A DNA stretch of 64,000 nt from Gammaproteobacteria bacterium (GTDB lineage Bacteria; Pseudomonadota; Gammaproteobacteria; Steroidobacterales; Rariloculaceae): NCBI GenBank assembly GCA_022825505.1, contig JAJDWR010000036.1, forward strand, positions 6,034 through 70,033, in the 5' to 3' direction. Below the pieces are notes generated by a model that saw only the letters and a program-made list of their open reading frames with translations, did not search any database and was not told the origin of the DNA. Numbering within the stretch: the first letter of the stretch is position 1; the number at the start of each line of letters is the position of its first letter. The position numbers were made by a program, and so were the translations under genes. This document shows, in pieces, positions 1-64,000 of the stretch.

Positions 1-1
1 C

Positions 2-2104
2 TATGACCTGCCCACCGGCCGCGATGCCGGGGTCGAAGACACCGCACTGGAAGACGCCCTGCAGGTCATCGGCCGGCATGAAGGCATCGAATTCAGGATT
101 CCGGTGCGCTCCCGATCTTCCGATTCGGTGATCGGCCTCACGGACGTTCTAGATTCTTCAGGCGTCCGTGCCCGGCGCGTGCGATTCAGGGCCGAGGGGA
201 GCTGGTGGCGCGGCGACAGCAACGCACTGCTGGCATTTCGCTCCGGAGACGGGCAGCCCGTCGCGCTGTTGCCGGGCATGTTCGGGCGCTACCGCGAAGT
301 CGATCCCGTCAGCAAGCGCAGCGTCCGGCTGACGGCGGCTCGGGCCGAAGCGCTGCAGCAGGAAGCCTGGATGTTCTATCGGCCATTGCCGCCGGAGAAT
401 GTGAAACCGGCGGACCTGCTGCGAATCGCCCTGCATGGAGCGGGCGCGGACCTGGTGCGGCTGGTGATCGCCGGGCTGCCGGGCGGCCTCATCAAACTGC
501 TGCCGGCGCTCGCGCTCGGGTTCGTTGCCAATCACATCGCGGCCGGCGGAAGCGCCGGAGCGCTCTATGCAGTGGCCGTGACGCTGGCGGCGTTCGGCCT
601 GCTCGGCGCGCTGCTGCACCTGGCGCAGAGTTCGGCGATGATGCGGCTGGAGGGGCGCTCGGCCTCAAGGGTTGAAGCGGCCTTCTGGGACCGCCTCATG
701 CGACTTCCGTCAAGCATTCTGCACCGCCATCCGGCCGGCGACCTGGCCATGTCGGGAATGACGTTTCAAAATCTGCGCGATGGCCTGCAGGGCGTCATCG
801 CCGACAGTGTGCTTTCGCTCGTTTTTCTGCTGCCAGTCTTTGCCGTCATCTTTTTCTACGATGCCGCTCTCGGGACCGTCACCCTGGTCTTCAGCCTGAT
901 TTCGCTGCTGGTCACCGTCGCTATCGGGTTGCGCCAGATTGCACCCCATGGGCGGATGATCGGCGCGATTCGCCGCGTAGCGGGCCGCCTGTTCCAGATT
1001 GTGGGCGGTATCGCCAAGCTGCGCGTGGAAAACGCGGAAGGGTCGGCGTTCGCCATGTGGGCCGAGGATTACAGGGAGCAGAAACGCGCAGAGCTCCAAC
1101 TGGGCGTGCTCGAGGGGCATGCGAGGGCCTTTGGCGCCGCGCTGCCCCTGGTTGCCGGCGGCGTGCTGCTGCTCGCAGTGGCAACGGTGAGCGACCGGAA
1201 TGTCCCAGTGGGCGACTTTCTGGTCATTTACACCGTCTTCATCGCCTTTCAGTACGCCATTGCCCGGCTAGGCGAGTCCTTCGGCACCACTGCCTCCATG
1301 CTGCCGGCGTTTGACCAGATGCGCCCGCTGCTGGCCACGATTCCCGAGTCAGCGGCCGGGGGAGAGCCGGTAGGCCGTCTGGGCGGCGACGTGCTGTTCG
1401 ACCGCATTTCCTTCCGCTACGATCCCGACGGCCCGCTGATACTGGACGATGTCACGATTCGCGCCCGTCCCGGCGAGTTCATCGCCATTGCCGGGGAGTC
1501 CGGCGCCGGCAAGAGCACGCTGTTCCGCCTTGCGCTTGGCATCGACACGCCAGCGGCCGGCGCAGTGTATTACGACGGCCGCGACCTGAGGCACCTGAAC
1601 CTGAAGCAGTTGCGCCGCAAGATCGGTGCGGTTCCGCAGTCGGTGCGGCTGCATCCCCAGGATATCTGGGACAACATCGTCGCGCACCACGAAGGGCCGA
1701 CCACCGAAGAAGTGTGGCAGACGGCCCGCGCCGCCGGAATCGAAAAGGAAATCAAGGCGATGCCCATGGGGATGATGACCATGGTCGGGGCCAGCGGGGC
1801 GGTCCTCTCGGGGGGCGAGAGTCAGCGCGTCACCATCGCCCGTTCGCTGCTCGGCAGCCCGCGCGTCATGCTGCTGGACGAGGCAACCAACTGGCTCGAC
1901 AACGAAAACCAGGCCGAGGTCATGCAGAACCTGGCGCTGCTCACCTCCACCCGAATCGTGATCGCCCACCGCCTGTCCACGCTGGAGCAGGCTGACCGCA
2001 TCTACGTGCTGCAGGCCGGGAGGGTCGTGCAAAAGGGCTCATTCGAGGATCTGATGGAGGTTGACGGGGTATTCAGAAGGTTGGTCAAGAGGCAGATCGC
2101 CTGA
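2..2104 (+). CDS. Bacteriocin/RiPP-type ABC exporter, fused permease + ATPase (NHLM-system-like); 5' end at or just beyond the window edge
   Basis: The frame is open from nt 2; the first in-window start is GTG 104. A hydrophobic TMD half is followed by Walker A GESGAGKST, signature LSGGESQR, Walker B VMLLDEAT and H-loop IAHR. No C39 peptidase motif in the part present. Directly upstream of the YcaO/NHLP genes. Confidence 0.85.
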   Translation, partial: YDLPTGRDAGVEDTALEDALQVIGRHEGIEFRIPVRSRSSDSVIGLTDVLDSSGVRARRVRFRAEGSWWRGDSNALLAFRSGDGQPVALLPGMFGRYREVDPVSKRSVRLTAARAEALQQEAWMFYRPLPPENVKPADLLRIALHGAGADLVRLVIAGLPGGLIKLLPALALGFVANHIAAGGSAGALYAVAVTLAAFGLLGALLHLAQSSAMMRLEGRSASRVEAAFWDRLMRLPSSILHRHPAGDLAMSGMTFQNLRDGLQGVIADSVLSLVFLLPVFAVIFFYDAALGTVTLVFSLISLLVTVAIGLRQIAPHGRMIGAIRRVAGRLFQIVGGIAKLRVENAEGSAFAMWAEDYREQKRAELQLGVLEGHARAFGAALPLVAGGVLLLAVATVSDRNVPVGDFLVIYTVFIAFQYAIARLGESFGTTASMLPAFDQMRPLLATIPESAAGGEPVGRLGGDVLFDRISFRYDPDGPLILDDVTIRARPGEFIAIAGESGAGKSTLFRLALGIDTPAAGAVYYDGRDLRHLNLKQLRRKIGAVPQSVRLHPQDIWDNIVAHHEGPTTEEVWQTARAAGIEKEIKAMPMGMMTMVGASGAVLSGGESQRVTIARSLLGSPRVMLLDEATNWLDNENQAEVMQNLALLTSTRIVIAHRLSTLEQADRIYVLQAGRVVQKGSFEDLMEVDGVFRRLVKRQIA

Positions 2105-2135
2105 GCCGGGCCGATCGACCGCCGGTTTTGCGCGA

Positions 2136-3515
2136 ATGAAGGAACCAGCCAACGCAACGGAACGTCTTCTCCTCAAGGCTGCGAATGACAGCGAGTACCG
2201 CGCGCGCCTGCTCGCGCATCCAAGGGATGCGATAGAACAGGAATTCGGCGTGGCGCTGGCCGAAGGCCATGAAATTCACGTGCACGAAGAAACCGATGGT
2301 GCGACGCACCTGGTGCTGCCGCCGAAGAGCCGGTTCAGCGAGGAAGAACGCGAGGCAGCGAGGACAGGCGCGTCCTCGCTCGAGTTCCTGAAGAAGACGA
2401 TGTACGACCCGGCCCCTCCAATGCGCCCACCTGCCGGGGAAGCGACGGCTGCCGGAAAAGCAGCGGGTGACAGGGAAGCGGTGACTGAGGGGGAAGCGGC
2501 GGTGGCCGGCAGAGCCTCGGCTGCGGGGGTGGGTTCCCTTGACAACGAGGCGTTGGGGAAGGCCGGCAGGGAGAGCATCCGCCGCGGACTCGCGTTCCTG
2601 GGATCCACAATCGACGAGAACGGGGCCTGGCACTGCATCCGGTTCAACATCGCCGACCCGGACATACCGCGGCATTTCGAGCGGCCACCGTTCGTTTCGG
2701 CATTCTGCGTTCTGGCCCTGGAAAGCAGCAACGAGCCGCGCGCCAGGGCCATCTGCGCCGCCACGCGGGGGTACCTTGCCGACACCATGGAATACCCGGG
2801 ATTCTGGCGCTACTACCGCCATCTCCCCCAGGATCTCGACAGTACGGCGCTCTGTTCGCTGGTCATCGGGAATCACCCCTGGATTCTGCTGGAAAGGAAC
2901 GTTCCCCGGATGCTGGCGAATCGCGACGAGAAGGGTTGCTTCATGACATGGGTGCTGGCGGAACACGAACCCAATGTCGTGGCGACCTTCCGCATTGAAG
3001 CCGACCCGGTAGTCAATGCGAACGTCATCGCGTACCTGGGCGACGGGCCCGATACCCGGGATGCCCAGCGATGGCTGGAAGCCATGATTGTCGAAGACCG
3101 GCTAGAGGGCGCCTCCAAGTGGTATCCGGACAAGGCCGCGATCTACTACGCAACCACCCGGGCCATGATCCGCGCGCGGCCCGCCCTGGAAGCACTTCGA
3201 CCGATACTCGCGGATCGCATTCTCGGCCTGCGTGACCCGAGGGGAGAATTCGGCGACATCCTTCAGACTGCTCAGGCGATGTCGGCGCTCTACAATATCG
3301 GCAGCCTTGGACGCATCGACGCGAGACACGGAGTGGAGAGGTTCATCGGTTCGCAACGTGACGACGGCAGCTGGCCGGAGTTGCTCGCGTTCGGCGACCA
3401 ATCGCTGAATTGGGGCACAGTGGGGCAGATCGGACATGGCTCCGAGGCCGTGACGACTGCGTTTTGTATCGAAGCCCTGGAGCGTCTCGTCGAAACCCTG
3501 GAAGATGCAGGCTGA
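2136..3515 (+). CDS. Two-domain protein: NHLP-leader-like N-terminal domain, Ala/Gly/Pro/Glu-rich linker, prenyltransferase/squalene-cyclase-repeat (alpha/alpha toroid) C-terminal domain
   Basis: ATG 2136 (the track start at 2061 overlaps the ABC gene). aa 1-78 align ungapped and in register with aa 1-78 of the 7107..7358 precursor (25/78 identical by hand count). The C-terminal ~330 aa carries repeats such as GLAFLGSTIDENGAWHC, FVSAFCVLALE, RFIGSQRDDGSWPE and TTAFCIEALE, typical of PFTB/SHC-type repeats. Confidence 0.7.
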   Translation: MKEPANATERLLLKAANDSEYRARLLAHPRDAIEQEFGVALAEGHEIHVHEETDGATHLVLPPKSRFSEEEREAARTGASSLEFLKKTMYDPAPPMRPPAGEATAAGKAAGDREAVTEGEAAVAGRASAAGVGSLDNEALGKAGRESIRRGLAFLGSTIDENGAWHCIRFNIADPDIPRHFERPPFVSAFCVLALESSNEPRARAICAATRGYLADTMEYPGFWRYYRHLPQDLDSTALCSLVIGNHPWILLERNVPRMLANRDEKGCFMTWVLAEHEPNVVATFRIEADPVVNANVIAYLGDGPDTRDAQRWLEAMIVEDRLEGASKWYPDKAAIYYATTRAMIRARPALEALRPILADRILGLRDPRGEFGDILQTAQAMSALYNIGSLGRIDARHGVERFIGSQRDDGSWPELLAFGDQSLNWGTVGQIGHGSEAVTTAFCIEALERLVETLEDAG

Positions 3516-5853
3516 TCCGGCTCGGAAGTCCCGGGTGAAGTTCCCCACGGACACGAACATCCGGCAGGGGATCCTGCTCAGGACGACTCCCGGGGACCAG
3601 GGCCTCGTCAGGCTGCCTGCGCTTGCTCCGCACCTGCAGTTTCGCACCATTGGCGAAGAGCGGACGCTGCTGGTATCGGAGTCCTTCAATACGCTGCTGC
3701 ACGGCAGGCTGTACCCCGATCTGCTGCCGCTGCTGGACGGCCGCCTCGCGCAGGAGAAGATTGCCGCCAGGCTTGCGGACACCCATGCCGCTGCCGATGT
3801 GCTTGCAGCCATCGTTTCGCTGACGGCCAAGGGCTACGTCGTCTCTGCCGAACATGGCATGGAGGCGGCCCGGGCGGCCTACTGGTCGTCACTGGGTGCG
3901 TCGCCGCGCTGGGTCGAACAGCGGCTCGTGGAATCGCGTGTGGCGGTTGAAGGGGACGGCGGACGGCTGGCCGGGCACCTTGAAGCGTCCGGCGCCCGGG
4001 TGGGAACCGACGATCCCGCGCTCACCGTCATCGTCTGCGAGGACTATCTCGAAGAAGAGTTCGTCGATGTCAATCGGCGGCAGATGGAGCTGGGCGCACC
4101 GTGGATGCTGGTGCGGCCCCGCGGAATCGAACCGCTGTTCGGCCCGGTCTTCCGCCCGCACGAACAAGGGCCCTGTTGGGCGTGCCTGGCCTACCGCCTG
4201 CGCAGCCACCGGGAAGTACACAATTTCCTGCGCAACCTTGGCGGCGAGGAGGCTGCCTTCAGGCCGTTTGCGGCGAATCCGACTGTGCTCGAAGCAGTCT
4301 ACGGGCTGACCGCGGCGGAGATCGCCAAGTGGCTGGTGCTGGACGAGACGGCCCCGATTCACGCACAGGCGATCACCATGAATGTCGGCACGTTCGCAAG
4401 TTCCCGGCACCCGGTGATGCGCCGGCCGCAGTGTCCGGCCTGCGGCGACGAAGCGTTGCATCGGCCGGACCGGCCGCCGGTCCCGCTGAACCTCAGGGCG
4501 AGCCCCAAGGCCCACCTGAACAGCGGCGGCGCACGCACGGTGGCGCCGGAAGTCACCCTGGCAAGGTACCGTCACCTGGTGAGTCCGGTCAGCGGAGTCG
4601 TGACCTGGCTCAGGCGCACGACCGACGAGACCGATTCCTGGCTGCACGTCTATTGGGCCGGAAGCAATCTCGGCATGAGAAGCCGGACCCTGGGTTCGCT
4701 GAGGCGCAGCCTGCGCAGCAAGAGCGCCGGCAAGGGCAGCACCCGGGAGCAGTCCGAGGTCAGCGCGCTCTGCGAGGCGGTGGAGCGCTATTCGGGCGCC
4801 CTGCATGGCGAGGAGATCCGTCTGCGCAGGCGATTCAGCGAATTCGCCGGCGGGGACGAAGCGATACACCCCAACGAGGTGCAGCTTTTCAGCGACCATC
4901 AGCTCGATAACGCAGCAGGCATCAATGCGAAAGGCCACCCTTACAATGTCGTCCCCCCGCGTCTTGACCTCGATGCCGAGATCGACTGGACACCGGTGTG
5001 GTCGCTGACCCGGGAGCGGCATCGCTACCTGCCCACGTCGATGCTCTACAGCATGGCGCCCGAACAGCGCGGCACCGCCGACCTGATCGCCGATTCCAAC
5101 GGCTGCGCCGCGGGCAATACGCTGGAAGAGGCCATCCTGCAGGGCTTTTACGAACTGGTGGAGCGCGATGCGTTCGGTATCTGGTGGTACAACCGGCTGC
5201 GGATGCCCGCGGTCGATCTGGCCGGCTTCGACGACGAGTACCTGGCATCGGCCGCCGACTACTACGCCCGCTGCGAGCGGGACGTATGGATGCTCGACGT
5301 GACCGCCGATATCGGCATCCCGACGTTCGTGGCGTTGTCACGCAGGCCGGACGGTGAAACCGAGGACATCATTTACGGCGCCGGCGCCCACGCCGACCCG
5401 CGTATCGCGGCACTGCGTGCGATCTGCGAACTGAACCAGTGCCTGACCTGGCTGCCGCGGCCCGGCGGCCGGGACGGCCGGCCGATGATCGACGACCCCC
5501 TGGCGCTCCAGTGGTGGAAAACCGCCCGACTCGCCGACTGCCGCTGGCTGGCACCTCCGGCGGATGCGCCCTTGCGCGATCCCTCGATTTATCCGGTAAC
5601 AGACTCGACGGACGCGCGTGACGACGTGGAGCATTGCCGCGCCCTTGTAGAAGCCAGGGGCATGGAGTTCCTGGTACTGGATCAGACCCGGCCCGACATC
5701 GGCATGCCCGTGGTGCGGGTCATCGTGCCGGGCATGCGCCACTTCTGGGCGCGGTTCGCGCCCGGGCGCCTCTACGACGTGCCGGTGAGCCTGGGCCGTC
5801 GCGAATGCCCCCTCGCCGAAGCCGAATTGAATCCGACTCCCGTCATCGCATGA
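3505..5853 (+). CDS. Fused TOMM cyclodehydratase: E1/ThiF-like (SagC-type) N-terminal domain + YcaO (SagD-type) domain
   Basis: Paired CxxC motifs (GPCWAC, QCPACG) in the N-terminal ~330 aa. YcaO motifs GKGSTREQSEVSALCEAVERYSG, NGCAAGNTLEEAILQGFYELVERDA and VVRVIVPGM. Pro-rich C-terminus LNPTPVIA. The ATG overlaps the upstream stop by 11 nt. Confidence 0.9.
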   Translation: MQADPARKSRVKFPTDTNIRQGILLRTTPGDQGLVRLPALAPHLQFRTIGEERTLLVSESFNTLLHGRLYPDLLPLLDGRLAQEKIAARLADTHAAADVLAAIVSLTAKGYVVSAEHGMEAARAAYWSSLGASPRWVEQRLVESRVAVEGDGGRLAGHLEASGARVGTDDPALTVIVCEDYLEEEFVDVNRRQMELGAPWMLVRPRGIEPLFGPVFRPHEQGPCWACLAYRLRSHREVHNFLRNLGGEEAAFRPFAANPTVLEAVYGLTAAEIAKWLVLDETAPIHAQAITMNVGTFASSRHPVMRRPQCPACGDEALHRPDRPPVPLNLRASPKAHLNSGGARTVAPEVTLARYRHLVSPVSGVVTWLRRTTDETDSWLHVYWAGSNLGMRSRTLGSLRRSLRSKSAGKGSTREQSEVSALCEAVERYSGALHGEEIRLRRRFSEFAGGDEAIHPNEVQLFSDHQLDNAAGINAKGHPYNVVPPRLDLDAEIDWTPVWSLTRERHRYLPTSMLYSMAPEQRGTADLIADSNGCAAGNTLEEAILQGFYELVERDAFGIWWYNRLRMPAVDLAGFDDEYLASAADYYARCERDVWMLDVTADIGIPTFVALSRRPDGETEDIIYGAGAHADPRIAALRAICELNQCLTWLPRPGGRDGRPMIDDPLALQWWKTARLADCRWLAPPADAPLRDPSIYPVTDSTDARDDVEHCRALVEARGMEFLVLDQTRPDIGMPVVRVIVPGMRHFWARFAPGRLYDVPVSLGRRECPLAEAELNPTPVIA

Positions 5854-5862
5854 GGAAGCGAC

Positions 5863-6981
5863 ATGGACATTGACCGGGCAGTGACGCTGACCGAGGACCG
5901 TCTCGCAGAGGAAGGCGGCACCATGGGTGACCTGCTTGGGCACTTTCGAAACAGGATTTCTCCGATTCTCGTCGGCAACTCGGAATGGGAACGCATACTC
6001 CAGTGCGCGGGCAGACTTCCGGGCACCATGGCCGCCCTTCCCTTCGGCTTTGAACTGCCGCTGCACGAGCCCCGGCCGGTGGCGGATTTCGGAGCGTCGC
6101 TGGCCAGCGGAACACGAACGGCGGCATTTTTCGAAGCGCGCGCGCGCACCGGCGAGGCCGATGAGACGGCCAGATCGATTACCCGTCTGTTCAGGGAAAT
6201 GGAAGCCGAACACTCGCCCCTGCGCGAGATCGTCGGCCGCAAGCTGATGCTTGAATATGACATCGGCTCGGCGCAGGACGGTGGGCGCTCCGACCCGGCG
6301 CTGTTCCTGCGGCCCGGCGAACGCCCGATCATCGGCGGCGGCGGCCAGTTGGGCGATGTCCGCACGGTAGTCGATGCGCTGGTTGACTGCGCAGGCTGGG
6401 AGCGCAACGACGCCGAGCGGAAGAACGTCGAACGGGCCTACCTGGCCCAGCCGGGCGATACGCGCCTGGATTCGTTCGGCGTCTTCCCGTCGCGCTCGCG
6501 GTCGATCCGCCTGGCGGTCATGGGCTTCCGGACGCAGCAGGAAGCGTGCGTCTATCTCGAAAACACGGGCTGGCCAGGCCGGATTTCGGCGGTCGACGCG
6601 GTGATTTCACGCTTCAGGGAACGCGCGAATATCGTCAGGACCGGAGTCAATATCGATGTGCGCAAAGAGGGTCTCGGACCGACGCTCGGCCTGACACTGA
6701 TCGTCAAGCAGCGGTATACGAAGGACTCGCGCTACTGGCTCGACGGCCTGACCGACTGGGATCCGTTCCTGGACGCGTTGGGCCACGAAGACCTGGTCGT
6801 TCCGGAGAAGCTTGAGGCGGTCGCCGGCTGGGTTTCGAATCCGACCGCCCTGTTTGCGAAGACCGGGCGCTTCGTACTGCTGCGCGGCATCCACCACATC
6901 AAACTGGTCATTTCAGGCAACCGGCTCAGCAAGGCCAAGGCTTACGTGTTCCTCGTGCTCTCCGGCGCGGTCTCCTCCTGA
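5863..6981 (+). CDS. Hypothetical protein of the RiPP operon (no motif recognised; possible five-fold beta-beta-alpha-alpha repeat)
   Basis: The ATG lies 10 nt after the YcaO stop, with AGGAAG upstream. Coding-like composition, same strand, tightly packed. No nitroreductase/SagB-like, radical-SAM or protease motif seen. Confidence 0.65.
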   Translation: MDIDRAVTLTEDRLAEEGGTMGDLLGHFRNRISPILVGNSEWERILQCAGRLPGTMAALPFGFELPLHEPRPVADFGASLASGTRTAAFFEARARTGEADETARSITRLFREMEAEHSPLREIVGRKLMLEYDIGSAQDGGRSDPALFLRPGERPIIGGGGQLGDVRTVVDALVDCAGWERNDAERKNVERAYLAQPGDTRLDSFGVFPSRSRSIRLAVMGFRTQQEACVYLENTGWPGRISAVDAVISRFRERANIVRTGVNIDVRKEGLGPTLGLTLIVKQRYTKDSRYWLDGLTDWDPFLDALGHEDLVVPEKLEAVAGWVSNPTALFAKTGRFVLLRGIHHIKLVISGNRLSKAKAYVFLVLSGAVSS

Positions 6982-7058
6982 CATCGGTCTGAAACGCCCA
7001 CAACAAACCCCACCCGCCCCGCAAGGGGCCGATGGGGGCATGGGTTAAGGCTATGTTC

Positions 7059-7108
7059 GAATGCAGGCAGTTCTGCATTCTGGCCGGCTGTCGCCGGCTG
7101 CCGGTTTT
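7059..7108. terminator. Putative bidirectional terminator between the convergent RiPP operon and the precursor gene
   Basis: Perfect 8-bp hairpin GAATGCAG-N6-CTGCATTC (7059..7080). Then GCCGGC-TGTC-GCCGGC (7083..7098), followed on the + strand by a short T run (7105..7108). No long U-tract on the minus side. Confidence 0.35.
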
Positions 7109-7358
7109 ACCAGCAACAGCAGAGTCCGGCGGAGATCGCTTCGAGCTGCTCCTCGGTGATGTTGGGATCCGGCGGCAGCGCAAGATGGACCGTCTGCATG
7201 TCACTCTCGTGCACCTTGACCGTCATCGACTCGGGAATCGTGATGCCCAATTCCTCGCTGATGGTCGCCTTCGGATCGGAAAGTAGCGCCTGACGGAAAT
7301 CTTCATCCAGGGCCGACTTCTCAACGATCTGCTGTAACATTTCGTCGCCACTTCGCAT
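7107..7358 (-). CDS. NHLP (nitrile-hydratase-leader-peptide) family RiPP precursor; predicted core LCCCW
   Basis: 83 aa, with AGGAG 6 nt upstream of the ATG. Leader pattern DFRQALLSDPKATISEELGITIPESMTVKVHESDMQTVHLALPP. Double-glycine-type spacing in ITEEQLEAISAG (I -4, L -7, I -12). The protein ends ...AG-LCCCW-TAA. Adjacent to the YcaO cyclodehydratase and ABC exporter. Confidence 0.85.
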   Translation of the reverse strand: MRSGDEMLQQIVEKSALDEDFRQALLSDPKATISEELGITIPESMTVKVHESDMQTVHLALPPDPNITEEQLEAISAGLCCCW

Positions 7359-7397
7359 CGCTTGCTCCTAAATCAAACCAATACAACGGATCACGTC

Positions 7398-7438
7398 CGG
7401 GATGCGAGTAATATCCCGCAACTGCGGTAACTTCACAA
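7398..7438 (-). promoter_or_regulatory. Candidate sigma70 promoter and overlapping inverted repeat upstream of the precursor gene
   Basis: On the minus strand: TTGTGA (7438..7433), 17 nt spacer, GATATT (7415..7410), about 50 nt upstream of the ATG. The inverted repeat CGGGAT-N9-ATCCCG (7398..7418) overlaps the -10. The region is AT-richer than its flanks. Confidence 0.3.
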
Positions 7439-7622
7439 GCGTATTTTCTTATATCGCCGGTTAATTTTTCCAATAGCAACAGTTCGCAAGACACAACCCC
7501 AAATCACTTGTTTCTGCTGGCAACATTCGCCTGCCGAACGTCCTTCCAGCGACTTGTGGTGAGATTTACGGTTTCAGGGAATCACGGTACTATGAAAAAA
7601 ATCCATCGCGGGACCCAGCCGG

Positions 7623-8498
7623 ATGTTTCCTGACCGAGAAATTGCGAAAGAGTTGCCTGTTGGCCAGGGTTCGCCAAGACATTCTTGCGTCCCCCGGAAT
7701 GGTGGTTCGCCGGGTACCCTCGTAATGGCGCTTGCAAGCTTCTGTCTTGTAGGCGGACCGGCCCTTGCCCAAAACGAAACGCCGGAAGAAAAAGGCCTGA
7801 GGCTGGCCCTTGAGGCCAGCGCCAGCAACGAGGGCTTCGGGGATTTCACCGCCGGGTTGACGATGGTGCTACGCGACCGGCAGGGACGCGAGAGCGTCCG
7901 CCAGATGCGCTTCAAGGTGCTTGAGGTGCCGGGGGACGGGGACAAGAGCCTGTTCGTATTCGATCAACCGCGGGACGTGCAGGGAACCGCTCTCCTGACC
8001 CACGCTCACGCCAACACCCAGGACGACCAGTGGCTGTATCTGCCGGCCCTGGAAAGGGTCAAGCGCATCAGTGCTTCGACGCGGTCGGGATCGTTCATGG
8101 GCAGCGAGTTTTCCTATGAAGACATGAGCGCCCCCGAGGTGGAGGAATACACGTACAGATACCTTCGCGACGAACCCTGCGGCGAACTCACCTGTACGGT
8201 GACCGAGCAGTTTCCTCTGGATGAGAAAACCGGATACAGCCGCAAGGTCATCTGGCAGGATACCGGCGATCTGCGAACGTGGAAGATGGAGATGTACGAC
8301 CGGCGTGACTCGCACCTGAAGACGCTGACTTTTGCCGATTACGGACTCTATCTCGACCGGTTCTGGCGGGCAGGCGAACAGACCATGGTGAACCACCTGA
8401 CCGGCGCGAGCACGGTGCTTCACTGGACCGACTTTGCGTTCGGTACAGGACTCGAAGACGGCGAGTTCACCCAGACGGCACTGCGGCGCGTGCGCTGA
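7623..8498 (+). CDS. Outer-membrane lipoprotein-sorting (LolA-like) family protein
   Basis: The pattern GDKSLFVFDQPRDVQGTALLTH...DDQWLYLPALERVKRISASTRSGSFMGSEFSYEDMS matches the LolA_like family as I recall it. The true start may be ATG 7725 (MALASFCLVGGPALAQ signal). Confidence 0.7.
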   Translation: MFPDREIAKELPVGQGSPRHSCVPRNGGSPGTLVMALASFCLVGGPALAQNETPEEKGLRLALEASASNEGFGDFTAGLTMVLRDRQGRESVRQMRFKVLEVPGDGDKSLFVFDQPRDVQGTALLTHAHANTQDDQWLYLPALERVKRISASTRSGSFMGSEFSYEDMSAPEVEEYTYRYLRDEPCGELTCTVTEQFPLDEKTGYSRKVIWQDTGDLRTWKMEMYDRRDSHLKTLTFADYGLYLDRFWRAGEQTMVNHLTGASTVLHWTDFAFGTGLEDGEFTQTALRRVR

Positions 8499-9733
8499 TG
8501 CAACCTGGCCGCACAGTCGCGGCCCTCGCCCTCGTGTTCATGACCGGCGCGGGCGCCGAAGCGCAAACTCTCGACCTTTCGGGCGACCTGAGCCTGCCTG
8601 CGCGGTGGTATCCCCAATCGCCGGCCTTTCCCGAACAGCGTTCGAGCACCGGTGGGCTGGTCGCGGAGCCGACGCTCTACTGGGAAACCGCGCAGAACAC
8701 CAGCCTGACCCTGACCCCGTTTTACCGGTACGACAGCGCCGATGCGCAACGCACCCACGGGGACGTACGCGAGGCGTACCTGTTGACGTATGGAGACTGG
8801 GGCGAGAATTTCTGGGAGCTCCGGCTGGGACTGGACCGCGCCTTCTGGGGCGTGGCCGAACTGAACAACCTGGTGGATATCGTCAACCAGCTCGACCTCG
8901 TGGAGCATCCCCGCGACCGGCCCAAGCTGGGTCAGCCCATGGCGCGCCTGACGATATCCGGCGACTGGGGCATCACCGAAGCCTTCCTGCTGCCGTATCA
9001 CCGCAAGCGTACGTTTCCGGGCCCCGCCGGACGTTTGAGGTCGGGCCTGTTGATCGACGAGAATGCCCTGTACGAGAGCAGCGACGAAGAGCGCCACGTG
9101 GATTTTGCGGCCCGCTACAGCCACTACGTGGGCGTGCTCGATTTCGGCCTGAGCACATTTGCCGGTACCAGCCGCGAACCCTCATTTCTCCTGGGACCTC
9201 CATCGGAGCTGCAGCCGGCGACCGTCCCGCGCCTGATCCCGTACTACGAGCAGATCCGGCAGTTCGGGATCGACGCGCAACTCACAACCGGGACCTGGCT
9301 TTACAAGATGGAAGCCATTCACCGCAGCGGGGTACGCAATCTGCTGGGGCAGAAGGAGGATTACCGCGCCTCGATCCTGGGCCTGGAACGCACGGTCTAC
9401 GGCCTGTTCGGGTCCACAAGGGACCTGACCCTGCTCGCCGAGTGGCACCACGACGGGCGGGGCCACCGTGCGCCGACCGCCTGGGACAACGACGTCTTTA
9501 TCGCCGGCTTCCTTGCGTTCAACGATGTGGCGGGCACCGAGCTCATCGCGGGCATCCTGGCTGACCTGGGCCACGATTACCGGGCGGTGAACTTCGACCT
9601 GAAACGCCGCCTGTCGGCCAGTTGGTCCATGCGCCTGGAGTCGATCGTGGTCGTCAGCGCGGATCCTGCGGACCTGACCTACGACGTACGGCGCGACAGC
9701 TTCCTGGGCGTGGACTTCACGTTCAGCTACTGA
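8498..9733 (+). CDS. Putative outer-membrane beta-barrel protein
   Basis: Signal peptide (AALALVFMTGAGAEAQ). Alternating amphipathic segments. C-terminal GVDFTFSY, an aromatic terminal residue typical of OMPs. The start overlaps the upstream stop (TGATG). Confidence 0.55.
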   Translation: MQPGRTVAALALVFMTGAGAEAQTLDLSGDLSLPARWYPQSPAFPEQRSSTGGLVAEPTLYWETAQNTSLTLTPFYRYDSADAQRTHGDVREAYLLTYGDWGENFWELRLGLDRAFWGVAELNNLVDIVNQLDLVEHPRDRPKLGQPMARLTISGDWGITEAFLLPYHRKRTFPGPAGRLRSGLLIDENALYESSDEERHVDFAARYSHYVGVLDFGLSTFAGTSREPSFLLGPPSELQPATVPRLIPYYEQIRQFGIDAQLTTGTWLYKMEAIHRSGVRNLLGQKEDYRASILGLERTVYGLFGSTRDLTLLAEWHHDGRGHRAPTAWDNDVFIAGFLAFNDVAGTELIAGILADLGHDYRAVNFDLKRRLSASWSMRLESIVVVSADPADLTYDVRRDSFLGVDFTFSY

Positions 9734-9829
9734 TGACGGCATTGGCCTGGAACGAGTACTCCGGAAAACGGAAACCGGACGCCGCCAGAGGAATTCGCCA
9801 GTGAATTTCGCCGGAGGAATTCAAGTAGC

Positions 9830-11104
9830 GTGATACAGCCAGGCGCTAAATCGTTGCGGAGGATCGCGGTAATCGGCCGGGGAACGGCAGGCTCCCTGGC
9901 CGCCGCCAGCGTGACGCGCATGCATCCGGACAGCGGCCACGAACTGCACCACATCTACGACTCGCGCATCCCCGTCATCGGCGTGGGCGAAGGCAGTTGG
10001 CCGAGCCTGGTCCAGGAATTGCAGAAACTGACGAACTTGTCCCAGGAAACCGTTCAGCAGCGACTGAACGGAACCCGCAAGTACGGCGTTGCCTTCGAGG
10101 GATGGGGCCGGCGCAAGCGAAACTTTACCCACTACTTCACCCCGCAGCAGGTCTCCTACGCCTACCACCTCTCCGCCGACGTGATGGCGGACCTTCTGCA
10201 CGAGAGCACGCGCGCGCGCCACATCGACGCGAACGTGACCAATATCACCCGGGTGAAGGGCGGCGCACAGGTGGAATTCGACGGCCGGGCGCCGCAACGG
10301 TACGACCTGGTCTTCGATGCCCGCGGGTTTCCCAGGAAACTGAACCCCGACCGGCACATCGAGATTTCCTTCATCCCCACCAATACGGCCGTTATCCGCC
10401 GCTGCCCGGCCATCGTTCGGCACGAGCAGGACGGGCCGGTGGTGAAACACACCTACACACGTGCGGTTGCGCGCCCTCACGGCTGGATATTTGTCATCCC
10501 GCTGACCGTGCACACCTCCTACGGGTACATTTTCAACCGCGATGTTTCAAACCTCGCCGAAGTCGAGTCGGACTTCGACGAGTTCCTCGAGGCCGACGGC
10601 GTGCCGGAATTCGAGCAGCGCGCCGTCATTCCCTTCCCCAACTTCGTCCACCGCAAAATTTACGATGGCGTGGTGGCCCGCATCGGCAACGCGGCCGCCT
10701 TCATGGAGCCCCTGGAAGCCACGGCCATCGTATCGGCCCAGATACAGATCGGGATGGTGCTCCAGATGCGCCTGAACCGTGCGATCGAGCACCTCGAGCG
10801 CGACGCACCGGTGGTCAATCGGTTCCTGATCAGCAACATGCTCTGCTACGGCCTGTTCGTCGGCTGGCACTACTCCCGCGGCTCCAACTACGACACGGAG
10901 TTCTGGCGTTTCGCCCGGCATGACGTCTGGCCGAGGCACCGTACCGCCGCCGCCCCCGAGGCGGTGGATTGCACCGCGCTGAGCAAGTTCGATGAAATGA
11001 TCGACCTGCTGAACCAGCCGGTCATCGACAAGGAGGACTGGGACCGGATGTGCGCAGTCCCGCTCACCAGCTACGCGCAGATGTCCCAGGGGCTGGGAAT
11101 TTAG
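9830..11104 (+). CDS. Tryptophan-halogenase-family FAD-dependent protein
   Basis: GTG start with GGAGGA upstream. N-terminal Rossmann motif IAVIGRGTAGSLAA, then VIGVGEGSWPSL. HGWIFVIPL resembles the WxWxIP motif, with the second W replaced by F. Confidence 0.6.
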   Translation: MIQPGAKSLRRIAVIGRGTAGSLAAASVTRMHPDSGHELHHIYDSRIPVIGVGEGSWPSLVQELQKLTNLSQETVQQRLNGTRKYGVAFEGWGRRKRNFTHYFTPQQVSYAYHLSADVMADLLHESTRARHIDANVTNITRVKGGAQVEFDGRAPQRYDLVFDARGFPRKLNPDRHIEISFIPTNTAVIRRCPAIVRHEQDGPVVKHTYTRAVARPHGWIFVIPLTVHTSYGYIFNRDVSNLAEVESDFDEFLEADGVPEFEQRAVIPFPNFVHRKIYDGVVARIGNAAAFMEPLEATAIVSAQIQIGMVLQMRLNRAIEHLERDAPVVNRFLISNMLCYGLFVGWHYSRGSNYDTEFWRFARHDVWPRHRTAAAPEAVDCTALSKFDEMIDLLNQPVIDKEDWDRMCAVPLTSYAQMSQGLGI

Positions 11105-11114
11105 CGCCTGGCCT

Positions 11115-13571
11115 TTAGAGCGAGTCGATATCAGTAGCAGCTTGACCGGCGGTCTCGTGCACGGCCGTTGTCAGGGATTCGAAATCGGCGAAGCCGCACG
11201 ACCTGGCAATTGCCGCCCTTACACCGGGCTTGGCCGCCTCGACGTCCAGAGACCCGTCGGCCACAAGGCAGCGAATCCCTTGCAGATTGCGCCACAAGGC
11301 TGCTGCCTGGGCCAGGCGCTCGGCGGTTTCGCCGTCCATCAGGCCGCCCTCACCGGCGGTGCGGAACGTGGTTCCGGCATCGAGCGTCTCCAGGCCGTCA
11401 TCGCCGTCGGCAAGGCGCAGGCGTAACTGGCGGGCGGCACGTTCGACCGCCCCGAAACCGCCGCGTTCGGGTTCGAGCGGCGAGTTGGCCCTCTCGGTGG
11501 GCTCGATCACGCTTCCTTCGGGCCCGCCTGGGCTGCCGTCAGGCTCGCTGCCGCCGGCGACGGGCTCGCTGTAGCTGTTGTCTGGCTCGCCGATGGAACC
11601 CGCGCCACTGCCCTCCCCGGCCAGCGCTTCGCGCCGGGCCGTTTCGAATTGCGTTTCGATCATGGCGTCGCCGAACGAGAAGATGCACCTGGCCCGGGTC
11701 AGGTCCCCGGGTTCGCTCGGCACGCCAGGGCCGCCGAACCCGGCCCCGAACTCGGCGAGCGAAACGGCAGTGACCGTACTCTCCCCGCGCGACGTCGGAG
11801 CAAACAGCAGATTGTCCTGCGTGAGCGCGTGCAGCGCATCGCGAATGCGCCGGCACAGTGCCTCGTAGTGCGCCGCCGGGCCGCCCTCGTGGACCAGCAG
11901 CATCCGCAGTTCGAGGCCGGGTGCGGCCTCGCCGCTTGCCGCATCGCCCAGCACGACCGCGGCAAGGCCGCCCGTGGCGCCGAGGCTGCCAAAGTCCTCT
12001 TCGATCGACCCGAGCACGGCGCCCACGGACGCTTCGGCGATGTTGGACAGCGCCGTCCCGGCCTCGATGGGCGTCAGGTTTCCGCGCAGGGTATGCATCC
12101 CGATCTGGAACGCCTTGTCGTTGGTCCAGTTCCTGGCGGCATCCACGGTTTCGCGCACGTCCTGGACCGGGTAATCGTCGATACGCGCCCGCATTTCGGC
12201 GACGTCCAGTTCCCGAGTCCAGTAAATCCGGGTGAGTCCGCGGCGCGCGATGGACTCGACTTCCGCGGTCGGGCCGAAACCCTTGGGCAGGTCGAGGTCG
12301 GTGAATTCCCTGTTCCTGAGGTTGTCCAGCAGTTCCGGAGACCGGTCGATCCAGGCGGCCAGCCGCGGAGCCGACGCGAAGATCTCTTCAATCTCCTCGA
12401 ACGCGTCGGGGCGCTCTGCGGTGGCCGGACTGTCGTAGGCGCTCCAGTCGTCGATATCGGGATAGAAATGCTTGCGCCAGCGGTCCACGCGCGGGTCCAT
12501 CTTCTCGAACCAGCGGCGCGGCCTTACCGCCAGGCCGGCCATCTCGACATAGGTCCCCGGCAGTTGCGGCGCGGCATCGGGGCCGCAGTGCTGCAACAGC
12601 GGATAGCGCCGCCCCGGCGCGATGTGGTGGTCCGGGTGGCGCTGCATGTTGAAGAAGAACCAGTTGCTCAACTTGTACGCCGCGCTCCAGGAATGCCAGG
12701 GCTGGACTCGCTCGTACCGGCCGTTCGGCAGCCGGATGCGCCGCAGCCCGTAGTGCTGGACGTAGTTGATGAGCTTCATCGACATGATGATGCAGGTGCA
12801 CAGAATGACGTAGCCCAGCACGGCCCATGGGCCGCCCATCCAGTACATCAGCACATACCAGGCGGCGGTTACGCCCACGTATCGCCAGAACGGATTCGTG
12901 TAATGCCAGACCGGCAGGCGGCGGCGAGTCAGCCGCTGCCGTTCGAACACCCAGGCGCCGGTGAGGTTGCTCTTGATTTCCCGGGGGAGGTAACGCCAGA
13001 AACTCACCCCCTTGGGTGCAGAACCGGGATCTCCCGGGGTACCTACAAGGGAATGGTGGACAAAGATATGTTCCGACGCATAGGTCGGATACGAGACCGA
13101 AGCCAGGATGACCTCGCCAAGCCGGCGTTCCCACACCGCGCGCCGATGAATCAGTTCATGGCCGACAATGAACGAGACCTGGCCCACAGTGGTCAGCACG
13201 AACGCCATCAGGATGATTTCGAACAGCGCCAGGTGATCCGAAAGAAACATCTGCCAGAGGCAGAACACAAACGTGACCGGCCAGAGGATGCCCCACGCCC
13301 AGCATGACAGCTTGTACCAGGACAACTGCCGGTCGATCGTGCGCCGCGGGTCCATGTTTCCCTCGTCGGCGCCGGACATGGCATCGAAAACGTCCGGAAT
13401 CATGAAATAGAGGTAGGGGGCGGCGATCCACCAGCTTCCCTGCACCGCGGCGATGGCCATGAACGGGAACACGCCCAGCGAAAGAAAATACGGAAGCGAG
13501 TTGGCGAATGACGGCAGGACAGGCACGTCCGGCACCGCCGAATCGGGACTCATGCTGGGTTGCTCAGCCAT
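11115..13571 (-). CDS. AlkB-type membrane di-iron alkane hydroxylase fused to a ~430-aa C-terminal GlnE-like (degenerate nucleotidyltransferase) region
   Basis: All four His boxes are present: GHELIHRR, SEHIFVHHSLVG, LINYVQHYGL, NMQRHPDHHIAPGRRY. The C-terminal part (FQIGMHTLRGNLTPIEAGTALSNIAEASVGAVL ... LAAVVLGDAASGEAAPGLELRMLLVHEG) resembles the GlnE adenylyltransferase core, but the G-S/DxD positions are substituted. Confidence 0.75.
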   Translation of the reverse strand: MAEQPSMSPDSAVPDVPVLPSFANSLPYFLSLGVFPFMAIAAVQGSWWIAAPYLYFMIPDVFDAMSGADEGNMDPRRTIDRQLSWYKLSCWAWGILWPVTFVFCLWQMFLSDHLALFEIILMAFVLTTVGQVSFIVGHELIHRRAVWERRLGEVILASVSYPTYASEHIFVHHSLVGTPGDPGSAPKGVSFWRYLPREIKSNLTGAWVFERQRLTRRRLPVWHYTNPFWRYVGVTAAWYVLMYWMGGPWAVLGYVILCTCIIMSMKLINYVQHYGLRRIRLPNGRYERVQPWHSWSAAYKLSNWFFFNMQRHPDHHIAPGRRYPLLQHCGPDAAPQLPGTYVEMAGLAVRPRRWFEKMDPRVDRWRKHFYPDIDDWSAYDSPATAERPDAFEEIEEIFASAPRLAAWIDRSPELLDNLRNREFTDLDLPKGFGPTAEVESIARRGLTRIYWTRELDVAEMRARIDDYPVQDVRETVDAARNWTNDKAFQIGMHTLRGNLTPIEAGTALSNIAEASVGAVLGSIEEDFGSLGATGGLAAVVLGDAASGEAAPGLELRMLLVHEGGPAAHYEALCRRIRDALHALTQDNLLFAPTSRGESTVTAVSLAEFGAGFGGPGVPSEPGDLTRARCIFSFGDAMIETQFETARREALAGEGSGAGSIGEPDNSYSEPVAGGSEPDGSPGGPEGSVIEPTERANSPLEPERGGFGAVERAARQLRLRLADGDDGLETLDAGTTFRTAGEGGLMDGETAERLAQAAALWRNLQGIRCLVADGSLDVEAAKPGVRAAIARSCGFADFESLTTAVHETAGQAATDIDSL

Positions 13572-13710
13572 TTCAAAATGACCCTGTTGAAGCGGCTATT
13601 GCCCACAGGACAATATTGCCGCCGGGTGTCTTTGACCGTCAAGCCACGGGAACGGTTCATGCCAGGCCTTTGAACGTGCCGTGAATCCACCGGCCAACTG
13701 ACCCCTCGGA

Positions 13711-16700
13711 TCAGGCTTCTGCGCGAGAACGCTCCCTGACTTGCAGCACAATACCGTAGACGACCGGCAAGACCAGAAGGCATAGCAGCAGCGTAGTGAC
13801 CATGCCGCCGATCATCGGCGCGGCGATTCGCTGCATGACGTCCGATCCCGCACCGCTGGCCAGCATGATGGGCAGCAGTCCCACGATGGTCGACACCGCC
13901 GTCATGGACACCGCCCGCACCCGGCGTGAGGTGCCCAGATGGACCGCTTCGCTTATTTCCCCGGCCGTCAGGGAGACGACGCTCGCTCCGGCGTGCGACC
14001 AGGGCACCGGCGCATCGCCATGCGAAACGACGTCGTGCCCCCCCTCGGGCGAAAGTGCCTCGTGCTTTTGCCGGCGCCGTTCCGCGACCGCCTTTTCGAT
14101 AAAGGTCAGCACGAGCACGCCCGTTTCCACGGCAACACCGGCAAGGGCGATGAACCCGACGGCTACAGCCACGGAGATATTGAATCCCAGCCAGTGCACG
14201 GCCCAGAAGCCGCCTACCAGCGCGAACGGTACCGAGAGCATCACGGTCAACGGTGCGGCGACGTTGCGGAAGTTGAGATACAGCAGCAGGAACATCAGGA
14301 ACAGGGTCAGCGGTATGACGACGCGAAGCCTGGCGGCCGCCCGCTCCAGGTATTCGTACTGGCCCGACCACGTGAGGGCATAGCCGGGTGGAATCGTGAG
14401 CTGCTCTGCCAGCAACGCCCGTGCCCGGGTCACGTAGCCGCCCACATCCGAGGTGGAAATGTCCACGGACACCCATGCATTCGGACGGGCGCCTTCGCTC
14501 TTGATCACCGGCGGCCCGCGATTCAATTCGATGTTCGCGAGCTGGCCGAGCGGGATCTGCGCGCCGGACGGCGTGGGAATCAGCACGCGCTGCAATTGCA
14601 GCGGGTCGTCCCGCAACTCCCGCGGATAGCGAATGTTGACCGGGTAACGCTCCAGGCCCTCCACGGTTTCGGTCACCTGGACGCCGCCGATGGCGGACAT
14701 GATGACGTCCTGGATGTCTCGAACCGTCAGGCCGTAGCGGGCGGCTTCCGGCCGCCGGATATCGAAGTCCAGAAAGTAACCGCCCGCCGCCCGGTCGCCG
14801 AACGCCGACAGGGTATCGGGGAGGGAAGTCATGATCTGCTCGGCATCCAGAGCCAGGCGCTGAAGCTCTTCCAGGTCCGGCCCGCTGATCTTGATCCCCA
14901 CCGGGGTCCTGATGCCCGTGGAAAGCATGTCGATCCGGGTCCTGATGGGCATCGTCCAGGTATTCGCAAGGCCCGGGAAGCGGATGGCGGCGTCCATCTC
15001 CCGCATGAGGTCCGATGTGGATTTGCGCGGATCCGGCCATTCTCCCTTCGGTTTCAGCTGCACCACCGTCTCGATCATCGACAGGGGCGCCGGATCCGTC
15101 GCCGTTTCGGCGCGGCCGATCTTGCCGAACACCGATTCCACTTCCGGGAACGTGGTCAGAATCCTGTCCGTCTGCTGCAGCAATTCCTCCGCCTTGGTGA
15201 TGGAAACGCCCGGGAACGTCGTCGGCATGTAGAGAATGTCGCCTTCGTCCAGCGGCGGCATGAACTCGGTCCCGAGCCGGGAAAGCGGAAACCAGACGGT
15301 TGCCAGTACCCCCGCTGCAACGACCAGGGTTACAACACGCCAGCGGAGAAAGCCGCGCAGGACCGGGGCGTGAACCGCGCGCAGCAAACGGGTGATCGGA
15401 TTGGCCGACTCCGGAAGGATACGGCCGCGCACGAGCAACCCGATCAGCAGCGGCACGACGGTCACCGCCAGCAGCGCCGCGCCCACCATGGAATAACTGC
15501 TCGTGAACGCCAGGGGCTTGAAGAGCCGGCCCTCCTGCGCTTCGAGTGTGAAGATTGCGAAGTAGGAAACGACGATGACCAGCAGGGAGAAGAACAGCGC
15601 CGGGCCCACCTCCCTGGCCGACTCGACGACGGTTCGCCAGCGCTCTCCTGAAGTCAGCGGTGCGGATTTTTCGGCGGCGGCGCGCGCCAGCCGCTTGTGC
15701 GCGTTCTCGATGAGCACGATGGGACCGTCCACCATGGCGCCGATGGCGATGGCAATGCCTCCCAGGGACATGATGTTCGCGTTGATGCCCTGGATTCGCA
15801 TCAGGATGAAGGCCAGCAGAATGCCGATCGGCAATGTGAGTACCACCACAAGCGCCGACCGCAGGTGCAGGAGAAACACCGCGCAGACCAGCGTCACCAG
15901 CGCAATCTCGATCAGCAGCGTGTTGGAGAGATTGTCGACAGCGTTCTCGATCAGCGCCCCGCGGTCGTAGACGGGCACGACCTCCACCCCTGCCGGCAAT
16001 CCGGGCTTCAGCTCCTCGAGCCGTGCCCGGACCCGTTCGATGGTTTCGAGCGCATTTTCCCCGTAACGCATCACGACCACGCCGCCCGCCACCTCGCCTT
16101 CGCCGTTGAGTTCGGCCACGCCCCTGCGCAATTCCGGTCCGGTCTGCACCTGCGCGATGTCGCGGACCCGGATCGGGGTGCCCTGCTCGTCCACACTGAC
16201 GGCGACCTGTTCGATATCCTCGATGGACTGGATGTACCCCAGTCCCCGCACCATGTACTCGGTCTCGGACATTTCCACGAGACGGCCGCCCACGTCGCCG
16301 TTGGATCGCATGATGGCCTGCCGGACCGTGGAGATGGGAATGTTGTAGGCAAGCAGTGCGTTGGGATCCACCACCACCTGGTACTGCTTCACGTAACCGC
16401 CGATGGACGCCACCTCGGCGACGCCCGGCACGGTCTGCAACGGGTAACGCAGGTACCAGTCCTGGATGCTGCGCAACTCCGAGAGATCGAGTTGGCCGCT
16501 ACGGTCCACCAGCGCGTACTCGTAGATCCAACCCACGCCGGTCGCGTCGGGGCCCAGGGTCGGCGTGACCCCCTCCGGCAAGCGGCCGCTGACGTAGTTG
16601 AGGTACTCCAGTACGCGCGACCGGGCCCAGTACATGTCGGTGCCGTCGTCGAAGATGATGTAGACGAAGGAAAACCCGAAGAACGAGAAACCGCGCACGA

Positions 16701-16941
16701 CGTTTGCGTACGGCACCGCCAGCATGGCGGTGGTCAGCGGATAGGTGACCTGGTCTTCCACCACCTGGGGGGCCTGCCCCGGGTACTCGGTGAACACGAT
16801 CACCTGGACGTCCGAGAGATCGGGAATCGCATCCAGCGGCGTGTCGCGCAGCGCCAGCACGCCCGCGACGACGAGCACCACCGTGAGAACCGCGACCAGC
16901 AGCCGGTTCCCGGCCGAGGCGGCGATGAGCCGTTCAATCAT
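13711..16941 (-). CDS. cusA: Heavy-metal efflux RND pump, CusA/CzcA family
   Basis: MIERLIAASAGNRLLV...DAIPDLSDVQVIVFTEYPGQAPQVVEDQVTYPL is a canonical CusA N-terminus. 1076 aa with a 12-TM RND layout. It has a His-containing insertion before the last TM pair. Confidence 0.9.
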   Translation of the reverse strand: MIERLIAASAGNRLLVAVLTVVLVVAGVLALRDTPLDAIPDLSDVQVIVFTEYPGQAPQVVEDQVTYPLTTAMLAVPYANVVRGFSFFGFSFVYIIFDDGTDMYWARSRVLEYLNYVSGRLPEGVTPTLGPDATGVGWIYEYALVDRSGQLDLSELRSIQDWYLRYPLQTVPGVAEVASIGGYVKQYQVVVDPNALLAYNIPISTVRQAIMRSNGDVGGRLVEMSETEYMVRGLGYIQSIEDIEQVAVSVDEQGTPIRVRDIAQVQTGPELRRGVAELNGEGEVAGGVVVMRYGENALETIERVRARLEELKPGLPAGVEVVPVYDRGALIENAVDNLSNTLLIEIALVTLVCAVFLLHLRSALVVVLTLPIGILLAFILMRIQGINANIMSLGGIAIAIGAMVDGPIVLIENAHKRLARAAAEKSAPLTSGERWRTVVESAREVGPALFFSLLVIVVSYFAIFTLEAQEGRLFKPLAFTSSYSMVGAALLAVTVVPLLIGLLVRGRILPESANPITRLLRAVHAPVLRGFLRWRVVTLVVAAGVLATVWFPLSRLGTEFMPPLDEGDILYMPTTFPGVSITKAEELLQQTDRILTTFPEVESVFGKIGRAETATDPAPLSMIETVVQLKPKGEWPDPRKSTSDLMREMDAAIRFPGLANTWTMPIRTRIDMLSTGIRTPVGIKISGPDLEELQRLALDAEQIMTSLPDTLSAFGDRAAGGYFLDFDIRRPEAARYGLTVRDIQDVIMSAIGGVQVTETVEGLERYPVNIRYPRELRDDPLQLQRVLIPTPSGAQIPLGQLANIELNRGPPVIKSEGARPNAWVSVDISTSDVGGYVTRARALLAEQLTIPPGYALTWSGQYEYLERAAARLRVVIPLTLFLMFLLLYLNFRNVAAPLTVMLSVPFALVGGFWAVHWLGFNISVAVAVGFIALAGVAVETGVLVLTFIEKAVAERRRQKHEALSPEGGHDVVSHGDAPVPWSHAGASVVSLTAGEISEAVHLGTSRRVRAVSMTAVSTIVGLLPIMLASGAGSDVMQRIAAPMIGGMVTTLLLCLLVLPVVYGIVLQVRERSRAEA

Positions 16942-18214
16942 TCCGCATCTCCAGCATCTTCGCGGCGGCCTCCCTGAGCTTGGATTCCGAGTCGATCAGG
17001 AACTGCGCGGATACGACCACCTCCTCCCCGGCTTCGACTCCCTCCAGGACTTGCGTCCAGCCGTCGCTGCTCACGCCCAGCCGTACGTCCCGGGGTTCGA
17101 ACTTGCCGGGCTCGCGCACGATGAAGACCTGCTCGCGGACACCCGAGCGAACGACGGCCTCCGAAGGCACTGCGACGGCGTCGACTTCGGGACTGGCCAG
17201 GATCGTGACGTCGGCGAACATCTCCGGTTTGAGCAGCAGTTCGGCGTTGTCGAACTCCAGCCGCGCCTTGACGGTCCGTGTCTGGCTTTCCGCGTAGGGG
17301 TAGATGTAGGTGAGCTGGCCTTCGAAGACCCTTCCCGGCGCCGCCGCGACGGTCATTCGCACCTCGTCGCCGACCCGTACCCAGGGCAATTCATCCTCGA
17401 AGACATCCACCAGTACCCAGACATGGGACAGGTCCGCCACGGTATAGAGTTCCGTCTGCGGCGTGACGTACTGCCCTTCCCGGATTCCGACGTTGACCAC
17501 AATGCCGTCCGCGGGCGAGTGGATGTGAAGCTGCTCCTGTACCTGGCCGGTCTGCGTCAGCTCGAAGATCTGGTGTTCCGGTACGTCGAGCAACCGCAGC
17601 CGCGTCAGCGTCGATTCCACCAGTTCTTCCGCCCCGCGGCGAATGTCCGGGAAAGGGCTTTCGCTCAGTGTCTCCCGATTGCTCAGGGCCAGCAGGTACT
17701 CCTGCTGCGTCACCACCAACTGGGGCGAATAGATGTTCATCAGGATGTGGTCTTCGGCGATCTGTTCGCCCGTGGTTTCCACGTACAGCTCGTCGATCCA
17801 GCCTTCGACCTTTGGATGGAGACGGGTGATGAGCTGTTCGTCGTACTCGACGCGGCCGAGGGTGTGAATCGTGCGGGTCAACGTGCGCCGTTCCGCACCG
17901 GCCGTGCGCACGCCGATGCTCTGGACCGTCACCGGATCGATTTGCACGGTGCCCGGCGGACCAGCGGCGGCATCCGCATAGACGGGAATGTAGTCCATGC
18001 CCATATCGTCCTGGGCGGGAACCGGCGAGGTGATTTCCGGCGTCATCGGGTGCCGGTAGAAGATGGGCTCGGGCGCGTCTGGCGCCGGAACCGCGGACAT
18101 CATCCCCGCATGCGCCATTTCCATGCGCTGGGCGGCGAACCAGTATCCGCCGCCGGCGCCGATGGCAAGGGCTACCGCGCCGACGAAGGGCGCAATCAGG
18201 GATTGTCTATTCAT
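16934..18214 (-). CDS. cusB: RND efflux periplasmic adaptor, CusB-like
   Basis: ATG 18214 with GGAGGTG upstream. Met-rich N-terminus (MEMAHAGMM). FYRHPMTPEITS...DMGMDYIPVY motif. Overlaps both neighbouring genes. Confidence 0.85.
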   Translation of the reverse strand: MNRQSLIAPFVGAVALAIGAGGGYWFAAQRMEMAHAGMMSAVPAPDAPEPIFYRHPMTPEITSPVPAQDDMGMDYIPVYADAAAGPPGTVQIDPVTVQSIGVRTAGAERRTLTRTIHTLGRVEYDEQLITRLHPKVEGWIDELYVETTGEQIAEDHILMNIYSPQLVVTQQEYLLALSNRETLSESPFPDIRRGAEELVESTLTRLRLLDVPEHQIFELTQTGQVQEQLHIHSPADGIVVNVGIREGQYVTPQTELYTVADLSHVWVLVDVFEDELPWVRVGDEVRMTVAAAPGRVFEGQLTYIYPYAESQTRTVKARLEFDNAELLLKPEMFADVTILASPEVDAVAVPSEAVVRSGVREQVFIVREPGKFEPRDVRLGVSSDGWTQVLEGVEAGEEVVVSAQFLIDSESKLREAAAKMLEMRND

Positions 18215-19571
18215 AGAGCACCTCCATACCGGCGGACGCGGCAAGCATTGCCAGCGCCGCCTTTGCCGTACTGAGCGCTTCCCAGTAGTTGATCTGGGAG
18301 TTGTAAAGCGTGATCTGGCTGTTCACGACGTTGAGAAAGTCCACCTCGTTCACGCGGTATCCGGCCAGCATCGAGGCGGACGTCTGTTGCGCCTGGGGAA
18401 TGATGGCAGTTTCCAGCAGCGTGACCTGCTCCCTGGCAGCCTCGTAGTCCGCGCTATGGCCCGATATGGCCGCCTGTATGGAGCGAAGCGCGTCGTCGTA
18501 AGCGAATTCCTGCCGCGTGACTTCGTGGGTCTGTTGCTCGATTGCCCTGCGCTGTTTCGACTCCGCGTACAGCGGCACCGTGACACCGAACATCACGCTG
18601 AAAAAGTCGGGCCGGCCGACGCCCCGAAACGGGTCATTGCCCTGCCGAAGTCCATAGCCCGCTCCGACCATGAGATTGGGCCGCAGATTCAGTTCGGCCA
18701 GGCTCCTTCGCGCGCGGGCAGCGCCCACCAGGGCCTGCTGCGCGCCCAGCGCGGGGCGGGCGGCCACCGCCGCCCGGACCAGTTCGCCATCCGCGGGGAT
18801 GTCCGGCAACACCATGTTGTCGGGTTCGGGCGGCAAGGCGACGGATCGGCCGGCCGGCGTGTACAGCAGCGCACCCAGCGCCGATTCCGCCCTGGCGCGC
18901 ATGCCGTTCAGCCGCAGCTCGCGTTCCAGCAGTCTGGACAGTTCGAGCTGGGCGAGCAGCACATCCTGCTGAAGCCCGTCGCCCACCCGGTACCTGGCCT
19001 GGGCGATCTGGATGAAGTCCCGCATCAGCCGCGTGTTCTGGCTGACGATTTCCAATGCCCGGTCGTGCTGGAACAACCGCCACCAGGCCGCGCGGACCTG
19101 GCCCGCCAGCGCCAGCCGCGCGTCTTCGGCGTGGGCCACACCCGCCTCGGCCTCGTAGCCTGCCGCGTCGGCGAGTAGCTGACGTTTGCCCGGATACGGG
19201 ATTTGCTGGCTGAACGTGAGCTGGACCTGCGTCATCGGCTCCTGGTGCAGATTGAAACTGTCCACAGGCAGATTCATCGCGTTGAGCCCGAGCACGGGAT
19301 CGGGAAGCGTTCGGGCCTGGGACGGAACCGTCTGCAGCGCCGCGGCCCGGGCCGCGGCCGCTGCCAGGTGCGGATTCGCCGCCAGCGCGATCTCCACCGC
19401 CTGGCCGAGGGTCAACGGGCCGGCCTCGTCATCCTGGGCAAGCCCCGGCGCCGGTGAGGCAAGGGCGAACAAGGTGCAAGCCGCAAACGGCCGCGCAAGG
19501 TTTCGGCTCCGCCAGCCGGCGCAACTGAACTGAATCAAGAAGCGGGGCGCAAGCCCGCGCGTAAACCACAT
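18207..19571 (-). CDS. TolC-family outer-membrane efflux protein
   Basis: 454 aa with two-repeat OMF architecture. First large gene of the cus-type operon. Confidence 0.8.
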   Translation of the reverse strand: MWFTRGLAPRFLIQFSCAGWRSRNLARPFAACTLFALASPAPGLAQDDEAGPLTLGQAVEIALAANPHLAAAAARAAALQTVPSQARTLPDPVLGLNAMNLPVDSFNLHQEPMTQVQLTFSQQIPYPGKRQLLADAAGYEAEAGVAHAEDARLALAGQVRAAWWRLFQHDRALEIVSQNTRLMRDFIQIAQARYRVGDGLQQDVLLAQLELSRLLERELRLNGMRARAESALGALLYTPAGRSVALPPEPDNMVLPDIPADGELVRAAVAARPALGAQQALVGAARARRSLAELNLRPNLMVGAGYGLRQGNDPFRGVGRPDFFSVMFGVTVPLYAESKQRRAIEQQTHEVTRQEFAYDDALRSIQAAISGHSADYEAAREQVTLLETAIIPQAQQTSASMLAGYRVNEVDFLNVVNSQITLYNSQINYWEALSTAKAALAMLAASAGMEVLYE

Positions 19572-19619
19572 GGCAATCTCCTCTGCTGAAGCCGGAACGA
19601 AACGGTCAGCGAGGGATTG

Positions 19620-20024
19620 CTAGTTCAGAAAGGAGCAGAACAGAACGGGTAACGGCCGCCCCGGAGGGGCGGTCGCGGGATTCGTGAGACAGGCCTCAGC
19701 CTTGAAGCCCTGTAATCGATGCGGCTGCGTCGAAGCAATCAGGGAGACCTGTACATGCTTTGAATCGTCGGCAGACTTCGCCTTGGCCGCCCGCAGGTCG
19801 GCGTTGAAGCGGTCTTCGTCGCTGCATTCGTGGCGGACAACGTCGTCGCAGTGATCGATCTCCGGTGGCGGACAGTGCTCGCAATGGTGCTCATGCCCCA
19901 TTTCCGCGTCCATCGCCATGACGCACGGCTGCCAGGCCATGGTCAGCCACACGGCGGCGATCGGCGTTCCAAGCCTGCGTATCCAGACTTTCTTTCGGCG
20001 GCGAATGGCTGCGAGCAGGTTCAT
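19620..20024 (-). CDS. Small His/Cys-rich putative metal-binding protein heading the efflux operon
   Basis: ATG 20024 with GGAG upstream. N-terminal hydrophobic segment, then MDAEMGHEHHCEHCPPPEIDHCDDVVRHECSDED. Confidence 0.5.
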   Translation of the reverse strand: MNLLAAIRRRKKVWIRRLGTPIAAVWLTMAWQPCVMAMDAEMGHEHHCEHCPPPEIDHCDDVVRHECSDEDRFNADLRAAKAKSADDSKHVQVSLIASTQPHRLQGFKAEACLTNPATAPPGRPLPVLFCSFLN

Positions 20025-20189
20025 CGGTATGAGGCTCCGTGCAACCAATCTAGTCCAATTGGGAAGGCTTCGCAATTCCTTTAGGGGTTCCCGACGAGTA
20101 CTTGGGTCAGGAGTCCACGGTGCACCGGACAGCGCCCGTCCAGTCAAATTTCGCGTGGCGGAAGGTGCGTTCAGCCCCCTCTGGCGCGT

Positions 20190-21740
20190 TCAGCCCACTC
20201 TGGCGCGTGCGTGAGCCACGATGTTCAGCATCTTCTCCGTGGCGATGACGGCGGCGGCGGTCTGGTCGGTATCCACACCGACGGTCGAGAATCGTCGGCC
20301 GTTCGACCTGTCGCTCCATTCGATCAGGGTTTCCACCAGCGCCTCGGTACGGCCGCCGGGGGGGATGCGCACACGGTAGTCGGCCAGTTTCGGCACGTCG
20401 ATGCCGTGCGGGGACACGGCTTGTGTGAGCGCCTTCATGAACGCGTCGTAGCCGCCGTCCCCCGTACCCGAAGCCTTGCTGGTGTGTCCCTTGAACGAGA
20501 CACTGACCGACGCACTGGGCGGACTGTCGGATGCAACGTCGATGTTGTAGCGGTCGATCCTGACCAGGTGTTCCTTCGGCGTCTTGAGCACGTCCGCGAT
20601 GATCATCAGCAGGTCCTCAGGGACCACGGTGTGCTTCTTGTCGCCCAGTTCGATGATTCTGCCGAGCACCTTCTTCCGGTTCGCATCGGAGAGCTTGATG
20701 CCAAGCTGCGACAGGTTGTGGTCAAGGGAGGCCTTGCCGGAGAGTTTGCCCAGCGCGTAGCGGCGCTCGCGGCCGAATCGCTGGGGCGCCAGCCGGGTGG
20801 CGTAGAGATCGCCCTTGGCATCGCCATCGGCGTGTATGCCGGCCGTCTGGGTGAACACATCGGCGCCGAGAATCGGGGTATTCGCCGAAATATTCTTGCC
20901 GCTGAAGGTTTCCACCAATTCGGATACGGCTGCAAGCCGCGACTCGTTGACGTTCGTTCTGAATTCCGTGTGATCGGCAATGGCGGCGACGATCTCCGCA
21001 AGCGAAGTATTTCCGGCCCGCTCGCCCAGACCGTTGACGCTGGTATGCACGCCGGCGGCCCCGGACTGAATCGCCGCGATGGCATTGGCGGTCGCCAGGC
21101 CGTAGTCATTGTGACCGTGGAAGTCGAACACCGTATCCGGCCAGGTGACGGCCATCACGCTGACGAAGTGCCGCACGTCGTCCGGTGCGAGAATGCCCAG
21201 GGTGTCCGCCAGCAGAACCCGCTCCACCTCCAGGTCTTGAAGCGCGTCAACAAGGTCCCTGACGTAGCCGAAGCCGTTGCGAAAACCGTTTGACCAGTCC
21301 TCGAGGTAGACGTTGACGCGTACTCCCTGCCGGCGCGCATAGCGGGCGGTGCCGATAACTCGCTGAATGTGTTCACCGGGCGTCATCCCCAATTGCTCGC
21401 GGCAGTGGCGCTCGGAGCCCTTGGTCAGAAGGTTGATTACGCGTCCGCCGGCGTCTCGTATCCAGTCCACGGAGCGATGCACGTCGCAGAATCCGAGCAT
21501 TTCCACGCGGTCGATGAGTCCCGACTTCCGCGCCCAGCGGGTGACGCGCAGCGCCCCCTCCAGTTCGCCCGACGACGCGCGGGCGGACACGATCTCGATG
21601 CGGTCCACGCCCACGTCGCGGAGCAACATGCGGGCCACATGTTGTTTCTCCGACGGCGTATAGGCGATTCCAGGCGTCTGTTCGCCGTCGCGCAGCGTGG
21701 TATCCATGATGGATATGGTTTTTTCGGTGTCGCCACTCAT
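20190..21740 (-). CDS. 2-isopropylmalate synthase / citramalate synthase family enzyme
   Basis: MDTTLRDGEQTPG and HGHNDYGLATANAIAAIQSGA...NGLGERAGNTSL motifs. C-terminal LeuA-type regulatory domain. Confidence 0.85.
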   Translation of the reverse strand: MSGDTEKTISIMDTTLRDGEQTPGIAYTPSEKQHVARMLLRDVGVDRIEIVSARASSGELEGALRVTRWARKSGLIDRVEMLGFCDVHRSVDWIRDAGGRVINLLTKGSERHCREQLGMTPGEHIQRVIGTARYARRQGVRVNVYLEDWSNGFRNGFGYVRDLVDALQDLEVERVLLADTLGILAPDDVRHFVSVMAVTWPDTVFDFHGHNDYGLATANAIAAIQSGAAGVHTSVNGLGERAGNTSLAEIVAAIADHTEFRTNVNESRLAAVSELVETFSGKNISANTPILGADVFTQTAGIHADGDAKGDLYATRLAPQRFGRERRYALGKLSGKASLDHNLSQLGIKLSDANRKKVLGRIIELGDKKHTVVPEDLLMIIADVLKTPKEHLVRIDRYNIDVASDSPPSASVSVSFKGHTSKASGTGDGGYDAFMKALTQAVSPHGIDVPKLADYRVRIPPGGRTEALVETLIEWSDRSNGRRFSTVGVDTDQTAAAVIATEKMLNIVAHARARVG

Positions 21741-21831
21741 CGTCTTTCCGGGGAACGGTTCAAGGGCCCGTCGTTGCCGTCATTCTCCTGTTGCATTCGC
21801 CTGCGATACCGGCGGGCAGAATTCGCGGATT

Positions 21832-22293
21832 TTAGCAGCAGCCGGCCACCATGGTTCGTTTTGGCTTGACTTCCTTCAGGACGATGGACGTGGAAGCGTC
21901 CTTGACCGCCGGCAGCTTCAGCAGTTCGCCTTCCAGGAAGGTTCCGAGCGATTCAAGGTCCGCGGCAACCACCTGGAGCATGAAGTCGACACTGCCGGTG
22001 AGCATGTGGCACGCCTGGACACGCGGCTGGGTGCGCACCCATCGCCTGAACTCCTCTGCGGAAGCCGTGTTCTGACGGTCGACGCTCACGGCCACGAAAG
22101 CCGTCACATGGTGTCCGAGCGCGGCCTCGTTGAGATTCAGCGTGAAATTCCGGATCACGCCGCGCTCCAGCAGCGACTCGACCCGGCGCTGACAGGCGCT
22201 CGCGGACAGGTGCACGCGTTCCGAGAGTCTCGACCACCTCAGACGGCCGTCCGACTGGAGCTCGGAGAGGATGCGGGCGTCCAAATTGTCCAT
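21832..22293 (-). CDS. Lrp/AsnC family transcriptional regulator
   Basis: ATG 22293: MDNLDARILSELQSDGRLRWSRLSERVHLSASACQRRVESLLERGVI, followed by a RAM/ligand domain. Confidence 0.85.
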   Translation of the reverse strand: MDNLDARILSELQSDGRLRWSRLSERVHLSASACQRRVESLLERGVIRNFTLNLNEAALGHHVTAFVAVSVDRQNTASAEEFRRWVRTQPRVQACHMLTGSVDFMLQVVAADLESLGTFLEGELLKLPAVKDASTSIVLKEVKPKRTMVAGCC

Positions 22294-22315
22294 ATCGTAT
22301 GTTTCCTGCGCAAAG

Positions 22316-22332
22316 ATAACTATATTAGTTAT
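22316..22332. promoter_or_regulatory. Palindrome in the Lrp/VOC divergent promoter (candidate Lrp operator)
   Basis: ATAACTA-TAT-TAGTTAT, flanked by direct TGCGCAA repeats, in an AT-rich 145-nt intergenic region. Confidence 0.35.
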
Positions 22333-22438
22333 TTTCATGCGCAATAACAGCAAACTGTGCTGAATTATGCGTCCACCCTGCAAACCTGATTGATTAAGCT
22401 GTAGGCAACCCCAAGCTAATCCGGCAGGAGACCTCACG

Positions 22439-23089
22439 ATGTCCCATTTGAGAAAGATCGACCACGTCACCTATGCGGTGGAATCCGGCGCGATCGAGCG
22501 CTGGGCCTGGTTTCATATCGAAGTCGAGGGCGGCACGCTGATCAAGCGGATCGACGACGCCCGGCCCGGCGATCCCGGCAGCAGCATGAAGATCTGGTGC
22601 ATCGACTACGGCGACTTCGGCATTGCGCTGATCGAAGGCATCGACCGGGCGGAAAAGTCCCAGGTGACGTCCTTTGTCGAGCAACATGGCGACCATGCCT
22701 GCCAGCATGTCGCCTACGACTGCCACGACCTGGACGCGTTTATCGACCATATGAAATCCATGGGCGGGCACCCCCGCGGCGAAGTCCTGGTACAGGATGA
22801 CGGCTTCGGCATCCTCAAGCAGATGTTCGCCAAGGGGTACGCCTCGGGACACGCCGGGCAGGCCACGTTTCCCGAGTATTGCCAGCGGCCGAAGAATGCG
22901 AGCGAGGCCCGGCGCGTTGAGATAACGTTTTCGAACCGTGCCGGGGGCGAGTTCTATCGCCAGGTTCAGGATGCCATCGACCGGGGCGACACCGAACCGT
23001 TCTTCGACTTCAGGCGCATGCCATCGGACTGGGAAGTGCCGGCCGAACAGCCCAAGGGCGGTGCGGCTGCCTTGTTGAAGTCCGCCTGA
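22439..23089 (+). CDS. VOC (glyoxalase/dioxygenase) superfamily protein, HPPD-C-terminal-like
   Basis: IDHVTYAV and SQVTSFVEQHGDHACQHVAY motifs. Divergent from the Lrp gene. Confidence 0.65.
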   Translation: MSHLRKIDHVTYAVESGAIERWAWFHIEVEGGTLIKRIDDARPGDPGSSMKIWCIDYGDFGIALIEGIDRAEKSQVTSFVEQHGDHACQHVAYDCHDLDAFIDHMKSMGGHPRGEVLVQDDGFGILKQMFAKGYASGHAGQATFPEYCQRPKNASEARRVEITFSNRAGGEFYRQVQDAIDRGDTEPFFDFRRMPSDWEVPAEQPKGGAAALLKSA

Positions 23090-23254
23090 CATCCGGGGGT
23101 ACCGGCGCCCGGGCTTCCGCGACTCGGCCGTCGATGTTGCCGCTACGCTGCGCGCGGACGGCAGTCCGCCGATGTTGCTGACAATCGAGCCGAATCTCTG
23201 CCATCATTGGCTCCGGCGCCATGGGCGCGAGTCTGGTTCCATACTGCCCGATCG

Positions 23255-24298
23255 ATGAAGCGATTACTGGTTTGTCTGGCCGCCGCGGCGTGTTCATCCG
23301 GAACGCTCGGCCATCATTCGGCGGGCGTCTACTTCGACGTGGATGCGGTGGTCGAATTGTCGGGCGAGGTCACCGATGTCGTCTGGCGCAACCCCCACGT
23401 GTACTTCACGGTTCGGACGGCGGACGGAGATTTCTGGAACGTGGAGAGCAATTCCGTGAGCATCCTGCGGCGGATGGGCCTGACCGCGAGGCTGGTGAAT
23501 GCCGGCGACCGCATACGGACCGCCGGTTGGCCGGGGCGGCAACGGGCAAACCGCCTGTTCGCGCTGAACATGCTGCTGCCGGACGGAGTCGAGCTGATAC
23601 TCTGGCCGGGCACGGCCGCGCGCTGGTCCGACGACCTGCTGGGTGCCGCCGGCGCCATGGCCATGGACGGGGAGAGTTCCCCTGCGTCTCTCGGCATCGG
23701 CAACGACATTTTCCGCGTGTGGAGTTCCAATATGGCCAATCCGGCCAGCTTTCCTCTGTTCCCGGATGTAGCAGGCGCTGCTCCGGAATACCCGCTGACG
23801 GAAGCCGCCCGAGCTGTCCGGGCCACGTGGGACCCGGCGGCGGACAACCCGTACCTGACCTGCGACCCCGTGGGCATGCCGCGAATCATGGGCCAGCCCT
23901 ACCCCATGGAATTCATCGACGAGGGCGATCGAATCCTGCTGCACATCGAGTTGTACGATGTCGTGCGGACGATTCACATGGGGGGCGAGGAATCCGCTGT
24001 CGCATCACCCCTCACTCCGCAGGGCTATTCCCGGGGCGCCTGGGATGGCGGCACGCTGGTCGTGCGCACGAATCGGCTGGGCTGGCCGTACTTCGACCAG
24101 TCCGGCATTCCCCAGAGCCCGGAAGCCGATTTGCTGGAACGCTTTACGCCGAGCGCGGACGGCACGCGCCTGGAGTACACCTTGACGGTCACCGATCCCG
24201 CCACCTTCACCGAACCGGTCACCCTCGAAAAGTACTGGACCTGGCGCCCGGATGCCCAGGTGCGGCCGTTCGAGTGCAACACCGAGTACCGCCCGTAA
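23255..24298 (+). CDS. Secreted two-domain protein, DUF6152-like N-terminus (paralog of 31648..32661)
   Basis: ATG 23255. Signal peptide, then HHSAGVYFD...WRNPHVYF. Full-length similarity to the 31648..32661 product (WDPxxDxPxLxCxPxGMP, RTIHM, TLVVxT, TDPAT). Confidence 0.6.
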   Translation: MKRLLVCLAAAACSSGTLGHHSAGVYFDVDAVVELSGEVTDVVWRNPHVYFTVRTADGDFWNVESNSVSILRRMGLTARLVNAGDRIRTAGWPGRQRANRLFALNMLLPDGVELILWPGTAARWSDDLLGAAGAMAMDGESSPASLGIGNDIFRVWSSNMANPASFPLFPDVAGAAPEYPLTEAARAVRATWDPAADNPYLTCDPVGMPRIMGQPYPMEFIDEGDRILLHIELYDVVRTIHMGGEESAVASPLTPQGYSRGAWDGGTLVVRTNRLGWPYFDQSGIPQSPEADLLERFTPSADGTRLEYTLTVTDPATFTEPVTLEKYWTWRPDAQVRPFECNTEYRP

Positions 24299-24357
24299 TG
24301 CATGCGGCGGATTGCGAACCTGTAGAATCGGTTACCTGCCAATTCGCGGAGCGCGCC

Positions 24358-25194
24358 ATGAAATCCCTGGTTTCCACCCTGGCCATTGGCCTCGTATGTT
24401 GGTCCGTTGCCGCCCAGGCGCAACGCACGCCGCCGCCCATGAGCGAGATGGCCCGGGAGCCGTTCCAGGTCTTCGACAACCTGTATTTCGCTGGCACGGG
24501 GGAAGTGGCGAGCTACGTGATCTCGACAAGCGACGGCCTTATTCTAATCGACACGCTGTATGGCGGTCCCTATACGCCGTATCTGGTTGAGAACATGCGG
24601 CAACTGGGCCTCGACATTGCGGACGTTCGGTACGTTCTGATCCTGCAGGGCCACTGGGACCATTACATGGGCGCACGGGAGCTTCAGGACGAATACATCC
24701 CCGACGCGCAGTTCGGAGCCGCGGAGGAAGATTGGCAAATGATCGAAGCCGACCTTGGCGAGCAGGCGCCGCGCCTCGATTTCGTGATCGAGGAGGGTGA
24801 CTCGTTAACCCTGGGCGACACGACGCTGCATTTCGAGATTACCCCGGGGCATACCCCCGGCACCACGTCGATTCGCATGGCGGTCTTCGACGGCGGAACG
24901 CGCCACGAAGCCTATTTCCACGGCGGTCCTGCCCTGCGCACCGACGATCCGGCGGTCATCGCGGAATTCCTGGCGGACCTGGAACGGATCAAGCAGATCC
25001 CCGATATCGAAGTGCAGATCATCAATCACTTCGACATCCACGCGTCCAGCGCCGACAACCTGTTCGAACGCGCCGAACGTCTGGCCAACCGGCAGCCGGG
25101 CGAGCCGCATCCGTGGGTCGCCCCGGAAGACTTCCATGACTGGCTGGATGAAATGATCGCCGATACGCAGGAGAGGCTGGCAGCGGCACAGTAG
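24358..25194 (+). CDS. Subclass-B3-like metallo-beta-lactamase-fold hydrolase
   Basis: ATG 24358. Signal peptide, FQVFDNLYFAGTGEVASYVISTSDGLILIDT, LILQGHWDH (QxHxDH variant), ITPGHTPGTT. Confidence 0.8.
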   Translation: MKSLVSTLAIGLVCWSVAAQAQRTPPPMSEMAREPFQVFDNLYFAGTGEVASYVISTSDGLILIDTLYGGPYTPYLVENMRQLGLDIADVRYVLILQGHWDHYMGARELQDEYIPDAQFGAAEEDWQMIEADLGEQAPRLDFVIEEGDSLTLGDTTLHFEITPGHTPGTTSIRMAVFDGGTRHEAYFHGGPALRTDDPAVIAEFLADLERIKQIPDIEVQIINHFDIHASSADNLFERAERLANRQPGEPHPWVAPEDFHDWLDEMIADTQERLAAAQ

Positions 25195-25264
25195 CGCCTA
25201 AAGGCCAGCCCTGGCCGGCGCGCTGGTCGGTTCTCCGGTGGCTCCGGCCGGAAACCATGTGAGG

Positions 25265-25813
25265 CTATTGCGCGGTCAGCCACCAGACGAGCGCGGCGAC
25301 AACGGCAACCGTCACCGCGATCCAGACCAGTTCCTTGCCGATTGCCTTGCGCGGCGGCTCCAGCCTTTCGGCGTGTTCGTCGATGACGCCGGTCAGGCGG
25401 CCGAAGAACTGATCGGCGATCTTGTGGGTGGCCCCGACCACGAGCCTGGATCCGATCTGCGCCAGCCGCCCGCCGACCTGAAAGTCGGCGGAATAGCTCA
25501 GGATGGTTTCGCCGCCCTCTTCTCTCAGCGTCACGTCGGCAGCGCCCCGGCCGAACCCGACGGCGCCGGCCTTGCCCTCGCCTTCAAGGCGATAACTCTC
25601 CGGCGGAACCGGGTCGACGATGCGGAGTTCACTGGAAAACGTCGCCTTCACGGGACCGACCGCGGTCTTCACCGTCGCCTTGTACCGGTCGTCTTCCAGC
25701 TTTTCGAACGACTCGCAGCCGGGAATGCACTGCTGCAGGATTTCCGGGTCCAGCAGCGCGTTCCACACAGCCTGCCGGCTCACTGACAAACGGTATTCGC
25801 CGGATACATCCAT
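25265..25813 (-). CDS. CoxG / SRPBCC family protein with C-terminal membrane anchor
   Basis: MDVSGEYRLSVSRQAVWNALLDPEILQQCIPGCESFEKLEDDRYKATVKTAVGPVKATF is a typical CoxG pattern. Confidence 0.8.
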   Translation of the reverse strand: MDVSGEYRLSVSRQAVWNALLDPEILQQCIPGCESFEKLEDDRYKATVKTAVGPVKATFSSELRIVDPVPPESYRLEGEGKAGAVGFGRGAADVTLREEGGETILSYSADFQVGGRLAQIGSRLVVGATHKIADQFFGRLTGVIDEHAERLEPPRKAIGKELVWIAVTVAVVAALVWWLTAQ

Positions 25814-25926
25814 GAACTATTTCCCCGGATGATTCTGGTCAATCGGTCTCATCGTCGGCTATTGTATCCGGTCGTAAACGCCCTGGACGCGGAATCGGTT
25901 TCCTCCCTTCAGACGGAATCAATTGA

Positions 25927-27252
25927 ATGAGTACGACGAGTGCCGGGGTGAGCTATGCCCTGGGTCAACAGAAGATGGCGCCGCTGCAGATCCGCGTCGT
26001 CATCATCTGCTGGATACTGAATACGCTGGACGGATTCGACCTGTTCGTCATCGCCTTCGCCGCCCCGGTGATACGCAACGAGTGGGGCGTGTCGCCGGAG
26101 CAACTGGGACTGCTTTTCAGTTCGGGTGTCGCAGGCATGACCGTGGCCTCGTTCCTGTTGGCGCCGCTGGCGGATGTTTTCGGACGGCGCAACACGGTAC
26201 TGGCCTTTCTCGCGCTGATTACTGCCGGCCTTTTCCTGACGGCGGTGGCGCCGTCGCTGAACACGGTGATCGCCGCCCGATTCGTCACGGGCCTGGGAAT
26301 CGGGGCGATCCTCGCGAGCCTGAATACCATGGTCGCCGAGTATTCGTCCGAGGAGCGGCGCAACTTCGCCTTGAGCTTCATGCATTTCGGATTCCCGGCC
26401 GGCATCATCATTGCAGGCCTTGTTGCCGTCGGCGTCATCGGCGCGTACGGCTGGCGTTCCATCTTCGTGGTTGCGGGAACGGCGTCGGCGATCATGATTC
26501 CCATCGTCTAGGTGGGTCTCCCGGAATCGGTGGACTTTCTCCTCAGCAAGCAGCCGCGAAACGCATTGGAACGGGCCAACCGGATACTGACCCGGATCGG
26601 CCGCCCCGCGCTCACGGCTCTGCCGGAAAGACCCGAGGCCGAAGAGAAGGTCCGGTTCACCCAGGTATTCGCAGCCGAGACCCGAATCTCGACGTTCGCG
26701 ATCTGGGGCGGCTTCTTCTGCGCGTTCGGAACCCTGTTCTTCTTCCAGAGCTGGCTGCCCACAATCATCACCGGCGCGGGACTGGCACTTGCCGAAGGCT
26801 TCTCCGTGAATGTCCTGTTCGGCGTCGGCGGGGGCGTGGGAATGCTTCTGCTGGGTTATTTCTCCACTCAGCTTGGCCTGCTGAGGGTGATCAAGTGGTA
26901 TTTCTTCGGCTGCATGCTGGCCATCGTCCTGCTGTCGTTCGCCGGAACCCAGCTCAGCCTGATCATCGTGCTGGCCACGGCGATCGGCTTCTTCGTCTAC
27001 GGCTGCATCGCGGGACTCTTCGCCACCGCCGCGCGCATCTACCCGGCCCATGTCCGCACTACCGGCGTGGGCTGGGCCATCGGCATCGGCCGCATCGGAT
27101 CGACGGTCAGCCCTGCGTTCGCGGGATTTCTGTTTGCGGCGGGTTGGGCGACCAGTGGGGTCTACTGGATATACGCGGCGCCGCAGGTGATCGGACTGTT
27201 GTTGATGCTGCTGATCGTGTTGCCCGGCGTTACGAAGGAAGGCGTCTCGTAA
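25927..27252 (+). pseudogene. MFS transporter (aromatic-acid/H+ symporter-like) interrupted by one in-frame TAG at 26509..26511
   Basis: The two track ORFs (25927..26511, 26512..27252) are in the same frame. Read-through gives ...IMIPIV*VGLPESVDFLL..., the conserved LPES loop after TM6 of a single 12-TM MFS protein. Confidence 0.75.
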
Positions 27253-27258
27253 GGTAAC

Positions 27259-29619
27259 TCAATTCCCGGCGCGGGCTCGCGAGATCAATTCCCATACCCT
27301 GGCTGACGTTGCAGGCATGGGCACTTCCTCGATTCCCAGGGGCGCCAGCGCATCGTGCAGGGCATTGAAAAAGGCGCCCAGCGCCGGGGTGGTGCCGCCC
27401 TCGCCTCCGCCCTTCACGCCGAGCGGATTGCTCGCGGCCGCCGTGGGGTTGGATCCGAGATCGAAACTGGGCAGATCGTCTGCCCGGGGCAGGCAGTAGT
27501 CCATAAAGCTACCCGAGAGAATCTGGGCGCCGGACTCCTCGTAGACAAAGTCCTCGCAAATTGCCTGGCCGATGCCCTGTGCGATACCGCCGTGGCCCTG
27601 CCCTTCCACGATCATCGGGTTGATTTCCAGGCCCGCGTCATGGATGAGCGAGTGGCGCACCAGGTCGACCTCGCCGGTTTCCGGGTCCACCTCAACTTCC
27701 GAGCAGGCGCAACCGTTCGGGAACGCAGGCAAGCGATCGTGAATGACCTCCCTGACGGTCAGCTTTGCGGACTCATGTCCGGGCACTTCTCCCGCCTCAA
27801 GCAGCGTCGCGAGTTCGAACAGGCTCACGCTCCCTGATTGCCCCCCGACAAAGTTCCCGTCCACGAAAGACACGTCCTCTTGCGGGACTTCAAGAACCCG
27901 GGAAGCGAACGCCGTGGCCCGGGCTGCGAGCGATGCCGCGGCTTCGACCATGAGCGTCCCCACCAGCCGCATGGAGCGGTCCGAGTGGGCTCCGCCGCCC
28001 AACCCGGTCAGGTCGGTGTCCCCCGTCAGGAGACAGACGCAGCTCAGCGGGACCCCCAACCGGTCCGCCAGAACCTGTGCGAAGACCGTCTCGTGGCCCA
28101 TGCCCATCGACTGCGTGCCCACGGTCAGTTCCACTCGACCGTCGCCGGTCACCGTCAAGGACGCGGTTTCGTGGGGGAATCCGACCGGTATCTCCATGAA
28201 ATTGGCGAGCCCGATGCCGCGCAGGCGCCCGGCGGACTCCGACCGCGCGCGGCGTTGATCGAATCCCTTCCAGTCGGACATTTCCATGACCATGTCCATG
28301 TTCGTTTCGAACTCGCCGGAGTCGATGCTGAGCCCGGTCCGACCGTCGTAGGGCAATGCGTCAACCGGAATCAGATTGCGCCGCCGCAGTTCGATTCGGT
28401 CGACTCCCTGCTCCCGTGCATAGATATCCAGCAGACGTTCGAACGCGCAAATCATTTCGGGTCGGCCCGCGCCCCGATAGGGTCCGGTTGGGACCGTGTT
28501 GGTCAGCACACCGCGAACGCGGGCACGGGCCACCGGCGTGCGGTACACGGTTGTGCATAGCCGCGCGACGTTCTGCACGGGCGCATAGGAAACCGGCGCA
28601 GCGCCGATATTGGCCAGAAAGTCCATCTTGACCCCAGCCAATCGGTGCCGGTCGTCAAAGGCGAGCGCGAGCATGAGGATATTGTCGCGGCCTTGAGTGT
28701 CGCTCAGGAATGCTTCGCCGCGGGTCGAGGTCCATTTGACCGGACGTCCCGTGTGGCGGGCCGCCCAGGTCAGCAGGGCGAAGTCCGGGTAGAGGAAATT
28801 GCGTGGGCCAAACCCGCCGCCAACGTCCTCGGAGACGACCCTGACCTTGTCGGCGGGTACGCCGAACACCCTCATCAGGCCGTTCTTGAGCCGTATGGAC
28901 CCCTGGCTGCCGGCATAGAGGAAATATCGGCCGGTTTCCGCGTCGTAGTCGCCGACACCGCCCCTGGGTTCCATCTGGCAACCCGCGACGCGGTTGTTCG
29001 TGAACGATCGCTCAATGACGTGCGCCGCCTTCGCGAACGCGGCTTCAACGTCGGACTCCTCGTCCCACATGAGCGTGTCGAGGCACACGTTCCCGGGTGC
29101 CCCCTCCCAGATTCCGCATGCCCCTTGTGCGAGCGCAGAATCGATGGTCGAGGCTGCCGGCAATTCGTCGTAGTCGATCCATACCTGCTCGACGGCGTCC
29201 CTTGCCGCCTCAACTGTCTCCGCCACGACAATCGCGACCGGTTCGCCCACGTGCCTCACCTTGCCCGTCGCAATCACCGGCTGCCCGTCGTCGAAAACGA
29301 AGCCGCCGCGGTCGGCAAATGTCTTGGTTTCGGGATCACAGCCGTCGGCCGGATCGGCGACATGAAAGATGTTTCCGTGGCCGTCCGCCAACCACTCCTT
29401 TCCGGTAAGAATCGCGACCACACCCGGCAGTTGAAGCGCGTCGGTCGTGTCGATCCCGCGTATTGCTGCGTGGGCGTACGGCGAGCGGACAAACTGCGCG
29501 AAGCACTGCCCTGGCCGATTGAAATCGTCGCTGAAGCGCCCCTTGCCGGTCAGCAGGCGCTCGTCTTCCAGCCGGGGGAGCCGTCGCCCGATCATCCTCG
29601 AGCTAGAATCTTCGCACAT
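27259..29619 (-). CDS. Xanthine dehydrogenase/aldehyde oxidase family molybdopterin-binding large subunit (CoxL-like)
   Basis: MIGRRLPRLEDERLLTGKGRFSDDF N-terminus, 786 aa, typical family layout. Confidence 0.9.
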   Translation of the reverse strand: MCEDSSSRMIGRRLPRLEDERLLTGKGRFSDDFNRPGQCFAQFVRSPYAHAAIRGIDTTDALQLPGVVAILTGKEWLADGHGNIFHVADPADGCDPETKTFADRGGFVFDDGQPVIATGKVRHVGEPVAIVVAETVEAARDAVEQVWIDYDELPAASTIDSALAQGACGIWEGAPGNVCLDTLMWDEESDVEAAFAKAAHVIERSFTNNRVAGCQMEPRGGVGDYDAETGRYFLYAGSQGSIRLKNGLMRVFGVPADKVRVVSEDVGGGFGPRNFLYPDFALLTWAARHTGRPVKWTSTRGEAFLSDTQGRDNILMLALAFDDRHRLAGVKMDFLANIGAAPVSYAPVQNVARLCTTVYRTPVARARVRGVLTNTVPTGPYRGAGRPEMICAFERLLDIYAREQGVDRIELRRRNLIPVDALPYDGRTGLSIDSGEFETNMDMVMEMSDWKGFDQRRARSESAGRLRGIGLANFMEIPVGFPHETASLTVTGDGRVELTVGTQSMGMGHETVFAQVLADRLGVPLSCVCLLTGDTDLTGLGGGAHSDRSMRLVGTLMVEAAASLAARATAFASRVLEVPQEDVSFVDGNFVGGQSGSVSLFELATLLEAGEVPGHESAKLTVREVIHDRLPAFPNGCACSEVEVDPETGEVDLVRHSLIHDAGLEINPMIVEGQGHGGIAQGIGQAICEDFVYEESGAQILSGSFMDYCLPRADDLPSFDLGSNPTAAASNPLGVKGGGEGGTTPALGAFFNALHDALAPLGIEEVPMPATSARVWELISRARAGN

Positions 29620-29661
29620 TAGTTCTTGTTTATCAGTTAGTTAAAAGTACTAACTACGACG

Positions 29662-31221
29662 TTACTTTAGATAATATCTGCCGCCCGGCCTGCGGTCCGC
29701 CAAACGGCCACTCTCGCGCAGTGCTTCCAGTTCAACAACGATTTCACGCCCGTCCTCGGATCCCAGGCTCTGCATCAGTTCCTCGAACAGCCTGGGCCCT
29801 TCCTGCAGGGCCGCTTCCACCGAGTCGAAGCGCGTCTCGGCGGGTGTCAGGTCCGGAGGCTCCGGCACCGCCCATTCGCTTGAACCGCGCCCGGAAAAGG
29901 GGATGGTCAGATCGAATCCGGCCTTCGCACTGACCCTTTCGTTCCCCATGGACGGATCCACGGGCGGAAGACGCATGCCCTTGAGTACCACGAGATCGCG
30001 GTCTGCCTGGAAGCGGGATGCCAGCGCCCAGTCCATCTGCGCATCGTCGAAGATATCGATGTCCTCGTCGACGACGAAGACGTGCTTGACGTTCATGAAG
30101 CTGCCCAGCACCGCTGCGATCGCATTGCGCGCATCGCCGGGCGAACGCTGCCGCAGGGCGACCCGCGCATTGAAGCAGCCGCCGCTGGATGTGGTTGCAT
30201 ACACGGCCACGGGATCGCGAACGGCCGTGGCCAGTGCGTTCCATAGCCCCAACTCGGCCTTCAGTGACACCAGTTGCGCCGTATCGGTACAACTCATGTG
30301 GCGGCCGGCGATGGACGTGGTCTGGAACAGTGCGTCCCTGCGCCGGGTAATCGCCGTCAGGTGGAAGACCGGGTTTCGCTTGACACCGCCGTAGTAGCCG
30401 AGGAACTCGCCGTACGGGCCCTCATCCTCCACGTGCCCTTCCGGACTCAGGTAGCCTTCCAGGACGCATTCGGCATCGGCGGGTACCAGCAGGTCGTTGG
30501 TGACGCACTTGACCACCGGCATGGGCGCACCCCGCAGTTTCGCCATCAACTCAAGTTCGTCGCCGGGCGCGCGCATCGCGCCGGTGAAGTGGTCGATGGG
30601 GTGAGCGCCCAGTACAAAGCACACGGGCAGCGGGCGGCCTGCCTGCACGGCATCCTCGTAGATGGCCTTGAGATCGCTGGGGGCGTTCAGGTCGACTCCG
30701 CAAGTGCGCCGACCGCGCAGCATCAGCCGCCGGCAGCCGACGTTGTACAGCCCGGTGGCCGGATCGACGACGACGTCGATCGGCGACGACAGGTAAGGTG
30801 CTCCGTCACCCCCGTGCTGGAAGGGTACCGGCAGTTGCGTCAGATCGGCCGCCTCGCCGGTCCGGACCTCTTCCTGAACCGGTGCATGGGCGGCGTCAAC
30901 CTCGACGAGAGTCTGATCGACCCGCAGCCGCGACCGAATCTCGTCCAGCAGATCTTCAAGACCCACGCCGAAAGCAATGGCGATGCGGGACCTGGACCCC
31001 ATGACATTGCCGACGACTTCGGCCTGTTCCGCGCCGACACGGGTAAACGAAACCGCCCTGGCGTTGCCTTCCATGCGTTCCGCGATGGCCGCCGGCTGGA
31101 TCGCCTCGGAAACGACTTCCAGTTCTCCGGCCTGCTGAAGCTCGGCAATGAAGCGCCGCAGCCGAAACGTCTCGGTGTCGGCTCCGGTGGCGGCGCGGAC
31201 GGTTTCTGCAGAAGTTGCCAT
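29662..31221 (-). CDS. UbiD-family (prFMN-dependent) decarboxylase
   Basis: 519 aa. FRLRRFIAELQQAGELEVV start and overall UbiD pattern. 3 nt downstream of the YciI-like gene. Confidence 0.8.
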   Translation of the reverse strand: MATSAETVRAATGADTETFRLRRFIAELQQAGELEVVSEAIQPAAIAERMEGNARAVSFTRVGAEQAEVVGNVMGSRSRIAIAFGVGLEDLLDEIRSRLRVDQTLVEVDAAHAPVQEEVRTGEAADLTQLPVPFQHGGDGAPYLSSPIDVVVDPATGLYNVGCRRLMLRGRRTCGVDLNAPSDLKAIYEDAVQAGRPLPVCFVLGAHPIDHFTGAMRAPGDELELMAKLRGAPMPVVKCVTNDLLVPADAECVLEGYLSPEGHVEDEGPYGEFLGYYGGVKRNPVFHLTAITRRRDALFQTTSIAGRHMSCTDTAQLVSLKAELGLWNALATAVRDPVAVYATTSSGGCFNARVALRQRSPGDARNAIAAVLGSFMNVKHVFVVDEDIDIFDDAQMDWALASRFQADRDLVVLKGMRLPPVDPSMGNERVSAKAGFDLTIPFSGRGSSEWAVPEPPDLTPAETRFDSVEAALQEGPRLFEELMQSLGSEDGREIVVELEALRESGRLADRRPGGRYYLK

Positions 31222-31224
31222 GCG

Positions 31225-31617
31225 TTACGAATCCCGGGTCCCGGTCAACGCCCGCACGGAGTCGACCAGAACACCCTCGTTGAGCGCGAAAGACCGGACG
31301 GTATTGGTGCGCCAGCCGGCCCTTTGCATGGGTTCGTCGGCGGCGATGGCCTGCGCCTCTTCAATGCTGTCCACATTCAGCAGCATCATGCCCTCCTGAC
31401 GGGGTGTTCCCTCTTCAAACGGCCCGGCGAGCAACAGCTTGTTCCGTTCCTCCAACTGCCACAGGTAGACGAACGCCTGCCGGCGCATCTCGTCCAGTTC
31501 CGGCGTTCCGCGCATCTCCAGCATCCTGCCGGTGGGCTTCATGAAAACGCCGTAGAGCCTGATCCCCGGCTGCCGGGTGCGAAGGATCTCTTCCAGGGGC
31601 GTATTCTTGTCAACCAT
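31225..31617 (-). CDS. YciI-like family protein
   Basis: ATG 31617 with AAGGGA upstream. ...FVYLWQLEERNKLLLAGPFEEG...MMLLNVDSIEEAQAIAADEPMQRAG. Confidence 0.55.
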   Translation of the reverse strand: MVDKNTPLEEILRTRQPGIRLYGVFMKPTGRMLEMRGTPELDEMRRQAFVYLWQLEERNKLLLAGPFEEGTPRQEGMMLLNVDSIEEAQAIAADEPMQRAGWRTNTVRSFALNEGVLVDSVRALTGTRDS

Positions 31618-31647
31618 CACTGAATTCCCTTGCAATCGGCGTCGCGC

Positions 31648-32661
31648 CTACGGCGTTTCCCCGGCGATGGTGCAGTTGTACGGTTTGATCTCTTCTCCCG
31701 GCACCCAGGCGTAACTGACGCTGCCCAGAAAGGCCGGTCCGATATAGGTTGCCGGATCCGTCGCGGTCGCCTCCCACGTCATCGCGGTGCTGTCCCCGCT
31801 GAAGGAAAAGCGCTCAACCAACGAATACGCGTCGCTCTTCGGCGTTCCGAATTCGTCCACGTACGGCCAGCTCATGTTCGTCGTTTCGACCACCAGGGTC
31901 TGGCCTTCCCAGCGTCCGAGCGAATGGCCCATGAGCGAATCGTCCGGGTCTTCGCCCGCCGTCCCGGACTCCATGTGAATCGTTCGCAGGCCGTCCCATT
32001 GCTCGATGCGCAAGAGGATTTGCCCATCACCTTCTTCGAATGCAATGGGAAACGGGGTATCCATAGCGACGGGCATACCCGGTGCGATGCAGCGTAGCGC
32101 CGGGTCGTCGGTGACCGGATCCCACGCCTCCACGGAAGCCAGCGCCGCCGCGGTCAGCGTACGCTCGGGACCGCGGTCGTTCGGACCGGGTACACGGGAC
32201 CAGACGCGGTAGATTCCATCGGGTTCGACCAACTCGATATCCGCGGCAACGGCGGACCCGCCGCCGGTTGGGGAAACCCTGTCCTCAAGACCCAGTCGCC
32301 CCGCAAAGCCCGGATCGATGAGAACCTCATCCCCGCCGGGCAGGATCATGTTGGTCGCGAGCACCTCGTTTCTTCCGAGCCGCGAAAACGCGCCGACAAA
32401 CCCCACACGCTCCCCAACGCTGACCGACTCGGCGAGCCCGAGACGCTGCAGGCGATTCACCGGCGCCGTCTCGATGTTCCAGACTTCCCCATCGTCCGTC
32501 CGAATCCTGAAGCCCGCGTGCGGGTTGATCCAGAACGTTTCCAGTATCTCGCCCGTTATCTCTCCGACGTTTTCCGTGTCGTAGAAGGCGCTGAATGCAT
32601 GATGCGCCGAGGCAGCGCCCGCAAAGAGGAAGATCACGGCAAGAATGCCCGGATGAATCAT
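31648..32661 (-). CDS. Secreted two-domain protein, DUF6152-like N-terminus (paralog of 23255..24298)
   Basis: Signal peptide ...AGAASA, then HHAFSAFYD...WINPHAGF. Collinear similarity to 23255..24298 over the whole length. Confidence 0.6.
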   Translation of the reverse strand: MIHPGILAVIFLFAGAASAHHAFSAFYDTENVGEITGEILETFWINPHAGFRIRTDDGEVWNIETAPVNRLQRLGLAESVSVGERVGFVGAFSRLGRNEVLATNMILPGGDEVLIDPGFAGRLGLEDRVSPTGGGSAVAADIELVEPDGIYRVWSRVPGPNDRGPERTLTAAALASVEAWDPVTDDPALRCIAPGMPVAMDTPFPIAFEEGDGQILLRIEQWDGLRTIHMESGTAGEDPDDSLMGHSLGRWEGQTLVVETTNMSWPYVDEFGTPKSDAYSLVERFSFSGDSTAMTWEATATDPATYIGPAFLGSVSYAWVPGEEIKPYNCTIAGETP

Positions 32662-32708
32662 GGATTGGTCTCCGTGGCCAATACGCTGGAGTTCCTTCCT
32701 CCCACCGT

Positions 32709-33137
32709 TCAGATCACCATCAGGGATTCGGCATTCGCGCGCCGTACTGCCGCAAGGGGAATGGACTTGTCGAGCGTGACCAACCGCGCCCCGTGTGCGA
32801 CTGCAAGTGCCAGGAGATAGACATCCGTCAAGTGCCGGGGGCTCAACAAGCGCTCGCGATCCACGGCGGAATCATCCAGCAAACTGATGTCGTCGGCAAT
32901 AAACTCGTGATGGCGCGTGGATACGGCCGATTGCAATCTGAGCACTATTTCGGAAACGCCCAAAGCGTTTGGATAACGCGGCTGCGACATGATTCGCACG
33001 CAGCCGTTCTGAGTGAGCGGGCAGGAGGCCCAGCCATGCTGAATGTTGCCGGCAAGCCAGTCCGACGCGGCTCCGTGATGCGTATGGTTTTCGTCCAGCA
33101 ACGCGATAAGGATATTGATGTCCAATAGTCCCCGCAC
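32709..33137 (-). CDS. vapC: Type II toxin, PIN-domain VapC family
   Basis: MRGLLDINILIALLDENHTHH... PIN acidic residues. 3 nt downstream of the antitoxin gene. Confidence 0.85.
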   Translation of the reverse strand: MRGLLDINILIALLDENHTHHGAASDWLAGNIQHGWASCPLTQNGCVRIMSQPRYPNALGVSEIVLRLQSAVSTRHHEFIADDISLLDDSAVDRERLLSPRHLTDVYLLALAVAHGARLVTLDKSIPLAAVRRANAESLMVI

Positions 33138-33140
33138 GAA

Positions 33141-33383
33141 TCAGATGGCCAATTCTTCGCGAAGCTCGTCGACAAGCTCGTTGGTTACCACCCGGCCTCC
33201 CGCGGGGATTGGCGCAAAGCCGTACTGGCCATGGGATTGCTTCACCGCCGCCTTGCTCAACCGGACATGCAGCGCTTCGCGAATCAACCCGGACGCGAAT
33301 TTTCCGGCAGTCTGTTGCTCCCGCTTCGCGAATTCCTTCACTGCGGCCAGAACATCGTCATCAATGTCGAGTGTGGTTCGCAT
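33141..33383 (-). CDS. Type II antitoxin, VapB-like
   Basis: MRTTLDIDDDVLAAVKEFAKREQQTAGKFASGLIREAL. 80 aa, upstream of the PIN toxin. Confidence 0.75.
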   Translation of the reverse strand: MRTTLDIDDDVLAAVKEFAKREQQTAGKFASGLIREALHVRLSKAAVKQSHGQYGFAPIPAGGRVVTNELVDELREELAI

Positions 33384-33502
33384 GTTCGATCCCTCCCTTG
33401 AACGCCAGCAATAGTAACCGACACTTCATCACGCATCAAACATCAGATGTGCCATGAATGAAGAACAGCTGCATCGCTGGCGACTGGAGTTGGTTTCGTA
33501 AT

Positions 33503-33958
33503 TCAGGATCGCAGTGCATCTACCGAAAGCATCGCCGTTTGGCTCCCAATTCTTTTTCTCAGCCTGGCCGGCAGATTACCTGACCGGAACCTGCCCCAGG
33601 CACTCAATCGCCTGCGTCCGGTAACCAGCAGGTCCGGACGCTCGCGGCGCACTTCCTTCAGAATCTCCGCAAACGGCTCTCCGTGTCTGACCTTGAACCC
33701 GGCCCGCAATCCTTCCGTACGGCAGATTCCGTCAAATTCCCTGTGCGCCTGGCCTGCCTGTTCCAGCAGGCAGGCATCGACATATTCCAGATACTGCCGC
33801 CGCCCCTGGGCATAAATCTCGTTGTAAAACTGTTTCAGCCAGGGGTCGACGACATGCAGGGCGGTAACGTCCGCCGACCGGGAAAGGCCCAGTGAAATTG
33901 CCCGTTCAATGGCGCCTCTGGTATGGGGTTCGCCATCTATGCAGACAAGAATCTTCAC
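33503..33958 (-). CDS. Universal stress protein (UspA family)
   Basis: MKILVCIDGEPHT...ALHVVDP...LLVTGRR pattern. Confidence 0.8.
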   Translation of the reverse strand: MKILVCIDGEPHTRGAIERAISLGLSRSADVTALHVVDPWLKQFYNEIYAQGRRQYLEYVDACLLEQAGQAHREFDGICRTEGLRAGFKVRHGEPFAEILKEVRRERPDLLVTGRRRLSAWGRFRSGNLPARLRKRIGSQTAMLSVDALRS

Positions 33959-33970
33959 GGCAAGGGTCCG

Positions 33971-35095
33971 TTAGCTGCCGGACACCCGCAACAATTGGCT
34001 ACCGATCGCGAACACCGCACCCAGGCCCAATATCATTTTCACCATGGACGCCGAAATGCCTATCCTGAAGGCCGCACCGCCCGCCTTCTTCATGTCCTCG
34101 ATGGAGATGGAAAGACCGATGCCGGCAAACCCGACGGCGAAGCACCACGTATAGGCCGAGTCCATGGCCCAGAACGGTGAACCGGCGATGCCGGGGCCTC
34201 CAAGGGCTCCGATACTCAGGCTGTTCAGAAGCACCAGCACAAAGAATCCGAGGATGAAAATGGGAAACTTGTCCTTCACCAACTGCCACTTGTTGATTTT
34301 CTGATCGGGTTCCTGCTTCCCGGTGCGCAGGATGTAGAACCAGAGGGCGAACAACACCACCAGCGGCAGGAACATGATGCGGGCCACGTTGATCAGCACC
34401 GCGGTATTCAGGGACTCGGGGCCGTACCATTCCGCCGCCGCCACCAGTTGCGCCGTGTTCAGGATCGCCACCGCGGACCAGGCGCCGAATTGCGACTCCG
34501 ACAGGCCGATGGCGGTTCCGATGTAGGGCATCGTGAACAGCATCAGGGTTCCGAACAGCAGCACCGTACCGATGGCATAGGCCATTTCCAGCGGCTTCGC
34601 CTTCACCACGGGCGAGGTGGCGATGATGGCGGAGACGCCGCAAATGCCGGTACCGGCGCCCATGATGCCGCCCAGCCCGTCCGAGACGCCCCGCCGCTTG
34701 CACCACCACATCACGACAATGGCGGTGCCGAAGATGAATACCACCGTCAGCGCCAGCCCCACGCCTCCTACCCTGACGACATCGGCCCAGACGTAGTGCA
34801 CGCCCAGGATGATGATGCCGGGCTTGATGATGGGTCGGGCAAGGCCGATCCCGGGAAGCAACGTCTTCGGAATCGGCAATGTGTTGCGTATCAGAATGCC
34901 TCCCAGCAGGAGAATGACCACATAGTTGAGCTGCGCGCTCTCCCAGAGAAAGGTGGCCCACGCCATGCCGGCCTCATGGTAATTGCGAATCAGGCGATCC
35001 AGGTTCCTGCCAATGAAGGCGAAGACCAGGCAAAACAGGAATCCCGGAACATACCTGCGCCAGTCCGGAACGATAAGGTACTTGAGTCTCTTCAC
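33971..35095 (-). CDS. YeiH/UPF0324 family putative sulfate exporter
   Basis: Polytopic membrane protein with the GAGTGICGVSAIIATSPVVKAKPLEMAYAIGTVLLFGT motif. Confidence 0.75.
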   Translation of the reverse strand: MKRLKYLIVPDWRRYVPGFLFCLVFAFIGRNLDRLIRNYHEAGMAWATFLWESAQLNYVVILLLGGILIRNTLPIPKTLLPGIGLARPIIKPGIIILGVHYVWADVVRVGGVGLALTVVFIFGTAIVVMWWCKRRGVSDGLGGIMGAGTGICGVSAIIATSPVVKAKPLEMAYAIGTVLLFGTLMLFTMPYIGTAIGLSESQFGAWSAVAILNTAQLVAAAEWYGPESLNTAVLINVARIMFLPLVVLFALWFYILRTGKQEPDQKINKWQLVKDKFPIFILGFFVLVLLNSLSIGALGGPGIAGSPFWAMDSAYTWCFAVGFAGIGLSISIEDMKKAGGAAFRIGISASMVKMILGLGAVFAIGSQLLRVSGS

Positions 35096-35150
35096 AACAT
35101 CCTCTATTTGACGATCGCTGACACGATGGAGTCAGGCAGCGTGCATGTGG

Positions 35151-35339
35151 TCAGAACAGATACAGCGTGGAACTGAAGAAATGACGGACCTGCTCGGGGA
35201 ACGCCACGCTGAGCAGGAGGATGGCCGCGGCGATCAGAAGCGCCCAGATATCCTCGCGCTTTTCGGAGGAAAACGCCTCCTCCGCAGCCTCCTGCAAGTC
35301 AAGACTCTGCTGTTTCTGCGATGCGTCGCGCTCGGCCAT
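35151..35339 (-). CDS. Possible small single-TM protein
   Basis: 62-aa ORF upstream of, and co-oriented with, the YeiH gene. One hydrophobic helix (IWALLIAAAILLLSVAF). No family recognised. Confidence 0.3.
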   Translation of the reverse strand: MAERDASQKQQSLDLQEAAEEAFSSEKREDIWALLIAAAILLLSVAFPEQVRHFFSSTLYLF

Positions 35340-35470
35340 GGCCTGCCTCTGTCGATAGTCCGAGCGACACTCTATCGCAAGGGAAAATCAATGCAAGTTG
35401 ATGGGACCGGGCGTTGACCGTCGCCCGAGCGGCGACTACCGTTTGCCGCCCATCCCGCCCGGTACGTGCC

Positions 35471-36127
35471 ATGTCCCGCATCCACTTGAGCCCCGTCGAG
35501 GCGCGCATTATCGGCTGCCTCATGGAAAAGGCGGTTGTGACGCCCGATCAGTGCCCGTTGACGCTGAATGCGCTGACGACAGCCTGCAACCAGAAGTCGA
35601 GCCGGGATCCCGTGATGACGCTGGAACGCGCTGCCGTCGAACGCGCCGCGCGGGACCTGAGCGAAAAATCGCTCGTCAAGCGCGACGAGAATTTCAGAAG
35701 CGGCGTCGTGAAGTACCAGCAGCGCCTGTGCAACACGATGCTCAGCGAACTGAAGTTCGCGGAGGACGAGTACGCGGTGATCTGCCTGCTGCTGCTGCGC
35801 GGCCCGCAGACCCCGGGCGAACTTCGGGCACGCAGCAAACGCCTGCACGTCTTCGCGGACAACGAGGCGGTCGCCGAAACGCTGCAGCGACTGATCGATG
35901 ACGGCGGTGAGCGGGGCGCTGTGGTCGCGAGGCTCGCGCGCGTTGCCGGACGCCGTGACCACCAGTACGCGCACCTGCTGTCCGGTATGATCGAATCCGT
36001 GCCGGCGGACGACGTGCCGGCCAGGGCAGAACCTCGGGGCACGCGGCTCTCCGAACTCGAACGGCGGGTCGCCGTGCTGGAACTCGAAGTGGCCGCGCTC
36101 AAGGGGCGGCTTTCCGACCCTGCGTAG
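35471..36127 (+). CDS. YceH (DUF480/UPF0502) family protein
   Basis: ATG 35471: MSRIHLSPVEARIIGCLMEKAVVTPDQCPLTLNALTTACNQKSSRDPVM. Confidence 0.8.
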   Translation: MSRIHLSPVEARIIGCLMEKAVVTPDQCPLTLNALTTACNQKSSRDPVMTLERAAVERAARDLSEKSLVKRDENFRSGVVKYQQRLCNTMLSELKFAEDEYAVICLLLLRGPQTPGELRARSKRLHVFADNEAVAETLQRLIDDGGERGAVVARLARVAGRRDHQYAHLLSGMIESVPADDVPARAEPRGTRLSELERRVAVLELEVAALKGRLSDPA

Positions 36128-36294
36128 CGCCGAAGTGCCCCCGGAGCGACTGGATGTAAGCTATACACGAACCACTTCGATCCCGATCAGGAGTGGATGA
36201 TCGAGGGATCGGTCGCGGAGTTCAGATTCATCAACCCTCCCGGTCCATATCGAAGGCATCAAACTGCCTTCCAGCCGAGCGACAGAAATCCGCA

Positions 36295-37854
36295 TCAGTA
36301 GGTTTCTTCTTCCTCCGCCAGCACCGGCTCGCCCCCTGCGCCCGGCATTCCCCCGGCGTGAAATGCGGTGATGGGACCCTTCGGAGAAAGATCCTTGCCT
36401 GCAAGCCCGGGGAAATCCACACCGTAGCGCAGCGGCGACCAGCCGCCGAATGTGTTTTCGTGCTCGGACGTAATCAGCGTCTCTACGATTCCGGCGTTGG
36501 TGACCGGATTGACATACTCCCAGACCACTTCGCCGTCCGGCGCAATCTCGAGCAGCCGGCCCACTCGAGCCAGCTGGGCCATGGTATTGCCGTTGGGCAA
36601 TCGCTGAGTGGCCGAGCCGTGGTGGCTGTTGAAGCCATCGGAGGTGTGATACATCCACACGATTTGCCTTGAGAACAGCCGGGTTACCAGATTCTGCGAT
36701 TCCTCGCTGCCCGGCATCACCGCGGTATAGCCGGCCTGCGGCGGGTTCACGTAGCGGTCCTTCTCCACGCCGTCGGCGCCAACGTATGGATTGATCTGAA
36801 GAATCTCGGACTGCGGGTCGGAATCGCCGTCCGCGCGTGGCACCGCCAATCCGTTGTTGAACAACAGCAGGTCTCCCACCCCCGGGAGCCCGTCCTCGAT
36901 CCACTGGATGTCGTGCGTGCCTCCCATCTGCTTGTGGCCGGAGAACTCCTCCAGCGACCAGTTCTTCTTCGCGTAGTGGGGGTACTCGCCCTGCCCGTAG
37001 ATGGCCGGATTCCCGAAACGGTACAGGAAGTCGCCCGCCTCGCCGGCGGCAAGGCGCAGGCTTTCCCCGGGGTCGCCGGGCACGAAAGTGCCGTCGTGAT
37101 CGACGATGTAGATTTCGTGAGTCCGGTTGGAACTGATCGCCAGATGACCGCTCTCCGGATTGTAGTCGATGGCGTTGAGATGCAGGTAGTCGCGGGAAAA
37201 CACGCCGAAGTTGACGTCCAGCCGTCCGGGATGATCGGCAAGGCTCAGCCCTTCTCCGACGTAGTTGGCGCCCTCGGGGTTGCGGTCCTGTACCAGGTGG
37301 TCGGCAAAACGGTATTCCCATACCACGTCGCCGTTGCGATCCACTTCCACGATGGCGTCCATCTGGGTGCCCACGTATCGATCGACGGCATCGGGATCGG
37401 CCCCCAGGGCAATCACTTCGTCGTGGGTCAGGTCGACGTTGGCTATGTAAAGAACCGTGTAGTCGCCGAGTTCCGCGTTGTATATCCTGAGAAAGTCGTG
37501 GTGAGGGTGATAGGTCTCACGGGCCTCCGTGTGCTCCCACAGGACCTTGCCTTCCCAGTCAACCTGCGAAAAGGTGGAAGGTCCCTTGGCGCCGAACACG
37601 GTGCCGTCTTCGAGCAGATAGGCATCCGTGAATTCGGGCCAATAACTGACCACCTGCCCCGCCATGTCGATCAGATAGACGCCGGTGACACCGGAAACCC
37701 GGGTCCTGATGAAGGCATAGCCCGGATACGCTTTCTGCGGATCCCAATGAATCAGTTCGGTCGGTCCTCTGGAAGCCTCATAGGCGGACGCAATGACCCC
37801 GGCGAGCATTCCAAAGCAGCACGCAATCAGGATTCCCCCTGTGTTCATTTTCAT
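36295..37854 (-). CDS. Secreted beta-propeller protein, aryl-sulfotransferase (ASST)-like
   Basis: Signal/anchor N-terminus. YHPHHDF and repeated propeller-like segments. The assignment is by pattern memory only. Confidence 0.5.
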   Translation of the reverse strand: MKMNTGGILIACCFGMLAGVIASAYEASRGPTELIHWDPQKAYPGYAFIRTRVSGVTGVYLIDMAGQVVSYWPEFTDAYLLEDGTVFGAKGPSTFSQVDWEGKVLWEHTEARETYHPHHDFLRIYNAELGDYTVLYIANVDLTHDEVIALGADPDAVDRYVGTQMDAIVEVDRNGDVVWEYRFADHLVQDRNPEGANYVGEGLSLADHPGRLDVNFGVFSRDYLHLNAIDYNPESGHLAISSNRTHEIYIVDHDGTFVPGDPGESLRLAAGEAGDFLYRFGNPAIYGQGEYPHYAKKNWSLEEFSGHKQMGGTHDIQWIEDGLPGVGDLLLFNNGLAVPRADGDSDPQSEILQINPYVGADGVEKDRYVNPPQAGYTAVMPGSEESQNLVTRLFSRQIVWMYHTSDGFNSHHGSATQRLPNGNTMAQLARVGRLLEIAPDGEVVWEYVNPVTNAGIVETLITSEHENTFGGWSPLRYGVDFPGLAGKDLSPKGPITAFHAGGMPGAGGEPVLAEEEETY

Positions 37855-37934
37855 TTTCGTTTTCTCCCCATTTACTGCAGATCAGGTTTTTCTCCCGATT
37901 ATTTTCTATTCCTGACCGGATTTCGTTGCGTGGC

Positions 37935-39221
37935 CTACTCGGCGACGACGCGTCCGATCAACAAGTCCGGATCCACGCCCGACCGTGGGCGGAATTTCTG
38001 CACGCGCCCATTGTTCACTTCGGCAATGTAGAAATTGCCTTCTTCATCGGCGCTCATGCCGTGTACGCCCCACACACCTCCGGGGAATGTACCCCACGTG
38101 CCCCAGGAATACTGGAACATCCCGTCCAGATCGTACTTTATGAACTTGGTCGTCCCGGCATCGGCCACCCAGACCGCACCATTGGCAACGATGAGGTACT
38201 GGGCATCCGTAGGCGGGTCGCCAAAACTCCATTGGTCAATGAAATTGCCATTTTCATCAAACACTTGCATTCGGTTGTTCTGGCGATCATTTATGTAGAT
38301 TCGACGCGACTCCGGATCCACATCGATTCCATGCAAGCTGTTGAAGTACCCCGGCCGCATTTCGGTGGGCAGGATTCCTTCCTGACCCCACTCCATCAGG
38401 TAGTTCCCGTCATTGTCGAACTTGACCACGCGGGAATTCACGTAACCGTCCGCAACGAGAATGGCATCGGGCAGAAATGCCATGAAGGTCGGCCGTCCGA
38501 AGTGACTTTCGTCGTCGCCGGGTTCACCGTAAGTGCCCAGGGTCTGTACCAGTTCCCTGCCGTCGTTGCTGAACTTGTAGATCGCGTGGGCGAAGTCGTC
38601 CACGACCCAGATGTGCTTCTCCGGATCGTAGGGATTCACGTGCACGGCGTGCGGTTTCATGAACATGGAATCCCACTGGCTCCAGGTTTCGACGATGTTG
38701 CCCTCGCGGTCGACGACGACCAGACAATGCTCCCAGAGGGCATCGACGCCCCGGCGGTAACCAGCCCCTTCCCAGGTCGTCCAGCCGTCCTCGTTGTTGT
38801 GATCGGGGCTCGCCACTGTTCCGTCTCGCCAGGGCAATGTTCCGTCGCGCCACGCGTATTGCCGCCCTACCGGGAAACGCAGCTGCGTTCCCTGCTCGTG
38901 GATCAGCCGGTTTTCCGGCCGGACGATCTTCTTGAGGACGCCCCGCTGCAGCACGAAGATCCGATCCGCGCTTTCGGCGAAGATGCTTTGAGCCGCGCCC
39001 CAGGTCCAGTTCTCGTAGCCGGGCAGTGTCGAAAAGTCCTTCGGCCAGCCGGGCACGGGCTCGTAGGGTCCGAACGGATCCTGGCCGCCCTTCCCCGTCA
39101 CCACCGCTGTCTGAGCGGCTACTGCCAGGGCGAGCGTCTGGGCCAGGCCGATCATGCCCAGACCGACGAAGGTCCGGCGCAAGCTTGCAACTCCGATCGA
39201 ACTATTCATTTCCAGGCTCAT
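37935..39221 (-). CDS. NHL-repeat beta-propeller protein with Tat-like signal
   Basis: SLRRTFVGLGMIG...AAQTA signal. C-terminal GNFYIAEVNNGRVQKFRP NHL repeat. Confidence 0.6.
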   Translation of the reverse strand: MSLEMNSSIGVASLRRTFVGLGMIGLAQTLALAVAAQTAVVTGKGGQDPFGPYEPVPGWPKDFSTLPGYENWTWGAAQSIFAESADRIFVLQRGVLKKIVRPENRLIHEQGTQLRFPVGRQYAWRDGTLPWRDGTVASPDHNNEDGWTTWEGAGYRRGVDALWEHCLVVVDREGNIVETWSQWDSMFMKPHAVHVNPYDPEKHIWVVDDFAHAIYKFSNDGRELVQTLGTYGEPGDDESHFGRPTFMAFLPDAILVADGYVNSRVVKFDNDGNYLMEWGQEGILPTEMRPGYFNSLHGIDVDPESRRIYINDRQNNRMQVFDENGNFIDQWSFGDPPTDAQYLIVANGAVWVADAGTTKFIKYDLDGMFQYSWGTWGTFPGGVWGVHGMSADEEGNFYIAEVNNGRVQKFRPRSGVDPDLLIGRVVAE

Positions 39222-39359
39222 TCCTTAACTGTTGGTAATGACTGCCGGTTGGCGAACCGACTCGCAAACATTCTTTTGTACAATAGCAAGTTCGCCACTG
39301 GGTTGGCGAACGGCAATGGCGCAGACAACAGGCTGAAATTGCCTGAAGGACCATAAACG

Positions 39360-40400
39360 ATGCGTGTCCCGACAATTTCCATATTGCTGCTTGGCGCCTG
39401 GGCCATCACGAGCCACGCCGATCAGACATTCGAGATCGATCCCTGGTGGCCAAAGCCTTTACCCGAAGGCTGGATCAACGGCCAGGTCGGCGGTGTTTGC
39501 GTCGATTCCCGGGACAACATCCTGATAGTGGACCGCCGCAACATTACCGAAGAGGAAATGGAAACGAACGTCCCCGTACCCACCTTCGTCATGTTCGACA
39601 TGGAGGGCAACGTCATCAAGTCGTGGGGAGACCCCGACGTGGTACCCCAAGCCGTCCACGGGTGCAGCTTCGACAGCGAGGACAACGTCTGGGTCGCAGG
39701 AAACCAGGACGCCATTGTCCAGAAGTACAGCCACGACGGCGAGTTGCTGATGCAGATCGGCGCCAAGCTCCAGTTCGATACGGAAGACGGCACGCGTGAG
39801 ACGGAGTTCACTAACTCCAGTCAGGAATTGCTGCATCGGCCGGCCGGCGCCGTCGCGGACCCGGAAACCGGTGACATCTTCATCGCCGACGGCTATGGCA
39901 ACAAGCGCGTGGTCGTGTTCGATGCCGAGGGAAACTACCTTCGTCAGTGGGGTAGCCTGGCCACGGAAGACGAACGCGAAGCCGGCACACCGGGCACCTT
40001 CACCGCCGTTGTCCACTGCATCGAGATGAGCAACGCGGGTCTCATTTACGTCTGCGACCGGCAGGGCAATCGTGTACAGGTGTTTGACCGGATGGGCAAT
40101 CACGTCCGCGACATCCGGGTGAACACCGGGAACTACAATTCACGGGGGACCGCCTGGTGGCTCGCTTTCTCGCCCGATGAGGAACAACAGTATCTGTACG
40201 TGATGAATGGCGGTCAGGAGGAGGTCCACGTCATGGACCACGAGAGCGGCGAGACGCTGTCAACCTTTGGCCGTCCGGGTCACATGCCCGGGAACTTCAC
40301 TCACGGACATACGATCGCCACGGATTCACAGGGCAACATTTACGTGGCGGAGACCAACTTCGGCCGCAGGGTACAAAGGTTCAGGCTGGTTTCGGAATAG
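39360..40400 (+). CDS. Secreted NHL-repeat beta-propeller protein (paralog of 55407..56672)
   Basis: Signal peptide. IDPWWPKPLPEGW. NHL repeats GDIFIADGYGNKRVVVFD, GLIYVCDRQGNRVQVFD, GNIYVAETNFGRRVQRFR. Confidence 0.65.
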   Translation: MRVPTISILLLGAWAITSHADQTFEIDPWWPKPLPEGWINGQVGGVCVDSRDNILIVDRRNITEEEMETNVPVPTFVMFDMEGNVIKSWGDPDVVPQAVHGCSFDSEDNVWVAGNQDAIVQKYSHDGELLMQIGAKLQFDTEDGTRETEFTNSSQELLHRPAGAVADPETGDIFIADGYGNKRVVVFDAEGNYLRQWGSLATEDEREAGTPGTFTAVVHCIEMSNAGLIYVCDRQGNRVQVFDRMGNHVRDIRVNTGNYNSRGTAWWLAFSPDEEQQYLYVMNGGQEEVHVMDHESGETLSTFGRPGHMPGNFTHGHTIATDSQGNIYVAETNFGRRVQRFRLVSE

Positions 40401-40485
40401 CGGCCGGGATATCGGATTGACCGTTACCAACGACCGGTACCGATATTGCGAAACAATTTCCATTCGATTAGGAGAGACGTCGAAC

Positions 40486-41085
40486 ATGAACGCGACACGA
40501 GCACTTCAATTCCTGGGTATCGCTTTCACGCTGGCTGCCGCGCAGGCCACCGCTGAACCGGTCACGTACAGGGTCGACCCCCGGCACACGTTTCCCGCGT
40601 TCGAAGCCGATCACCAGGGCGGGCTCTCGGTCTGGCGGGGAAAGATCGAACGCTCGAGCGGCACGATCGTTCTCGACAGGGAAGCGCGCACCGGCACCGT
40701 AGAGATGATCATGGACATGGACTCGATCAACTTCGGGCTGGACGAAATGACGGACCACGCCAAGGCCGAGGACATTCTGGACGTGGCGCGGTTCCCCACT
40801 GCGACCTACACGGGCGCCCTGACCGAATTCGGGCGTACGGGCGTGCCGACCGCCGTGGAGGGTGAACTGACGCTGCATGGAATCACCCGGCCGCTGCGGC
40901 TGCAGATCAACCACTTCCAGTGCCAGCCGCACCATCGAACGGGCGTGGAGATATGCGGCGCCGACGCCACGGCCACATTCAATCGCGATGATTTCGATGT
41001 GAGCTACGGCAAGGAAAACGGTTTTTTCATGTACGTCAACCTGCTGCTCACGGTGGAGGCGGAGCGAGTCGACCCTGAGTCCTGA
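40486..41085 (+). CDS. YceI family periplasmic protein
   Basis: ATG 40486 with GGAGAG upstream. YRVDPRHTFPAFEADH..., ...ATYTG..., GELTLHGITRPL. Confidence 0.85.
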   Translation: MNATRALQFLGIAFTLAAAQATAEPVTYRVDPRHTFPAFEADHQGGLSVWRGKIERSSGTIVLDREARTGTVEMIMDMDSINFGLDEMTDHAKAEDILDVARFPTATYTGALTEFGRTGVPTAVEGELTLHGITRPLRLQINHFQCQPHHRTGVEICGADATATFNRDDFDVSYGKENGFFMYVNLLLTVEAERVDPES

Positions 41086-41123
41086 TCGCCTGCGTCAATT
41101 TCTGCGACGCGCCTGCCCGGCCC

Positions 41124-42362
41124 TCAGGTTGAATCCGGGATGTAGACCAGCCCCACGGTATTCGTGCTGCTCTGGTGAATCACCAGGTTCCCGTCCGGCG
41201 ACGCCCGCATGTGGCGGATGATGCCGATGCCGGACGGCACAGCCCAGCTCTGGAACTCCTCGGTCTCGGGATCGAACCGCACCAGCGCGTCCGGACGCTG
41301 GAAGGACTCGTTGTACCAGATCTTGTCGTTGACGACTTCAATGGCGTAGGGATGTGATTGCGGGCCGCTGGGCGACGGCCATTCCCTGACTTCACCGGTG
41401 TTCGGATCGAGGCGCCCCAGGTATCCGCGCCCGGAATCCGCGTACCAGATCATGTCGTCGCTGGTAATCGCCAGGCGCCGGATATAGGCCCCGTACTGCA
41501 CACCCGGCGGAGGACCGGGGGTCTCGTATTCCTGAAACTCCCAGGAATCGGGATCGACACTGGTGATCTTGTTGGCGCCGCGGTTCGCAATCCAGATCAT
41601 GCCGCGGGAGTCTTCCTTGATCCCGTAGGGCCTGGCGTTCTCGGTGGGCATCGTTGCCAGCCGGATGTCGCCCGTATCCACCACCAGGCGGCCGATCATG
41701 TTGCTGTTCTGCAGAGTGAACCACAGGTCTCCGCTGCGCGTGAAGATGGGCGTGTGAGGATCGCGCGCAGCAGGGTCCGGCATCGGGAATTCGGTGATTT
41801 CCCCTGTTTCCGGATCCAGCTTTCCGATCGTCGCGTTGCTATTGCCGGTATACCAGATATTGCCCTCGACATCGTTGATGATGCTGTGCGGCCGAGCGGT
41901 CGGGTCCAGCATGAACTCCGTCATTTCTCCCGTGCGGGGATCGATCCGGCCCACGATGCTGCCGTACATTCCCGCCCACCAGATCATGCCGTCCGGCGTC
42001 TGCAGGGGATCCCTGGGACGTTGCCCGAGTGTCGGCACCAGCCATTCCTGAAAGGTGATTTCGAAATCGCCGTCCACCAGGGTTGGGCGCCTGTCGTAGG
42101 TCTCGGGAAAATTCGACGCCAGGTACTGGGTGATATCGGCATTCAGGGGATCCGGCAGTTCGATCATGGTACGGATGACATATTCCCAGCGCTCGTGCGT
42201 GAATCCGGGGGAATTGCTGATCAGGTTGACCTCGTGGCAGGCCACGCAGGCGCCCTGGACCAGTTCCATGCCGTCGCCCTCGGGCAGACCGTCCTGTCCC
42301 TGTGCCAGCGCGGGCAACAGCACCGCCAGCGGAAAGATCATTCGACTGCACAATTTGATCAT
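41124..42362 (-). CDS. Cytochrome c domain fused to a seven-bladed Vgb (virginiamycin B lyase)-like beta-propeller
   Basis: Signal peptide. CVACH heme motif. Seven repeats of the type GxIWxxxxxxxxIGRxDPxTGExxEF. Confidence 0.6.
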   Translation of the reverse strand: MIKLCSRMIFPLAVLLPALAQGQDGLPEGDGMELVQGACVACHEVNLISNSPGFTHERWEYVIRTMIELPDPLNADITQYLASNFPETYDRRPTLVDGDFEITFQEWLVPTLGQRPRDPLQTPDGMIWWAGMYGSIVGRIDPRTGEMTEFMLDPTARPHSIINDVEGNIWYTGNSNATIGKLDPETGEITEFPMPDPAARDPHTPIFTRSGDLWFTLQNSNMIGRLVVDTGDIRLATMPTENARPYGIKEDSRGMIWIANRGANKITSVDPDSWEFQEYETPGPPPGVQYGAYIRRLAITSDDMIWYADSGRGYLGRLDPNTGEVREWPSPSGPQSHPYAIEVVNDKIWYNESFQRPDALVRFDPETEEFQSWAVPSGIGIIRHMRASPDGNLVIHQSSTNTVGLVYIPDST

Positions 42363-42598
42363 GATGCCTCCGTACTACTTGACGGTTGCCGGAACCCGCA
42401 CTTCTTCGTTTTGGCCTGGACGCGGCAGGGCACTCGACAACCCTGAAATTCGGGCAGTCATGATACACGTACCCTTATCAAATCCGCCAGAACACGATAC
42501 AGTGGGAATTAACTTTTTGTCATCGCAATCTGAAGATATGTGTAGGTTGCGCATTTGCTGACGATTGCCGTTAGTGTTTGGCTGATACAGGCCTTACA

Positions 42599-43261
42599 AT
42601 GGAATCAATGGAGACCGGGAATCACCTTCGTCTGTTGCGGCGATGCTGGGTGGCATTGGCGTGCGCGGCGATATCCGGATGCTCCACTTCATTGGTAGTC
42701 AACGCCATCTTTCCGCAACCGCTGGTGGATCCCCTGCCCGTGCGCGTCGGCATCCTTTTCGACGAGGCCCTGTCCACATACGCACACGAGGAAAAAATCC
42801 CCCAGCAGGCAAGCTATTCGATCCAGCTTGGCGACGCGAACGTTTCCATGCTGAGCCAACTCTTCAACTCGATGTTCGTGTCCACGGAACCGGTCGTCGG
42901 ATTGCCTCTGGAGACAGCCGATCAGGGGCGGCTCGATGCCGTCATCAGGCCCGAACTGGAACGGTTCGAGTTCGACGTACCGATCCAGCGTACGGACAAC
43001 TTTGTCGAAGTCTGGATGCAGTACCAGATGCGGCTGTACGAAACGGACGGCCAATTGATAGCGGAATGGCCGGTGACCGGTTACGGCAAGGCGGAGCACG
43101 GCAACCGCGGCGCGGCCCTGAATCGGGCGGCAGTCGTCGCGATGCGAGAAGTCGGAGCCGAAATTTCCACGGAATTTTCGGCGCAGCCAGCGGTCGAATA
43201 CTGGCTGGAGGAGAAGCAAAATGAGTCGGCATTGTCTTCAGAGGCTGGCCGCAACAACTAA
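42599..43261 (+). CDS. Hypothetical lipoprotein
   Basis: Lipobox AAISGC after a basic/hydrophobic N-terminus. No family recognised. Confidence 0.5.
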   Translation: MESMETGNHLRLLRRCWVALACAAISGCSTSLVVNAIFPQPLVDPLPVRVGILFDEALSTYAHEEKIPQQASYSIQLGDANVSMLSQLFNSMFVSTEPVVGLPLETADQGRLDAVIRPELERFEFDVPIQRTDNFVEVWMQYQMRLYETDGQLIAEWPVTGYGKAEHGNRGAALNRAAVVAMREVGAEISTEFSAQPAVEYWLEEKQNESALSSEAGRNN

Positions 43262-43949
43262 TACCCGCGCACAGGCCCTTGCAGCGGCGATTGCGCTGAG
43301 CATCCTGGCAGGCTGCAGCGTGACCTCGCGCATGGAGCCGTACAAGCGCACCGACGCAGTCATCAACGAAGGCGAGCAAGTCGTCGTACTGGCCAGAAAG
43401 CACCACTCCACGCACGAAACCGAAGCTGCCTTTGTCGATTGTGTGGCCGGTGCACTCGCATCGGGCAGCGACGGGCTGGAGGTGCACGATACCGTTGCGT
43501 TCGAAGACCAGCTCTATCCGTGGTTCGAGCCGTCGCGGGCTCCTCTCAGCACCGACGAACTCTCGGAGTTGCTGGACAAGCCCGATGTCTTCGACCGGGT
43601 CCAGGGCACCGGCGTGCGCTTCCTCGTCTGGCTCGACGGGTCCACCGACCGCGTCGCCAGCGGCGGAGGCATCACCTGCGCGGCCGGCGTGGGCGGCGCG
43701 GGATGCATGGGACTGGCCTGGTGGGAAGACGACGCCCGTTACGACGCCACGGTCTGGGACATCCAGGAACTGGATTCCACCGGAACCATTTACGCCGATG
43801 TCAGGGGCCGCTCCACCCTTCCGGCAATCGTCATCCCCATACCGCTCATCGCCCGCCCCCGAGCAGCCGCATGCCGGGGAATGACCGAACAACTGCGGCA
43901 ATTCCTCACTGCGCCAACCAGTTACCTACCCGGACCCGAATTGCAGTGA
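43221..43949 (+). CDS. Hypothetical lipoprotein
   Basis: Lipobox SILAGC. Overlaps the upstream gene by 41 nt. No family recognised. Confidence 0.5.
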   Translation: MSRHCLQRLAATTNTRAQALAAAIALSILAGCSVTSRMEPYKRTDAVINEGEQVVVLARKHHSTHETEAAFVDCVAGALASGSDGLEVHDTVAFEDQLYPWFEPSRAPLSTDELSELLDKPDVFDRVQGTGVRFLVWLDGSTDRVASGGGITCAAGVGGAGCMGLAWWEDDARYDATVWDIQELDSTGTIYADVRGRSTLPAIVIPIPLIARPRAAACRGMTEQLRQFLTAPTSYLPGPELQ

Positions 43950-43983
43950 TGCGGCACAGTCCGCTGCACTAGGTGGATTGAAC

Positions 43984-44271
43984 ATGCGGGCGACGACCAA
44001 GCGAGAACTTGTCCTGGCCGGGTCCTTGCTCGGTTTCGGCTTTTTCGTATTGCCGGGCGCTGTTTACCTGGTTGGCCAAACCGTTGTGGGCGAATATCCG
44101 GCCGATGGCGGGGTCCTGTCATTGGTCCTGAACATCTGGGCGGACATGGCACGCGGGAACCCGCTGGCCCTGGTACTGGTTCTCAGCCCTTATGGCGTTG
44201 TTCAGCTATTGCGGTTCTCGCGCCACCTGTGGCGCGCCAGGGCTATCGTCAGACCGCCGCCGATTCGTTAG
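43984..44271 (+). CDS. Small two-TM membrane protein
   Basis: MRATTKRELVLAGSLLGFGFFVLPGAVYLVG... and LALVLVLSPYGVVQLL helices. Confidence 0.4.
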   Translation: MRATTKRELVLAGSLLGFGFFVLPGAVYLVGQTVVGEYPADGGVLSLVLNIWADMARGNPLALVLVLSPYGVVQLLRFSRHLWRARAIVRPPPIR

Positions 44272-44325
44272 GATAAGAATAGGCGAATCGGCGCATTTGC
44301 GTACCAATTTGAACGAGGAGGGAAA

Positions 44326-46425
44326 GTGAGGGAAATGACACGGACCTGGCCGCTCGGCGCGTTATGGCTTGTGCTTGTCAGCACGACCTCCCCGGGTGCC
44401 GACGAGCCCATCGCCGAACTGATGATGAGCGATCACCACAAGGCCATCAGCCAGAGGGTCAGCCGATTCGTGGAAGACGTTCACTATTCCCGTCCGCGGA
44501 TCGACAATTCGCTGTCGTCGGCGATTTTCGACCGGTACCTGGACATTCTCGACGGCAACCGCCTGTACTTTCTGCACAGCGACTACACCAGCCTGGGTAG
44601 CTATCGATACGAACTGGACGACCGCGTGCGGAGCGGCGAACTCCAGCCGATTTTCGAGATTTTCAATCTCTGGCGGCTTCGCAACCAGGAGCGGCTCAAC
44701 CACGCCATCGAACTCCTGGATGAGGAACCCGACTTTACCGTCGACGAGTGGTACCGCTTCGACCGAACCGATCTCGGCTGGGCGCAGACCGACGCCGAAG
44801 TCAGGGACATCTGGCGCAAGCAGGTCAAGCACGACGGGCTGGCTCTGATGCTGGGCCGGGAACTCACCTGGGAAGAGGCCGCCGACGAGCTGCGCAGGAA
44901 CTACGAACGGCGCCTGAGACGGACCGCGCAGATGAACGCGGACGACGTGTTCGAGGGATTCCTCAACGCGATGACTCATACCATCGATCCGCATTCAAGC
45001 TATCTCACGCCACGCAATACCGAGGAGCAGCGCATCCACATGAGCCTGCTGTACGACGGTATCGGCGCTACCCTCGAACTGGACGAGTTCGACTACGTCA
45101 ACGTGAAGAACCTGATCGCGGGCGGACCCGCGGAGATCGACGGGCGCCTGAAACCCAACGACCGCATCACCGCCGTCGGTCAGGGCGCATCCGGCGAAAT
45201 GGTCGGCGTCATCGGCTGGCGGCTGGACGATGTCGTACAGCTCATTCGCGGTCCGGGTGGAACCGTTGTCCGCCTGCAGATTCTCCCCGCCGGCGCCGTG
45301 CCGGGTTCACCCGAAACCATGGTGGACATCGTCCGCGACAAGGTAAAGATGGACGAAGGCGCCGCGAAGAGCCGCATCATTGAAGTACCCGACGAGATCA
45401 CGATCAAGCAAATCGGCGTCATCGAGATTCCCAGCTTCTACCTGGATTCGGCGGCCCGCAACCGGGGCGAAGAGGACTACACCAGCACCACCCGCGACGT
45501 GGAGCGGCTGGTCGAGGAATTGATGGCCGATGACATCGACGGCCTGATCATCGACCTGCGGCAGAACGGCGGCGGGCACCTGAGCGAAGCCGCCGAGTTG
45601 AGCGGCCTGTTCATCGAGCGTGGGCCGCTGGTCCAGCTCCGGGAAACCCAGGGCAACGTGGAAGTCCTGAACGACCCGATCCCCGGCGCGATCTACGACG
45701 GTCCCCTGGCCGTGCTGGTCGACCGCCACAGCGCCAGCGCCTCGGAGATCTTTGCCGCGGCCATCCAGGACTATCAGCGCGGACTGGTCATCGGCCAGCA
45801 GACATTCGGCAAGGGGTCCGTTCAGAACCTGTTCGACCTGGACCGCTTCATTCGCGGGTCCGAGGATTACGGCCAACTCACCCTGACCATCGGCAAGTAC
45901 TACCGGGTCACGGGTGAGAGCACCCAGCATCGGGGCGTGATACCCGACATCGAACTGCCGTCGCCGTGGGATGTGGACAGCGTGGGCGAGAGCACGCGTG
46001 ACACCGCCCTGCCCTGGGATCGAATTCAGCAAACGCCGTTCTCCGCGTACCGCGAGGGGCCGGCTCAGATCGAAGTGCTCCGCACACTGCAGAACCAACG
46101 GTCGCTGGGCGATCCGGACTTCAACTACATGGTGAGCAGCATCGAAGCCCAGCGGTCGTTGAGCGATCGAAAGATCGTTTCCCTGAACCTGGAGCAGCGC
46201 AAGGCCGAACTCGAAGACCGGAACCAGGAGAGAATTCAGCGGGAGAACGAGCGCCGGGCCGGCCTGGGACTGGACCCGATAGCCGACCTGGAGGAGCTTG
46301 CCGAAGAAGAGCTTCCGGATATCCTGCTGGACCAGGCCACCCGCATCGTCGCCGACATGGCATCGCTGGACGAACCTCCGCCCCGGGCAACCTTCACGGG
46401 TGCGGAAACGGTGCGCGCGAACTAG
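44326..46425 (+). CDS. prc: Tail-specific (C-terminal processing) protease, S41 family
   Basis: 699 aa. PDZ region, then DLRQNGGGHLSEA and SASASEIFAAAIQDY motifs. Alternative start ATG 44335. Confidence 0.85.
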   Translation: MREMTRTWPLGALWLVLVSTTSPGADEPIAELMMSDHHKAISQRVSRFVEDVHYSRPRIDNSLSSAIFDRYLDILDGNRLYFLHSDYTSLGSYRYELDDRVRSGELQPIFEIFNLWRLRNQERLNHAIELLDEEPDFTVDEWYRFDRTDLGWAQTDAEVRDIWRKQVKHDGLALMLGRELTWEEAADELRRNYERRLRRTAQMNADDVFEGFLNAMTHTIDPHSSYLTPRNTEEQRIHMSLLYDGIGATLELDEFDYVNVKNLIAGGPAEIDGRLKPNDRITAVGQGASGEMVGVIGWRLDDVVQLIRGPGGTVVRLQILPAGAVPGSPETMVDIVRDKVKMDEGAAKSRIIEVPDEITIKQIGVIEIPSFYLDSAARNRGEEDYTSTTRDVERLVEELMADDIDGLIIDLRQNGGGHLSEAAELSGLFIERGPLVQLRETQGNVEVLNDPIPGAIYDGPLAVLVDRHSASASEIFAAAIQDYQRGLVIGQQTFGKGSVQNLFDLDRFIRGSEDYGQLTLTIGKYYRVTGESTQHRGVIPDIELPSPWDVDSVGESTRDTALPWDRIQQTPFSAYREGPAQIEVLRTLQNQRSLGDPDFNYMVSSIEAQRSLSDRKIVSLNLEQRKAELEDRNQERIQRENERRAGLGLDPIADLEELAEEELPDILLDQATRIVADMASLDEPPPRATFTGAETVRAN

Positions 46426-46478
46426 CAGTTCCGTCGACTACGTTCCGGATCGGATTTTTCGGCCCCGGACAGTGGCCG

Positions 46479-47021
46479 TCAGGAACGCTGCGCGGCGAAC
46501 CGGTGTCCCCGCAAAACCAGGTAGTCCAGCCACTTGTTCAGCATCATGTTGTCCTGCCAGCGCCACTCCAGTTCCCTGGACCACGCCGGCGTCGTCGCGG
46601 CAAACATGGGCGAGGTGAGCTGTACCCTGGGCCGCCGCGCCTCCACCAGCCGGGCGTCGTGATAGATATGGACCCATAGATCGGGGTCCGGTATCGACTG
46701 ACCCTGGCAGGCATCGGGCTCGTCCAGCGCGAACAGGTAGGTCAGTTTCAGCGTCGTCGTATAGGGCCGTCGCCGTTTCACCGCCAGATGCAGATCGCAG
46801 TCCTCTTCCGAACAGGAAACCGCCAGTCTCTCGTGGGCATCGGGAAAGGAATCGAACTCGGAGATGAGCTGGGACAGCTTGATGTAATTGCTCTCGTACA
46901 GGGTCATCAGCCCGGTAAAGCTGCCGGGCCGGTAGACGCACTCGGGTACGATCATGCTGTCCGCAATCATCAACTGAGTTCCGAGGTTGTGGCCGTTCAT
47001 GCAGGTGTGAGCATGCCACAA
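46479..47021 (-). CDS. DUF1249 (YqiB-like) protein
   Basis: LMTLYESNYIKLSQL..., PYTTTLKLTY, IYHDARLVE, NKWLDYLVLRGH resemble E. coli YqiB. The start may be internal. Confidence 0.7.
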   Translation of the reverse strand: MWHAHTCMNGHNLGTQLMIADSMIVPECVYRPGSFTGLMTLYESNYIKLSQLISEFDSFPDAHERLAVSCSEEDCDLHLAVKRRRPYTTTLKLTYLFALDEPDACQGQSIPDPDLWVHIYHDARLVEARRPRVQLTSPMFAATTPAWSRELEWRWQDNMMLNKWLDYLVLRGHRFAAQRS

Positions 47022-47128
47022 CGCCGATGGAGGGACTAGTGCCGGCAGCCAGTACCCACTGCCGGGACGCTACGCCGATTTGGGGCGGCAGGTGCGATAC
47101 GCCACATGTGCAGGCAGTGGGGCCCGGT

Positions 47129-47953
47129 TCAGGGGTTGGCGCGGCGTTCTATACCTGTCTCGCTCAGAATCGTACTGGCGATTTCCTCGATCGAGCAGTG
47201 CGTGGTATCGATGAACGGGATGCCGAGCCGCTTGAAAAGACGCTCCGCGCTGCGCAACTCGTAGCTGACCTGCTGCGCGGATGCATAGCGTCCTTCCGGG
47301 CGCCGCTCCAGCCGGATCTGGCGCAGCCGTGACGTCTCGATGGTCAATCCGTACAGCTTGCCGCGAAACCTGCGCAGGATCACCGGCAATTCCCCCGACT
47401 CCAGGTCTTCCTCCGCCAATGGGTAGTTGGCCGCGAAGATGCCGTACTGAAGCGCAAGGTAGAGGCAGGTCGGCGTCTTTCCGGACCTGGACACACCGGT
47501 GAGGATCACGTCGGCGCGATCGTACTGCCGGGTGCCGTGACCGTCATCGGCGTCCATCGCGAAGTTCATCGCGCTGATGCGCATGTCATACCGGGTCACG
47601 TCGGTCATGCCGTGCGCGCGGCCCAGCGTGTGGGATGAACTCATCTGAAGTTCGTCTTCCAGAGGCCCGATAAAGGCGGCGAACAGGTCCAGGACCAGCC
47701 CGTTGCACGCAAGCAGCGGTGACCTCAGTTCCTCCTGCACGAAACTCGTGAATACGATCGGCCGCCAGCCGGTGCGACTGGCATTGCGGTCGATCCGGCG
47801 GGTCAACTCCAACGCCTTGTCAAGGTCATTGACAAATGGCACAGTCACGGTTCGGAATTCGACCCCATCGAACTGTGTGAGCAGACTGTGCCCCAGCGTC
47901 TCGGCAGTCACACCGGTCTGATCCGACACAAAATATACGGTTCGCTCTGCCAT
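47129..47953 (-). CDS. ppsR: PEP synthase regulatory protein (bifunctional kinase/pyrophosphorylase)
   Basis: ATG 47953: [28 protein letters not shown]...; P-loop [10 protein letters not shown]. Divergent from ppsA. Confidence 0.85.
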
Positions 47954-47972
47954 TGCTGTCCACCGTGGCTCG

Positions 47973-50357
47973 GTGGCACGGGAGTATAGCGTGGAAAAAC
48001 TTGTCCTCAGCCTGGCGGCCAGCGGCCGCGAAGACGTCAGCCGTGTGGGCGGCAAGAACGCGTCGCTGGGCGAGATGATCGGCCATCTGGACAAGCTCGG
48101 TATCCGGGTGCCGGACGGCTTTGCGACCACGTCCCACGCGTTCTCCGAATTCCTCGCCCAGGATGGCCTGGGTGCATCCATCCACCGGCTCCTGGACGAC
48201 CTGGACGTGGACGATACGGCCGCACTTACGCGCACCGGTTCGCAGATCAGGCAGATGATTCTCTCGGCATCGCTTCCCTCTGAGATCAGGGATGCCGTCG
48301 GCACCGCCTGGAAGCAACTGGCCAACGGCGAGGACATCAGCGTCGCGGTCCGCTCCTCCGCCACCGCGGAAGACCTGCCGGAGGCCTCGTTCGCAGGTCA
48401 GCAGGACACGCTGCTCAACGTTTCGGGACTGGACAACGTTCTCGACGCCATTCACCGCATCTACGCGTCGCTTTTCAATGACCGGGCCATCGCCTACCGG
48501 GTTCACCAGCAGTTCGATCACCGCCAGGTCTCGCTGTCGGTGGGTGTGCAGCGCATGGTCCGGGCGGATCTTGCCAGTTCCGGGGTCATGTTCACGCTCG
48601 ATACCGAGTCCGGTTTCCGGGACCTGGTCCTGATCACCTCGAGCTACGGTCTCGGGGAGACGATCGTCCAGGGCGCCGTGAACCCGGACGAGTTCTATGT
48701 GTACAAGCCCGCCCTGGCCGAAGGGCATCACGCCATCGTGCGGCGCAACCTGGGAAGCAAGTCCGTGAAGATGGTTCACGCCGACCGGGGCGAGGAACGC
48801 GTGGTGACGGTGCCCGTGGCCGACGGGGACCGCAGCCGGTTTTCGCTGACGGACGAGGAGATCCACTCGCTCGCCCGGCAGGCCGTGGCCATTGAGAAGC
48901 ACTATGGCCAGCCCATGGATATCGAATGGGGCAAGGACGGCAAGACAGGCGAATTGTTCATCCTGCAGGCGCGGCCGGAAACCGTAAAGAGCCGATCCGG
49001 CGAGACCCTGGTTCGATTCTCCCTCAAGGAACATTCCGAGGTGCTGAGCACCGGCCGCAGTATCGGGCAACGGGTCGGCGCCGGCATTGCCCGTGTCGTC
49101 GCAAGCGTCGAGGAAATGAACCTGATTCAGCCCGGCGACGTGCTGGTGACCGACATGACGGACCCGGACTGGGAACCGGTGATGAAGCGGGCGTCAGCCA
49201 TCGTCACCAATCGCGGCGGGCGCACCTGCCACGCGGCCATCATCGCCCGGGAACTGGGTATTCCCGCCGTCGTGGGCTGCGGTCACGCTACCCGGGAAAT
49301 TCCGGACGGAACGGAAGTCACCGTCTCCTGTGCCGAGGGAGACGAGGGCTTCGTCTACAAGGGCAAGCTGCGATACGAGGAACGCGAAATCCGGCTCGAG
49401 AAACTGCCTGAAATTCCGGTCAAGCTGGCCATGAACGTCGGCAATCCCGACCGGGCCTTCATGTTCGCATCCATCCCCAATCACGGCGTCGGCCTCGCGC
49501 GGCTGGAATTCATCATCAATCGCATGATCGGCGTGCATCCCAAGGCGCTGATCGAGTTCGATCGGCAGGACGCCGGCGTCCAGGAACTCATCGAGGAATA
49601 CATGGCCGGCTACGGCGATCCGGTTTCGTTCTACATTGAGAAACTCAGCGAAGGGATCGGCTCCATCGCCGCGGCCTTCGCGCCTGAACCCGTCATCGTC
49701 CGGCTGTCGGACTTCAAGTCAAACGAGTACGCCAACCTGATCGGCGGCGACCGGTACGAACAGCTGGAGGAAAACCCCATGCTGGGGTTCCGGGGCGCGT
49801 CGAGATACATCGACGAGGAGTTCAAGCCCTGTTTCGAACTCGAGTGCCGCGCCCTGCGCCGTGTACGCAACCGTATGGGGCTTACGAACGTGCAGGTCAT
49901 GGTTCCCTTCGTGCGGACGCTGGCCGAGGCGCGCCAGGTCGTCGACCTGCTGGCCGAAAACGGCCTCGCCCGCGGCGAGGACGGACTGAAACTCATCATG
50001 ATGTGCGAGTTGCCCAGCAATGCCCTGCTCGCCGAGCAGTACCTGGAGTTCTTCGACGGCATGTCGATCGGTTCGAACGACATGACGCAACTCGCCCTGG
50101 GGCTGGATAGGGATTCCGGAAAGATCGCCGCGCTGTTCGATGAGCGGGACGAGGCCGTCAAGCGCCTGCTGGACATGGCCATCAGCGCCTGCCGGGCTCA
50201 GGGCAAGTACGTGGGCATCTGCGGCCAGGGCCCGTCGGATCATCCGGACCTCGCACAATGGCTGCTGGACCGGGGCATCACCAGCCTGTCCCTGAACCCC
50301 GATTCGGTACTCGATACCTGGCTCTACCTGGCCGGGCACGCGCACGTAGCCGACTAG
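47973..50357 (+). CDS. ppsA: Phosphoenolpyruvate synthase
   Basis: [11 protein letters not shown] and [24 protein letters not shown] (phospho-His) motifs, with a C-terminal PEP-utilising domain. Confidence 0.95.
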
Positions 50358-50896
50358 AAGCCGATCATGTGCTCGCGGTAGTGCTTCAGTTCCCGAATCG
50401 AGTCGTGAATGTCCGCCATGGCCAGGTGCGTGGAGAGTTTCTCGAACGGCTCGAAATGCGCCGGCGCCCATAGCCGTGCGAGTATCTTCAGGGAAGAAAC
50501 ATCGAGATTGCGATAGTGAAAGAACGCGGCCAGTTCGGGCATGTGGCGGATCAGGAATCGCCGGTCCTGGCAAACGCTGTTTCCGCACATGGGTGAATTT
50601 CCCGGGTCCAGGTATTGGCGCAGGAACGCCAGCGTCATCTGTTCGGCCTCTGCCTCGTTGGTTCTGCTGGCTCTGACGCGCTCCGTCAGCCCCGAACTGC
50701 CGTGCTGCCGCGTGCACCACTCGTCCATGGCATCCAGCACCGAGTCGGACTGATGGATCGCGGCGACCGGACCTTCCTCCAGAACCAGCAGATGGCGGTC
50801 GGTCACGACGGTGGCGATCTCGATAATGAAGTCCGTGTCCGGGTCCAGTCCCGTCATTTCAAGATCGATCCAGATCAAGTGATCCCTGGACTTCAC
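50354..50896 (-). CDS. orn: Oligoribonuclease
   Basis: GTG 50896 with GGGAGA upstream gives ~180 aa. [44 protein letters not shown]. Confidence 0.9.
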
Positions 50897-51050
50897 GGCA
50901 ACCGTCTCCCTGTCCCCCGATCCGGCGTTCGCCGGTACCTTGGCATTGTAGCAGGCGCGGCGCGGAAGGCTGCGGAGCAACGCGCCCCGGCAGAGAACTG
51001 CCCCGAACCGAACCGCTCAGCGCATTCTGCTGGTTCCGGCGCCGGCAACA

Positions 51051-51932
51051 ATGGCTGATACCGGCCTCGTCGTCGCCCGCTTCAGACGCCATGCGCTGGT
51101 GGAGAGCCGGGCCGGCGACGTGTACGACTGCCGGATTCTGGGCCGCCGTCTGCGCCCGGTGGTCGGCGACAACGTGGAATGGCGCCGCGAGCGCGACGGA
51201 ACCTGTGTCGTCCGGGCCGTTAAGTCGCGGGAATCCACGCTTCGGCGAACCGACTCCCGCGGGCGCCCGGAGGCCGTCGCGGCCAACCTTTCCCAACTCA
51301 TCGTGGTGCTGGCGCCGCACCCCGAGCCCGACTGGTTCCTGCTGGACAGGTACCTCTGCGCGGCTGAACTGACGGGACTCAAGGCGGCCGTCGCCTACAA
51401 CAAGATGGACCTGGTGAACAGCGAGCCGAACTCGCTGGAAGTGTATGGCGCAGTCGGTTACAGCGTCGTGCAGACCAGCGCGGTGGACAGGACCGGGCTC
51501 GACGGGCTGGAGCAGCTTCTGGACGGAGAACGGAGTGCCCTCATCGGACAGTCGGGCGTCGGCAAGTCCTCGCTCTTCAATGCACTTCTCGGGGGGGAGG
51601 TACAACGGGTGGGCCGGCTCTCCGGAAAGCTCCTCCAGGGACGCCACACCACGACAACCTCCGTGTTACACCGCCATCCGGGCGGCGGCGAGATCATCGA
51701 CTCACCGGGTGTGCGCAACTTTGCGCCCTTCATCGAACGCCCCGGGGACGTGCAGTTCGGTTTCCGCGAATTCATCAGCCGCCGCGAAGGTTGCCGGTTT
51801 GACGACTGTACGCACCGCGCCGAACCGGATTGCGCCGTCAAGGCGGCGCTGGAAGACGGCGCGATCGACCGCGGGCGCTACGAGAACTACGGGAAACTTT
51901 ACGAGCTAACGGCTTCTGCGCGCGAGTATTGA
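51051..51932 (+). CDS. rsgA: Ribosome small-subunit-dependent GTPase A
   Basis: NKMDL, GQSGVGKSSLFNAL, and a C-terminal Zn motif CRFDDCTHRAEPDC. Confidence 0.9.
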   Translation: MADTGLVVARFRRHALVESRAGDVYDCRILGRRLRPVVGDNVEWRRERDGTCVVRAVKSRESTLRRTDSRGRPEAVAANLSQLIVVLAPHPEPDWFLLDRYLCAAELTGLKAAVAYNKMDLVNSEPNSLEVYGAVGYSVVQTSAVDRTGLDGLEQLLDGERSALIGQSGVGKSSLFNALLGGEVQRVGRLSGKLLQGRHTTTTSVLHRHPGGGEIIDSPGVRNFAPFIERPGDVQFGFREFISRREGCRFDDCTHRAEPDCAVKAALEDGAIDRGRYENYGKLYELTASAREY

Positions 51933-51938
51933 GGCGAC

Positions 51939-52286
51939 CTACCCAAGCCCTGCCTTCATCTGCCGCCCGCCCAGCAAGTGCATGTGAACGTGGTAGATGA
52001 CCTGCCCGCCTTCAGGGTTGGTGTTGATGACCACCCGATAGCCCGGCAGATCGTGCTCCTTCGCCAACAACCTGGCCACCAGGAACAGCCGGCCGACCAT
52101 CCCGGCATGCTCGGGCTCAAGGTCGTTCAGCGTCGCGAGGTGGATCTTCGGTATGAGGAGTGCGTGGAACGGCGCCTGGGGGTTGATATCGCGAAACGCC
52201 AGTATCTCGTCGTCCTCGTAGAGGCGCTCGCAGGGAATCTCTCCGGCCACGATCTTGCAGAACAGGCAATCGGGATCAACGCTCAA
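51939..52286 (-). CDS. HIT-family (HinT-like) nucleotide-binding protein
   Basis: CLFCKIVAGEIP and HVHMHLLGG histidine triad. Confidence 0.85.
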   Translation of the reverse strand: MSVDPDCLFCKIVAGEIPCERLYEDDEILAFRDINPQAPFHALLIPKIHLATLNDLEPEHAGMVGRLFLVARLLAKEHDLPGYRVVINTNPEGGQVIYHVHMHLLGGRQMKAGLG

Positions 52287-52338
52287 TTCGAGTCTCCGGA
52301 TTGCCTTGAGTGTTGGTGGTCGTGCACTTCAGGCCACC

Positions 52339-52953
52339 CTACTCCTCCAGCCCGATCGTCCGCCGGCCGGATAACGCTCGAGACAAGGTGCCGCTGTCGA
52401 TAAATTCCAGTTCGCCGCCCACCGGGACGCCGTAGGCAATCCGGCTGGCTCCGATGCCGCGTTTGCGCGCCATGGTAGCCACCAGGTGCGCGGTGGCGTC
52501 TCCTTCCACGGTGACGCTGGTGGCCAGGATTACTTCAGTCACGCCATCGTCGGCAAAGCGCTCTTCCAGGAGATCGAGCCCGAGTTCCGTGGGACCGATC
52601 CCGTCCAGCGGGGACAGGTGGCCCATCAGGACGAAGTAGCGGCCGGAATAGGCGGCGGACTGCTCGATGGCCATTACGTCGGCCGGCGTTTCCACCACGC
52701 AGAGCTGGCTGACGTCCCGGCGTGCGCTGGTACAGAACGAGCACTCGTCCTCCTCGGTGAACATGCGGCAGCGCCGGCAATGCTTGATTCGCCTGGCTGC
52801 ATCCTCCAGCGAGCGGGCGAGGTTGACGGCGCCGGTCCGGTTTTTGTCAAGAAGATAGAACGCCATCCGCTGGGCGCTCTTCGCGCCCACGCCCGGCAGG
52901 CACTTGAGGGCGTCGATGAGTTGCGCCAGCAGCGGAGAGTACGCCAGAGACAT
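52339..52953 (-). CDS. recR: Recombination protein RecR
   Basis: [21 protein letters not shown], a C4 zinc finger, and a Toprim domain. Collinear with E. coli RecR. Confidence 0.95.
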
Positions 52954-53270
52954 CAGAACGGGAGTTTCATTCCAGGTGGCATCATGCCGCCGGTGACGTT
53001 CGACATCTGGTCTTTCACCGTGCGCTCGACCTTCTTGAGCGCGTCATTGAAGGCCGCCTTGATCAGGTCCTCCAGCATCGATTTCCGCTCACCGACCAGG
53101 CTGTCCTCGATTTCCAGCCGGCGTACGCGGTGGTTGCAGGTCATGACGATCCTGACCATGCCTCCGCCCGCTTCGCCCTGCACTTCCAGGGATGCGAGTT
53201 GCTTCTGGACCTTGCGCATCTCGCCGCGCATCTGATTGGCCTGCTTTACGAGGTCAAACATGTCTTTCAT
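52953..53270 (-). CDS. ybaB: Nucleoid-associated protein YbaB/EbfC
   Basis: ATG 53270: [25 protein letters not shown]. The stop overlaps the recR start (TGATG). Confidence 0.9.
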
Positions 53271-53342
53271 GCTGCTGTTCTCCAGCCGGGTTGTTTCACG
53301 TGTTCCGTGCTGCCGATGCCGCACCTGTGGTTCGAATCCTCG

Positions 53343-55109
53343 TCAAGCCTGCTCGGTCTCAAGCGGTTGAATGCTGTCGACTTCAAGCACCGCATCGAAA
53401 CTGGCTTGAAGCGACTTCACAACGGGATCGCCTTCGATGGAGGCACGCGCCTTGCGCATACGCTCGGATTCGCCCTTGGCACGGATCTGGGCAGGCGTCG
53501 CGCCCGGAGGTTCTCCGACTTCGATCGCCACTGCGACCCGGCCCGAAAACTGCTTTCGAAGCTGTTCCAGCAGTCGAGTCCTGACACGCTCGGTGTTCAG
53601 GTGCGCATTGTCGGAGGCCAGCACCAGTTTAAGGCCATCGGCCGAACTATCCTTGACCGCGCAGTGCTCGGCCAACTGGCGGGGCGCCCCGGTGATGCCG
53701 GACACGCTGATGAATTCGTGCCAGGTGTCGGGGCCGGGGACTTTTGCTTCGGCCTTAGGCTGCTGGGCAGCTTGTTGACCTTCAGCAGGCCCCGGAGATT
53801 TGCCGCGAGCAGCAGATGGCTTTGGACCGACGGATGGAGTACCAGACGGCTTGGGCGCAGCAGTGCGCGTGCCCGACGCCCCGCCACGAGCGGCGGCAGT
53901 GCTCGACGAGCCTGCAGGGGTGGCGGCAGGCCGGCGTGGCTGCGCACTGGCCCGGCTGACTGCTGCCGCTCCCTTGCTACCGCCCTCGCGGGCTGATCGA
54001 GGCGTTGCCTGCGACTGCGGCTCCTGTTCGGTGACCGGCCGGAACGCCAGCATCCGCAGCAGCGTCATTTCGAAGGAGGCGCGATAGTCCCGCGAGACAT
54101 ACAGGTCCCGGCGTCCCTGCCCCGCGATCTCGTAATAGAGCTGCACGTCTTCCGGCGACAGCGCAGAAGCCAGTTCCGGCAATTCCCGGGCTTCCTCATC
54201 GTCGGTATCGGCGCCTACCAGTTGCAAAACCGCGATCCGTTGCAGGACGCCCCTCAGTTCATCCAACACTGCGCCATAGTCCGGCGCCATTTCATCCAGC
54301 TCGGCCACTTCGTTCATCAGGGCCGACCCATCCTGAGCCGCGAGCGCCTGGACGAACCGGATCACATGCTGCCGGTCGATGCTGCCGAGCATGGAACTAA
54401 CCGCTTCTGCGGTCACGTCGCCGGCGCTGAAGGCGATCGCCTGATCCAGCAGGCTCAGCCCGTCCCGCATGCTGCCGTCCGCGGCCCGGGCCAGCGCTTT
54501 CAGGGCATCCGCCTCCGCTTCGAACTCTTCCGCCTCGCGGATTTTCTCCAGTTGCTGGCCGATCTCCGCCACCGTCAGCCGCTTGAGATTGAACTGCAGG
54601 CAGCGGGACAGTACCGTCACCGGCAACTTCTGGGGATCCGTGGTCGCCAGCAGGAACTTGATGTGCGGGGGCGGCTCCTCCAGCGTCTTGAGCAGCGCAT
54701 TGAAGGAGTGATTCGACAGCATGTGCACCTCGTCGATGAGGTACACCTTGAATCGCCCCTGGGCCGGCGTGTACTGGGTGTTCTCCATCAACTCCCGGGT
54801 ATCGTCCACCCGGGTACGCGACGCGGCATCCACTTCGATGAGATCCACGAAGCGCCCATCGTCGATCGCGGTGCACGCTTCACAGTCCCCGCAAGGCTCC
54901 GCGACGATGCCCTCCTCGCAATTCAGGGCCTTGGCGAGAATGCGGGCCAGCGTGGTCTTGCCGACGCCGCGGGTGCCCGCGAACAGGTAGGCGTGGTGGA
55001 GACGCTCCGCGGCCAGCGAGTTCACCAGCGCCTTGACCACGTGCTGTTGGCCAACCATCTCCCCGAAGCGCCGCGGCCGCCATTTCCGCGCAAGAACCGT
55101 ATAGCTCAT
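53343..55109 (-). CDS. dnaX: DNA polymerase III subunit gamma/tau
   Basis: ATG 55109: MSYTVLARKWRPRRFGEMVGQQHV, GTRGVGKTT, C4 Zn module CGDCEAC. Confidence 0.95.
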   Translation of the reverse strand: MSYTVLARKWRPRRFGEMVGQQHVVKALVNSLAAERLHHAYLFAGTRGVGKTTLARILAKALNCEEGIVAEPCGDCEACTAIDDGRFVDLIEVDAASRTRVDDTRELMENTQYTPAQGRFKVYLIDEVHMLSNHSFNALLKTLEEPPPHIKFLLATTDPQKLPVTVLSRCLQFNLKRLTVAEIGQQLEKIREAEEFEAEADALKALARAADGSMRDGLSLLDQAIAFSAGDVTAEAVSSMLGSIDRQHVIRFVQALAAQDGSALMNEVAELDEMAPDYGAVLDELRGVLQRIAVLQLVGADTDDEEARELPELASALSPEDVQLYYEIAGQGRRDLYVSRDYRASFEMTLLRMLAFRPVTEQEPQSQATPRSAREGGSKGAAAVSRASAQPRRPAATPAGSSSTAAARGGASGTRTAAPKPSGTPSVGPKPSAARGKSPGPAEGQQAAQQPKAEAKVPGPDTWHEFISVSGITGAPRQLAEHCAVKDSSADGLKLVLASDNAHLNTERVRTRLLEQLRKQFSGRVAVAIEVGEPPGATPAQIRAKGESERMRKARASIEGDPVVKSLQASFDAVLEVDSIQPLETEQA

Positions 55110-55265
55110 GAGTAGCGAGCAGCCTCCAATCGCAATTCCAGGACCAACGCACAGCCCGAAACAGAATCGCAAAGCATCGCTATTGCGGGGGCGCCCCTTC
55201 GATCAAGGGATTATAATCAGCCTGCCTCGGCGGGGCGATGCATTCTTGCCCCCGATTCCTCACGC

Positions 55266-55356
55266 GGAGAGGTGGCCGAGTGGACGAAGGCGCTTGATTG
55301 GAGTTCAAGTAGGCGGTTATACCGTCTCGTGGGTTCGAATCCCACCCTCTCCGCCA
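55266..55356 (+). tRNA. tRNA-Ser (anticodon GGA), CCA encoded
   Basis: Hand fold. Acceptor GGAGAGG/CCTCTCC. Anticodon stem CTTGA/TCAAG with loop TTGGAGT. Long variable arm. T-arm GTGGG-TTCGAAT-CCCAC. Discriminator G + CCA. Confidence 0.9.
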
Positions 55357-55406
55357 ATTACTTTTTGTAACATATTGATAAATATCAATAAAAAAAGGAG
55401 GTCACG

Positions 55407-56672
55407 ATGATCAGGAACGGAGCGTTATCCATCGTCGCGGGCCTGTTCGGCACCTTGGTGTATTTCACCGGGTCCGCCGGAGAGGCGCAGGTCGTGGAGG
55501 GTCAGGCTGTCGATGCGAATGGCGCACCTCAGTACATCGTCGATCCGTTCTGGCCGAAGCCGCTGCCGAACCAGTGGAGCATGCAGCAGGTCACGGGCAT
55601 TCACGTCGACCACATGGACCATATCTGGTTCATCAACCGGGGAAGAGCCGCCCTGCCGATCGAACTGGCGGGGGAACTCGGGCCGGGAGCGGCGCTGTGC
55701 TGCGTGCGCGGGCCGGAAATAATCGAGCTTGATCAGGAGGGCAACGTCCTCAGTGCCTGGGGAGGCCCTGGATATCATCCGCTGTGGCCGACGTACCCCC
55801 AGACCGTCATTGCCGACAGTAACGGGTTCGTCTGGATCGGGGGCGAGGCGGCGCAGGACAGTATCCTGAAGTTCACGCGCGACGGCGAGTTTGTCTGGGA
55901 CTTTGGTCGCAGGCCGCCGAGACTCGGTACCGAGGCCGACCTCCGAACCAACCAAACGCCGCAGAACAACCAGGACGTCGACGAAATCGTGAACGTCGGA
56001 CGTTTTCAGCTCGACGAGGTCGACAACGAGATCTACATCATCGATCAGAAGCGCGTCACCGTATACGACGCATCATCCGGCGAGTTCAAACGTGGCTGGG
56101 GCGGGCACGGGATGCCGTTGAGCGAGATCTCCAACGAGCCGATTCCCGGCTATGAGTGGACCGGTGAACCACCGCCCGAGGAAGAGCAGTTCGCGCCGAC
56201 GCTGCATTTTATCGAGATCTCGGATGACCGGCGCGTCTACGTCGGCGAGCGTGGTCAAAACCGGATCCAGGTATTTACTACGCAAGGGGAGTGGTTGCAG
56301 GACATATACGTCTCGCCGAATACGCCTGCGCAACGAGGCGGATGCGCTGGTATGCGCGAAGCCTCCCCGAATCCCATGCCCGTCGGAACCTTCTACGCCT
56401 CGATCTGCGGCAGCATGTACAAGATGGTGATTTCCAGGGATCCGGAGCAGCAGTATTTGTTCGTTGCAGACGCGCATAACGACGTCGTCTGGATCGTTGA
56501 CCGTGAGAGCGGCGAGACGCTGGGCTACTTCGGCAGGAACGGACGCCTCGCTGGTCAGTTTCACTTCGCCAACGCAATCGGCATCGATACGCACGGCAAT
56601 ATCTTCGTCGGCGAAGTCGACACCGCCAAACGGATTCAGAAGTTTGCCCCGGTCATGACGGGCGGGGGCTAG
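55407..56672 (+). CDS. Secreted NHL-repeat beta-propeller protein (paralog of 39360..40400)
   Basis: AGGAGG upstream. VDPFWPKPLPNQW. RVYVGERGQNRIQVFT. GNIFVGEVDTAKRIQKFAP. Confidence 0.65.
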   Translation: MIRNGALSIVAGLFGTLVYFTGSAGEAQVVEGQAVDANGAPQYIVDPFWPKPLPNQWSMQQVTGIHVDHMDHIWFINRGRAALPIELAGELGPGAALCCVRGPEIIELDQEGNVLSAWGGPGYHPLWPTYPQTVIADSNGFVWIGGEAAQDSILKFTRDGEFVWDFGRRPPRLGTEADLRTNQTPQNNQDVDEIVNVGRFQLDEVDNEIYIIDQKRVTVYDASSGEFKRGWGGHGMPLSEISNEPIPGYEWTGEPPPEEEQFAPTLHFIEISDDRRVYVGERGQNRIQVFTTQGEWLQDIYVSPNTPAQRGGCAGMREASPNPMPVGTFYASICGSMYKMVISRDPEQQYLFVADAHNDVVWIVDRESGETLGYFGRNGRLAGQFHFANAIGIDTHGNIFVGEVDTAKRIQKFAPVMTGGG

Positions 56673-56764
56673 GCTGGGTGCATTCGGCGGGGGTTTCGAT
56701 GGCCACGGCGCGCATTCCGACATGAACGCTGCCCAACCAATCGTCGAGCATCGATCCCATCGGC

Positions 56765-57091
56765 CTACTGCTCGCCCTCGTCATCGATCAAGTCCTCAAA
56801 CCACGGTGCTTCCGGGCCGCTCTGTGCGTCGGGATCGGACTGACCACGAACGAGCGAATTGACCAGGCCCGTCGCGTGACGAGGGACGAGTATCAGGTCG
56901 TAGTTGAGCGCCCACACAATTTCAAGAAGGGTGTCGAATCGCGGGACGATTTTACCCGTCTCGATGTTGGAAACGTGCTTCTGCGTCAACCCCGCATCGC
57001 GGGCGATGTCGGACTGGCTCCGACCCTGTGCTTTTCGGGCCTGTCGAATTGCGATGCGCAGTTTTTGGGGAAGTTGTCCGTGATGCTCCAC
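56765..57091 (-). CDS. XRE-family helix-turn-helix transcriptional regulator
   Basis: GTG start. IRQARKAQGRSQSDIARDAGLTQKHVSNIETGKIVPRFDTLLEIVWAL. Confidence 0.8.
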   Translation of the reverse strand: MEHHGQLPQKLRIAIRQARKAQGRSQSDIARDAGLTQKHVSNIETGKIVPRFDTLLEIVWALNYDLILVPRHATGLVNSLVRGQSDPDAQSGPEAPWFEDLIDDEGEQ

Positions 57092-57101
57092 GGTAGTATT
57101 C

Positions 57102-57145
57102 CCTTTAATACCTAGATTCGTCAGAATATGCCTTTTTATACCTAC
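57102..57145. promoter_or_regulatory. Direct repeats upstream of the XRE gene (candidate operator)
   Basis: CCTTTAATACCTA (57102..) and CCTTTTTATACCTA (57131..), ~29 nt apart, start 11 nt upstream of the XRE start codon. Confidence 0.3.
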
Positions 57146-57247
57146 TCGTCAAAGAGCGCCAGTCTGAGTCCGATTGGACGAGGGCGCTAGGCGAAGTCGA
57201 TCAGTGACTGTTCGAAAGGCGGGTCGCGGCGGTCGTGGAAAACCCGA

Positions 57248-58471
57248 TCAGGCAGCCGAATTTCCGGATCCATCGTTCTGAGGCTCCAAGCGTAGGTCGG
57301 CCGTGTAATACGACTTGGGTTCGCCTTCCCCGTTGTCGTCCCTGTAGTAGACGATAGTTTGTCGGCGGGCTGTCTCGTCCCGCTTCTCCATGGCCTGCAA
57401 CCAGGACCTGATGGAGTCTTGCACCTGGGCCAATTCGTTGTCGCGGATCGCCTTCGCGTGTTCGGCGGTTTTCTTCATCACCTTGCTGCGCCACCGCAGA
57501 ATAACCTCACGCTTCCACCAGCCCGTTTCCTTGAGCGATTTTTCCAGCGCCTCCAGGTACTGCTCAAGCCAGTTGTCCTCAAGGAGTTCGCCGGCGCCGC
57601 GACGAAACGCCTGGATGCTCGCATCAAGCGCGTCGACCCTTCGCTCCAGATCGGCGGAATTCTCCTGCACCGCCAGTCTGAGCCGCAAACCCTCGGCATG
57701 GATTCCGGCCACACTTGACAGCGCATACAGATGCCACTCGACGGGCATCGTGCGCATTTTCAACTCCGCCGACGCGACAGCTGTTCCGGTGTCCTTTCCG
57801 GGCGCGGGCTCATTGATCGACAGGCCATGCTTGAATCGCGCCACGCTCAGATCTCTCTCCACCAGCGCCAGTCGGACTTTCATGTCGTCCGTGAATCGGT
57901 GGCTCAAGTCCCATTCCCCGGCAATGTCCTGTAGCCGTGCGAGGGCGCTTAGCGCCCGGGCGCAGTCGTCGTTTATGTCCCTCTTCATCAGGTAGTGAAT
58001 CGCTTCAGTCAGGCTGTCCAGCGACGCCTGCAGACGGTCGAACCTTGCAGATAACATCGTCGAGGACACCGACATGAGAATCGCCAAGGGCGCCACCACC
58101 GGCAGAATCGCTGAGCTGGCCGCAATGAACGGCGCCTGCGCCACAATGCCGCCGGTTCCCATGACCGCCGAACCGACACCACCGCCGATACTCATCAACG
58201 TGGCGGGATTCGCCGTCGCCAGGAAAACGTTGCCGGCGGCCAGCGACGAAGCGGCGACCGATCCGGCGCCCAGCAGGGGCAGGCAGGAGGTGCTCAACGC
58301 GCCGCCGGTTTCGAACGGTTTACCGTGATTGTGCAGGTTGCGGTCGATCAGATGACGCACTTCGAGACTGGCGTCGCTGCCCAAGTCCACGATGCCAAGT
58401 TGGTTGTCCCCGTCCCGCACGATCCAACCCTGCGGTTTCTTCGGCGGACGGTTTCCGAATATCAACCGCAC
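57248..58471 (-). CDS. Hypothetical protein with Gly/Ala/Ser-rich hydrophobic (glycine-zipper-like) region and long helical C-terminal part
   Basis: GTG 58471 with GAGGAG 7 nt upstream. aa ~60-140 read LLGAGSVAASSLAAGNVFLATANPATLMSIGGGVGSAVMGTGGIVAQAPFIAASSAILPVVAPLAILM. No family recognised. Confidence 0.5.
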   Translation of the reverse strand: MRLIFGNRPPKKPQGWIVRDGDNQLGIVDLGSDASLEVRHLIDRNLHNHGKPFETGGALSTSCLPLLGAGSVAASSLAAGNVFLATANPATLMSIGGGVGSAVMGTGGIVAQAPFIAASSAILPVVAPLAILMSVSSTMLSARFDRLQASLDSLTEAIHYLMKRDINDDCARALSALARLQDIAGEWDLSHRFTDDMKVRLALVERDLSVARFKHGLSINEPAPGKDTGTAVASAELKMRTMPVEWHLYALSSVAGIHAEGLRLRLAVQENSADLERRVDALDASIQAFRRGAGELLEDNWLEQYLEALEKSLKETGWWKREVILRWRSKVMKKTAEHAKAIRDNELAQVQDSIRSWLQAMEKRDETARRQTIVYYRDDNGEGEPKSYYTADLRLEPQNDGSGNSAA

Positions 58472-58728
58472 AAATTGCTCCTCGACGCGCCGACAGGCGC
58501 GTTACACTAGCAGCAACGACTCGGCAGCTCCACAGCGAATCTAGCGAGCGAACGAGTTAACGCGGGCAGAGTCCACAGACCAGACACACCCGAACTTGTG
58601 ACATAGGAAAATCGTATATGCTGGTCGCCGCAAGGCGTGGCAGCGCATGGTGAGCTGAGGTAGGCAAGGCACGCCAATGCAAGGCAAGGTATGGGGAAGG
58701 GTCGCATAATGCGGCCCTTTCCGTGAAT

Positions 58729-59319
58729 TCATGATTTACTTGAAGCGCCGAACTTAGTTCGAGTACTAAGCCGTCCCGATCCAAAGACTTGACCCACGAT
58801 TTCTTTTCGGAGCTCGATTTCCGCGTCCCTTTGGGCCTTTACTTCATTCCATGATTCGCGCACCCCGGTGAGGTTCTTTACATTTAGGTACGCTGTAAGC
58901 GTAGGAAGAAAACGGCACCAGCCATCCACATCGCTCGTGGCCGGACAAGGGACCTGCAGTTTTTTCAGTTTATAGATCAGCGCAATGAGTCTTGCTTCTG
59001 TTGGGCGCTTCATTTTCGGGGTCTGTCCGGAACCCGTAAAAGTGTTATCTCCTTCCAACATCGTGAGAATATTCTCTGCGTCTACCGCAAGCTCCCCTAA
59101 CCTTACGCGTGGCGAGAGCCTTTTCATTAGAGACCAATTCAGCATCACTAACCCTGCCAGACCACCAACGGCCAATCCGAAGAACACTCCGGGACTAGAG
59201 AGTGCACCAATTACAGTCTGGCCGTCCGTCATCATTAGCGCACGGACGAACTCAAAAACAGCCCACGCTATCTCAGCAATGAGCAGAACGCTGCCGATAG
59301 ACTTGCTACGCTGATCCAT
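58729..59319 (-). CDS. Hypothetical membrane protein (two N-terminal TM helices + soluble domain)
   Basis: 196-aa ORF in a visibly AT-richer stretch. No clear RBS and no family recognised. Confidence 0.4.
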   Translation of the reverse strand: MDQRSKSIGSVLLIAEIAWAVFEFVRALMMTDGQTVIGALSSPGVFFGLAVGGLAGLVMLNWSLMKRLSPRVRLGELAVDAENILTMLEGDNTFTGSGQTPKMKRPTEARLIALIYKLKKLQVPCPATSDVDGWCRFLPTLTAYLNVKNLTGVRESWNEVKAQRDAEIELRKEIVGQVFGSGRLSTRTKFGASSKS

Positions 59320-59695
59320 GTGGCCATAGTACTAGAATTTCGGATCGTTCAGCTCAGGCATTGAGCGCGTTATACACTCAAAAGAATGGCGCGGCAGACG
59401 AGTGACAAACGCCCGTGCTCGCCCCTCAACCCAAATTGATGATTTAAGCGCTGGCCAGACCGCCAACGACGACGGTGTGCGCCGGGTCGATACCCATTTT
59501 TCGGGCATTCTCGTGTGACCATCAGCAAAATGGCAAAGACGCCGTTGACGTCACGACCCACGGACCCGTCCAGTGCGCAAACATCTTCCAGTGCACGAAC
59601 TGCGTCCCGCTTGTCGAGTATCCATAGCCTCTCCTGCAATGTAAAATGCTAGTTTTACTTATACGTTTCTGACAAATATACTGGAGTACCAACCC

Positions 59696-60292
59696 ATGTG
59701 GGGCCTTCCCAAGCGCATCATGGAGCATGCCGGAGCCCTTCCGGAGGCCACGCCGCTGTGTCCGGGCGCTTTGCTACACCTCGGGAATCGTGCGGCAATC
59801 GATCAAGCGTTGTCGCGGCTTGCACGGTCGGACAAGTTGATGCGCATTTGCCAAGGCGTCTACATGCGCCCGATCGAGACTCGTTTTGGCATTCGAGCGC
59901 CCAACGTCGGCAAAGCGATTACCGCGCTAGCGGCGTTGTGGGGCGAGACCATTGTGCCGTGCGGCGGTTCGGCAGCGAATCGCCTCGGGCTGACCAACCA
60001 AAATCCGGTGCGGATGGTCTATCTCACGTCGGGTCCCAGCCGCTGGCTGCATTTTGGGGGACATGCCGTCGAATTGCGCCACGCCCCGCGCTGGCAGCTC
60101 GCGGCGCCTCATCGAAAGGCGGGTGACATCATCCGTGCACTGGCATGGCTCGGGCCCGACGAGGTCGAGTACGGCCTGGATGCAGTTGTGCCCGAACTTT
60201 CTGCGGTTGAGCTGGACGAACTGGCTGCCGCACGGGCGGTGATGCCCAACTGGATTGCCGAACCGGTTAGCGCGCGGCTCTCGTATGGCTGA
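59696..60292 (+). CDS. AbiEi-type (DUF6088-like) type IV antitoxin / transcriptional regulator
   Basis: IDQALSRLARSDKLMRICQGVYMRP pattern. The stop overlaps the start of the AbiEii gene by 8 nt. Confidence 0.7.
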   Translation: MWGLPKRIMEHAGALPEATPLCPGALLHLGNRAAIDQALSRLARSDKLMRICQGVYMRPIETRFGIRAPNVGKAITALAALWGETIVPCGGSAANRLGLTNQNPVRMVYLTSGPSRWLHFGGHAVELRHAPRWQLAAPHRKAGDIIRALAWLGPDEVEYGLDAVVPELSAVELDELAAARAVMPNWIAEPVSARLSYG

Positions 60293-61307
60293 GGTGCGAT
60301 TTCAGGATTTGTCCGTCGCCGACCGCCGGGACGCATTGGAAGTAGCCGATCGTACGAGTAGCCACAAGGCACACCTGCTGGAAAAGGACATCTGGGTTGT
60401 CGCAGCGCTGGACGTGCTGTTCGAAGCGCCATTCGCCGAACACCTGACCTTCAAGGGCGGCACATCGCTCTCGAAAGTGTGGCGCGCGATTTCCCGTTTC
60501 TCCGAAGATGTCGATGTCACCTACGACATTCGCGCCTTCGCACCGGACCTGGTGGCAAATGCCGGCGATGAGGCGCTTCCCCCCACGAGCAGCCAGGAAA
60601 AGCGCTGGACGCGGGCCATCCGCACCCGGCTGACCGGGTGGGTTCGGGATCTGGCCCTACCAATCGTCGAGGAAGAACTTGCGCAAGCCGGCTTTGCGGC
60701 GGAGGTTCGTGCTGACGCGGACTGTCTCCACATACAATACGAGCCGCTGTTCCAGGAGACAGGATTCGTGCGCCCCGAAGTCAAAATCGAGTTCGGCGCT
60801 CGTTCCACGGGCGAGCCGCACGCTATCTACCCGGTCGTGTGCGACGCGGCGGCCCACCTGCCCGAATTGGCCTTTCCGGAGGCCCGCCCCACCGTAATGA
60901 TTGCCGAGCGCACCTTCTGGGAGAAGGCGACTGCCATCCACGTCTACTGCCGCCAGCAGCGGCGCCGTGGAGAGCGCCTGTCGAGACACTGGCACGATCT
61001 CGTGCTACTTGACGAAGCCGGCATCGCGGCAAGCGCGGTTGCCGACCGCGAACTTGCGCTATCGGTGGCGCGTCACAAGGCGATCTTCTTCAGGGAAAAC
61101 GATGTCCATGGCGAGCGAATCGATTACCATGCCGCGGTGTCCGGCGGCTTGCAACTCGTTCCCTCCGACACCGCGCTCGCGGCGCTCGCGGACGACTACG
61201 AGAGAATGCTGGCCGACGGCATGTTGCTCGGCGATGACGGGTCGTTCGATGCGCTGATGAAGCTATGCGCAGTGATTGAAGCGCGAGCCAACCGCTTGCT
61301 TGCATGA
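60285..61307 (+). CDS. AbiEii/AbiGii-family nucleotidyltransferase toxin
   Basis: ATG 60285: ...HLLEKDIWVVAALDVLF...LTFKGGTSLSKVW..ISRFSEDVDV (NTase GS...DxD). Confidence 0.8.
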   Translation: MAEVRFQDLSVADRRDALEVADRTSSHKAHLLEKDIWVVAALDVLFEAPFAEHLTFKGGTSLSKVWRAISRFSEDVDVTYDIRAFAPDLVANAGDEALPPTSSQEKRWTRAIRTRLTGWVRDLALPIVEEELAQAGFAAEVRADADCLHIQYEPLFQETGFVRPEVKIEFGARSTGEPHAIYPVVCDAAAHLPELAFPEARPTVMIAERTFWEKATAIHVYCRQQRRRGERLSRHWHDLVLLDEAGIAASAVADRELALSVARHKAIFFRENDVHGERIDYHAAVSGGLQLVPSDTALAALADDYERMLADGMLLGDDGSFDALMKLCAVIEARANRLLA

Positions 61308-61466
61308 GGTTTTTTCTCACAATCGTTCCAATTGCCGTGCCGCTTCAGAGCCACTGATTCCACCTTAATTTGGCTGCCAACCTGTCCAAGGATTGGGGTC
61401 CACCTCTAGCCTCTGTTCGAGGCACGCGTCAAGGAGTTTCCTGATGTCCGTGAGTACGCTGGGGAC

Positions 61467-61787
61467 TTGACGAAAGCGTATGAGTTGGTCGTTGACACGA
61501 TTCAGGCTACAGCGGAGGTCTTCGAAGGGCTCAACCGGGCGCTACCCGATCCCATGGTTCCGCAAGATGAATTCAGCGGGCAGATCACGCTACTTCTGCC
61601 GAAGTCGCTGCATCGGCTCTTGTCCACAATTGCCGAAGGTGAGGGCATCAGTCTCAATCAGTTCCTGGTCAATGTGCTGGCTTGCCGTGGTGGCGTGCAT
61701 AGGGGAATCGAGTATCGCTATTCGCAGACGCCCGTAAACGAGCCCTACTACGAACAGATCGAATACCGGCGGCGGCTAGCAGCCTAG
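61467..61787 (+). pseudogene. HicB-family antitoxin remnant (RHH C-terminus intact, N-terminal domain truncated); no hicA
   Basis: GQITLLLPKSLHRLLSTIAEGEGISLNQFLVNVLA is the HicB RHH tail. The same frame stays open upstream only to TAG 61407, and that stretch (PLFEARVKEFPDV...) has no ATG. The only starts are TTG/CTG. Confidence 0.45.
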
Positions 61788-61961
61788 CGCTCGGGGGGCG
61801 ATTGGAGGAACAGCTTCAACGCGCGATTGACGTATTGTCAATTGATGAGGAAGAGCCTTAACGCGTTTTTTTAGCGCGCGGCAGCCCGACAGGCACCGGT
61901 CGGGTCGATCAATTCGCGCGTTTCAACCATTGGCAGGACCCTCCATGAGCCGGTTCGTGAC

Positions 61962-62018
61962 GCTAATCGTCTCAAAAACAAGCAGATTGTGAGACGATTA
62001 GCCTGTAGAATCGTCTCA
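61962..62018. promoter_or_regulatory. Triple AATCGTCTCA repeat (13-bp perfect inverted repeat plus a third direct copy) abutting the fic start codon
   Basis: GCTAATCGTCTCA (61962..61974), N15, TGAGACGATTAGC (61990..62002), then AATCGTCTCA (62009..62018). The ATG is at 62020. Confidence 0.5.
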
Positions 62019-62019
62019 T

Positions 62020-63168
62020 ATGTGGATCTGGCAACGCCCTGAGTGGCCGAATTTCGTCGTGGACGCCTCTGAGTTTTCGGAGCGTGTCGAGACCTTCCAT
62101 CGCAAGGCCGAACGTCTCGCCGGGCAGGTGGAGGCGTTGTCGGACACCAACCAGACCGATGCGTCGGTCGATCTCATGCTGTCCGAGGTGCTTGCCTCCT
62201 ACGCCATTGAAGGCGAGACGTTGGACCGCGATTCCGTGAGGTCATCTCTATTGGCCCATTTCGGTCGGGTAGTCAGCGATGAATGGCGTGCCAACGACAA
62301 GGCGGCTGCCGCTGCCGACCTGATCGTCGACGTGCGGCAGAACTGGCATCAGCCGCTCACTCACGAGATGCTCGGGCGATGGCAGTCGCTGGTCGTCGTG
62401 GATCAGATTACCAGCCTCATGATGCGCGGCGCCTATCGCAACCATCCGGAACCGATGCGAATTGTCAGCGGGGTCCGTGCCGGCCGATCAGGCCGAATTC
62501 ACTATGAGGCGCCGCCGTCCGCTGACGTGCCGGCCGAAATGGAACGGTTCGTGGACTGGTACAACGGCAGCACCTCGGATCTCCCCGGCCCTGTTCGCGC
62601 GGCCGTCGCGCATGTCTGGTTCGAAAAGGTCCATCCGTTCGATGACGGCAACGGTCGTGTGGGTCGCGCGATTTCGGATCACGCACTCTCGCAGGCCCTC
62701 GGCCGCCCGACACTCGCGTGCCTGGCCACCGCCATCAACGAGGATCGCGCCAGATACTATGCGGAACTGGAAACCGTCGGCAGGGGCGAGATTGACTTGA
62801 GCGGGTTTGTGGATTACTTCACTCGGGCTGTCACCCGGGCGCAGGAGATTGCCGTTGCCGAGGTCGCCTTCGTTCTGGGCAAGACCCGGTTCTACGAGCG
62901 CCATGGCGAGCATTTGAACGAACGGCAGCGCAAAGTGACGGCCCGCATCTTCAGGGAAGGACGCGCAGGATTTGCCGGTGGGCTGTCCAGGAAGAACTAT
63001 GCCACCATCGCCAGGTGCTCACCGGCGACCGCCGCTCGGGATCTGGCTGATCTCCTGAACATGGGCGCTCTGCTTTCCCACGGGCAAGGCCGTAGCACCC
63101 GCTATGAGATTTCGTGCCCGGAGCCGTCTGCGGTGGCGCGGACCGTCGGGCGATCACGCGGGCGCTGA
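62020..63168 (+). CDS. Fic-family protein (DUF4172-type N-terminus, Fic core, C-terminal winged helix)
   Basis: Fic motif HPFDDGNGRVGRA. C-terminal ...SPATAARDLADLLNMGALLSHGQGRSTRYEI. Confidence 0.85.
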   Translation: MWIWQRPEWPNFVVDASEFSERVETFHRKAERLAGQVEALSDTNQTDASVDLMLSEVLASYAIEGETLDRDSVRSSLLAHFGRVVSDEWRANDKAAAAADLIVDVRQNWHQPLTHEMLGRWQSLVVVDQITSLMMRGAYRNHPEPMRIVSGVRAGRSGRIHYEAPPSADVPAEMERFVDWYNGSTSDLPGPVRAAVAHVWFEKVHPFDDGNGRVGRAISDHALSQALGRPTLACLATAINEDRARYYAELETVGRGEIDLSGFVDYFTRAVTRAQEIAVAEVAFVLGKTRFYERHGEHLNERQRKVTARIFREGRAGFAGGLSRKNYATIARCSPATAARDLADLLNMGALLSHGQGRSTRYEISCPEPSAVARTVGRSRGR

Positions 63169-63250
63169 TCCGAGACACAGCCCGCACGCCTCAGCAACAA
63201 TTGCCCGAATTGAATCCGGCCCAGGCCGGATGCTATCCCTCATCCGCACC

Positions 63251-63529
63251 CTACCGATCATCAACAACGATTCTGCCGGCTCTCACGACGAGTTGTACGT
63301 TGCCCAGATTGGAAATGTCCGCGATCAGGTCACCATCCAGAATGACGATGTCTGCGAGCTTCCCAGGTTCGAGCGGGCCGATCTCGTGACTGAGGCCCAA
63401 GTACTTGGCGGCGTTGCGCGTGATTGCGGTCAACACCTCCGTACTGGAGAGTACGCGACCATGTAACGTCGCTTCCTTCAGGAGAGGCGTTGGCCGAAGC
63501 ACGACCACGATCACAGCTCCCTTGTCCAC
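63251..63529 (-). pseudogene. C-terminal fragment of an amidohydrolase-superfamily gene
   Basis: Only ~90 aa: ...TRNAAKYLGLSHEIGPLEPGKLADIVILDGDLIADISNLGNVQLVVRAGRIVVDDR, the typical C-terminal strand region. No upstream body in any frame. Confidence 0.5.
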
Positions 63530-64000
63530 TTTCCCTGTACTACCGTGGCGAACGCTTGTTGGGATTAACTTGTTCCCTCAGGTTGCGACGCCACCTAGCG
63601 GACGGTTGTTCGACTGGGCGCAACGGTGGGACCGTGTGCGAGGTCGGCGTGCAGCAGCCGGATGGCTGGGAGCGACGTGCAGCGAGTGTGTCGCAGTTTT
63701 TGGTTGCCCTGTGCGAGTTTCTCCCCAAACCGCTCGTTTTCTTGCCGCGACAACGATGGCGATCTCCGCATAGTCTCGAACCAATCACCACTGGAGGGCA
63801 GATACGCTCGAGGAGTCGGTACCGCGCGTAAACCGCACTCTTTTTCACATTATCACATTTACAATGTCTATTAGCCATATATTATCGGAGTTGTTAAAAT
63901 AATGGTCCCTATGGTTTTGAACTTGGATGATTTAAATGGCTATGGGCCATCCACGAACGCAACGGCTAAAGCCATTTCTGGACAAGGTTCCACCGGGATT

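Follow-up and report, generated by a model that had tools for sequence, protein, structure and literature searches.

Why should a cyclase-like enzyme of a peptide-modifying gene cluster begin with what looks like the leader of a precursor peptide? The question is raised by a gene at 2136..3515 on the forward strand of the window, a stretch of 64,000 nucleotides from a gammaproteobacterial contig (JAJDWR010000036.1, positions 6,034 to 70,033). A sequence-only reading of this DNA had described the product as a leader-like module joined via a flexible linker to a catalytic-looking alpha/alpha toroid, a description borne out by homology, AF2 models and Foldseek searches. The surrounding genes form the sponge srp proteusin BGC (PMC10858898, PMC10286304, bioRxiv 10.1101/2023.06.09.544420), as recognised by an NHLP precursor with the core LCCCW, a YcaO cyclodehydratase and a Trp halogenase. 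The cluster was therefore known already, while the fusion architecture itself was found in no paper: a search for publications mentioning an NHLP-leader/cyclase fusion retrieved none, the founding paper (JACS 2021, 10.1021/jacs.1c03474) lying outside its reach.

The srp cluster is among the most widespread and highly transcribed natural-product loci of sponge microbiomes, and its final product is cryptic. The literature found, the founding paper aside, discusses only SrpE, SrpC and SrpI of about ten conserved srp genes. To these can be added a class II terpene-cyclase-like enzyme and its obligate partner, an uncharacterised protein family represented here by P372. Both suggest that srp chemistry extends beyond thiazolines and bromination, with the core Trp as the likely target. 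By itself, SrpC shows little activity and is difficult to purify (PMC10286304); its weak activity and difficult reconstitution are compatible with, and may reflect, missing partners.

The fusion gene and its neighbours

Positions refer to the window, with + for the forward and - for the reverse strand.

104..2104, +, NHLP-type export ABC transporter without peptidase domain, ABC2 (TIGR03797 E=2e-200)
2136..3515, +, fusion gene, 459-aa product: NHLP domain, conserved segment, linker and toroid
2136..2369, +, residues 1-78, NHLP-family domain and putative pseudo-leader (homology, AF2 secondary structure, conservation, dN/dS)
2370..2426, +, residues 79-97, ultra-conserved segment A[AS]SLEFLKKTMYDPAPPxRP (conservation, dN/dS)
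2427..2555, +, residues ~98-140, variable Ala/Gly/Glu-rich linker (tandem repeat, length variation, dN/dS)
2556..3515, +, residues ~141-459, predicted monodomain class II terpene-cyclase-like alpha/alpha toroid (AF2, Foldseek, profile vs PDB)
2832..2846, +, D233-L-D235-S-T237, counterpart of the class II cyclase general-acid motif, DxDD / DxDTT (profile alignment, conservation)
3505..5853, +, SrpC-type fused E1-like/YcaO cyclodehydratase with N-terminal winged-helix RRE (YcaO E=7e-98; TIGR03882)
5863..6981, +, P372, 372-aa uncharacterised protein, conserved toroid-family partner in srp and non-srp NHLP clusters
7107..7358, -, SrpE precursor, 83 aa: NHLP leader (1-78) and core LCCCW (Pfam/TIGR03793; PMC10858898, PMC10286304)
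7623..9733, +, LolA-like (7623-8498) and DUF1302-like (8498-9733) genes, putative envelope/export accessory (Pfam)
9830..11104, +, SrpI-type flavin-dependent tryptophan halogenase (Trp_halogenase E=1.4e-42)
11115..13571, -, membrane fatty-acid-desaturase-like protein with GlnE-like region (FA_desaturase E=4e-30; weak GlnE match)

The precursor core LCCCW recurs in 62/64 loci. The winged-helix domain of the SrpC-type protein spans residues 41-112, and its gene overlaps the fusion gene by 11 nt. On the other side, the gene directly before the fusion gene encodes ABC2 in 59/83 loci, sometimes only 4 nt away, and a C39-peptidase ABC transporter is encoded further upstream in other loci. Homologues of SrpI, which functions as a brominase (PMC10286304), are present at 67-94 % identity in 54 loci. 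The desaturase-like gene belongs to the srp cluster; in most loci other than the present one it lies between the fusion and YcaO genes, and in 43/83 it immediately follows the fusion gene. LolA-like and DUF1302-like genes occur in 22 and 18 loci, respectively. A CusA/CzcA pump (13711..16941) was rejected as a cluster member, not being conserved beside other srp clusters.

The survey of domain architectures and YcaO co-occurrence that had been proposed on first reading the sequence revealed massive recurrence. Relatives of the fusion protein form 1038 protein clusters at 90 % identity, and 309 species-representative genome loci from at least eight phyla encode one, the best 80 of these 309 being essentially full-length fusions. 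The fusion loci come from sponge MAGs of Gamma- and Alphaproteobacteria, Acidobacteriota, Opitutales, Binatia, Nitrospirales, Gemmatimonadota and others, and a YcaO gene lies within 10 kb of the fusion gene in 73 of 83.

The stretch that follows the leader-like module had initially been taken as a single linker of ~55 aa. This holds for residues ~98-140, which are variable (dN/dS 0.5-0.94), but not for residues 79-97, the most constrained segment of the whole fusion protein (dN/dS 0.03-0.15), in which A79, S81, F84, L85, T88, D91, P92, A93, P94 and R97 are invariant. This segment occupies the position of the core in a real precursor and contains neither Cys nor Trp, the residues modified in the srp pathway. 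The linker proper harbours four copies of an 18-bp tandem repeat (2431-2502). The closest relatives, of 453, 459 and 465 aa, differ by the number of 6-aa repeat units, and the linker is ~24 aa shorter in most homologues; such length variation via 18-bp repeats is the behaviour expected of a tether. The protein carries no secretion signal. In a full-length AF2 model based on 46 close homologues, the mean pLDDT is 41 and only the helices of the N-terminal domain (N-domain) are moderately confident.

An old NHLP-family fusion translated from Met1

The gapless, in-register similarity first noticed between residues 1-78 of the enzyme and residues 1-78 of the precursor is significant. BLASTP aligns the 2136..3515 product with the 83-aa precursor (24/73 identical, no gaps, E=1e-15), and tblastn likewise places residues 1-78 on 1-78 at 32 % identity. 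The profile-profile comparison suggested at that stage, run as hhalign with 20 N-domain against 20 SrpE sequences, matched columns 1-78 to 1-78, again gapless, with a probability of 99 % and E=4.3e-18. Pfam NHase_alpha matches the same region in both proteins (N-domain E=9e-6). Against TIGR03793 (leader_NHLP) the N-domain aligns with residues 6-73 on positions 4-72 of the 77 in the model (E=4.1e-12), its score of 45.8 bits falling below the curated cutoff of 50.9, compared with 74.4 bits for the SrpE precursor. The domain is predicted to comprise three helices, a beta-hairpin and a PP motif (AF2 secondary structure H7-17, H19-27, H29-37, E48-53, E56-60; pLDDT ~80 for residues 10-40), and V49, H50, T57, H58, V60, R72, A75 and G78 are invariant among 77 N-domains. 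With NHLP leaders (TIGR03793; SrpE, MprE7, OspA) it thus shares a fold family, i.e., three N-terminal helices, a beta-hairpin, LPP and then a helix, as well as the start at Met1 and the length of 78 residues. Unlike them, it is coreless and sits in a 459-aa enzyme rather than in a free peptide of ~80-100 aa.

That the true start lies 3' of the NHLP-like region, or that the N-domain is a separate small gene, is hardly credible: the ATG at 2136 lacks an obvious Shine-Dalgarno sequence and the protein database does contain short proteins made of the N-domain only, but the ATG and the MK(E/K)P N-terminus are kept in three other loci where the upstream DNA varies in length and sequence, codons 1-78 (dN/dS 0.20-0.28, compared with 0.20-0.24 for the catalytic domain) and 79-97 (0.03-0.15) share the reading frame of the toroid, and a single frame runs through each of the 80 best genome loci, in most of them from residue 1. 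The downstream start envisaged as a danger to the sequence-only reading is therefore contradicted by the conserved ATG and by dN/dS in frame. The fusion protein has no conserved internal Met, position 89 being M in 42 and L in 35 sequences. The 15 short proteins recovered in a search for N-domain-only proteins all end within or just before the linker. One of them, P0121 (L093), was rejected as a natural unfused N-domain; it is a frameshifted gene call from a long-read contig on which the YcaO gene is also in three pieces. The fusion is thus old, translated from Met1 and subject to purifying selection.

G78 had been predicted to be the last leader residue of the precursor, and rightly so, the core LCCCW agreeing with the published SrpE core (PMC10858898). 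Real leaders are bound through the LxxxxL motif at -12/-7, by the YcaO RRE as well as by the brominase SrpI and the C39 (LahT-type) export protease (PMC10858898, PMC12455567). SrpE has I67, L/M72 and A77-G78 in 64/64 sequences, L72 being the second Leu of the motif, and I/V75 is equally constant at -4 (64/64). In the N-domain the motif is degenerate: position 67 is F, L or Y, and all 77 sequences have R72 at -7 and A75 at -4. G78 is kept, -2 is Thr or Ala, and the enzyme follows instead of a core.

From these residues, the N-domain would appear to be a non-processable pseudo-leader that has retained the NHLP-fold positions and has no core. Because of Arg72, Ala75 and the missing core, it is expected neither to be cleaved nor to compete for the RRE, SrpI or the protease, and should stay attached to the cyclase-like enzyme for life. 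Conservation is strongest in the C-terminal half (residues 48-97), which therefore seems to have been re-specified and not left to decay. Genome-mining tools may miscall the fusion N-domain as a precursor peptide.

The idea that the enzyme carries its own copy of the cluster's precursor did not survive. The N-domain is 40-49 % identical (61-67 bits) to the NHLP precursors of three clusters with related toroids (L086, L090 and L095), versus 31-33 % (53-57 bits) to SrpE, and it groups with the leaders of toroid-associated clusters, not with SrpE. Nor is the gapless register a mark of such a copy, unrelated NHLP precursors aligning from Met1 in the same way. These comparisons indicate that the N-domain is not a recent copy of SrpE, and the fusion is older than the diversification of the srp family. 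The N-domain also evolves faster, with a mean pairwise identity of 67 % versus 85 % for SrpE leaders. When pairwise identities are compared over 60 loci, those of the N-domains hardly correlate with those of the SrpE leaders (r=0.13), which gives no co-evolution signal, nor a pointer to any other partner.

The cyclase-like toroid and P372

The toroid had also been described in terms of prenyltransferase repeats, and here the structural comparisons point elsewhere. With a diverse alignment, AF2 models it at a pLDDT of 94.9 and a pTM of 0.93. The best Foldseek match is the cyclase domain of the drimenol synthase AsDMS (E=2e-12, TM 0.74-0.77); MstE, 8paj/8pak and 6ij1 follow at TM ~0.7, and the top 40 matches are all class II cyclases. 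RabGGTase and GGTase3 beta subunits appear only at ranks 41-49, with TM 0.30-0.46. Pfam gives no prenyltransferase-repeat match, only a weak one to SQHop_cyclase_C. Searches of the PDB with a toroid profile retrieve 9mhs_B (E=6.5e-31) and squalene-hopene cyclase (E=4e-26). A protein-prenyltransferase beta subunit was consequently rejected as the identity of the toroid, class II cyclases giving the best matches in both searches.

The profile motif 'DlDdT' aligns to 'DLDTT' of AsDMS, a structure annotated as the D333N mutant reading 'DLNTT' at this place. All of 46 fusion proteins share D233, D235 and S236, and both Asp are invariant or nearly so in 47 divergent stand-alone relatives, whose consensus is DLDDT. 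On the modelled structure, the toroid is a class II terpene-cyclase fold with an intact catalytic Asp motif, and catalysis is predicted. The alpha/alpha-toroid fold (TM 0.70-0.77) and the aligned motif are shared with MstE and the AsDMS cyclase domain. In contrast to these, the toroid is only 16-20 % identical to them, bears an N-terminal NHLP domain in the fusion protein and belongs to a RiPP cluster in which no prenyltransferase or terpene synthase is recognisable and whose sequence reveals no prenyl donor or acceptor.

The family is made up predominantly of stand-alone toroids, 300-350 aa long and devoid of an NHLP domain. Their loci were obtained by a metagenome scan; genome queries with single stand-alone proteins returned only a weak match or the query itself. 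Homologues of P372 adjoin stand-alone toroids inside NHLP/PCAT clusters (E=6e-20 and 4e-31, with 4-nt overlaps). The contigs of many distant soil toroids (~29 % identity), short for the most part, carry neither P372 nor NHLP or ABC genes, and the RiPP association therefore seems limited to the nearer toroid subfamily. P372 itself matched nothing in Pfam (E<=10), NCBIfam or the PDB, searched by phmmer and by two profiles, and its homologues are all 'hypothetical protein' entries. Its conserved E/D/R/R/K/K/Y residues give an impression of resemblance to ABBA prenyltransferases.

In one toroid-associated locus (L090), 163 nt separate the toroid gene from a precursor gene upstream of it, whereas in a second (L118) the precursor gene seems to overlap the toroid start, the coordinates being stop-to-stop ORF bounds. 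The third NHLP gene of L090, directly upstream of the stand-alone toroid, was rejected as an unfused N-domain, since it encodes an ordinary precursor that has a GG site and the core YSFNEPW; it nevertheless illustrates a plausible gene order before fusion. Trp is present in every core recovered from toroid-associated NHLP clusters, and core tryptophan is the likely chemical target of the toroid/P372 pair.

It is possible, if rather doubtful in this full form, that toroid and P372 constitute a two-enzyme RiPP module acting on the Trp of NHLP precursors, and that an upstream precursor gene became fused to the cyclase gene in the srp lineage. In one plausible version, P372 would place an isoprenoid on Trp and the toroid would then cyclise it by protonation. 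If true, the srp product and the wider family of Trp-core NHLP peptides would be peptide-terpenoid hybrids, and the fusion a natural 'leader-in-cis' enzyme, the counterpart of engineered leader-enzyme fusions. A precedent for isoprenoid chemistry on NHLP cores ending in Trp exists in PalX/PalQ, where the conserved C-terminal Trp of the precursor is the modification site (PMC10853753). However, PalQ has a ComQ-like class I isoprenoid-synthase fold unrelated to the toroid or P372.

Possible roles of the tethered domain

The reading to which we tentatively give preference is that the tethered NHLP domain serves as a leader surrogate for the toroid/P372 module, in cis or in complex. In other clusters, stand-alone toroids, always paired with a P372 homologue, would serve NHLP precursors in trans, an arrangement taken to be ancestral. 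In-frame fusion of an upstream precursor gene to the toroid gene would then have allowed the tethered leader to occupy or organise a putative NHLP-docking site of the module, which would thereby be held leader-bound and assembled. SrpE, with a core of five residues, would keep its own leader free for the YcaO enzyme, the brominase and the protease. There are man-made parallels: engineered fusions of leaders to LctM and to the heterocyclase LynD yield enzymes active on leaderless cores. What they have in common with the srp enzyme is a flexible linker by which a leader is joined covalently to an enzyme of RiPP tailoring. The engineered fusions, however, contain a cognate leader whose binding motif is unaltered, whereas in the present one, which arose naturally and long ago, the canonical motif has been recast. 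Enzymes fused to a PqqD-like RRE also carry an accessory domain, presumably for recognition within a RiPP pathway, but the RRE is the leader receptor, while here the ligand side is fused.

Against a leader surrogate, it is on leaderless cores that independence from a leader would bring an enzyme the greatest advantage, yet leader removal by PCAT-type transporters is normally coupled to export and the fusion protein lacks a secretion signal. Should the domain act as a surrogate or as a docking module, it would be a natural answer to the problem that RiPP engineers meet by leader-enzyme fusion, and would reveal a new organisation of several leader-dependent enzymes around a very short core.

Docking onto the cyclodehydratase was the first role proposed for the domain and is now disfavoured. 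In this scheme the NHLP domain would bind the winged-helix RRE of SrpC, thereby bringing the cyclase-like enzyme to the cyclodehydratase or activating it allosterically. A YcaO dimer offers two RRE sites, and RREs are bound by NHLP leaders (PMC12455567); the YcaO gene directly follows the fusion gene here, as it does in roughly one locus in four, and the two often overlap slightly, which suggests translational coupling, and the poor activity of SrpC alone (PMC10286304) would be consistent with such an arrangement. However, RRE docking requires the alpha1 face and both Leu of LxxxxL (PMC12455567), of which the second is Arg72 in all 77 N-domains, with A75 equally constant. The alpha1 positions that determine RRE specificity in the MprE7/MprC system (MprE7 Q7, S10, Q11, A14 and W17; PMC12455567) are D/N, D/E, variable (R/F/L/I/V), S and G in the N-domain, compared with E, Q/K, Q, E and A in SrpE. 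Moreover, YcaO is directly downstream in only 26/83 loci, and five loci have none within 10 kb despite a fusion gene, P372 and an LCCCW precursor. Docking onto the RRE is thus unlikely.

The gene upstream suggests another partner. The pseudo-leader could anchor the enzyme to the NHLP export machinery, for example to an N-terminal region of ~300 aa in ABC2. The final tailoring reaction would in this way be linked to cleavage and export, with the real leader held in the C39 domain of the partner subunit. The immediate upstream position of ABC2 in 59/83 loci, sometimes 4 nt away, would fit this tether just as well as a leader surrogate, and a permanent tether would need an uncleavable leader. In other loci ABC2 has an extra N-terminal region, as its ~981 aa exceed the 686 positions of the TIGR03797 model, and this region has no Pfam match. 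Yet leader binding by the ABC2 N-terminal region is a supposition, the hydrophobic positions lost from the pseudo-leader are the very ones that known C39 and C39-like domains recognise, and stand-alone toroids occur in PCAT/ABC2 clusters without such a tether. An exporter anchor therefore appears distinctly unlikely.

It is improbable, too, that the NHLP domain of the enzyme captures SrpE by pairing with its leader, in the absence of any RRE. By analogy, such pairing would mimic the two tandem NHLP-like repeats of nitrile hydratase alpha subunits: the N-domain aligns to two stretches of these proteins (e.g., 57-107 and 128-177 of 1ire_A), and the beta-hairpin (V49, H50 ... H58, L/V, LPP) is the best conserved part of both N-domain and SrpE. 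Nevertheless, the NHLP precursor MprE7 is a concentration-independent monomer in SAXS up to 523 uM (PMC10858898), and the divergences of N-domains and SrpE leaders are uncorrelated (r=0.13).

Finally, the invariant G78 and the highly conserved residues after it, placed where a core would be, might recall a true leader, either for the following polypeptide in a borosin-like manner or cleaved at G78; but with Arg at -7, Ala at -4 and Thr or Ala at -2, instead of the hydrophobic -7/-4 and AG cleavage site of SrpE (PMC10858898), no Cys or Trp in residues 79-97 and a predicted folded enzyme of 320 residues with an intact active-site motif downstream, such a cargo role is very improbable. Borosins (OphMA family) are likewise natural polypeptides joining a RiPP enzyme to a precursor-derived element. 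However, the borosin core is C-terminal and modified by the enzyme domain, whereas here the element is N-terminal, consists of a leader only and offers no modifiable residues. The NHLP helical bundle is structurally similar to the C-terminal domains of borosin-type fusions (PMC10858898).

The srp locus and its spread

Sponge-derived RiPP proteusin (srp) clusters are recognised by a precursor joining an NHLP leader to an LCCCW core, by an E1-like/YcaO fusion enzyme and by a tryptophan halogenase (PMC10858898, PMC10286304). Since all three are encoded in the window, the locus is, by sequence, the published srp cluster; its 252-bp precursor gene and ITEEQL variant fit the description in bioRxiv 10.1101/2023.06.09.544420. 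SrpC forms three thiazolines; SrpI, which depends on the leader, adds bromine to C6 of the C-terminal Trp (PMC10858898, PMC10286304). The genes concerned are the following:

104..2104 (+), ABC2, a peptidase-less NHLP transporter
2136..3515 (+), fusion protein, 459 aa, N-terminus MKEPANATERLL...
3505..5853 (+), SrpC, the YcaO enzyme, with an RRE
5863..6981 (+), P372, a 372-aa protein
7107..7358 (-), SrpE, the precursor, 83 aa, MRSGDEMLQQIVEK...AISAG-LCCCW
9830..11104 (+), SrpI, the halogenase
11115..13571 (-), desaturase-like protein

The closest genome locus (L005) is that of a Candidatus Rariloculaceae MAG, in which the fusion protein is 90 % identical and ABC2, YcaO and SrpE are 97–98 % identical. 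A protein search with the fusion protein returned 1038 clusters (90 % identity level), of which the best 120 are 397–465 aa long (119 of them 431–465 aa), with 68–91 % identity over 92–100 % of the length, and many carry a precomputed NHase_alpha match. Among species-representative genomes 309 loci hold a relative, and the best 80 of the 309 are essentially full-length (66–90 % identity); the combination of leader-like domain and toroid noticed in the sequence-only reading thus recurs in other genomes. These 80 loci come from sponge-associated MAGs that belong to Gamma- and Alphaproteobacteria, Acidobacteriota, Opitutales, Binatia, Nitrospirales, Gemmatimonadota, Nitrospinota and Thermodesulfobacteriota. 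Across them, in at least 8 bacterial phyla, cluster proteins are 66–98 % identical and SrpE leaders 85 % on average, identities high enough to imply that sponge symbionts have passed the cluster on horizontally to a large extent and that the leader is under unusually strong constraint. The LCCCW core is present in 62 of 64 precursors.

Neighbours were counted over 83 fusion-bearing loci. Upstream of the fusion gene lies ABC2 in 59; downstream come the desaturase-like gene followed by YcaO (43 loci), YcaO directly (26, as in the window) or P372 (12). A YcaO gene occurs within 10 kb in 73/83, which bears out the suspected co-occurrence with YcaO. None was found within 10 kb at L008, L009 and L010 (Opitutales), L055 and L079, where ABC2, the fusion gene, P372 and the LCCCW precursor are present; four of these loci also have a halogenase. 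At six further loci the YcaO gene is distant, its product is only 54–66 % identical, and it adjoins the desaturase-like gene.

The N-terminal domain and the precursor leader

The fusion protein had been described as carrying its own copy of the precursor leader, in register from Met1. The resemblance is firm. Residues 9–81 of enzyme and precursor are identical at 24/73 positions with zero gaps (BLASTP, E=1e-15), residues 1–78 of the two share 32 % identity by tblastn, and their matches to Pfam NHase_alpha cover the same part. A profile of 20 N-domains (residues 1–78), set against one of 20 precursors, places columns 1–78 on 1–78 without a gap (99 % probability, E=4.3e-18). NCBIfam TIGR03793, the “NHLP leader peptide family RiPP precursor”, matches the enzyme at 45.8 bits (E=4.1e-12), short of the curated cutoff of 50.9 bits, and SrpE at 74.4 bits. 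The register is a property of the family, because SrpE and the unrelated precursor of cluster L086 likewise align gapless over residues 1–78.

What does not hold is the notion of an own copy. The N-domain is nearer to the NHLP precursors of the toroid-associated clusters L086, L090 and L095 (40–49 %, 61–67 bits) than to SrpE (31–33 %, 53–57 bits), and SrpE is 39–46 % identical to the same three (60–79 bits). Given these figures the N-domain is, judged by sequence comparison, no recent copy of its own precursor; it belongs instead, as an old and diverged member, to the NHLP clade serving these clusters. Cognate N-domain/SrpE pairs at 60 loci are 28–40 % identical; mean pairwise identity is 67 % among N-domains and 85 % among SrpE leaders.

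A start codon downstream of the leader-like region can be set aside: the ATG (MK[EK]P) is shared with three other loci whose upstream DNA is unlike in sequence and length (spacers of 4, 32 and 174 nt), and codons 1–78 have a dN/dS of 0.20–0.28 (Nei-Gojobori, window against two homologues, region by region), close to the toroid at 0.20–0.24. By these signs the N-terminal module is translated and under selection. The same regional values divide what had been taken for a linker of about 55 aa. A variable linker does exist (codons 98–140, 0.50–0.94), but it is preceded by residues 79–97, A[AS]SLEFLKKTMYDPAPPxRP, under the highest constraint in the protein (0.03–0.15). The linker contains four tandem copies of an 18-bp unit (6 aa, Gly/Glu/Ala-rich; window 2431–2502), whose number varies among the nearest relatives of 453, 459 and 465 aa; in most homologues it is about 24 aa shorter. 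P0081, from a different lineage, carries an independent repeat, GATVGGL, in this position.

The N-domain has kept the fold-type residues A15, D18, R22 and L25, and its hairpin V49-H50 ... T57-H58-x-V60-L-P-P is invariant in 77 sequences. The AF2 secondary structure, three helices and a hairpin, agrees with the NMR description of MprE7 (PMC10858898). The recognition positions are another matter. SrpE has I67, L/M72, I/V75 and A77-G78 in 64/64, corresponding to the hydrophobic -12, -7 and -4 positions and to the site of cleavage. Their counterparts in the N-domain are F/L67, R72 (77/77), A75 (77/77), R/K76, T77 and G78. Both Leu of the LxxxxL motif (-12, -7) are required for strand addition to the YcaO RRE, for SrpI binding and for binding of the LahT-type C39 protease (PMC10858898, PMC12455567), and the RRE also reads five alpha1 positions (PMC12455567), at most of which the N-domain is unlike SrpE, one being freely variable (R/F/L/I/V). 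From these replacements we infer a pseudo-leader: cleavage is not expected of it, nor canonical occupation of the RRE, nor competition for the brominase. It is a leader by homology, on sequence grounds, and departs from NHLP leaders in four of five respects: it scores below the curated cutoff, lacks the LxxxxL motif, has no cleavage site with a core and is not small. Conservation peaks at residues 48–97, the module's C-terminal half, so the pseudo-leader most likely binds something specific.

The hairpin is rich in His (window 2277–2312; H48, H50, H58 and also H45): an HxH on one strand is accompanied by a His on the adjacent one, all at least 90 % conserved. This is the classical arrangement of a three-His metal site. 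Only H50 and H58 are found in SrpE; (I/V)HVHEE also occurs in several other toroid-associated leaders.

Public data contain short gene calls that consist of the N-domain only (P0121–P0135, 84–173 aa). P0121 (L093:6001-6318) was considered as a natural gene of this kind and rejected: on its contig, the one examined, the call results from a frameshift in a long-read assembly, in which YcaO lies in three pieces. Genome-mining tools could take the N-domain and these short calls for extra precursor peptides.

The toroid, P372 and tryptophan cores

The catalytic look of the toroid (residues ~141–459) fits the modelling. In an AF2 model from a diverse alignment of 47 toroid sequences (pLDDT 94.9, pTM 0.93), the top Foldseek matches in the PDB are solely class II terpene cyclases. 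First comes AsDMS, the drimenol synthase of Aquimarina, with its cyclase domain (E=2e-12, TM 0.74–0.77), ahead of the monodomain cyclases MstE, 8paj/8pak and 6ij1 (TM ~0.7); drimenyl diphosphate synthase and squalene-hopene cyclase follow. Prenyltransferase beta subunits rank far lower (TM 0.30–0.46). The sequence profile finds 9mhs_B (E=6.5e-31) and squalene-hopene cyclase (4e-26), and its D-l-D-d-T aligns with DLDTT of AsDMS, the structure annotated D333N having N at the second Asp. The window motif D233-L-D235-S-T237 is invariant in 46 fusion proteins and reads DLDDT in stand-alone relatives. The predicted fold and the motif both place the toroid among class II terpene cyclases; the general-acid motif is intact, and the domain is therefore probably catalytic.

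An exhaustive search with the toroid only gave 824 representatives, mostly stand-alone proteins of 300–350 aa that lack an NHLP domain; a few have a sulfotransferase or P450 as fusion partner. The nearer stand-alone toroids lie within other NHLP/PCAT clusters, directly beside a P372 homologue. In L086 a P372-like gene (5220-6263; 24 % identity, E=6e-20) precedes the toroid gene, and in L090 it follows (11002-12093; 29 % identity, E=4e-31), each with a 4-nt overlap. A P372-family match stands beside the toroid on 14 of 80 metagenome contigs and NHLP precursors occur on 12 of 80; PCAT/ABC genes were seen at 14 of 85 loci scanned. Distant soil toroids (~29 % identity) have no P372, NHLP or PCAT/ABC neighbours on their contigs, so the RiPP association is limited to the nearer subfamily.

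P372 has no match in Pfam, NCBIfam or the PDB, profiles included. Genes of its family (~350–370 aa) constantly neighbour that of the toroid in srp and unrelated NHLP clusters, the two frequently overlapping by 4 nt, and P53, E64, L67, D133, P145, R211, R216, L232, K347, K359 and Y361 are invariant among 23 divergent members. These proteins may constitute new RiPP tailoring enzymes; that they act like a prenyltransferase is only a guess.

Every precursor core recovered from toroid/P372 clusters contains Trp (L086, L090, L095–L097, L111, L115, L118, L140, L153–L157, L165 and window 7107–7358). The cores are short (5–24 aa), with Trp often last or near-last.

Precursor cores from toroid/P372 clusters
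LCCCW; FTSVGGPIW, FTTGNNPLW, YSFNEPW
Y/FGMMWG, GDIWSEARPG, EDVWTPWRGP
TAWGEGFSDV, LCWAEPTSGINIP, TAWGECSSDAAF, GLAWGECTADTVGGI; SWHAADVEEDERATARQWWDAPPG

By hand arithmetic, with one core per cluster type and an assumed Trp frequency of 1.5 %, the chance of Trp in all cores is about 1e-6. Its presence in every core points to Trp as the site modified, and the toroid/P372 pair gives the impression of a conserved tailoring module directed at this residue. In L090, whose precursors end in PIW, PLW and EPW, a precursor gene is found upstream of the toroid gene at a distance of 163 nt, and in L118 the precursor ORF appears to overlap the toroid start, the coordinates being stop-to-stop ORF bounds; such gene orders plausibly represent the state before fusion.

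Possible roles of the pseudo-leader

The original observation is real and more robust than sequence alone could show; its interpretation was right in part only. What is present is a selected, ancient and probably uncleavable pseudo-leader on a terpene-cyclase-like enzyme. The analysis establishes the architecture, its conservation, the loss of the canonical recognition positions, the toroid fold with its motif, and the conserved partnership with P372 and Trp cores. We tentatively favour a tethered pseudo-leader that serves the toroid/P372 module as a leader surrogate. It would fill, in cis or within a complex, the site given over in stand-alone relatives to the substrate leader; once bound, it would keep the module assembled or activated, and the SrpE leader would be left free for YcaO, brominase and protease, all acting on a five-residue core. 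Against this, the full-length AF2 model, itself of low confidence, showed no interface for the N-domain, and leader-independent action is hard to square with export-coupled cleavage. A mechanism outside those considered here has an appreciable, if minor, chance.

Docking of the enzyme on the RRE of SrpC, the main idea of the sequence-only reading, is unlikely: the canonical recognition positions are rewritten (R72 at the second Leu of LxxxxL and A75, each in 77/77, and altered alpha1 positions), and YcaO is the direct neighbour in just 26/83 loci. Tethering of the enzyme to the ABC2 exporter agrees with the tight ABC2-fusion gene order and is, on balance, improbable. Pairing of the N-domain with the SrpE leader we regard as quite improbable: nitrile hydratase alpha does offer two stretches to which the N-domain aligns, but MprE7 is strictly monomeric (PMC10858898). 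That the fusion protein is itself substrate or cargo is very improbable, and an annotation artefact is scarcely credible.

Engineered leader-enzyme fusions, the enzyme-precursor fusions of borosins and enzymes fused to an RRE come nearest as precedents; unlike the window protein, none is a natural fusion of a coreless leader to a tailoring enzyme. The srp cluster is already known; in the literature covered, which excludes the founding description (Nguyen et al., JACS 2021), we found no mention of the fusion gene or of an NHLP-enzyme fusion. The srp pathway is very widespread and chemically unfinished, and the feature would gain interest if the toroid/P372 pair did install isoprenoid chemistry on Trp.

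Other parts of the locus deserve brief comment. In other loci ABC2 has about 981 aa (L001:6881-9826, L003:1178-4123), the window ORF of 666 aa starting at 104, near the window edge; the N-terminal region of about 300 aa, for which Pfam gave no match, is a candidate leader- or pseudo-leader-binding domain. The desaturase-like protein, a conserved srp gene product, is an 818-aa membrane protein with a GlnE-like C-terminal region. Since the cluster shows no FMN-dependent azoline dehydrogenase, this protein might oxidise the thiazolines or perform another oxidation. Adjoining this Cys-rich-peptide cluster are a CusA/CzcA heavy-metal RND efflux pump (13711–16941, -; TIGR00914, 1211 bits) and its likely membrane-fusion and outer-membrane partners (16934–19571, -); the pump is absent beside other srp clusters and hence probably a chance neighbour. 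The sole tRNA gene in the window is a tRNA-Ser (GGA) at 55266–55356 (+).

Follow-up and report, generated by a model that had tools for sequence, protein, structure and literature searches.

A short open reading frame in a gammaproteobacterial contig raises the question of what can be made from a peptide precursor whose predicted core comprises only five residues, LCCCW. The frame lies in a stretch of 64,000 nucleotides of contig JAJDWR010000036.1, hereafter called the window. A first-pass annotation of the letters had placed an 83-aa ORF with an AGGAG-N6-ATG start at 7107-7358, without stating its strand. Both the frame and its ribosome-binding site are confirmed, and they are located on the minus strand. 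The gene is 252 bp long, encodes 83 residues plus the stop and is built up as follows:

7365..7369, minus strand: Shine-Dalgarno sequence AGGAG (ctcct on the plus strand), separated from the precursor ATG by a 6-nt spacer, 7364-7359
7107..7358, minus strand: NHLP (proteusin) RiPP precursor, assigned as a srpE ortholog on its translation, its TIGR03793 match, 84% identity to SrpE and a core found in 118/120 of the best homologues
7358-7356, minus strand: ATG start, read from the sequence
7125-7358, minus strand: leader, codons 1-78
7110-7124, minus strand: core LCCCW
7107-7109, minus strand: stop codon

The full translation is MRSGDEMLQQIVEKSALDEDFRQALLSDPKATISEELGITIPESMTVKVHESDMQTVHLALPPDPNITEEQLEAISAGLCCCW, then stop, and the C-terminus consists of ...ITEEQLEAISAG followed by LCCCW and the stop codon. 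The proposal that the leader belongs to the NHLP type has been borne out by the profile search that it called for: NCBIfam TIGR03793 (leader_NHLP) matches residues 6-78 with 74.4 bits (E 4.9e-21), above the curated cut-off of 50.9 bits. Pfam NHase_alpha reaches 35.8 bits against a threshold of 27.2, and the NHLP peptide MprE7, solved by NMR (PDB 8TB1), is matched at E 1.3e-9. The leader ends in AISAG, and the hydrophobic residues that had been described at -4, -7 and -12 are I75, L72 and I67, counted from G78. A promoter scan around the precursor found none, and a weak terminator-like hairpin at 7008-7026 is no better than chance expectation. The precursor ORF itself is real and far more than a chance feature.

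Whether such a peptide has been encountered before is answered by alignment with published SrpE. The two precursors share 70/83 residues (84%) without gaps and have the same end, AISAG followed by LCCCW. SrpE is the proteusin precursor of the srp, or 'sponge-derived RiPP proteusin', clusters, and its core is stated as LCCCW (PMC10286304, PMC10858898), the sequences of the SrpE leader and of SrpI being given in a supplementary note of PMC10286304. The same core recurs in sponge MAGs of many phyla in 'a single 252 bp gene' with very high transcript levels, and ITEEQL is the commoner variant of the consensus leader motif (10.1101/2023.06.09.544420). The leader in the window carries precisely this ITEEQL, an I/L-x4-L motif. 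On the strength of its 84% identity to SrpE, its length of 252 bp, the ITEEQL motif and the LCCCW core, the precursor is judged to be an ortholog of the published one. By sequence comparison 7107-7358 encodes a close SrpE ortholog and belongs to an srp cluster of the typical kind; the feature is already known. The original srp study is reportedly that of Nguyen et al., J Am Chem Soc 2021, 143:10221, and the novelty implied by the first-pass annotation falls away, as publications on the srp system go back to 2021. A 2022 review of marine RiPPs makes no mention of srp.

The assignment extends to the surrounding genes, which are arranged in the window as follows:

1..2104, plus strand: ABC2, peptidase-less NHLP-bacteriocin ABC exporter subunit, C-terminal ~700 codons (TIGR03797, E 2.2e-200)
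2136..3515, plus strand: 459-aa protein; N-terminal domain NHLP-like, C-terminal part class II terpene-cyclase-like (beta-domain), joined by a variable Ala/Pro linker
3505..5853, plus strand: fused E1-like/RRE and YcaO cyclodehydratase, the putative SrpC counterpart (TIGR03882, TIGR03604, Pfam YcaO)
5863..6981, plus strand: 372-aa protein, familyless by sequence, 10 nt after the YcaO gene and convergent with the precursor
7623..8498, plus strand: LolA-like/TP_0789-like periplasmic lipid-carrier-type protein, accessory (Pfam LolA_like, 6.9e-57)
8498..9733, plus strand: 411-aa signal-peptide protein with a weak DUF1302-like match, accessory, paired with the LolA-like gene
9830..11104, plus strand: flavin-dependent Trp halogenase, SrpI ortholog (Pfam Trp_halogenase, 1.4e-42)
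11115..13571, minus strand: 818-aa fusion of an AlkB-type membrane di-iron hydroxylase/desaturase domain and a GlnE-like domain (Pfam FA_desaturase, 4.1e-30; GlnE, 1e-5)
13711-19571: CusA/CzcA-family RND pump (1211 bits), CusB-like adaptor and TolC-like protein, directly beside the cluster

The exact precursor protein is present on 15 metagenome contigs, with labels that include KELL22, ROBB21 and NGUY21; one of them, contig L001, matches the window at 100% identity over the entire cluster. Among the MAGs with homologues are Spongia_Bin9, SB06xx_bin, and RHO and COS bins. The names of these contigs and MAGs suggest sponge samples, and the NGUY21 label apparently denotes the original srp study. 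A related contig with this label carries nine consecutive genes, from a 438-aa homologue of the 459-aa protein through to the halogenase, and its gene neighbourhood matches that of the window. Counted along this row, the YcaO gene is number 3, the precursor number 5 and the halogenase number 9, which fits the letters of SrpC, SrpE and SrpI; we infer that the gene order on this contig maps onto the srp nomenclature. The window itself displays no signal of a horizontal-transfer island, with a GC content of 0.58-0.65 throughout and no step at the cluster.

The extent to which the peptide is conserved can be gauged from its homologues, of which the databases hold 666. The best 120 of these 666 are 82-98% identical; 116/120 are 83 aa long and 118/120 end in LCCCW. 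It had been anticipated that the C-terminal CCCW would be conserved while the leader drifts: the former expectation stands, and the latter does not, as the whole peptide is conserved. A codon comparison of 83 distinct intact precursor genes from different genomes and phyla, expressed as differences per codon per pair, revealed that the differences reside mostly at third codon positions. The core (codons 79-83) shows 0.005 non-synonymous versus 0.157 synonymous differences, leader codons 67-78 show 0.042 versus 0.373, and leader codons 1-66 show 0.151 versus 0.279. Purifying selection on the core is strong, and its sequence is essentially invariant. Moreover, no other gene of the cluster is as well conserved as the precursor, whose median identity to the window is 88% versus 51-81% for the enzymes.

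The distribution of the cluster was surveyed by scanning species-representative genomes with the 372-aa protein, whereby 210 genomes were matched and 80 loci, at 73-82% identity, were retrieved. These 80 loci belong to MAGs labelled as Alpha-, Gamma- and Deltaproteobacteria, Binatia, Acidobacteria orders, Nitrospinota, Gemmatimonadaceae, Opitutales and Rhodothermales. The isolate names of many of them point to sponges. It is from these loci that the 83 precursor genes of the codon comparison were taken. Gene presence was counted over 63 well-covered loci from different species. The 372-aa gene is present in 63/63, the precursor and ABC2 in 62/63 each, the 459-aa gene in 60/63, the YcaO gene in 58/63 and the FA_desaturase (AlkB-like) fusion in 51/63. 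The LolA-like gene follows with 35/63, and the 411-aa gene and the halogenase are found in 22/63 each. In addition, the 372-aa gene and the precursor are neighbours in nearly all of 92 loci.

How the core is likely to be processed can be read from the published system. The YcaO enzyme SrpC forms three thiazolines on SrpE, and SrpI, which requires an attached proteusin leader, brominates the C-terminal Trp at C6 of the indole (PMC10286304, PMC10858898). The double-glycine protease LahT150 frees the whole modified SrpE pentapeptide core (PMC10286304, PMC10858898). Masses of 569.15 for the modified tri-thiazoline core and 647.06 for its brominated form are given in Table S1 of PMC10286304. It is very probable, by analogy, that this scheme of leader, three thiazolines, 6-bromo-Trp and C39 cleavage and export applies to the locus in the window. 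The 78-residue nitrile-hydratase-like leader would present the LCCCW core to the tailoring enzymes. The fused E1-like/YcaO protein would then convert Cys80-82, with ATP, into three contiguous thiazolines, and the halogenase would recognise the I/L-x4-L motif (ITEEQL) near the leader end and brominate Trp83 at C6. Finally, the C39-peptidase ABC exporter together with ABC2 would cut after Ala-Gly (Gly78) and export the product.

These steps differ in their grounds. The identity of the genes, their neighbours and their conservation were observed directly in the window. The thiazolines, the bromination and its dependence on the leader would carry over from the papers on the ortholog SrpE. Cleavage and export by a PCAT would follow from the protein family, and any further tailoring we infer.

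The cyclodehydratase is well supported by profile matches. TIGR03882 covers residues 198-366 with 150.6 bits (cut-off 36.9) and TIGR03604 residues 409-779 with 277.3 bits (cut-off 219), while Pfam YcaO scores 328 bits; gene callers begin the gene at 3535. The enzyme is 67% identical to that on the NGUY21-labelled contig, which, rather than the published SrpC sequence itself, was the reference. A tri-thiazoline or tri-thiazole made by the neighbouring YcaO protein had been foreseen in the first-pass annotation, and three thiazolines are what has been published for SrpE and SrpC. That the rings would remain thiazolines rather than thiazoles rests on the literature, and it fits the finding that Pfam and NCBIfam domain scans disclosed no SagB-type (FMN-dependent) azoline dehydrogenase among the cluster genes.

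The halogenase, which is encoded ~2.5 kb from the precursor, had been overlooked in the first-pass annotation. It is 81% identical to published SrpI over the full length, and the catalytic lysine K84, Y102, Y110 and the P105-S109 loop are found at the published SrpI residue numbers. Bromide specificity and C6 regiochemistry would be as read from SrpI. SrpI is already in use as a bioconjugation tool. The cluster was discovered through its halogenase, a gene that looks accessory because it is present in only 22/63 loci.

The double-glycine-type boundary that had been proposed for a C39/ABC exporter has likewise found its counterparts: such a boundary is described for SrpE, and a C39 ABC exporter is encoded just beyond the left edge of the window. 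On contig L001 a 736-aa Peptidase_C39 ABC transporter precedes ABC2, which is 981 aa long there; the ABC2 gene starts ~840 nt before the window. This arrangement bears on an alternative in which the precursor is a reusable scaffold and a small molecule of the pearlin/ammosamide type is built on its C-terminus, a likeness that had also been suggested earlier. Ammosamide-type pathways make use of a Trp residue, and the five-residue core does end in one. However, Pfam and NCBIfam scans revealed no LanB-like/PEARL domain among the cluster genes, the core is genetically encoded, a double-glycine-type site is accompanied by a dedicated C39 exporter, and the published assays release the whole modified pentapeptide (PMC10286304). 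The layout of leader, core and PCAT is conventional, the likeness was not upheld, and a scaffold role is extremely improbable.

A further alternative concerns metals. Contiguous azolines and thiols can chelate metals, and the tri-thiazoline/thiol core might act as a chalkophore-like metal-binding unit tied to the adjacent heavy-metal efflux pump. The CusA/CzcA pump, the CusB-like adaptor and the TolC-like protein do lie directly beside the cluster, but an RND pump is adjacent only in close relatives of the window; it occurs in 2/63 other loci, at 22-23% identity. MbnB/MbnC-type genes are absent and the literature searched contains no link between srp and metals. The metal-binding unit that the first-pass annotation had offered as an option found no evidence, and we regard it as very unlikely. 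The pump was rejected as a member of the cluster, since its adjacency is restricted to close relatives.

The published two-step scheme may itself be incomplete, because the srp natural product is termed cryptic and SrpC alone performs poorly in E. coli (PMC10286304, PMC10858898). Three other conserved neighbours may merit closer attention. The 372-aa protein yields no Pfam, NCBIfam or PDB sequence match; a profile of 61 family members, which reach down to 24% identity to the window protein, has no PDB match, and the 61 members scanned singly have no meaningful Pfam match. An AlphaFold2 model (pLDDT 70, pTM 0.74) displays repeated alpha-beta-beta-alpha units in the expected secondary-structure order. 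When this model was compared with the PDB by Foldseek, the top 50 matches were all ABBA aromatic/indole prenyltransferases, including AmbP3, FamD1, EpzP, PriB, IptA, DMATS1, NotF, CdpNPT, CloQ and KgpF (best E 5e-5, TM 0.4-0.55). The protein is predicted to adopt an ABBA prenyltransferase-like fold, a link that is structural only and stems from one medium-confidence model.

The 459-aa protein appears to combine two elements. Its N-terminus scores 45.7 bits with TIGR03793, just below the cut-off of 50.9, and matches 8TB1 at 1.3e-4. Its C-terminal part gives a weak match (E 9e-6) to the class II cyclase domain of drimenol synthase (PDB 9MHS_B), in which QDLDST aligns with the DDLDTT motif of 9MHS. 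HLPQDLDS and the QW-like QxxDGSWPE are invariant in the family, where the motif takes the form QDLDS(T/S). Pfam SQHop_cyclase_C remains under threshold, and the AF2 model (pLDDT 52) is too poor for a fold search. The 818-aa fusion contains the His boxes HELIHR, EHIFVHH, NYVQHYG and RHPDHH, which we take to be typical of AlkB-type membrane hydroxylases. Distant relatives of the 372-aa protein (24-41% identical, tblastn) sit in other NHLP/PCAT clusters, the exception being locus L097, where the relative is only beside an MMPL transporter. The cores in these clusters are LCCCW, RCCC, LCCCMG and WDGSFADW, and the neighbours comprise MMPL or sterol-sensing-type lipid transporters and an MpaB/Lcp-type oxygenase.

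These proteins prompt an extension of the main account that we put forward tentatively, namely that the mature product is lipidated and probably an isoprenoid-bearing peptide, a RiPP-terpenoid hybrid lipopeptide. In this scheme prenylation of the core would be the task of the 372-aa protein. The cyclase-like protein, which would dock by means of its own NHLP-like domain, would either cyclise the prenyl chain or bind it, oxidation of that chain would fall to the AlkB-like enzyme, and bromination would be an optional late decoration. Several lines are consistent with such a route: the ABBA prediction holds across the structural matches, in the alignment with drimenol synthase the DxD(S/T)T element of the 459-aa protein falls on the class II motif, and the 818-aa protein has AlkB-type His boxes. 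The 372-aa, cyclase-like and AlkB-like genes (63/63, 60/63 and 51/63 loci) are, besides, far more regular companions of the precursor than the halogenase (22/63), and the distant relatives in other NHLP/PCAT clusters lie beside lipid transporters or an MpaB/Lcp-type oxygenase. On the other hand, the fold derives from a single medium-confidence model (pLDDT 70, TM 0.4-0.55), sequence searches linked the 372-aa family to no prenyltransferase, the match of the 459-aa protein to a cyclase is weak (E about 1e-5, with an AF2 model at pLDDT 52), and a polyprenyl-diphosphate synthase is absent nearby. Among the relatives, furthermore, there are cores that lack Trp (RCCC) or lack Cys (WDGSFADW), leaving no evident acceptor atom. 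Within this lipidation route, it is conceivable, though doubtful, that the 372-aa proteins constitute a new family of leader-guided peptide prenyltransferases. The literature searched contains no mention of prenylation or terpene cyclases in srp; the idea of prenylation may already be in the original 2021 srp paper.

Precedents for lipidation of such peptides do exist. PalX is an NHLP precursor whose C-terminal Trp is prenylated by PalQ (PMC10853753), and in the MppE/MppC/MppI system the Trp of a Nif11 lanthipeptide is brominated and geranylated (PMC11791876, PMC12715784). PalX and MppE share with the precursor in the window a long structured leader, a short core and a decorated Trp. PalQ, however, has an isoprenoid-synthase fold, not ABBA, and no sequence similarity was detected between it and the 372-aa protein. 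ABBA-fold peptide prenyltransferases are found as tailoring enzymes in cyanobactins. Cyanobactins and the linear azol(in)e peptides, or TOMMs, also have in common with the window the leader-guided, ATP-dependent cyclodehydration of Cys by a YcaO protein, but the locus described here differs from them in that it lacks a SagB-type dehydrogenase, its leader is of the NHLP type, its core has five residues and its product would undergo PCAT export rather than macrocyclisation. The locus also resembles the mpr proteusins. In MprE, too, the NHLP leader includes a structured core and an L-x4-L motif, and the Cys-derived azolines are formed by the RRE-containing YcaO protein MprC. The mpr cores are longer and varied and are accompanied by the flavin azoline oxidase MprD, whereas the cluster in the window lacks an oxidase gene, includes a halogenase and encodes a single, invariant core of five residues.

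Few biosynthetic loci in sponge microbiomes are as widely shared or as highly transcribed as the srp clusters, whose product and role in ecology are still described as cryptic. Should the prenyltransferase-like, cyclase-like and AlkB-like neighbours, all of them conserved, act on the peptide, this would explain the poor reconstitution with YcaO only, point to the true srp product and provide, alongside SrpI, a new enzyme family for leader-guided peptide lipidation. These terpenoid-type neighbours are the only part of the locus that might add something new.

In its main features the cluster in the window coincides with published srp and SrpE: an 83-aa precursor with the AISAG-LCCCW end, an SrpI-like halogenase (81%), a fused YcaO protein and homologues in sponge-associated MAGs. 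It deviates in three points. A small PliI-like gene upstream of the precursor in loci L009 and L010 is absent in the window. The AlkB-like gene comes after the halogenase in the window, whereas in most other srp loci it is placed between the cyclase-like and YcaO genes, and the leader motif reads LTEEQL in SrpE as against ITEEQL here.

Two proteins are encoded beside the YcaO gene of the srp cluster (sponge-derived RiPP proteusin clusters):

2136-3515, + strand: enzyme-sized protein with an N-terminal NHLP-leader-like domain of its own
5863-6981, + strand: 372-aa 'hypothetical' protein, whose gene starts 10 nt past the YcaO gene

The first is built of the NHLP-like domain followed by a variable Ala/Pro linker and then by a class II terpene-cyclase-like domain, in which QDLDS(T/S) is invariant. 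Within the NHLP-like domain, a TGA-A stretch is located at the position occupied by SAG-L in the precursor. The 372-aa protein is assignable to no family by sequence; the sole fold matches of its predicted structure are the ABBA aromatic/indole prenyltransferases. Its family, when clustered at 50%, yields 505 representatives, and distant members adjoin related NHLP precursors at three other loci:

L094:12434-12709, related NHLP precursor
L095:2061-2315, related NHLP precursor
L096:6033-6305, related NHLP precursor

These precursors end in short cores that differ from the LCCCW of the window and read RCCC, LCCCMG and WDGSFADW. At L096, YcaO is absent within 8 kb and a FAD_binding_4 oxidase is present.

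The halogenase lies no more than 10 kb away in only 22 of the 63 well-covered srp loci from related genomes (L013-L092), although the C-terminal Trp is retained in all the precursors of these loci; bromination therefore seems to be optional, or is encoded elsewhere. Loci L088 and L092 are distinct srp clusters separated by approximately 2 Mb on one MAG contig, CBDBZU010000004.1.

The genes that follow the halogenase in the window are the following:

11115-13571, - strand: AlkB-type membrane di-iron hydroxylase fused to a GlnE-like domain
13711-19571, - strand: CusA/CzcA-family RND pump, CusB-like adaptor and TolC-like outer-membrane protein, directly adjoining the cluster

In most other srp loci the AlkB-like fusion resides within the cluster, with the cyclase-like gene on one side and the YcaO gene on the other; in the window it has been relocated to a position past the halogenase. 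The adjacency of pump and cluster is restricted to close relatives of the window.

The 4.38-Mb contig L003 carries a precursor identical to that of the window; between it and the LolA-like gene, transposase genes intervene together with a single 420-aa gene that lacks annotation (L003:5684-9740), and an IS110-type transposase gene is found past the halogenase. Two further srp loci have an additional gene immediately upstream of the precursor:

L009:9364-9882, 172-aa PliI-like protein (periplasmic lysozyme inhibitor family)
L010:9365-9883, 172-aa PliI-like protein

This gene is missing from the window, where the gap upstream of the precursor (7359-7622) spans only 264 nt.

Elsewhere in the window, the interval 36295-42362 encodes an arylsulfotransferase-like protein, two NHL-repeat beta-propeller proteins and a virginiamycin-B-lyase-like protein. 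A tRNA-Ser(GGA) at 55266-55356 is the sole RNA gene detected within the window, and an AbiEii toxin-type nucleotidyltransferase and a Fic/DOC protein are encoded close to its right end (60255-63168).
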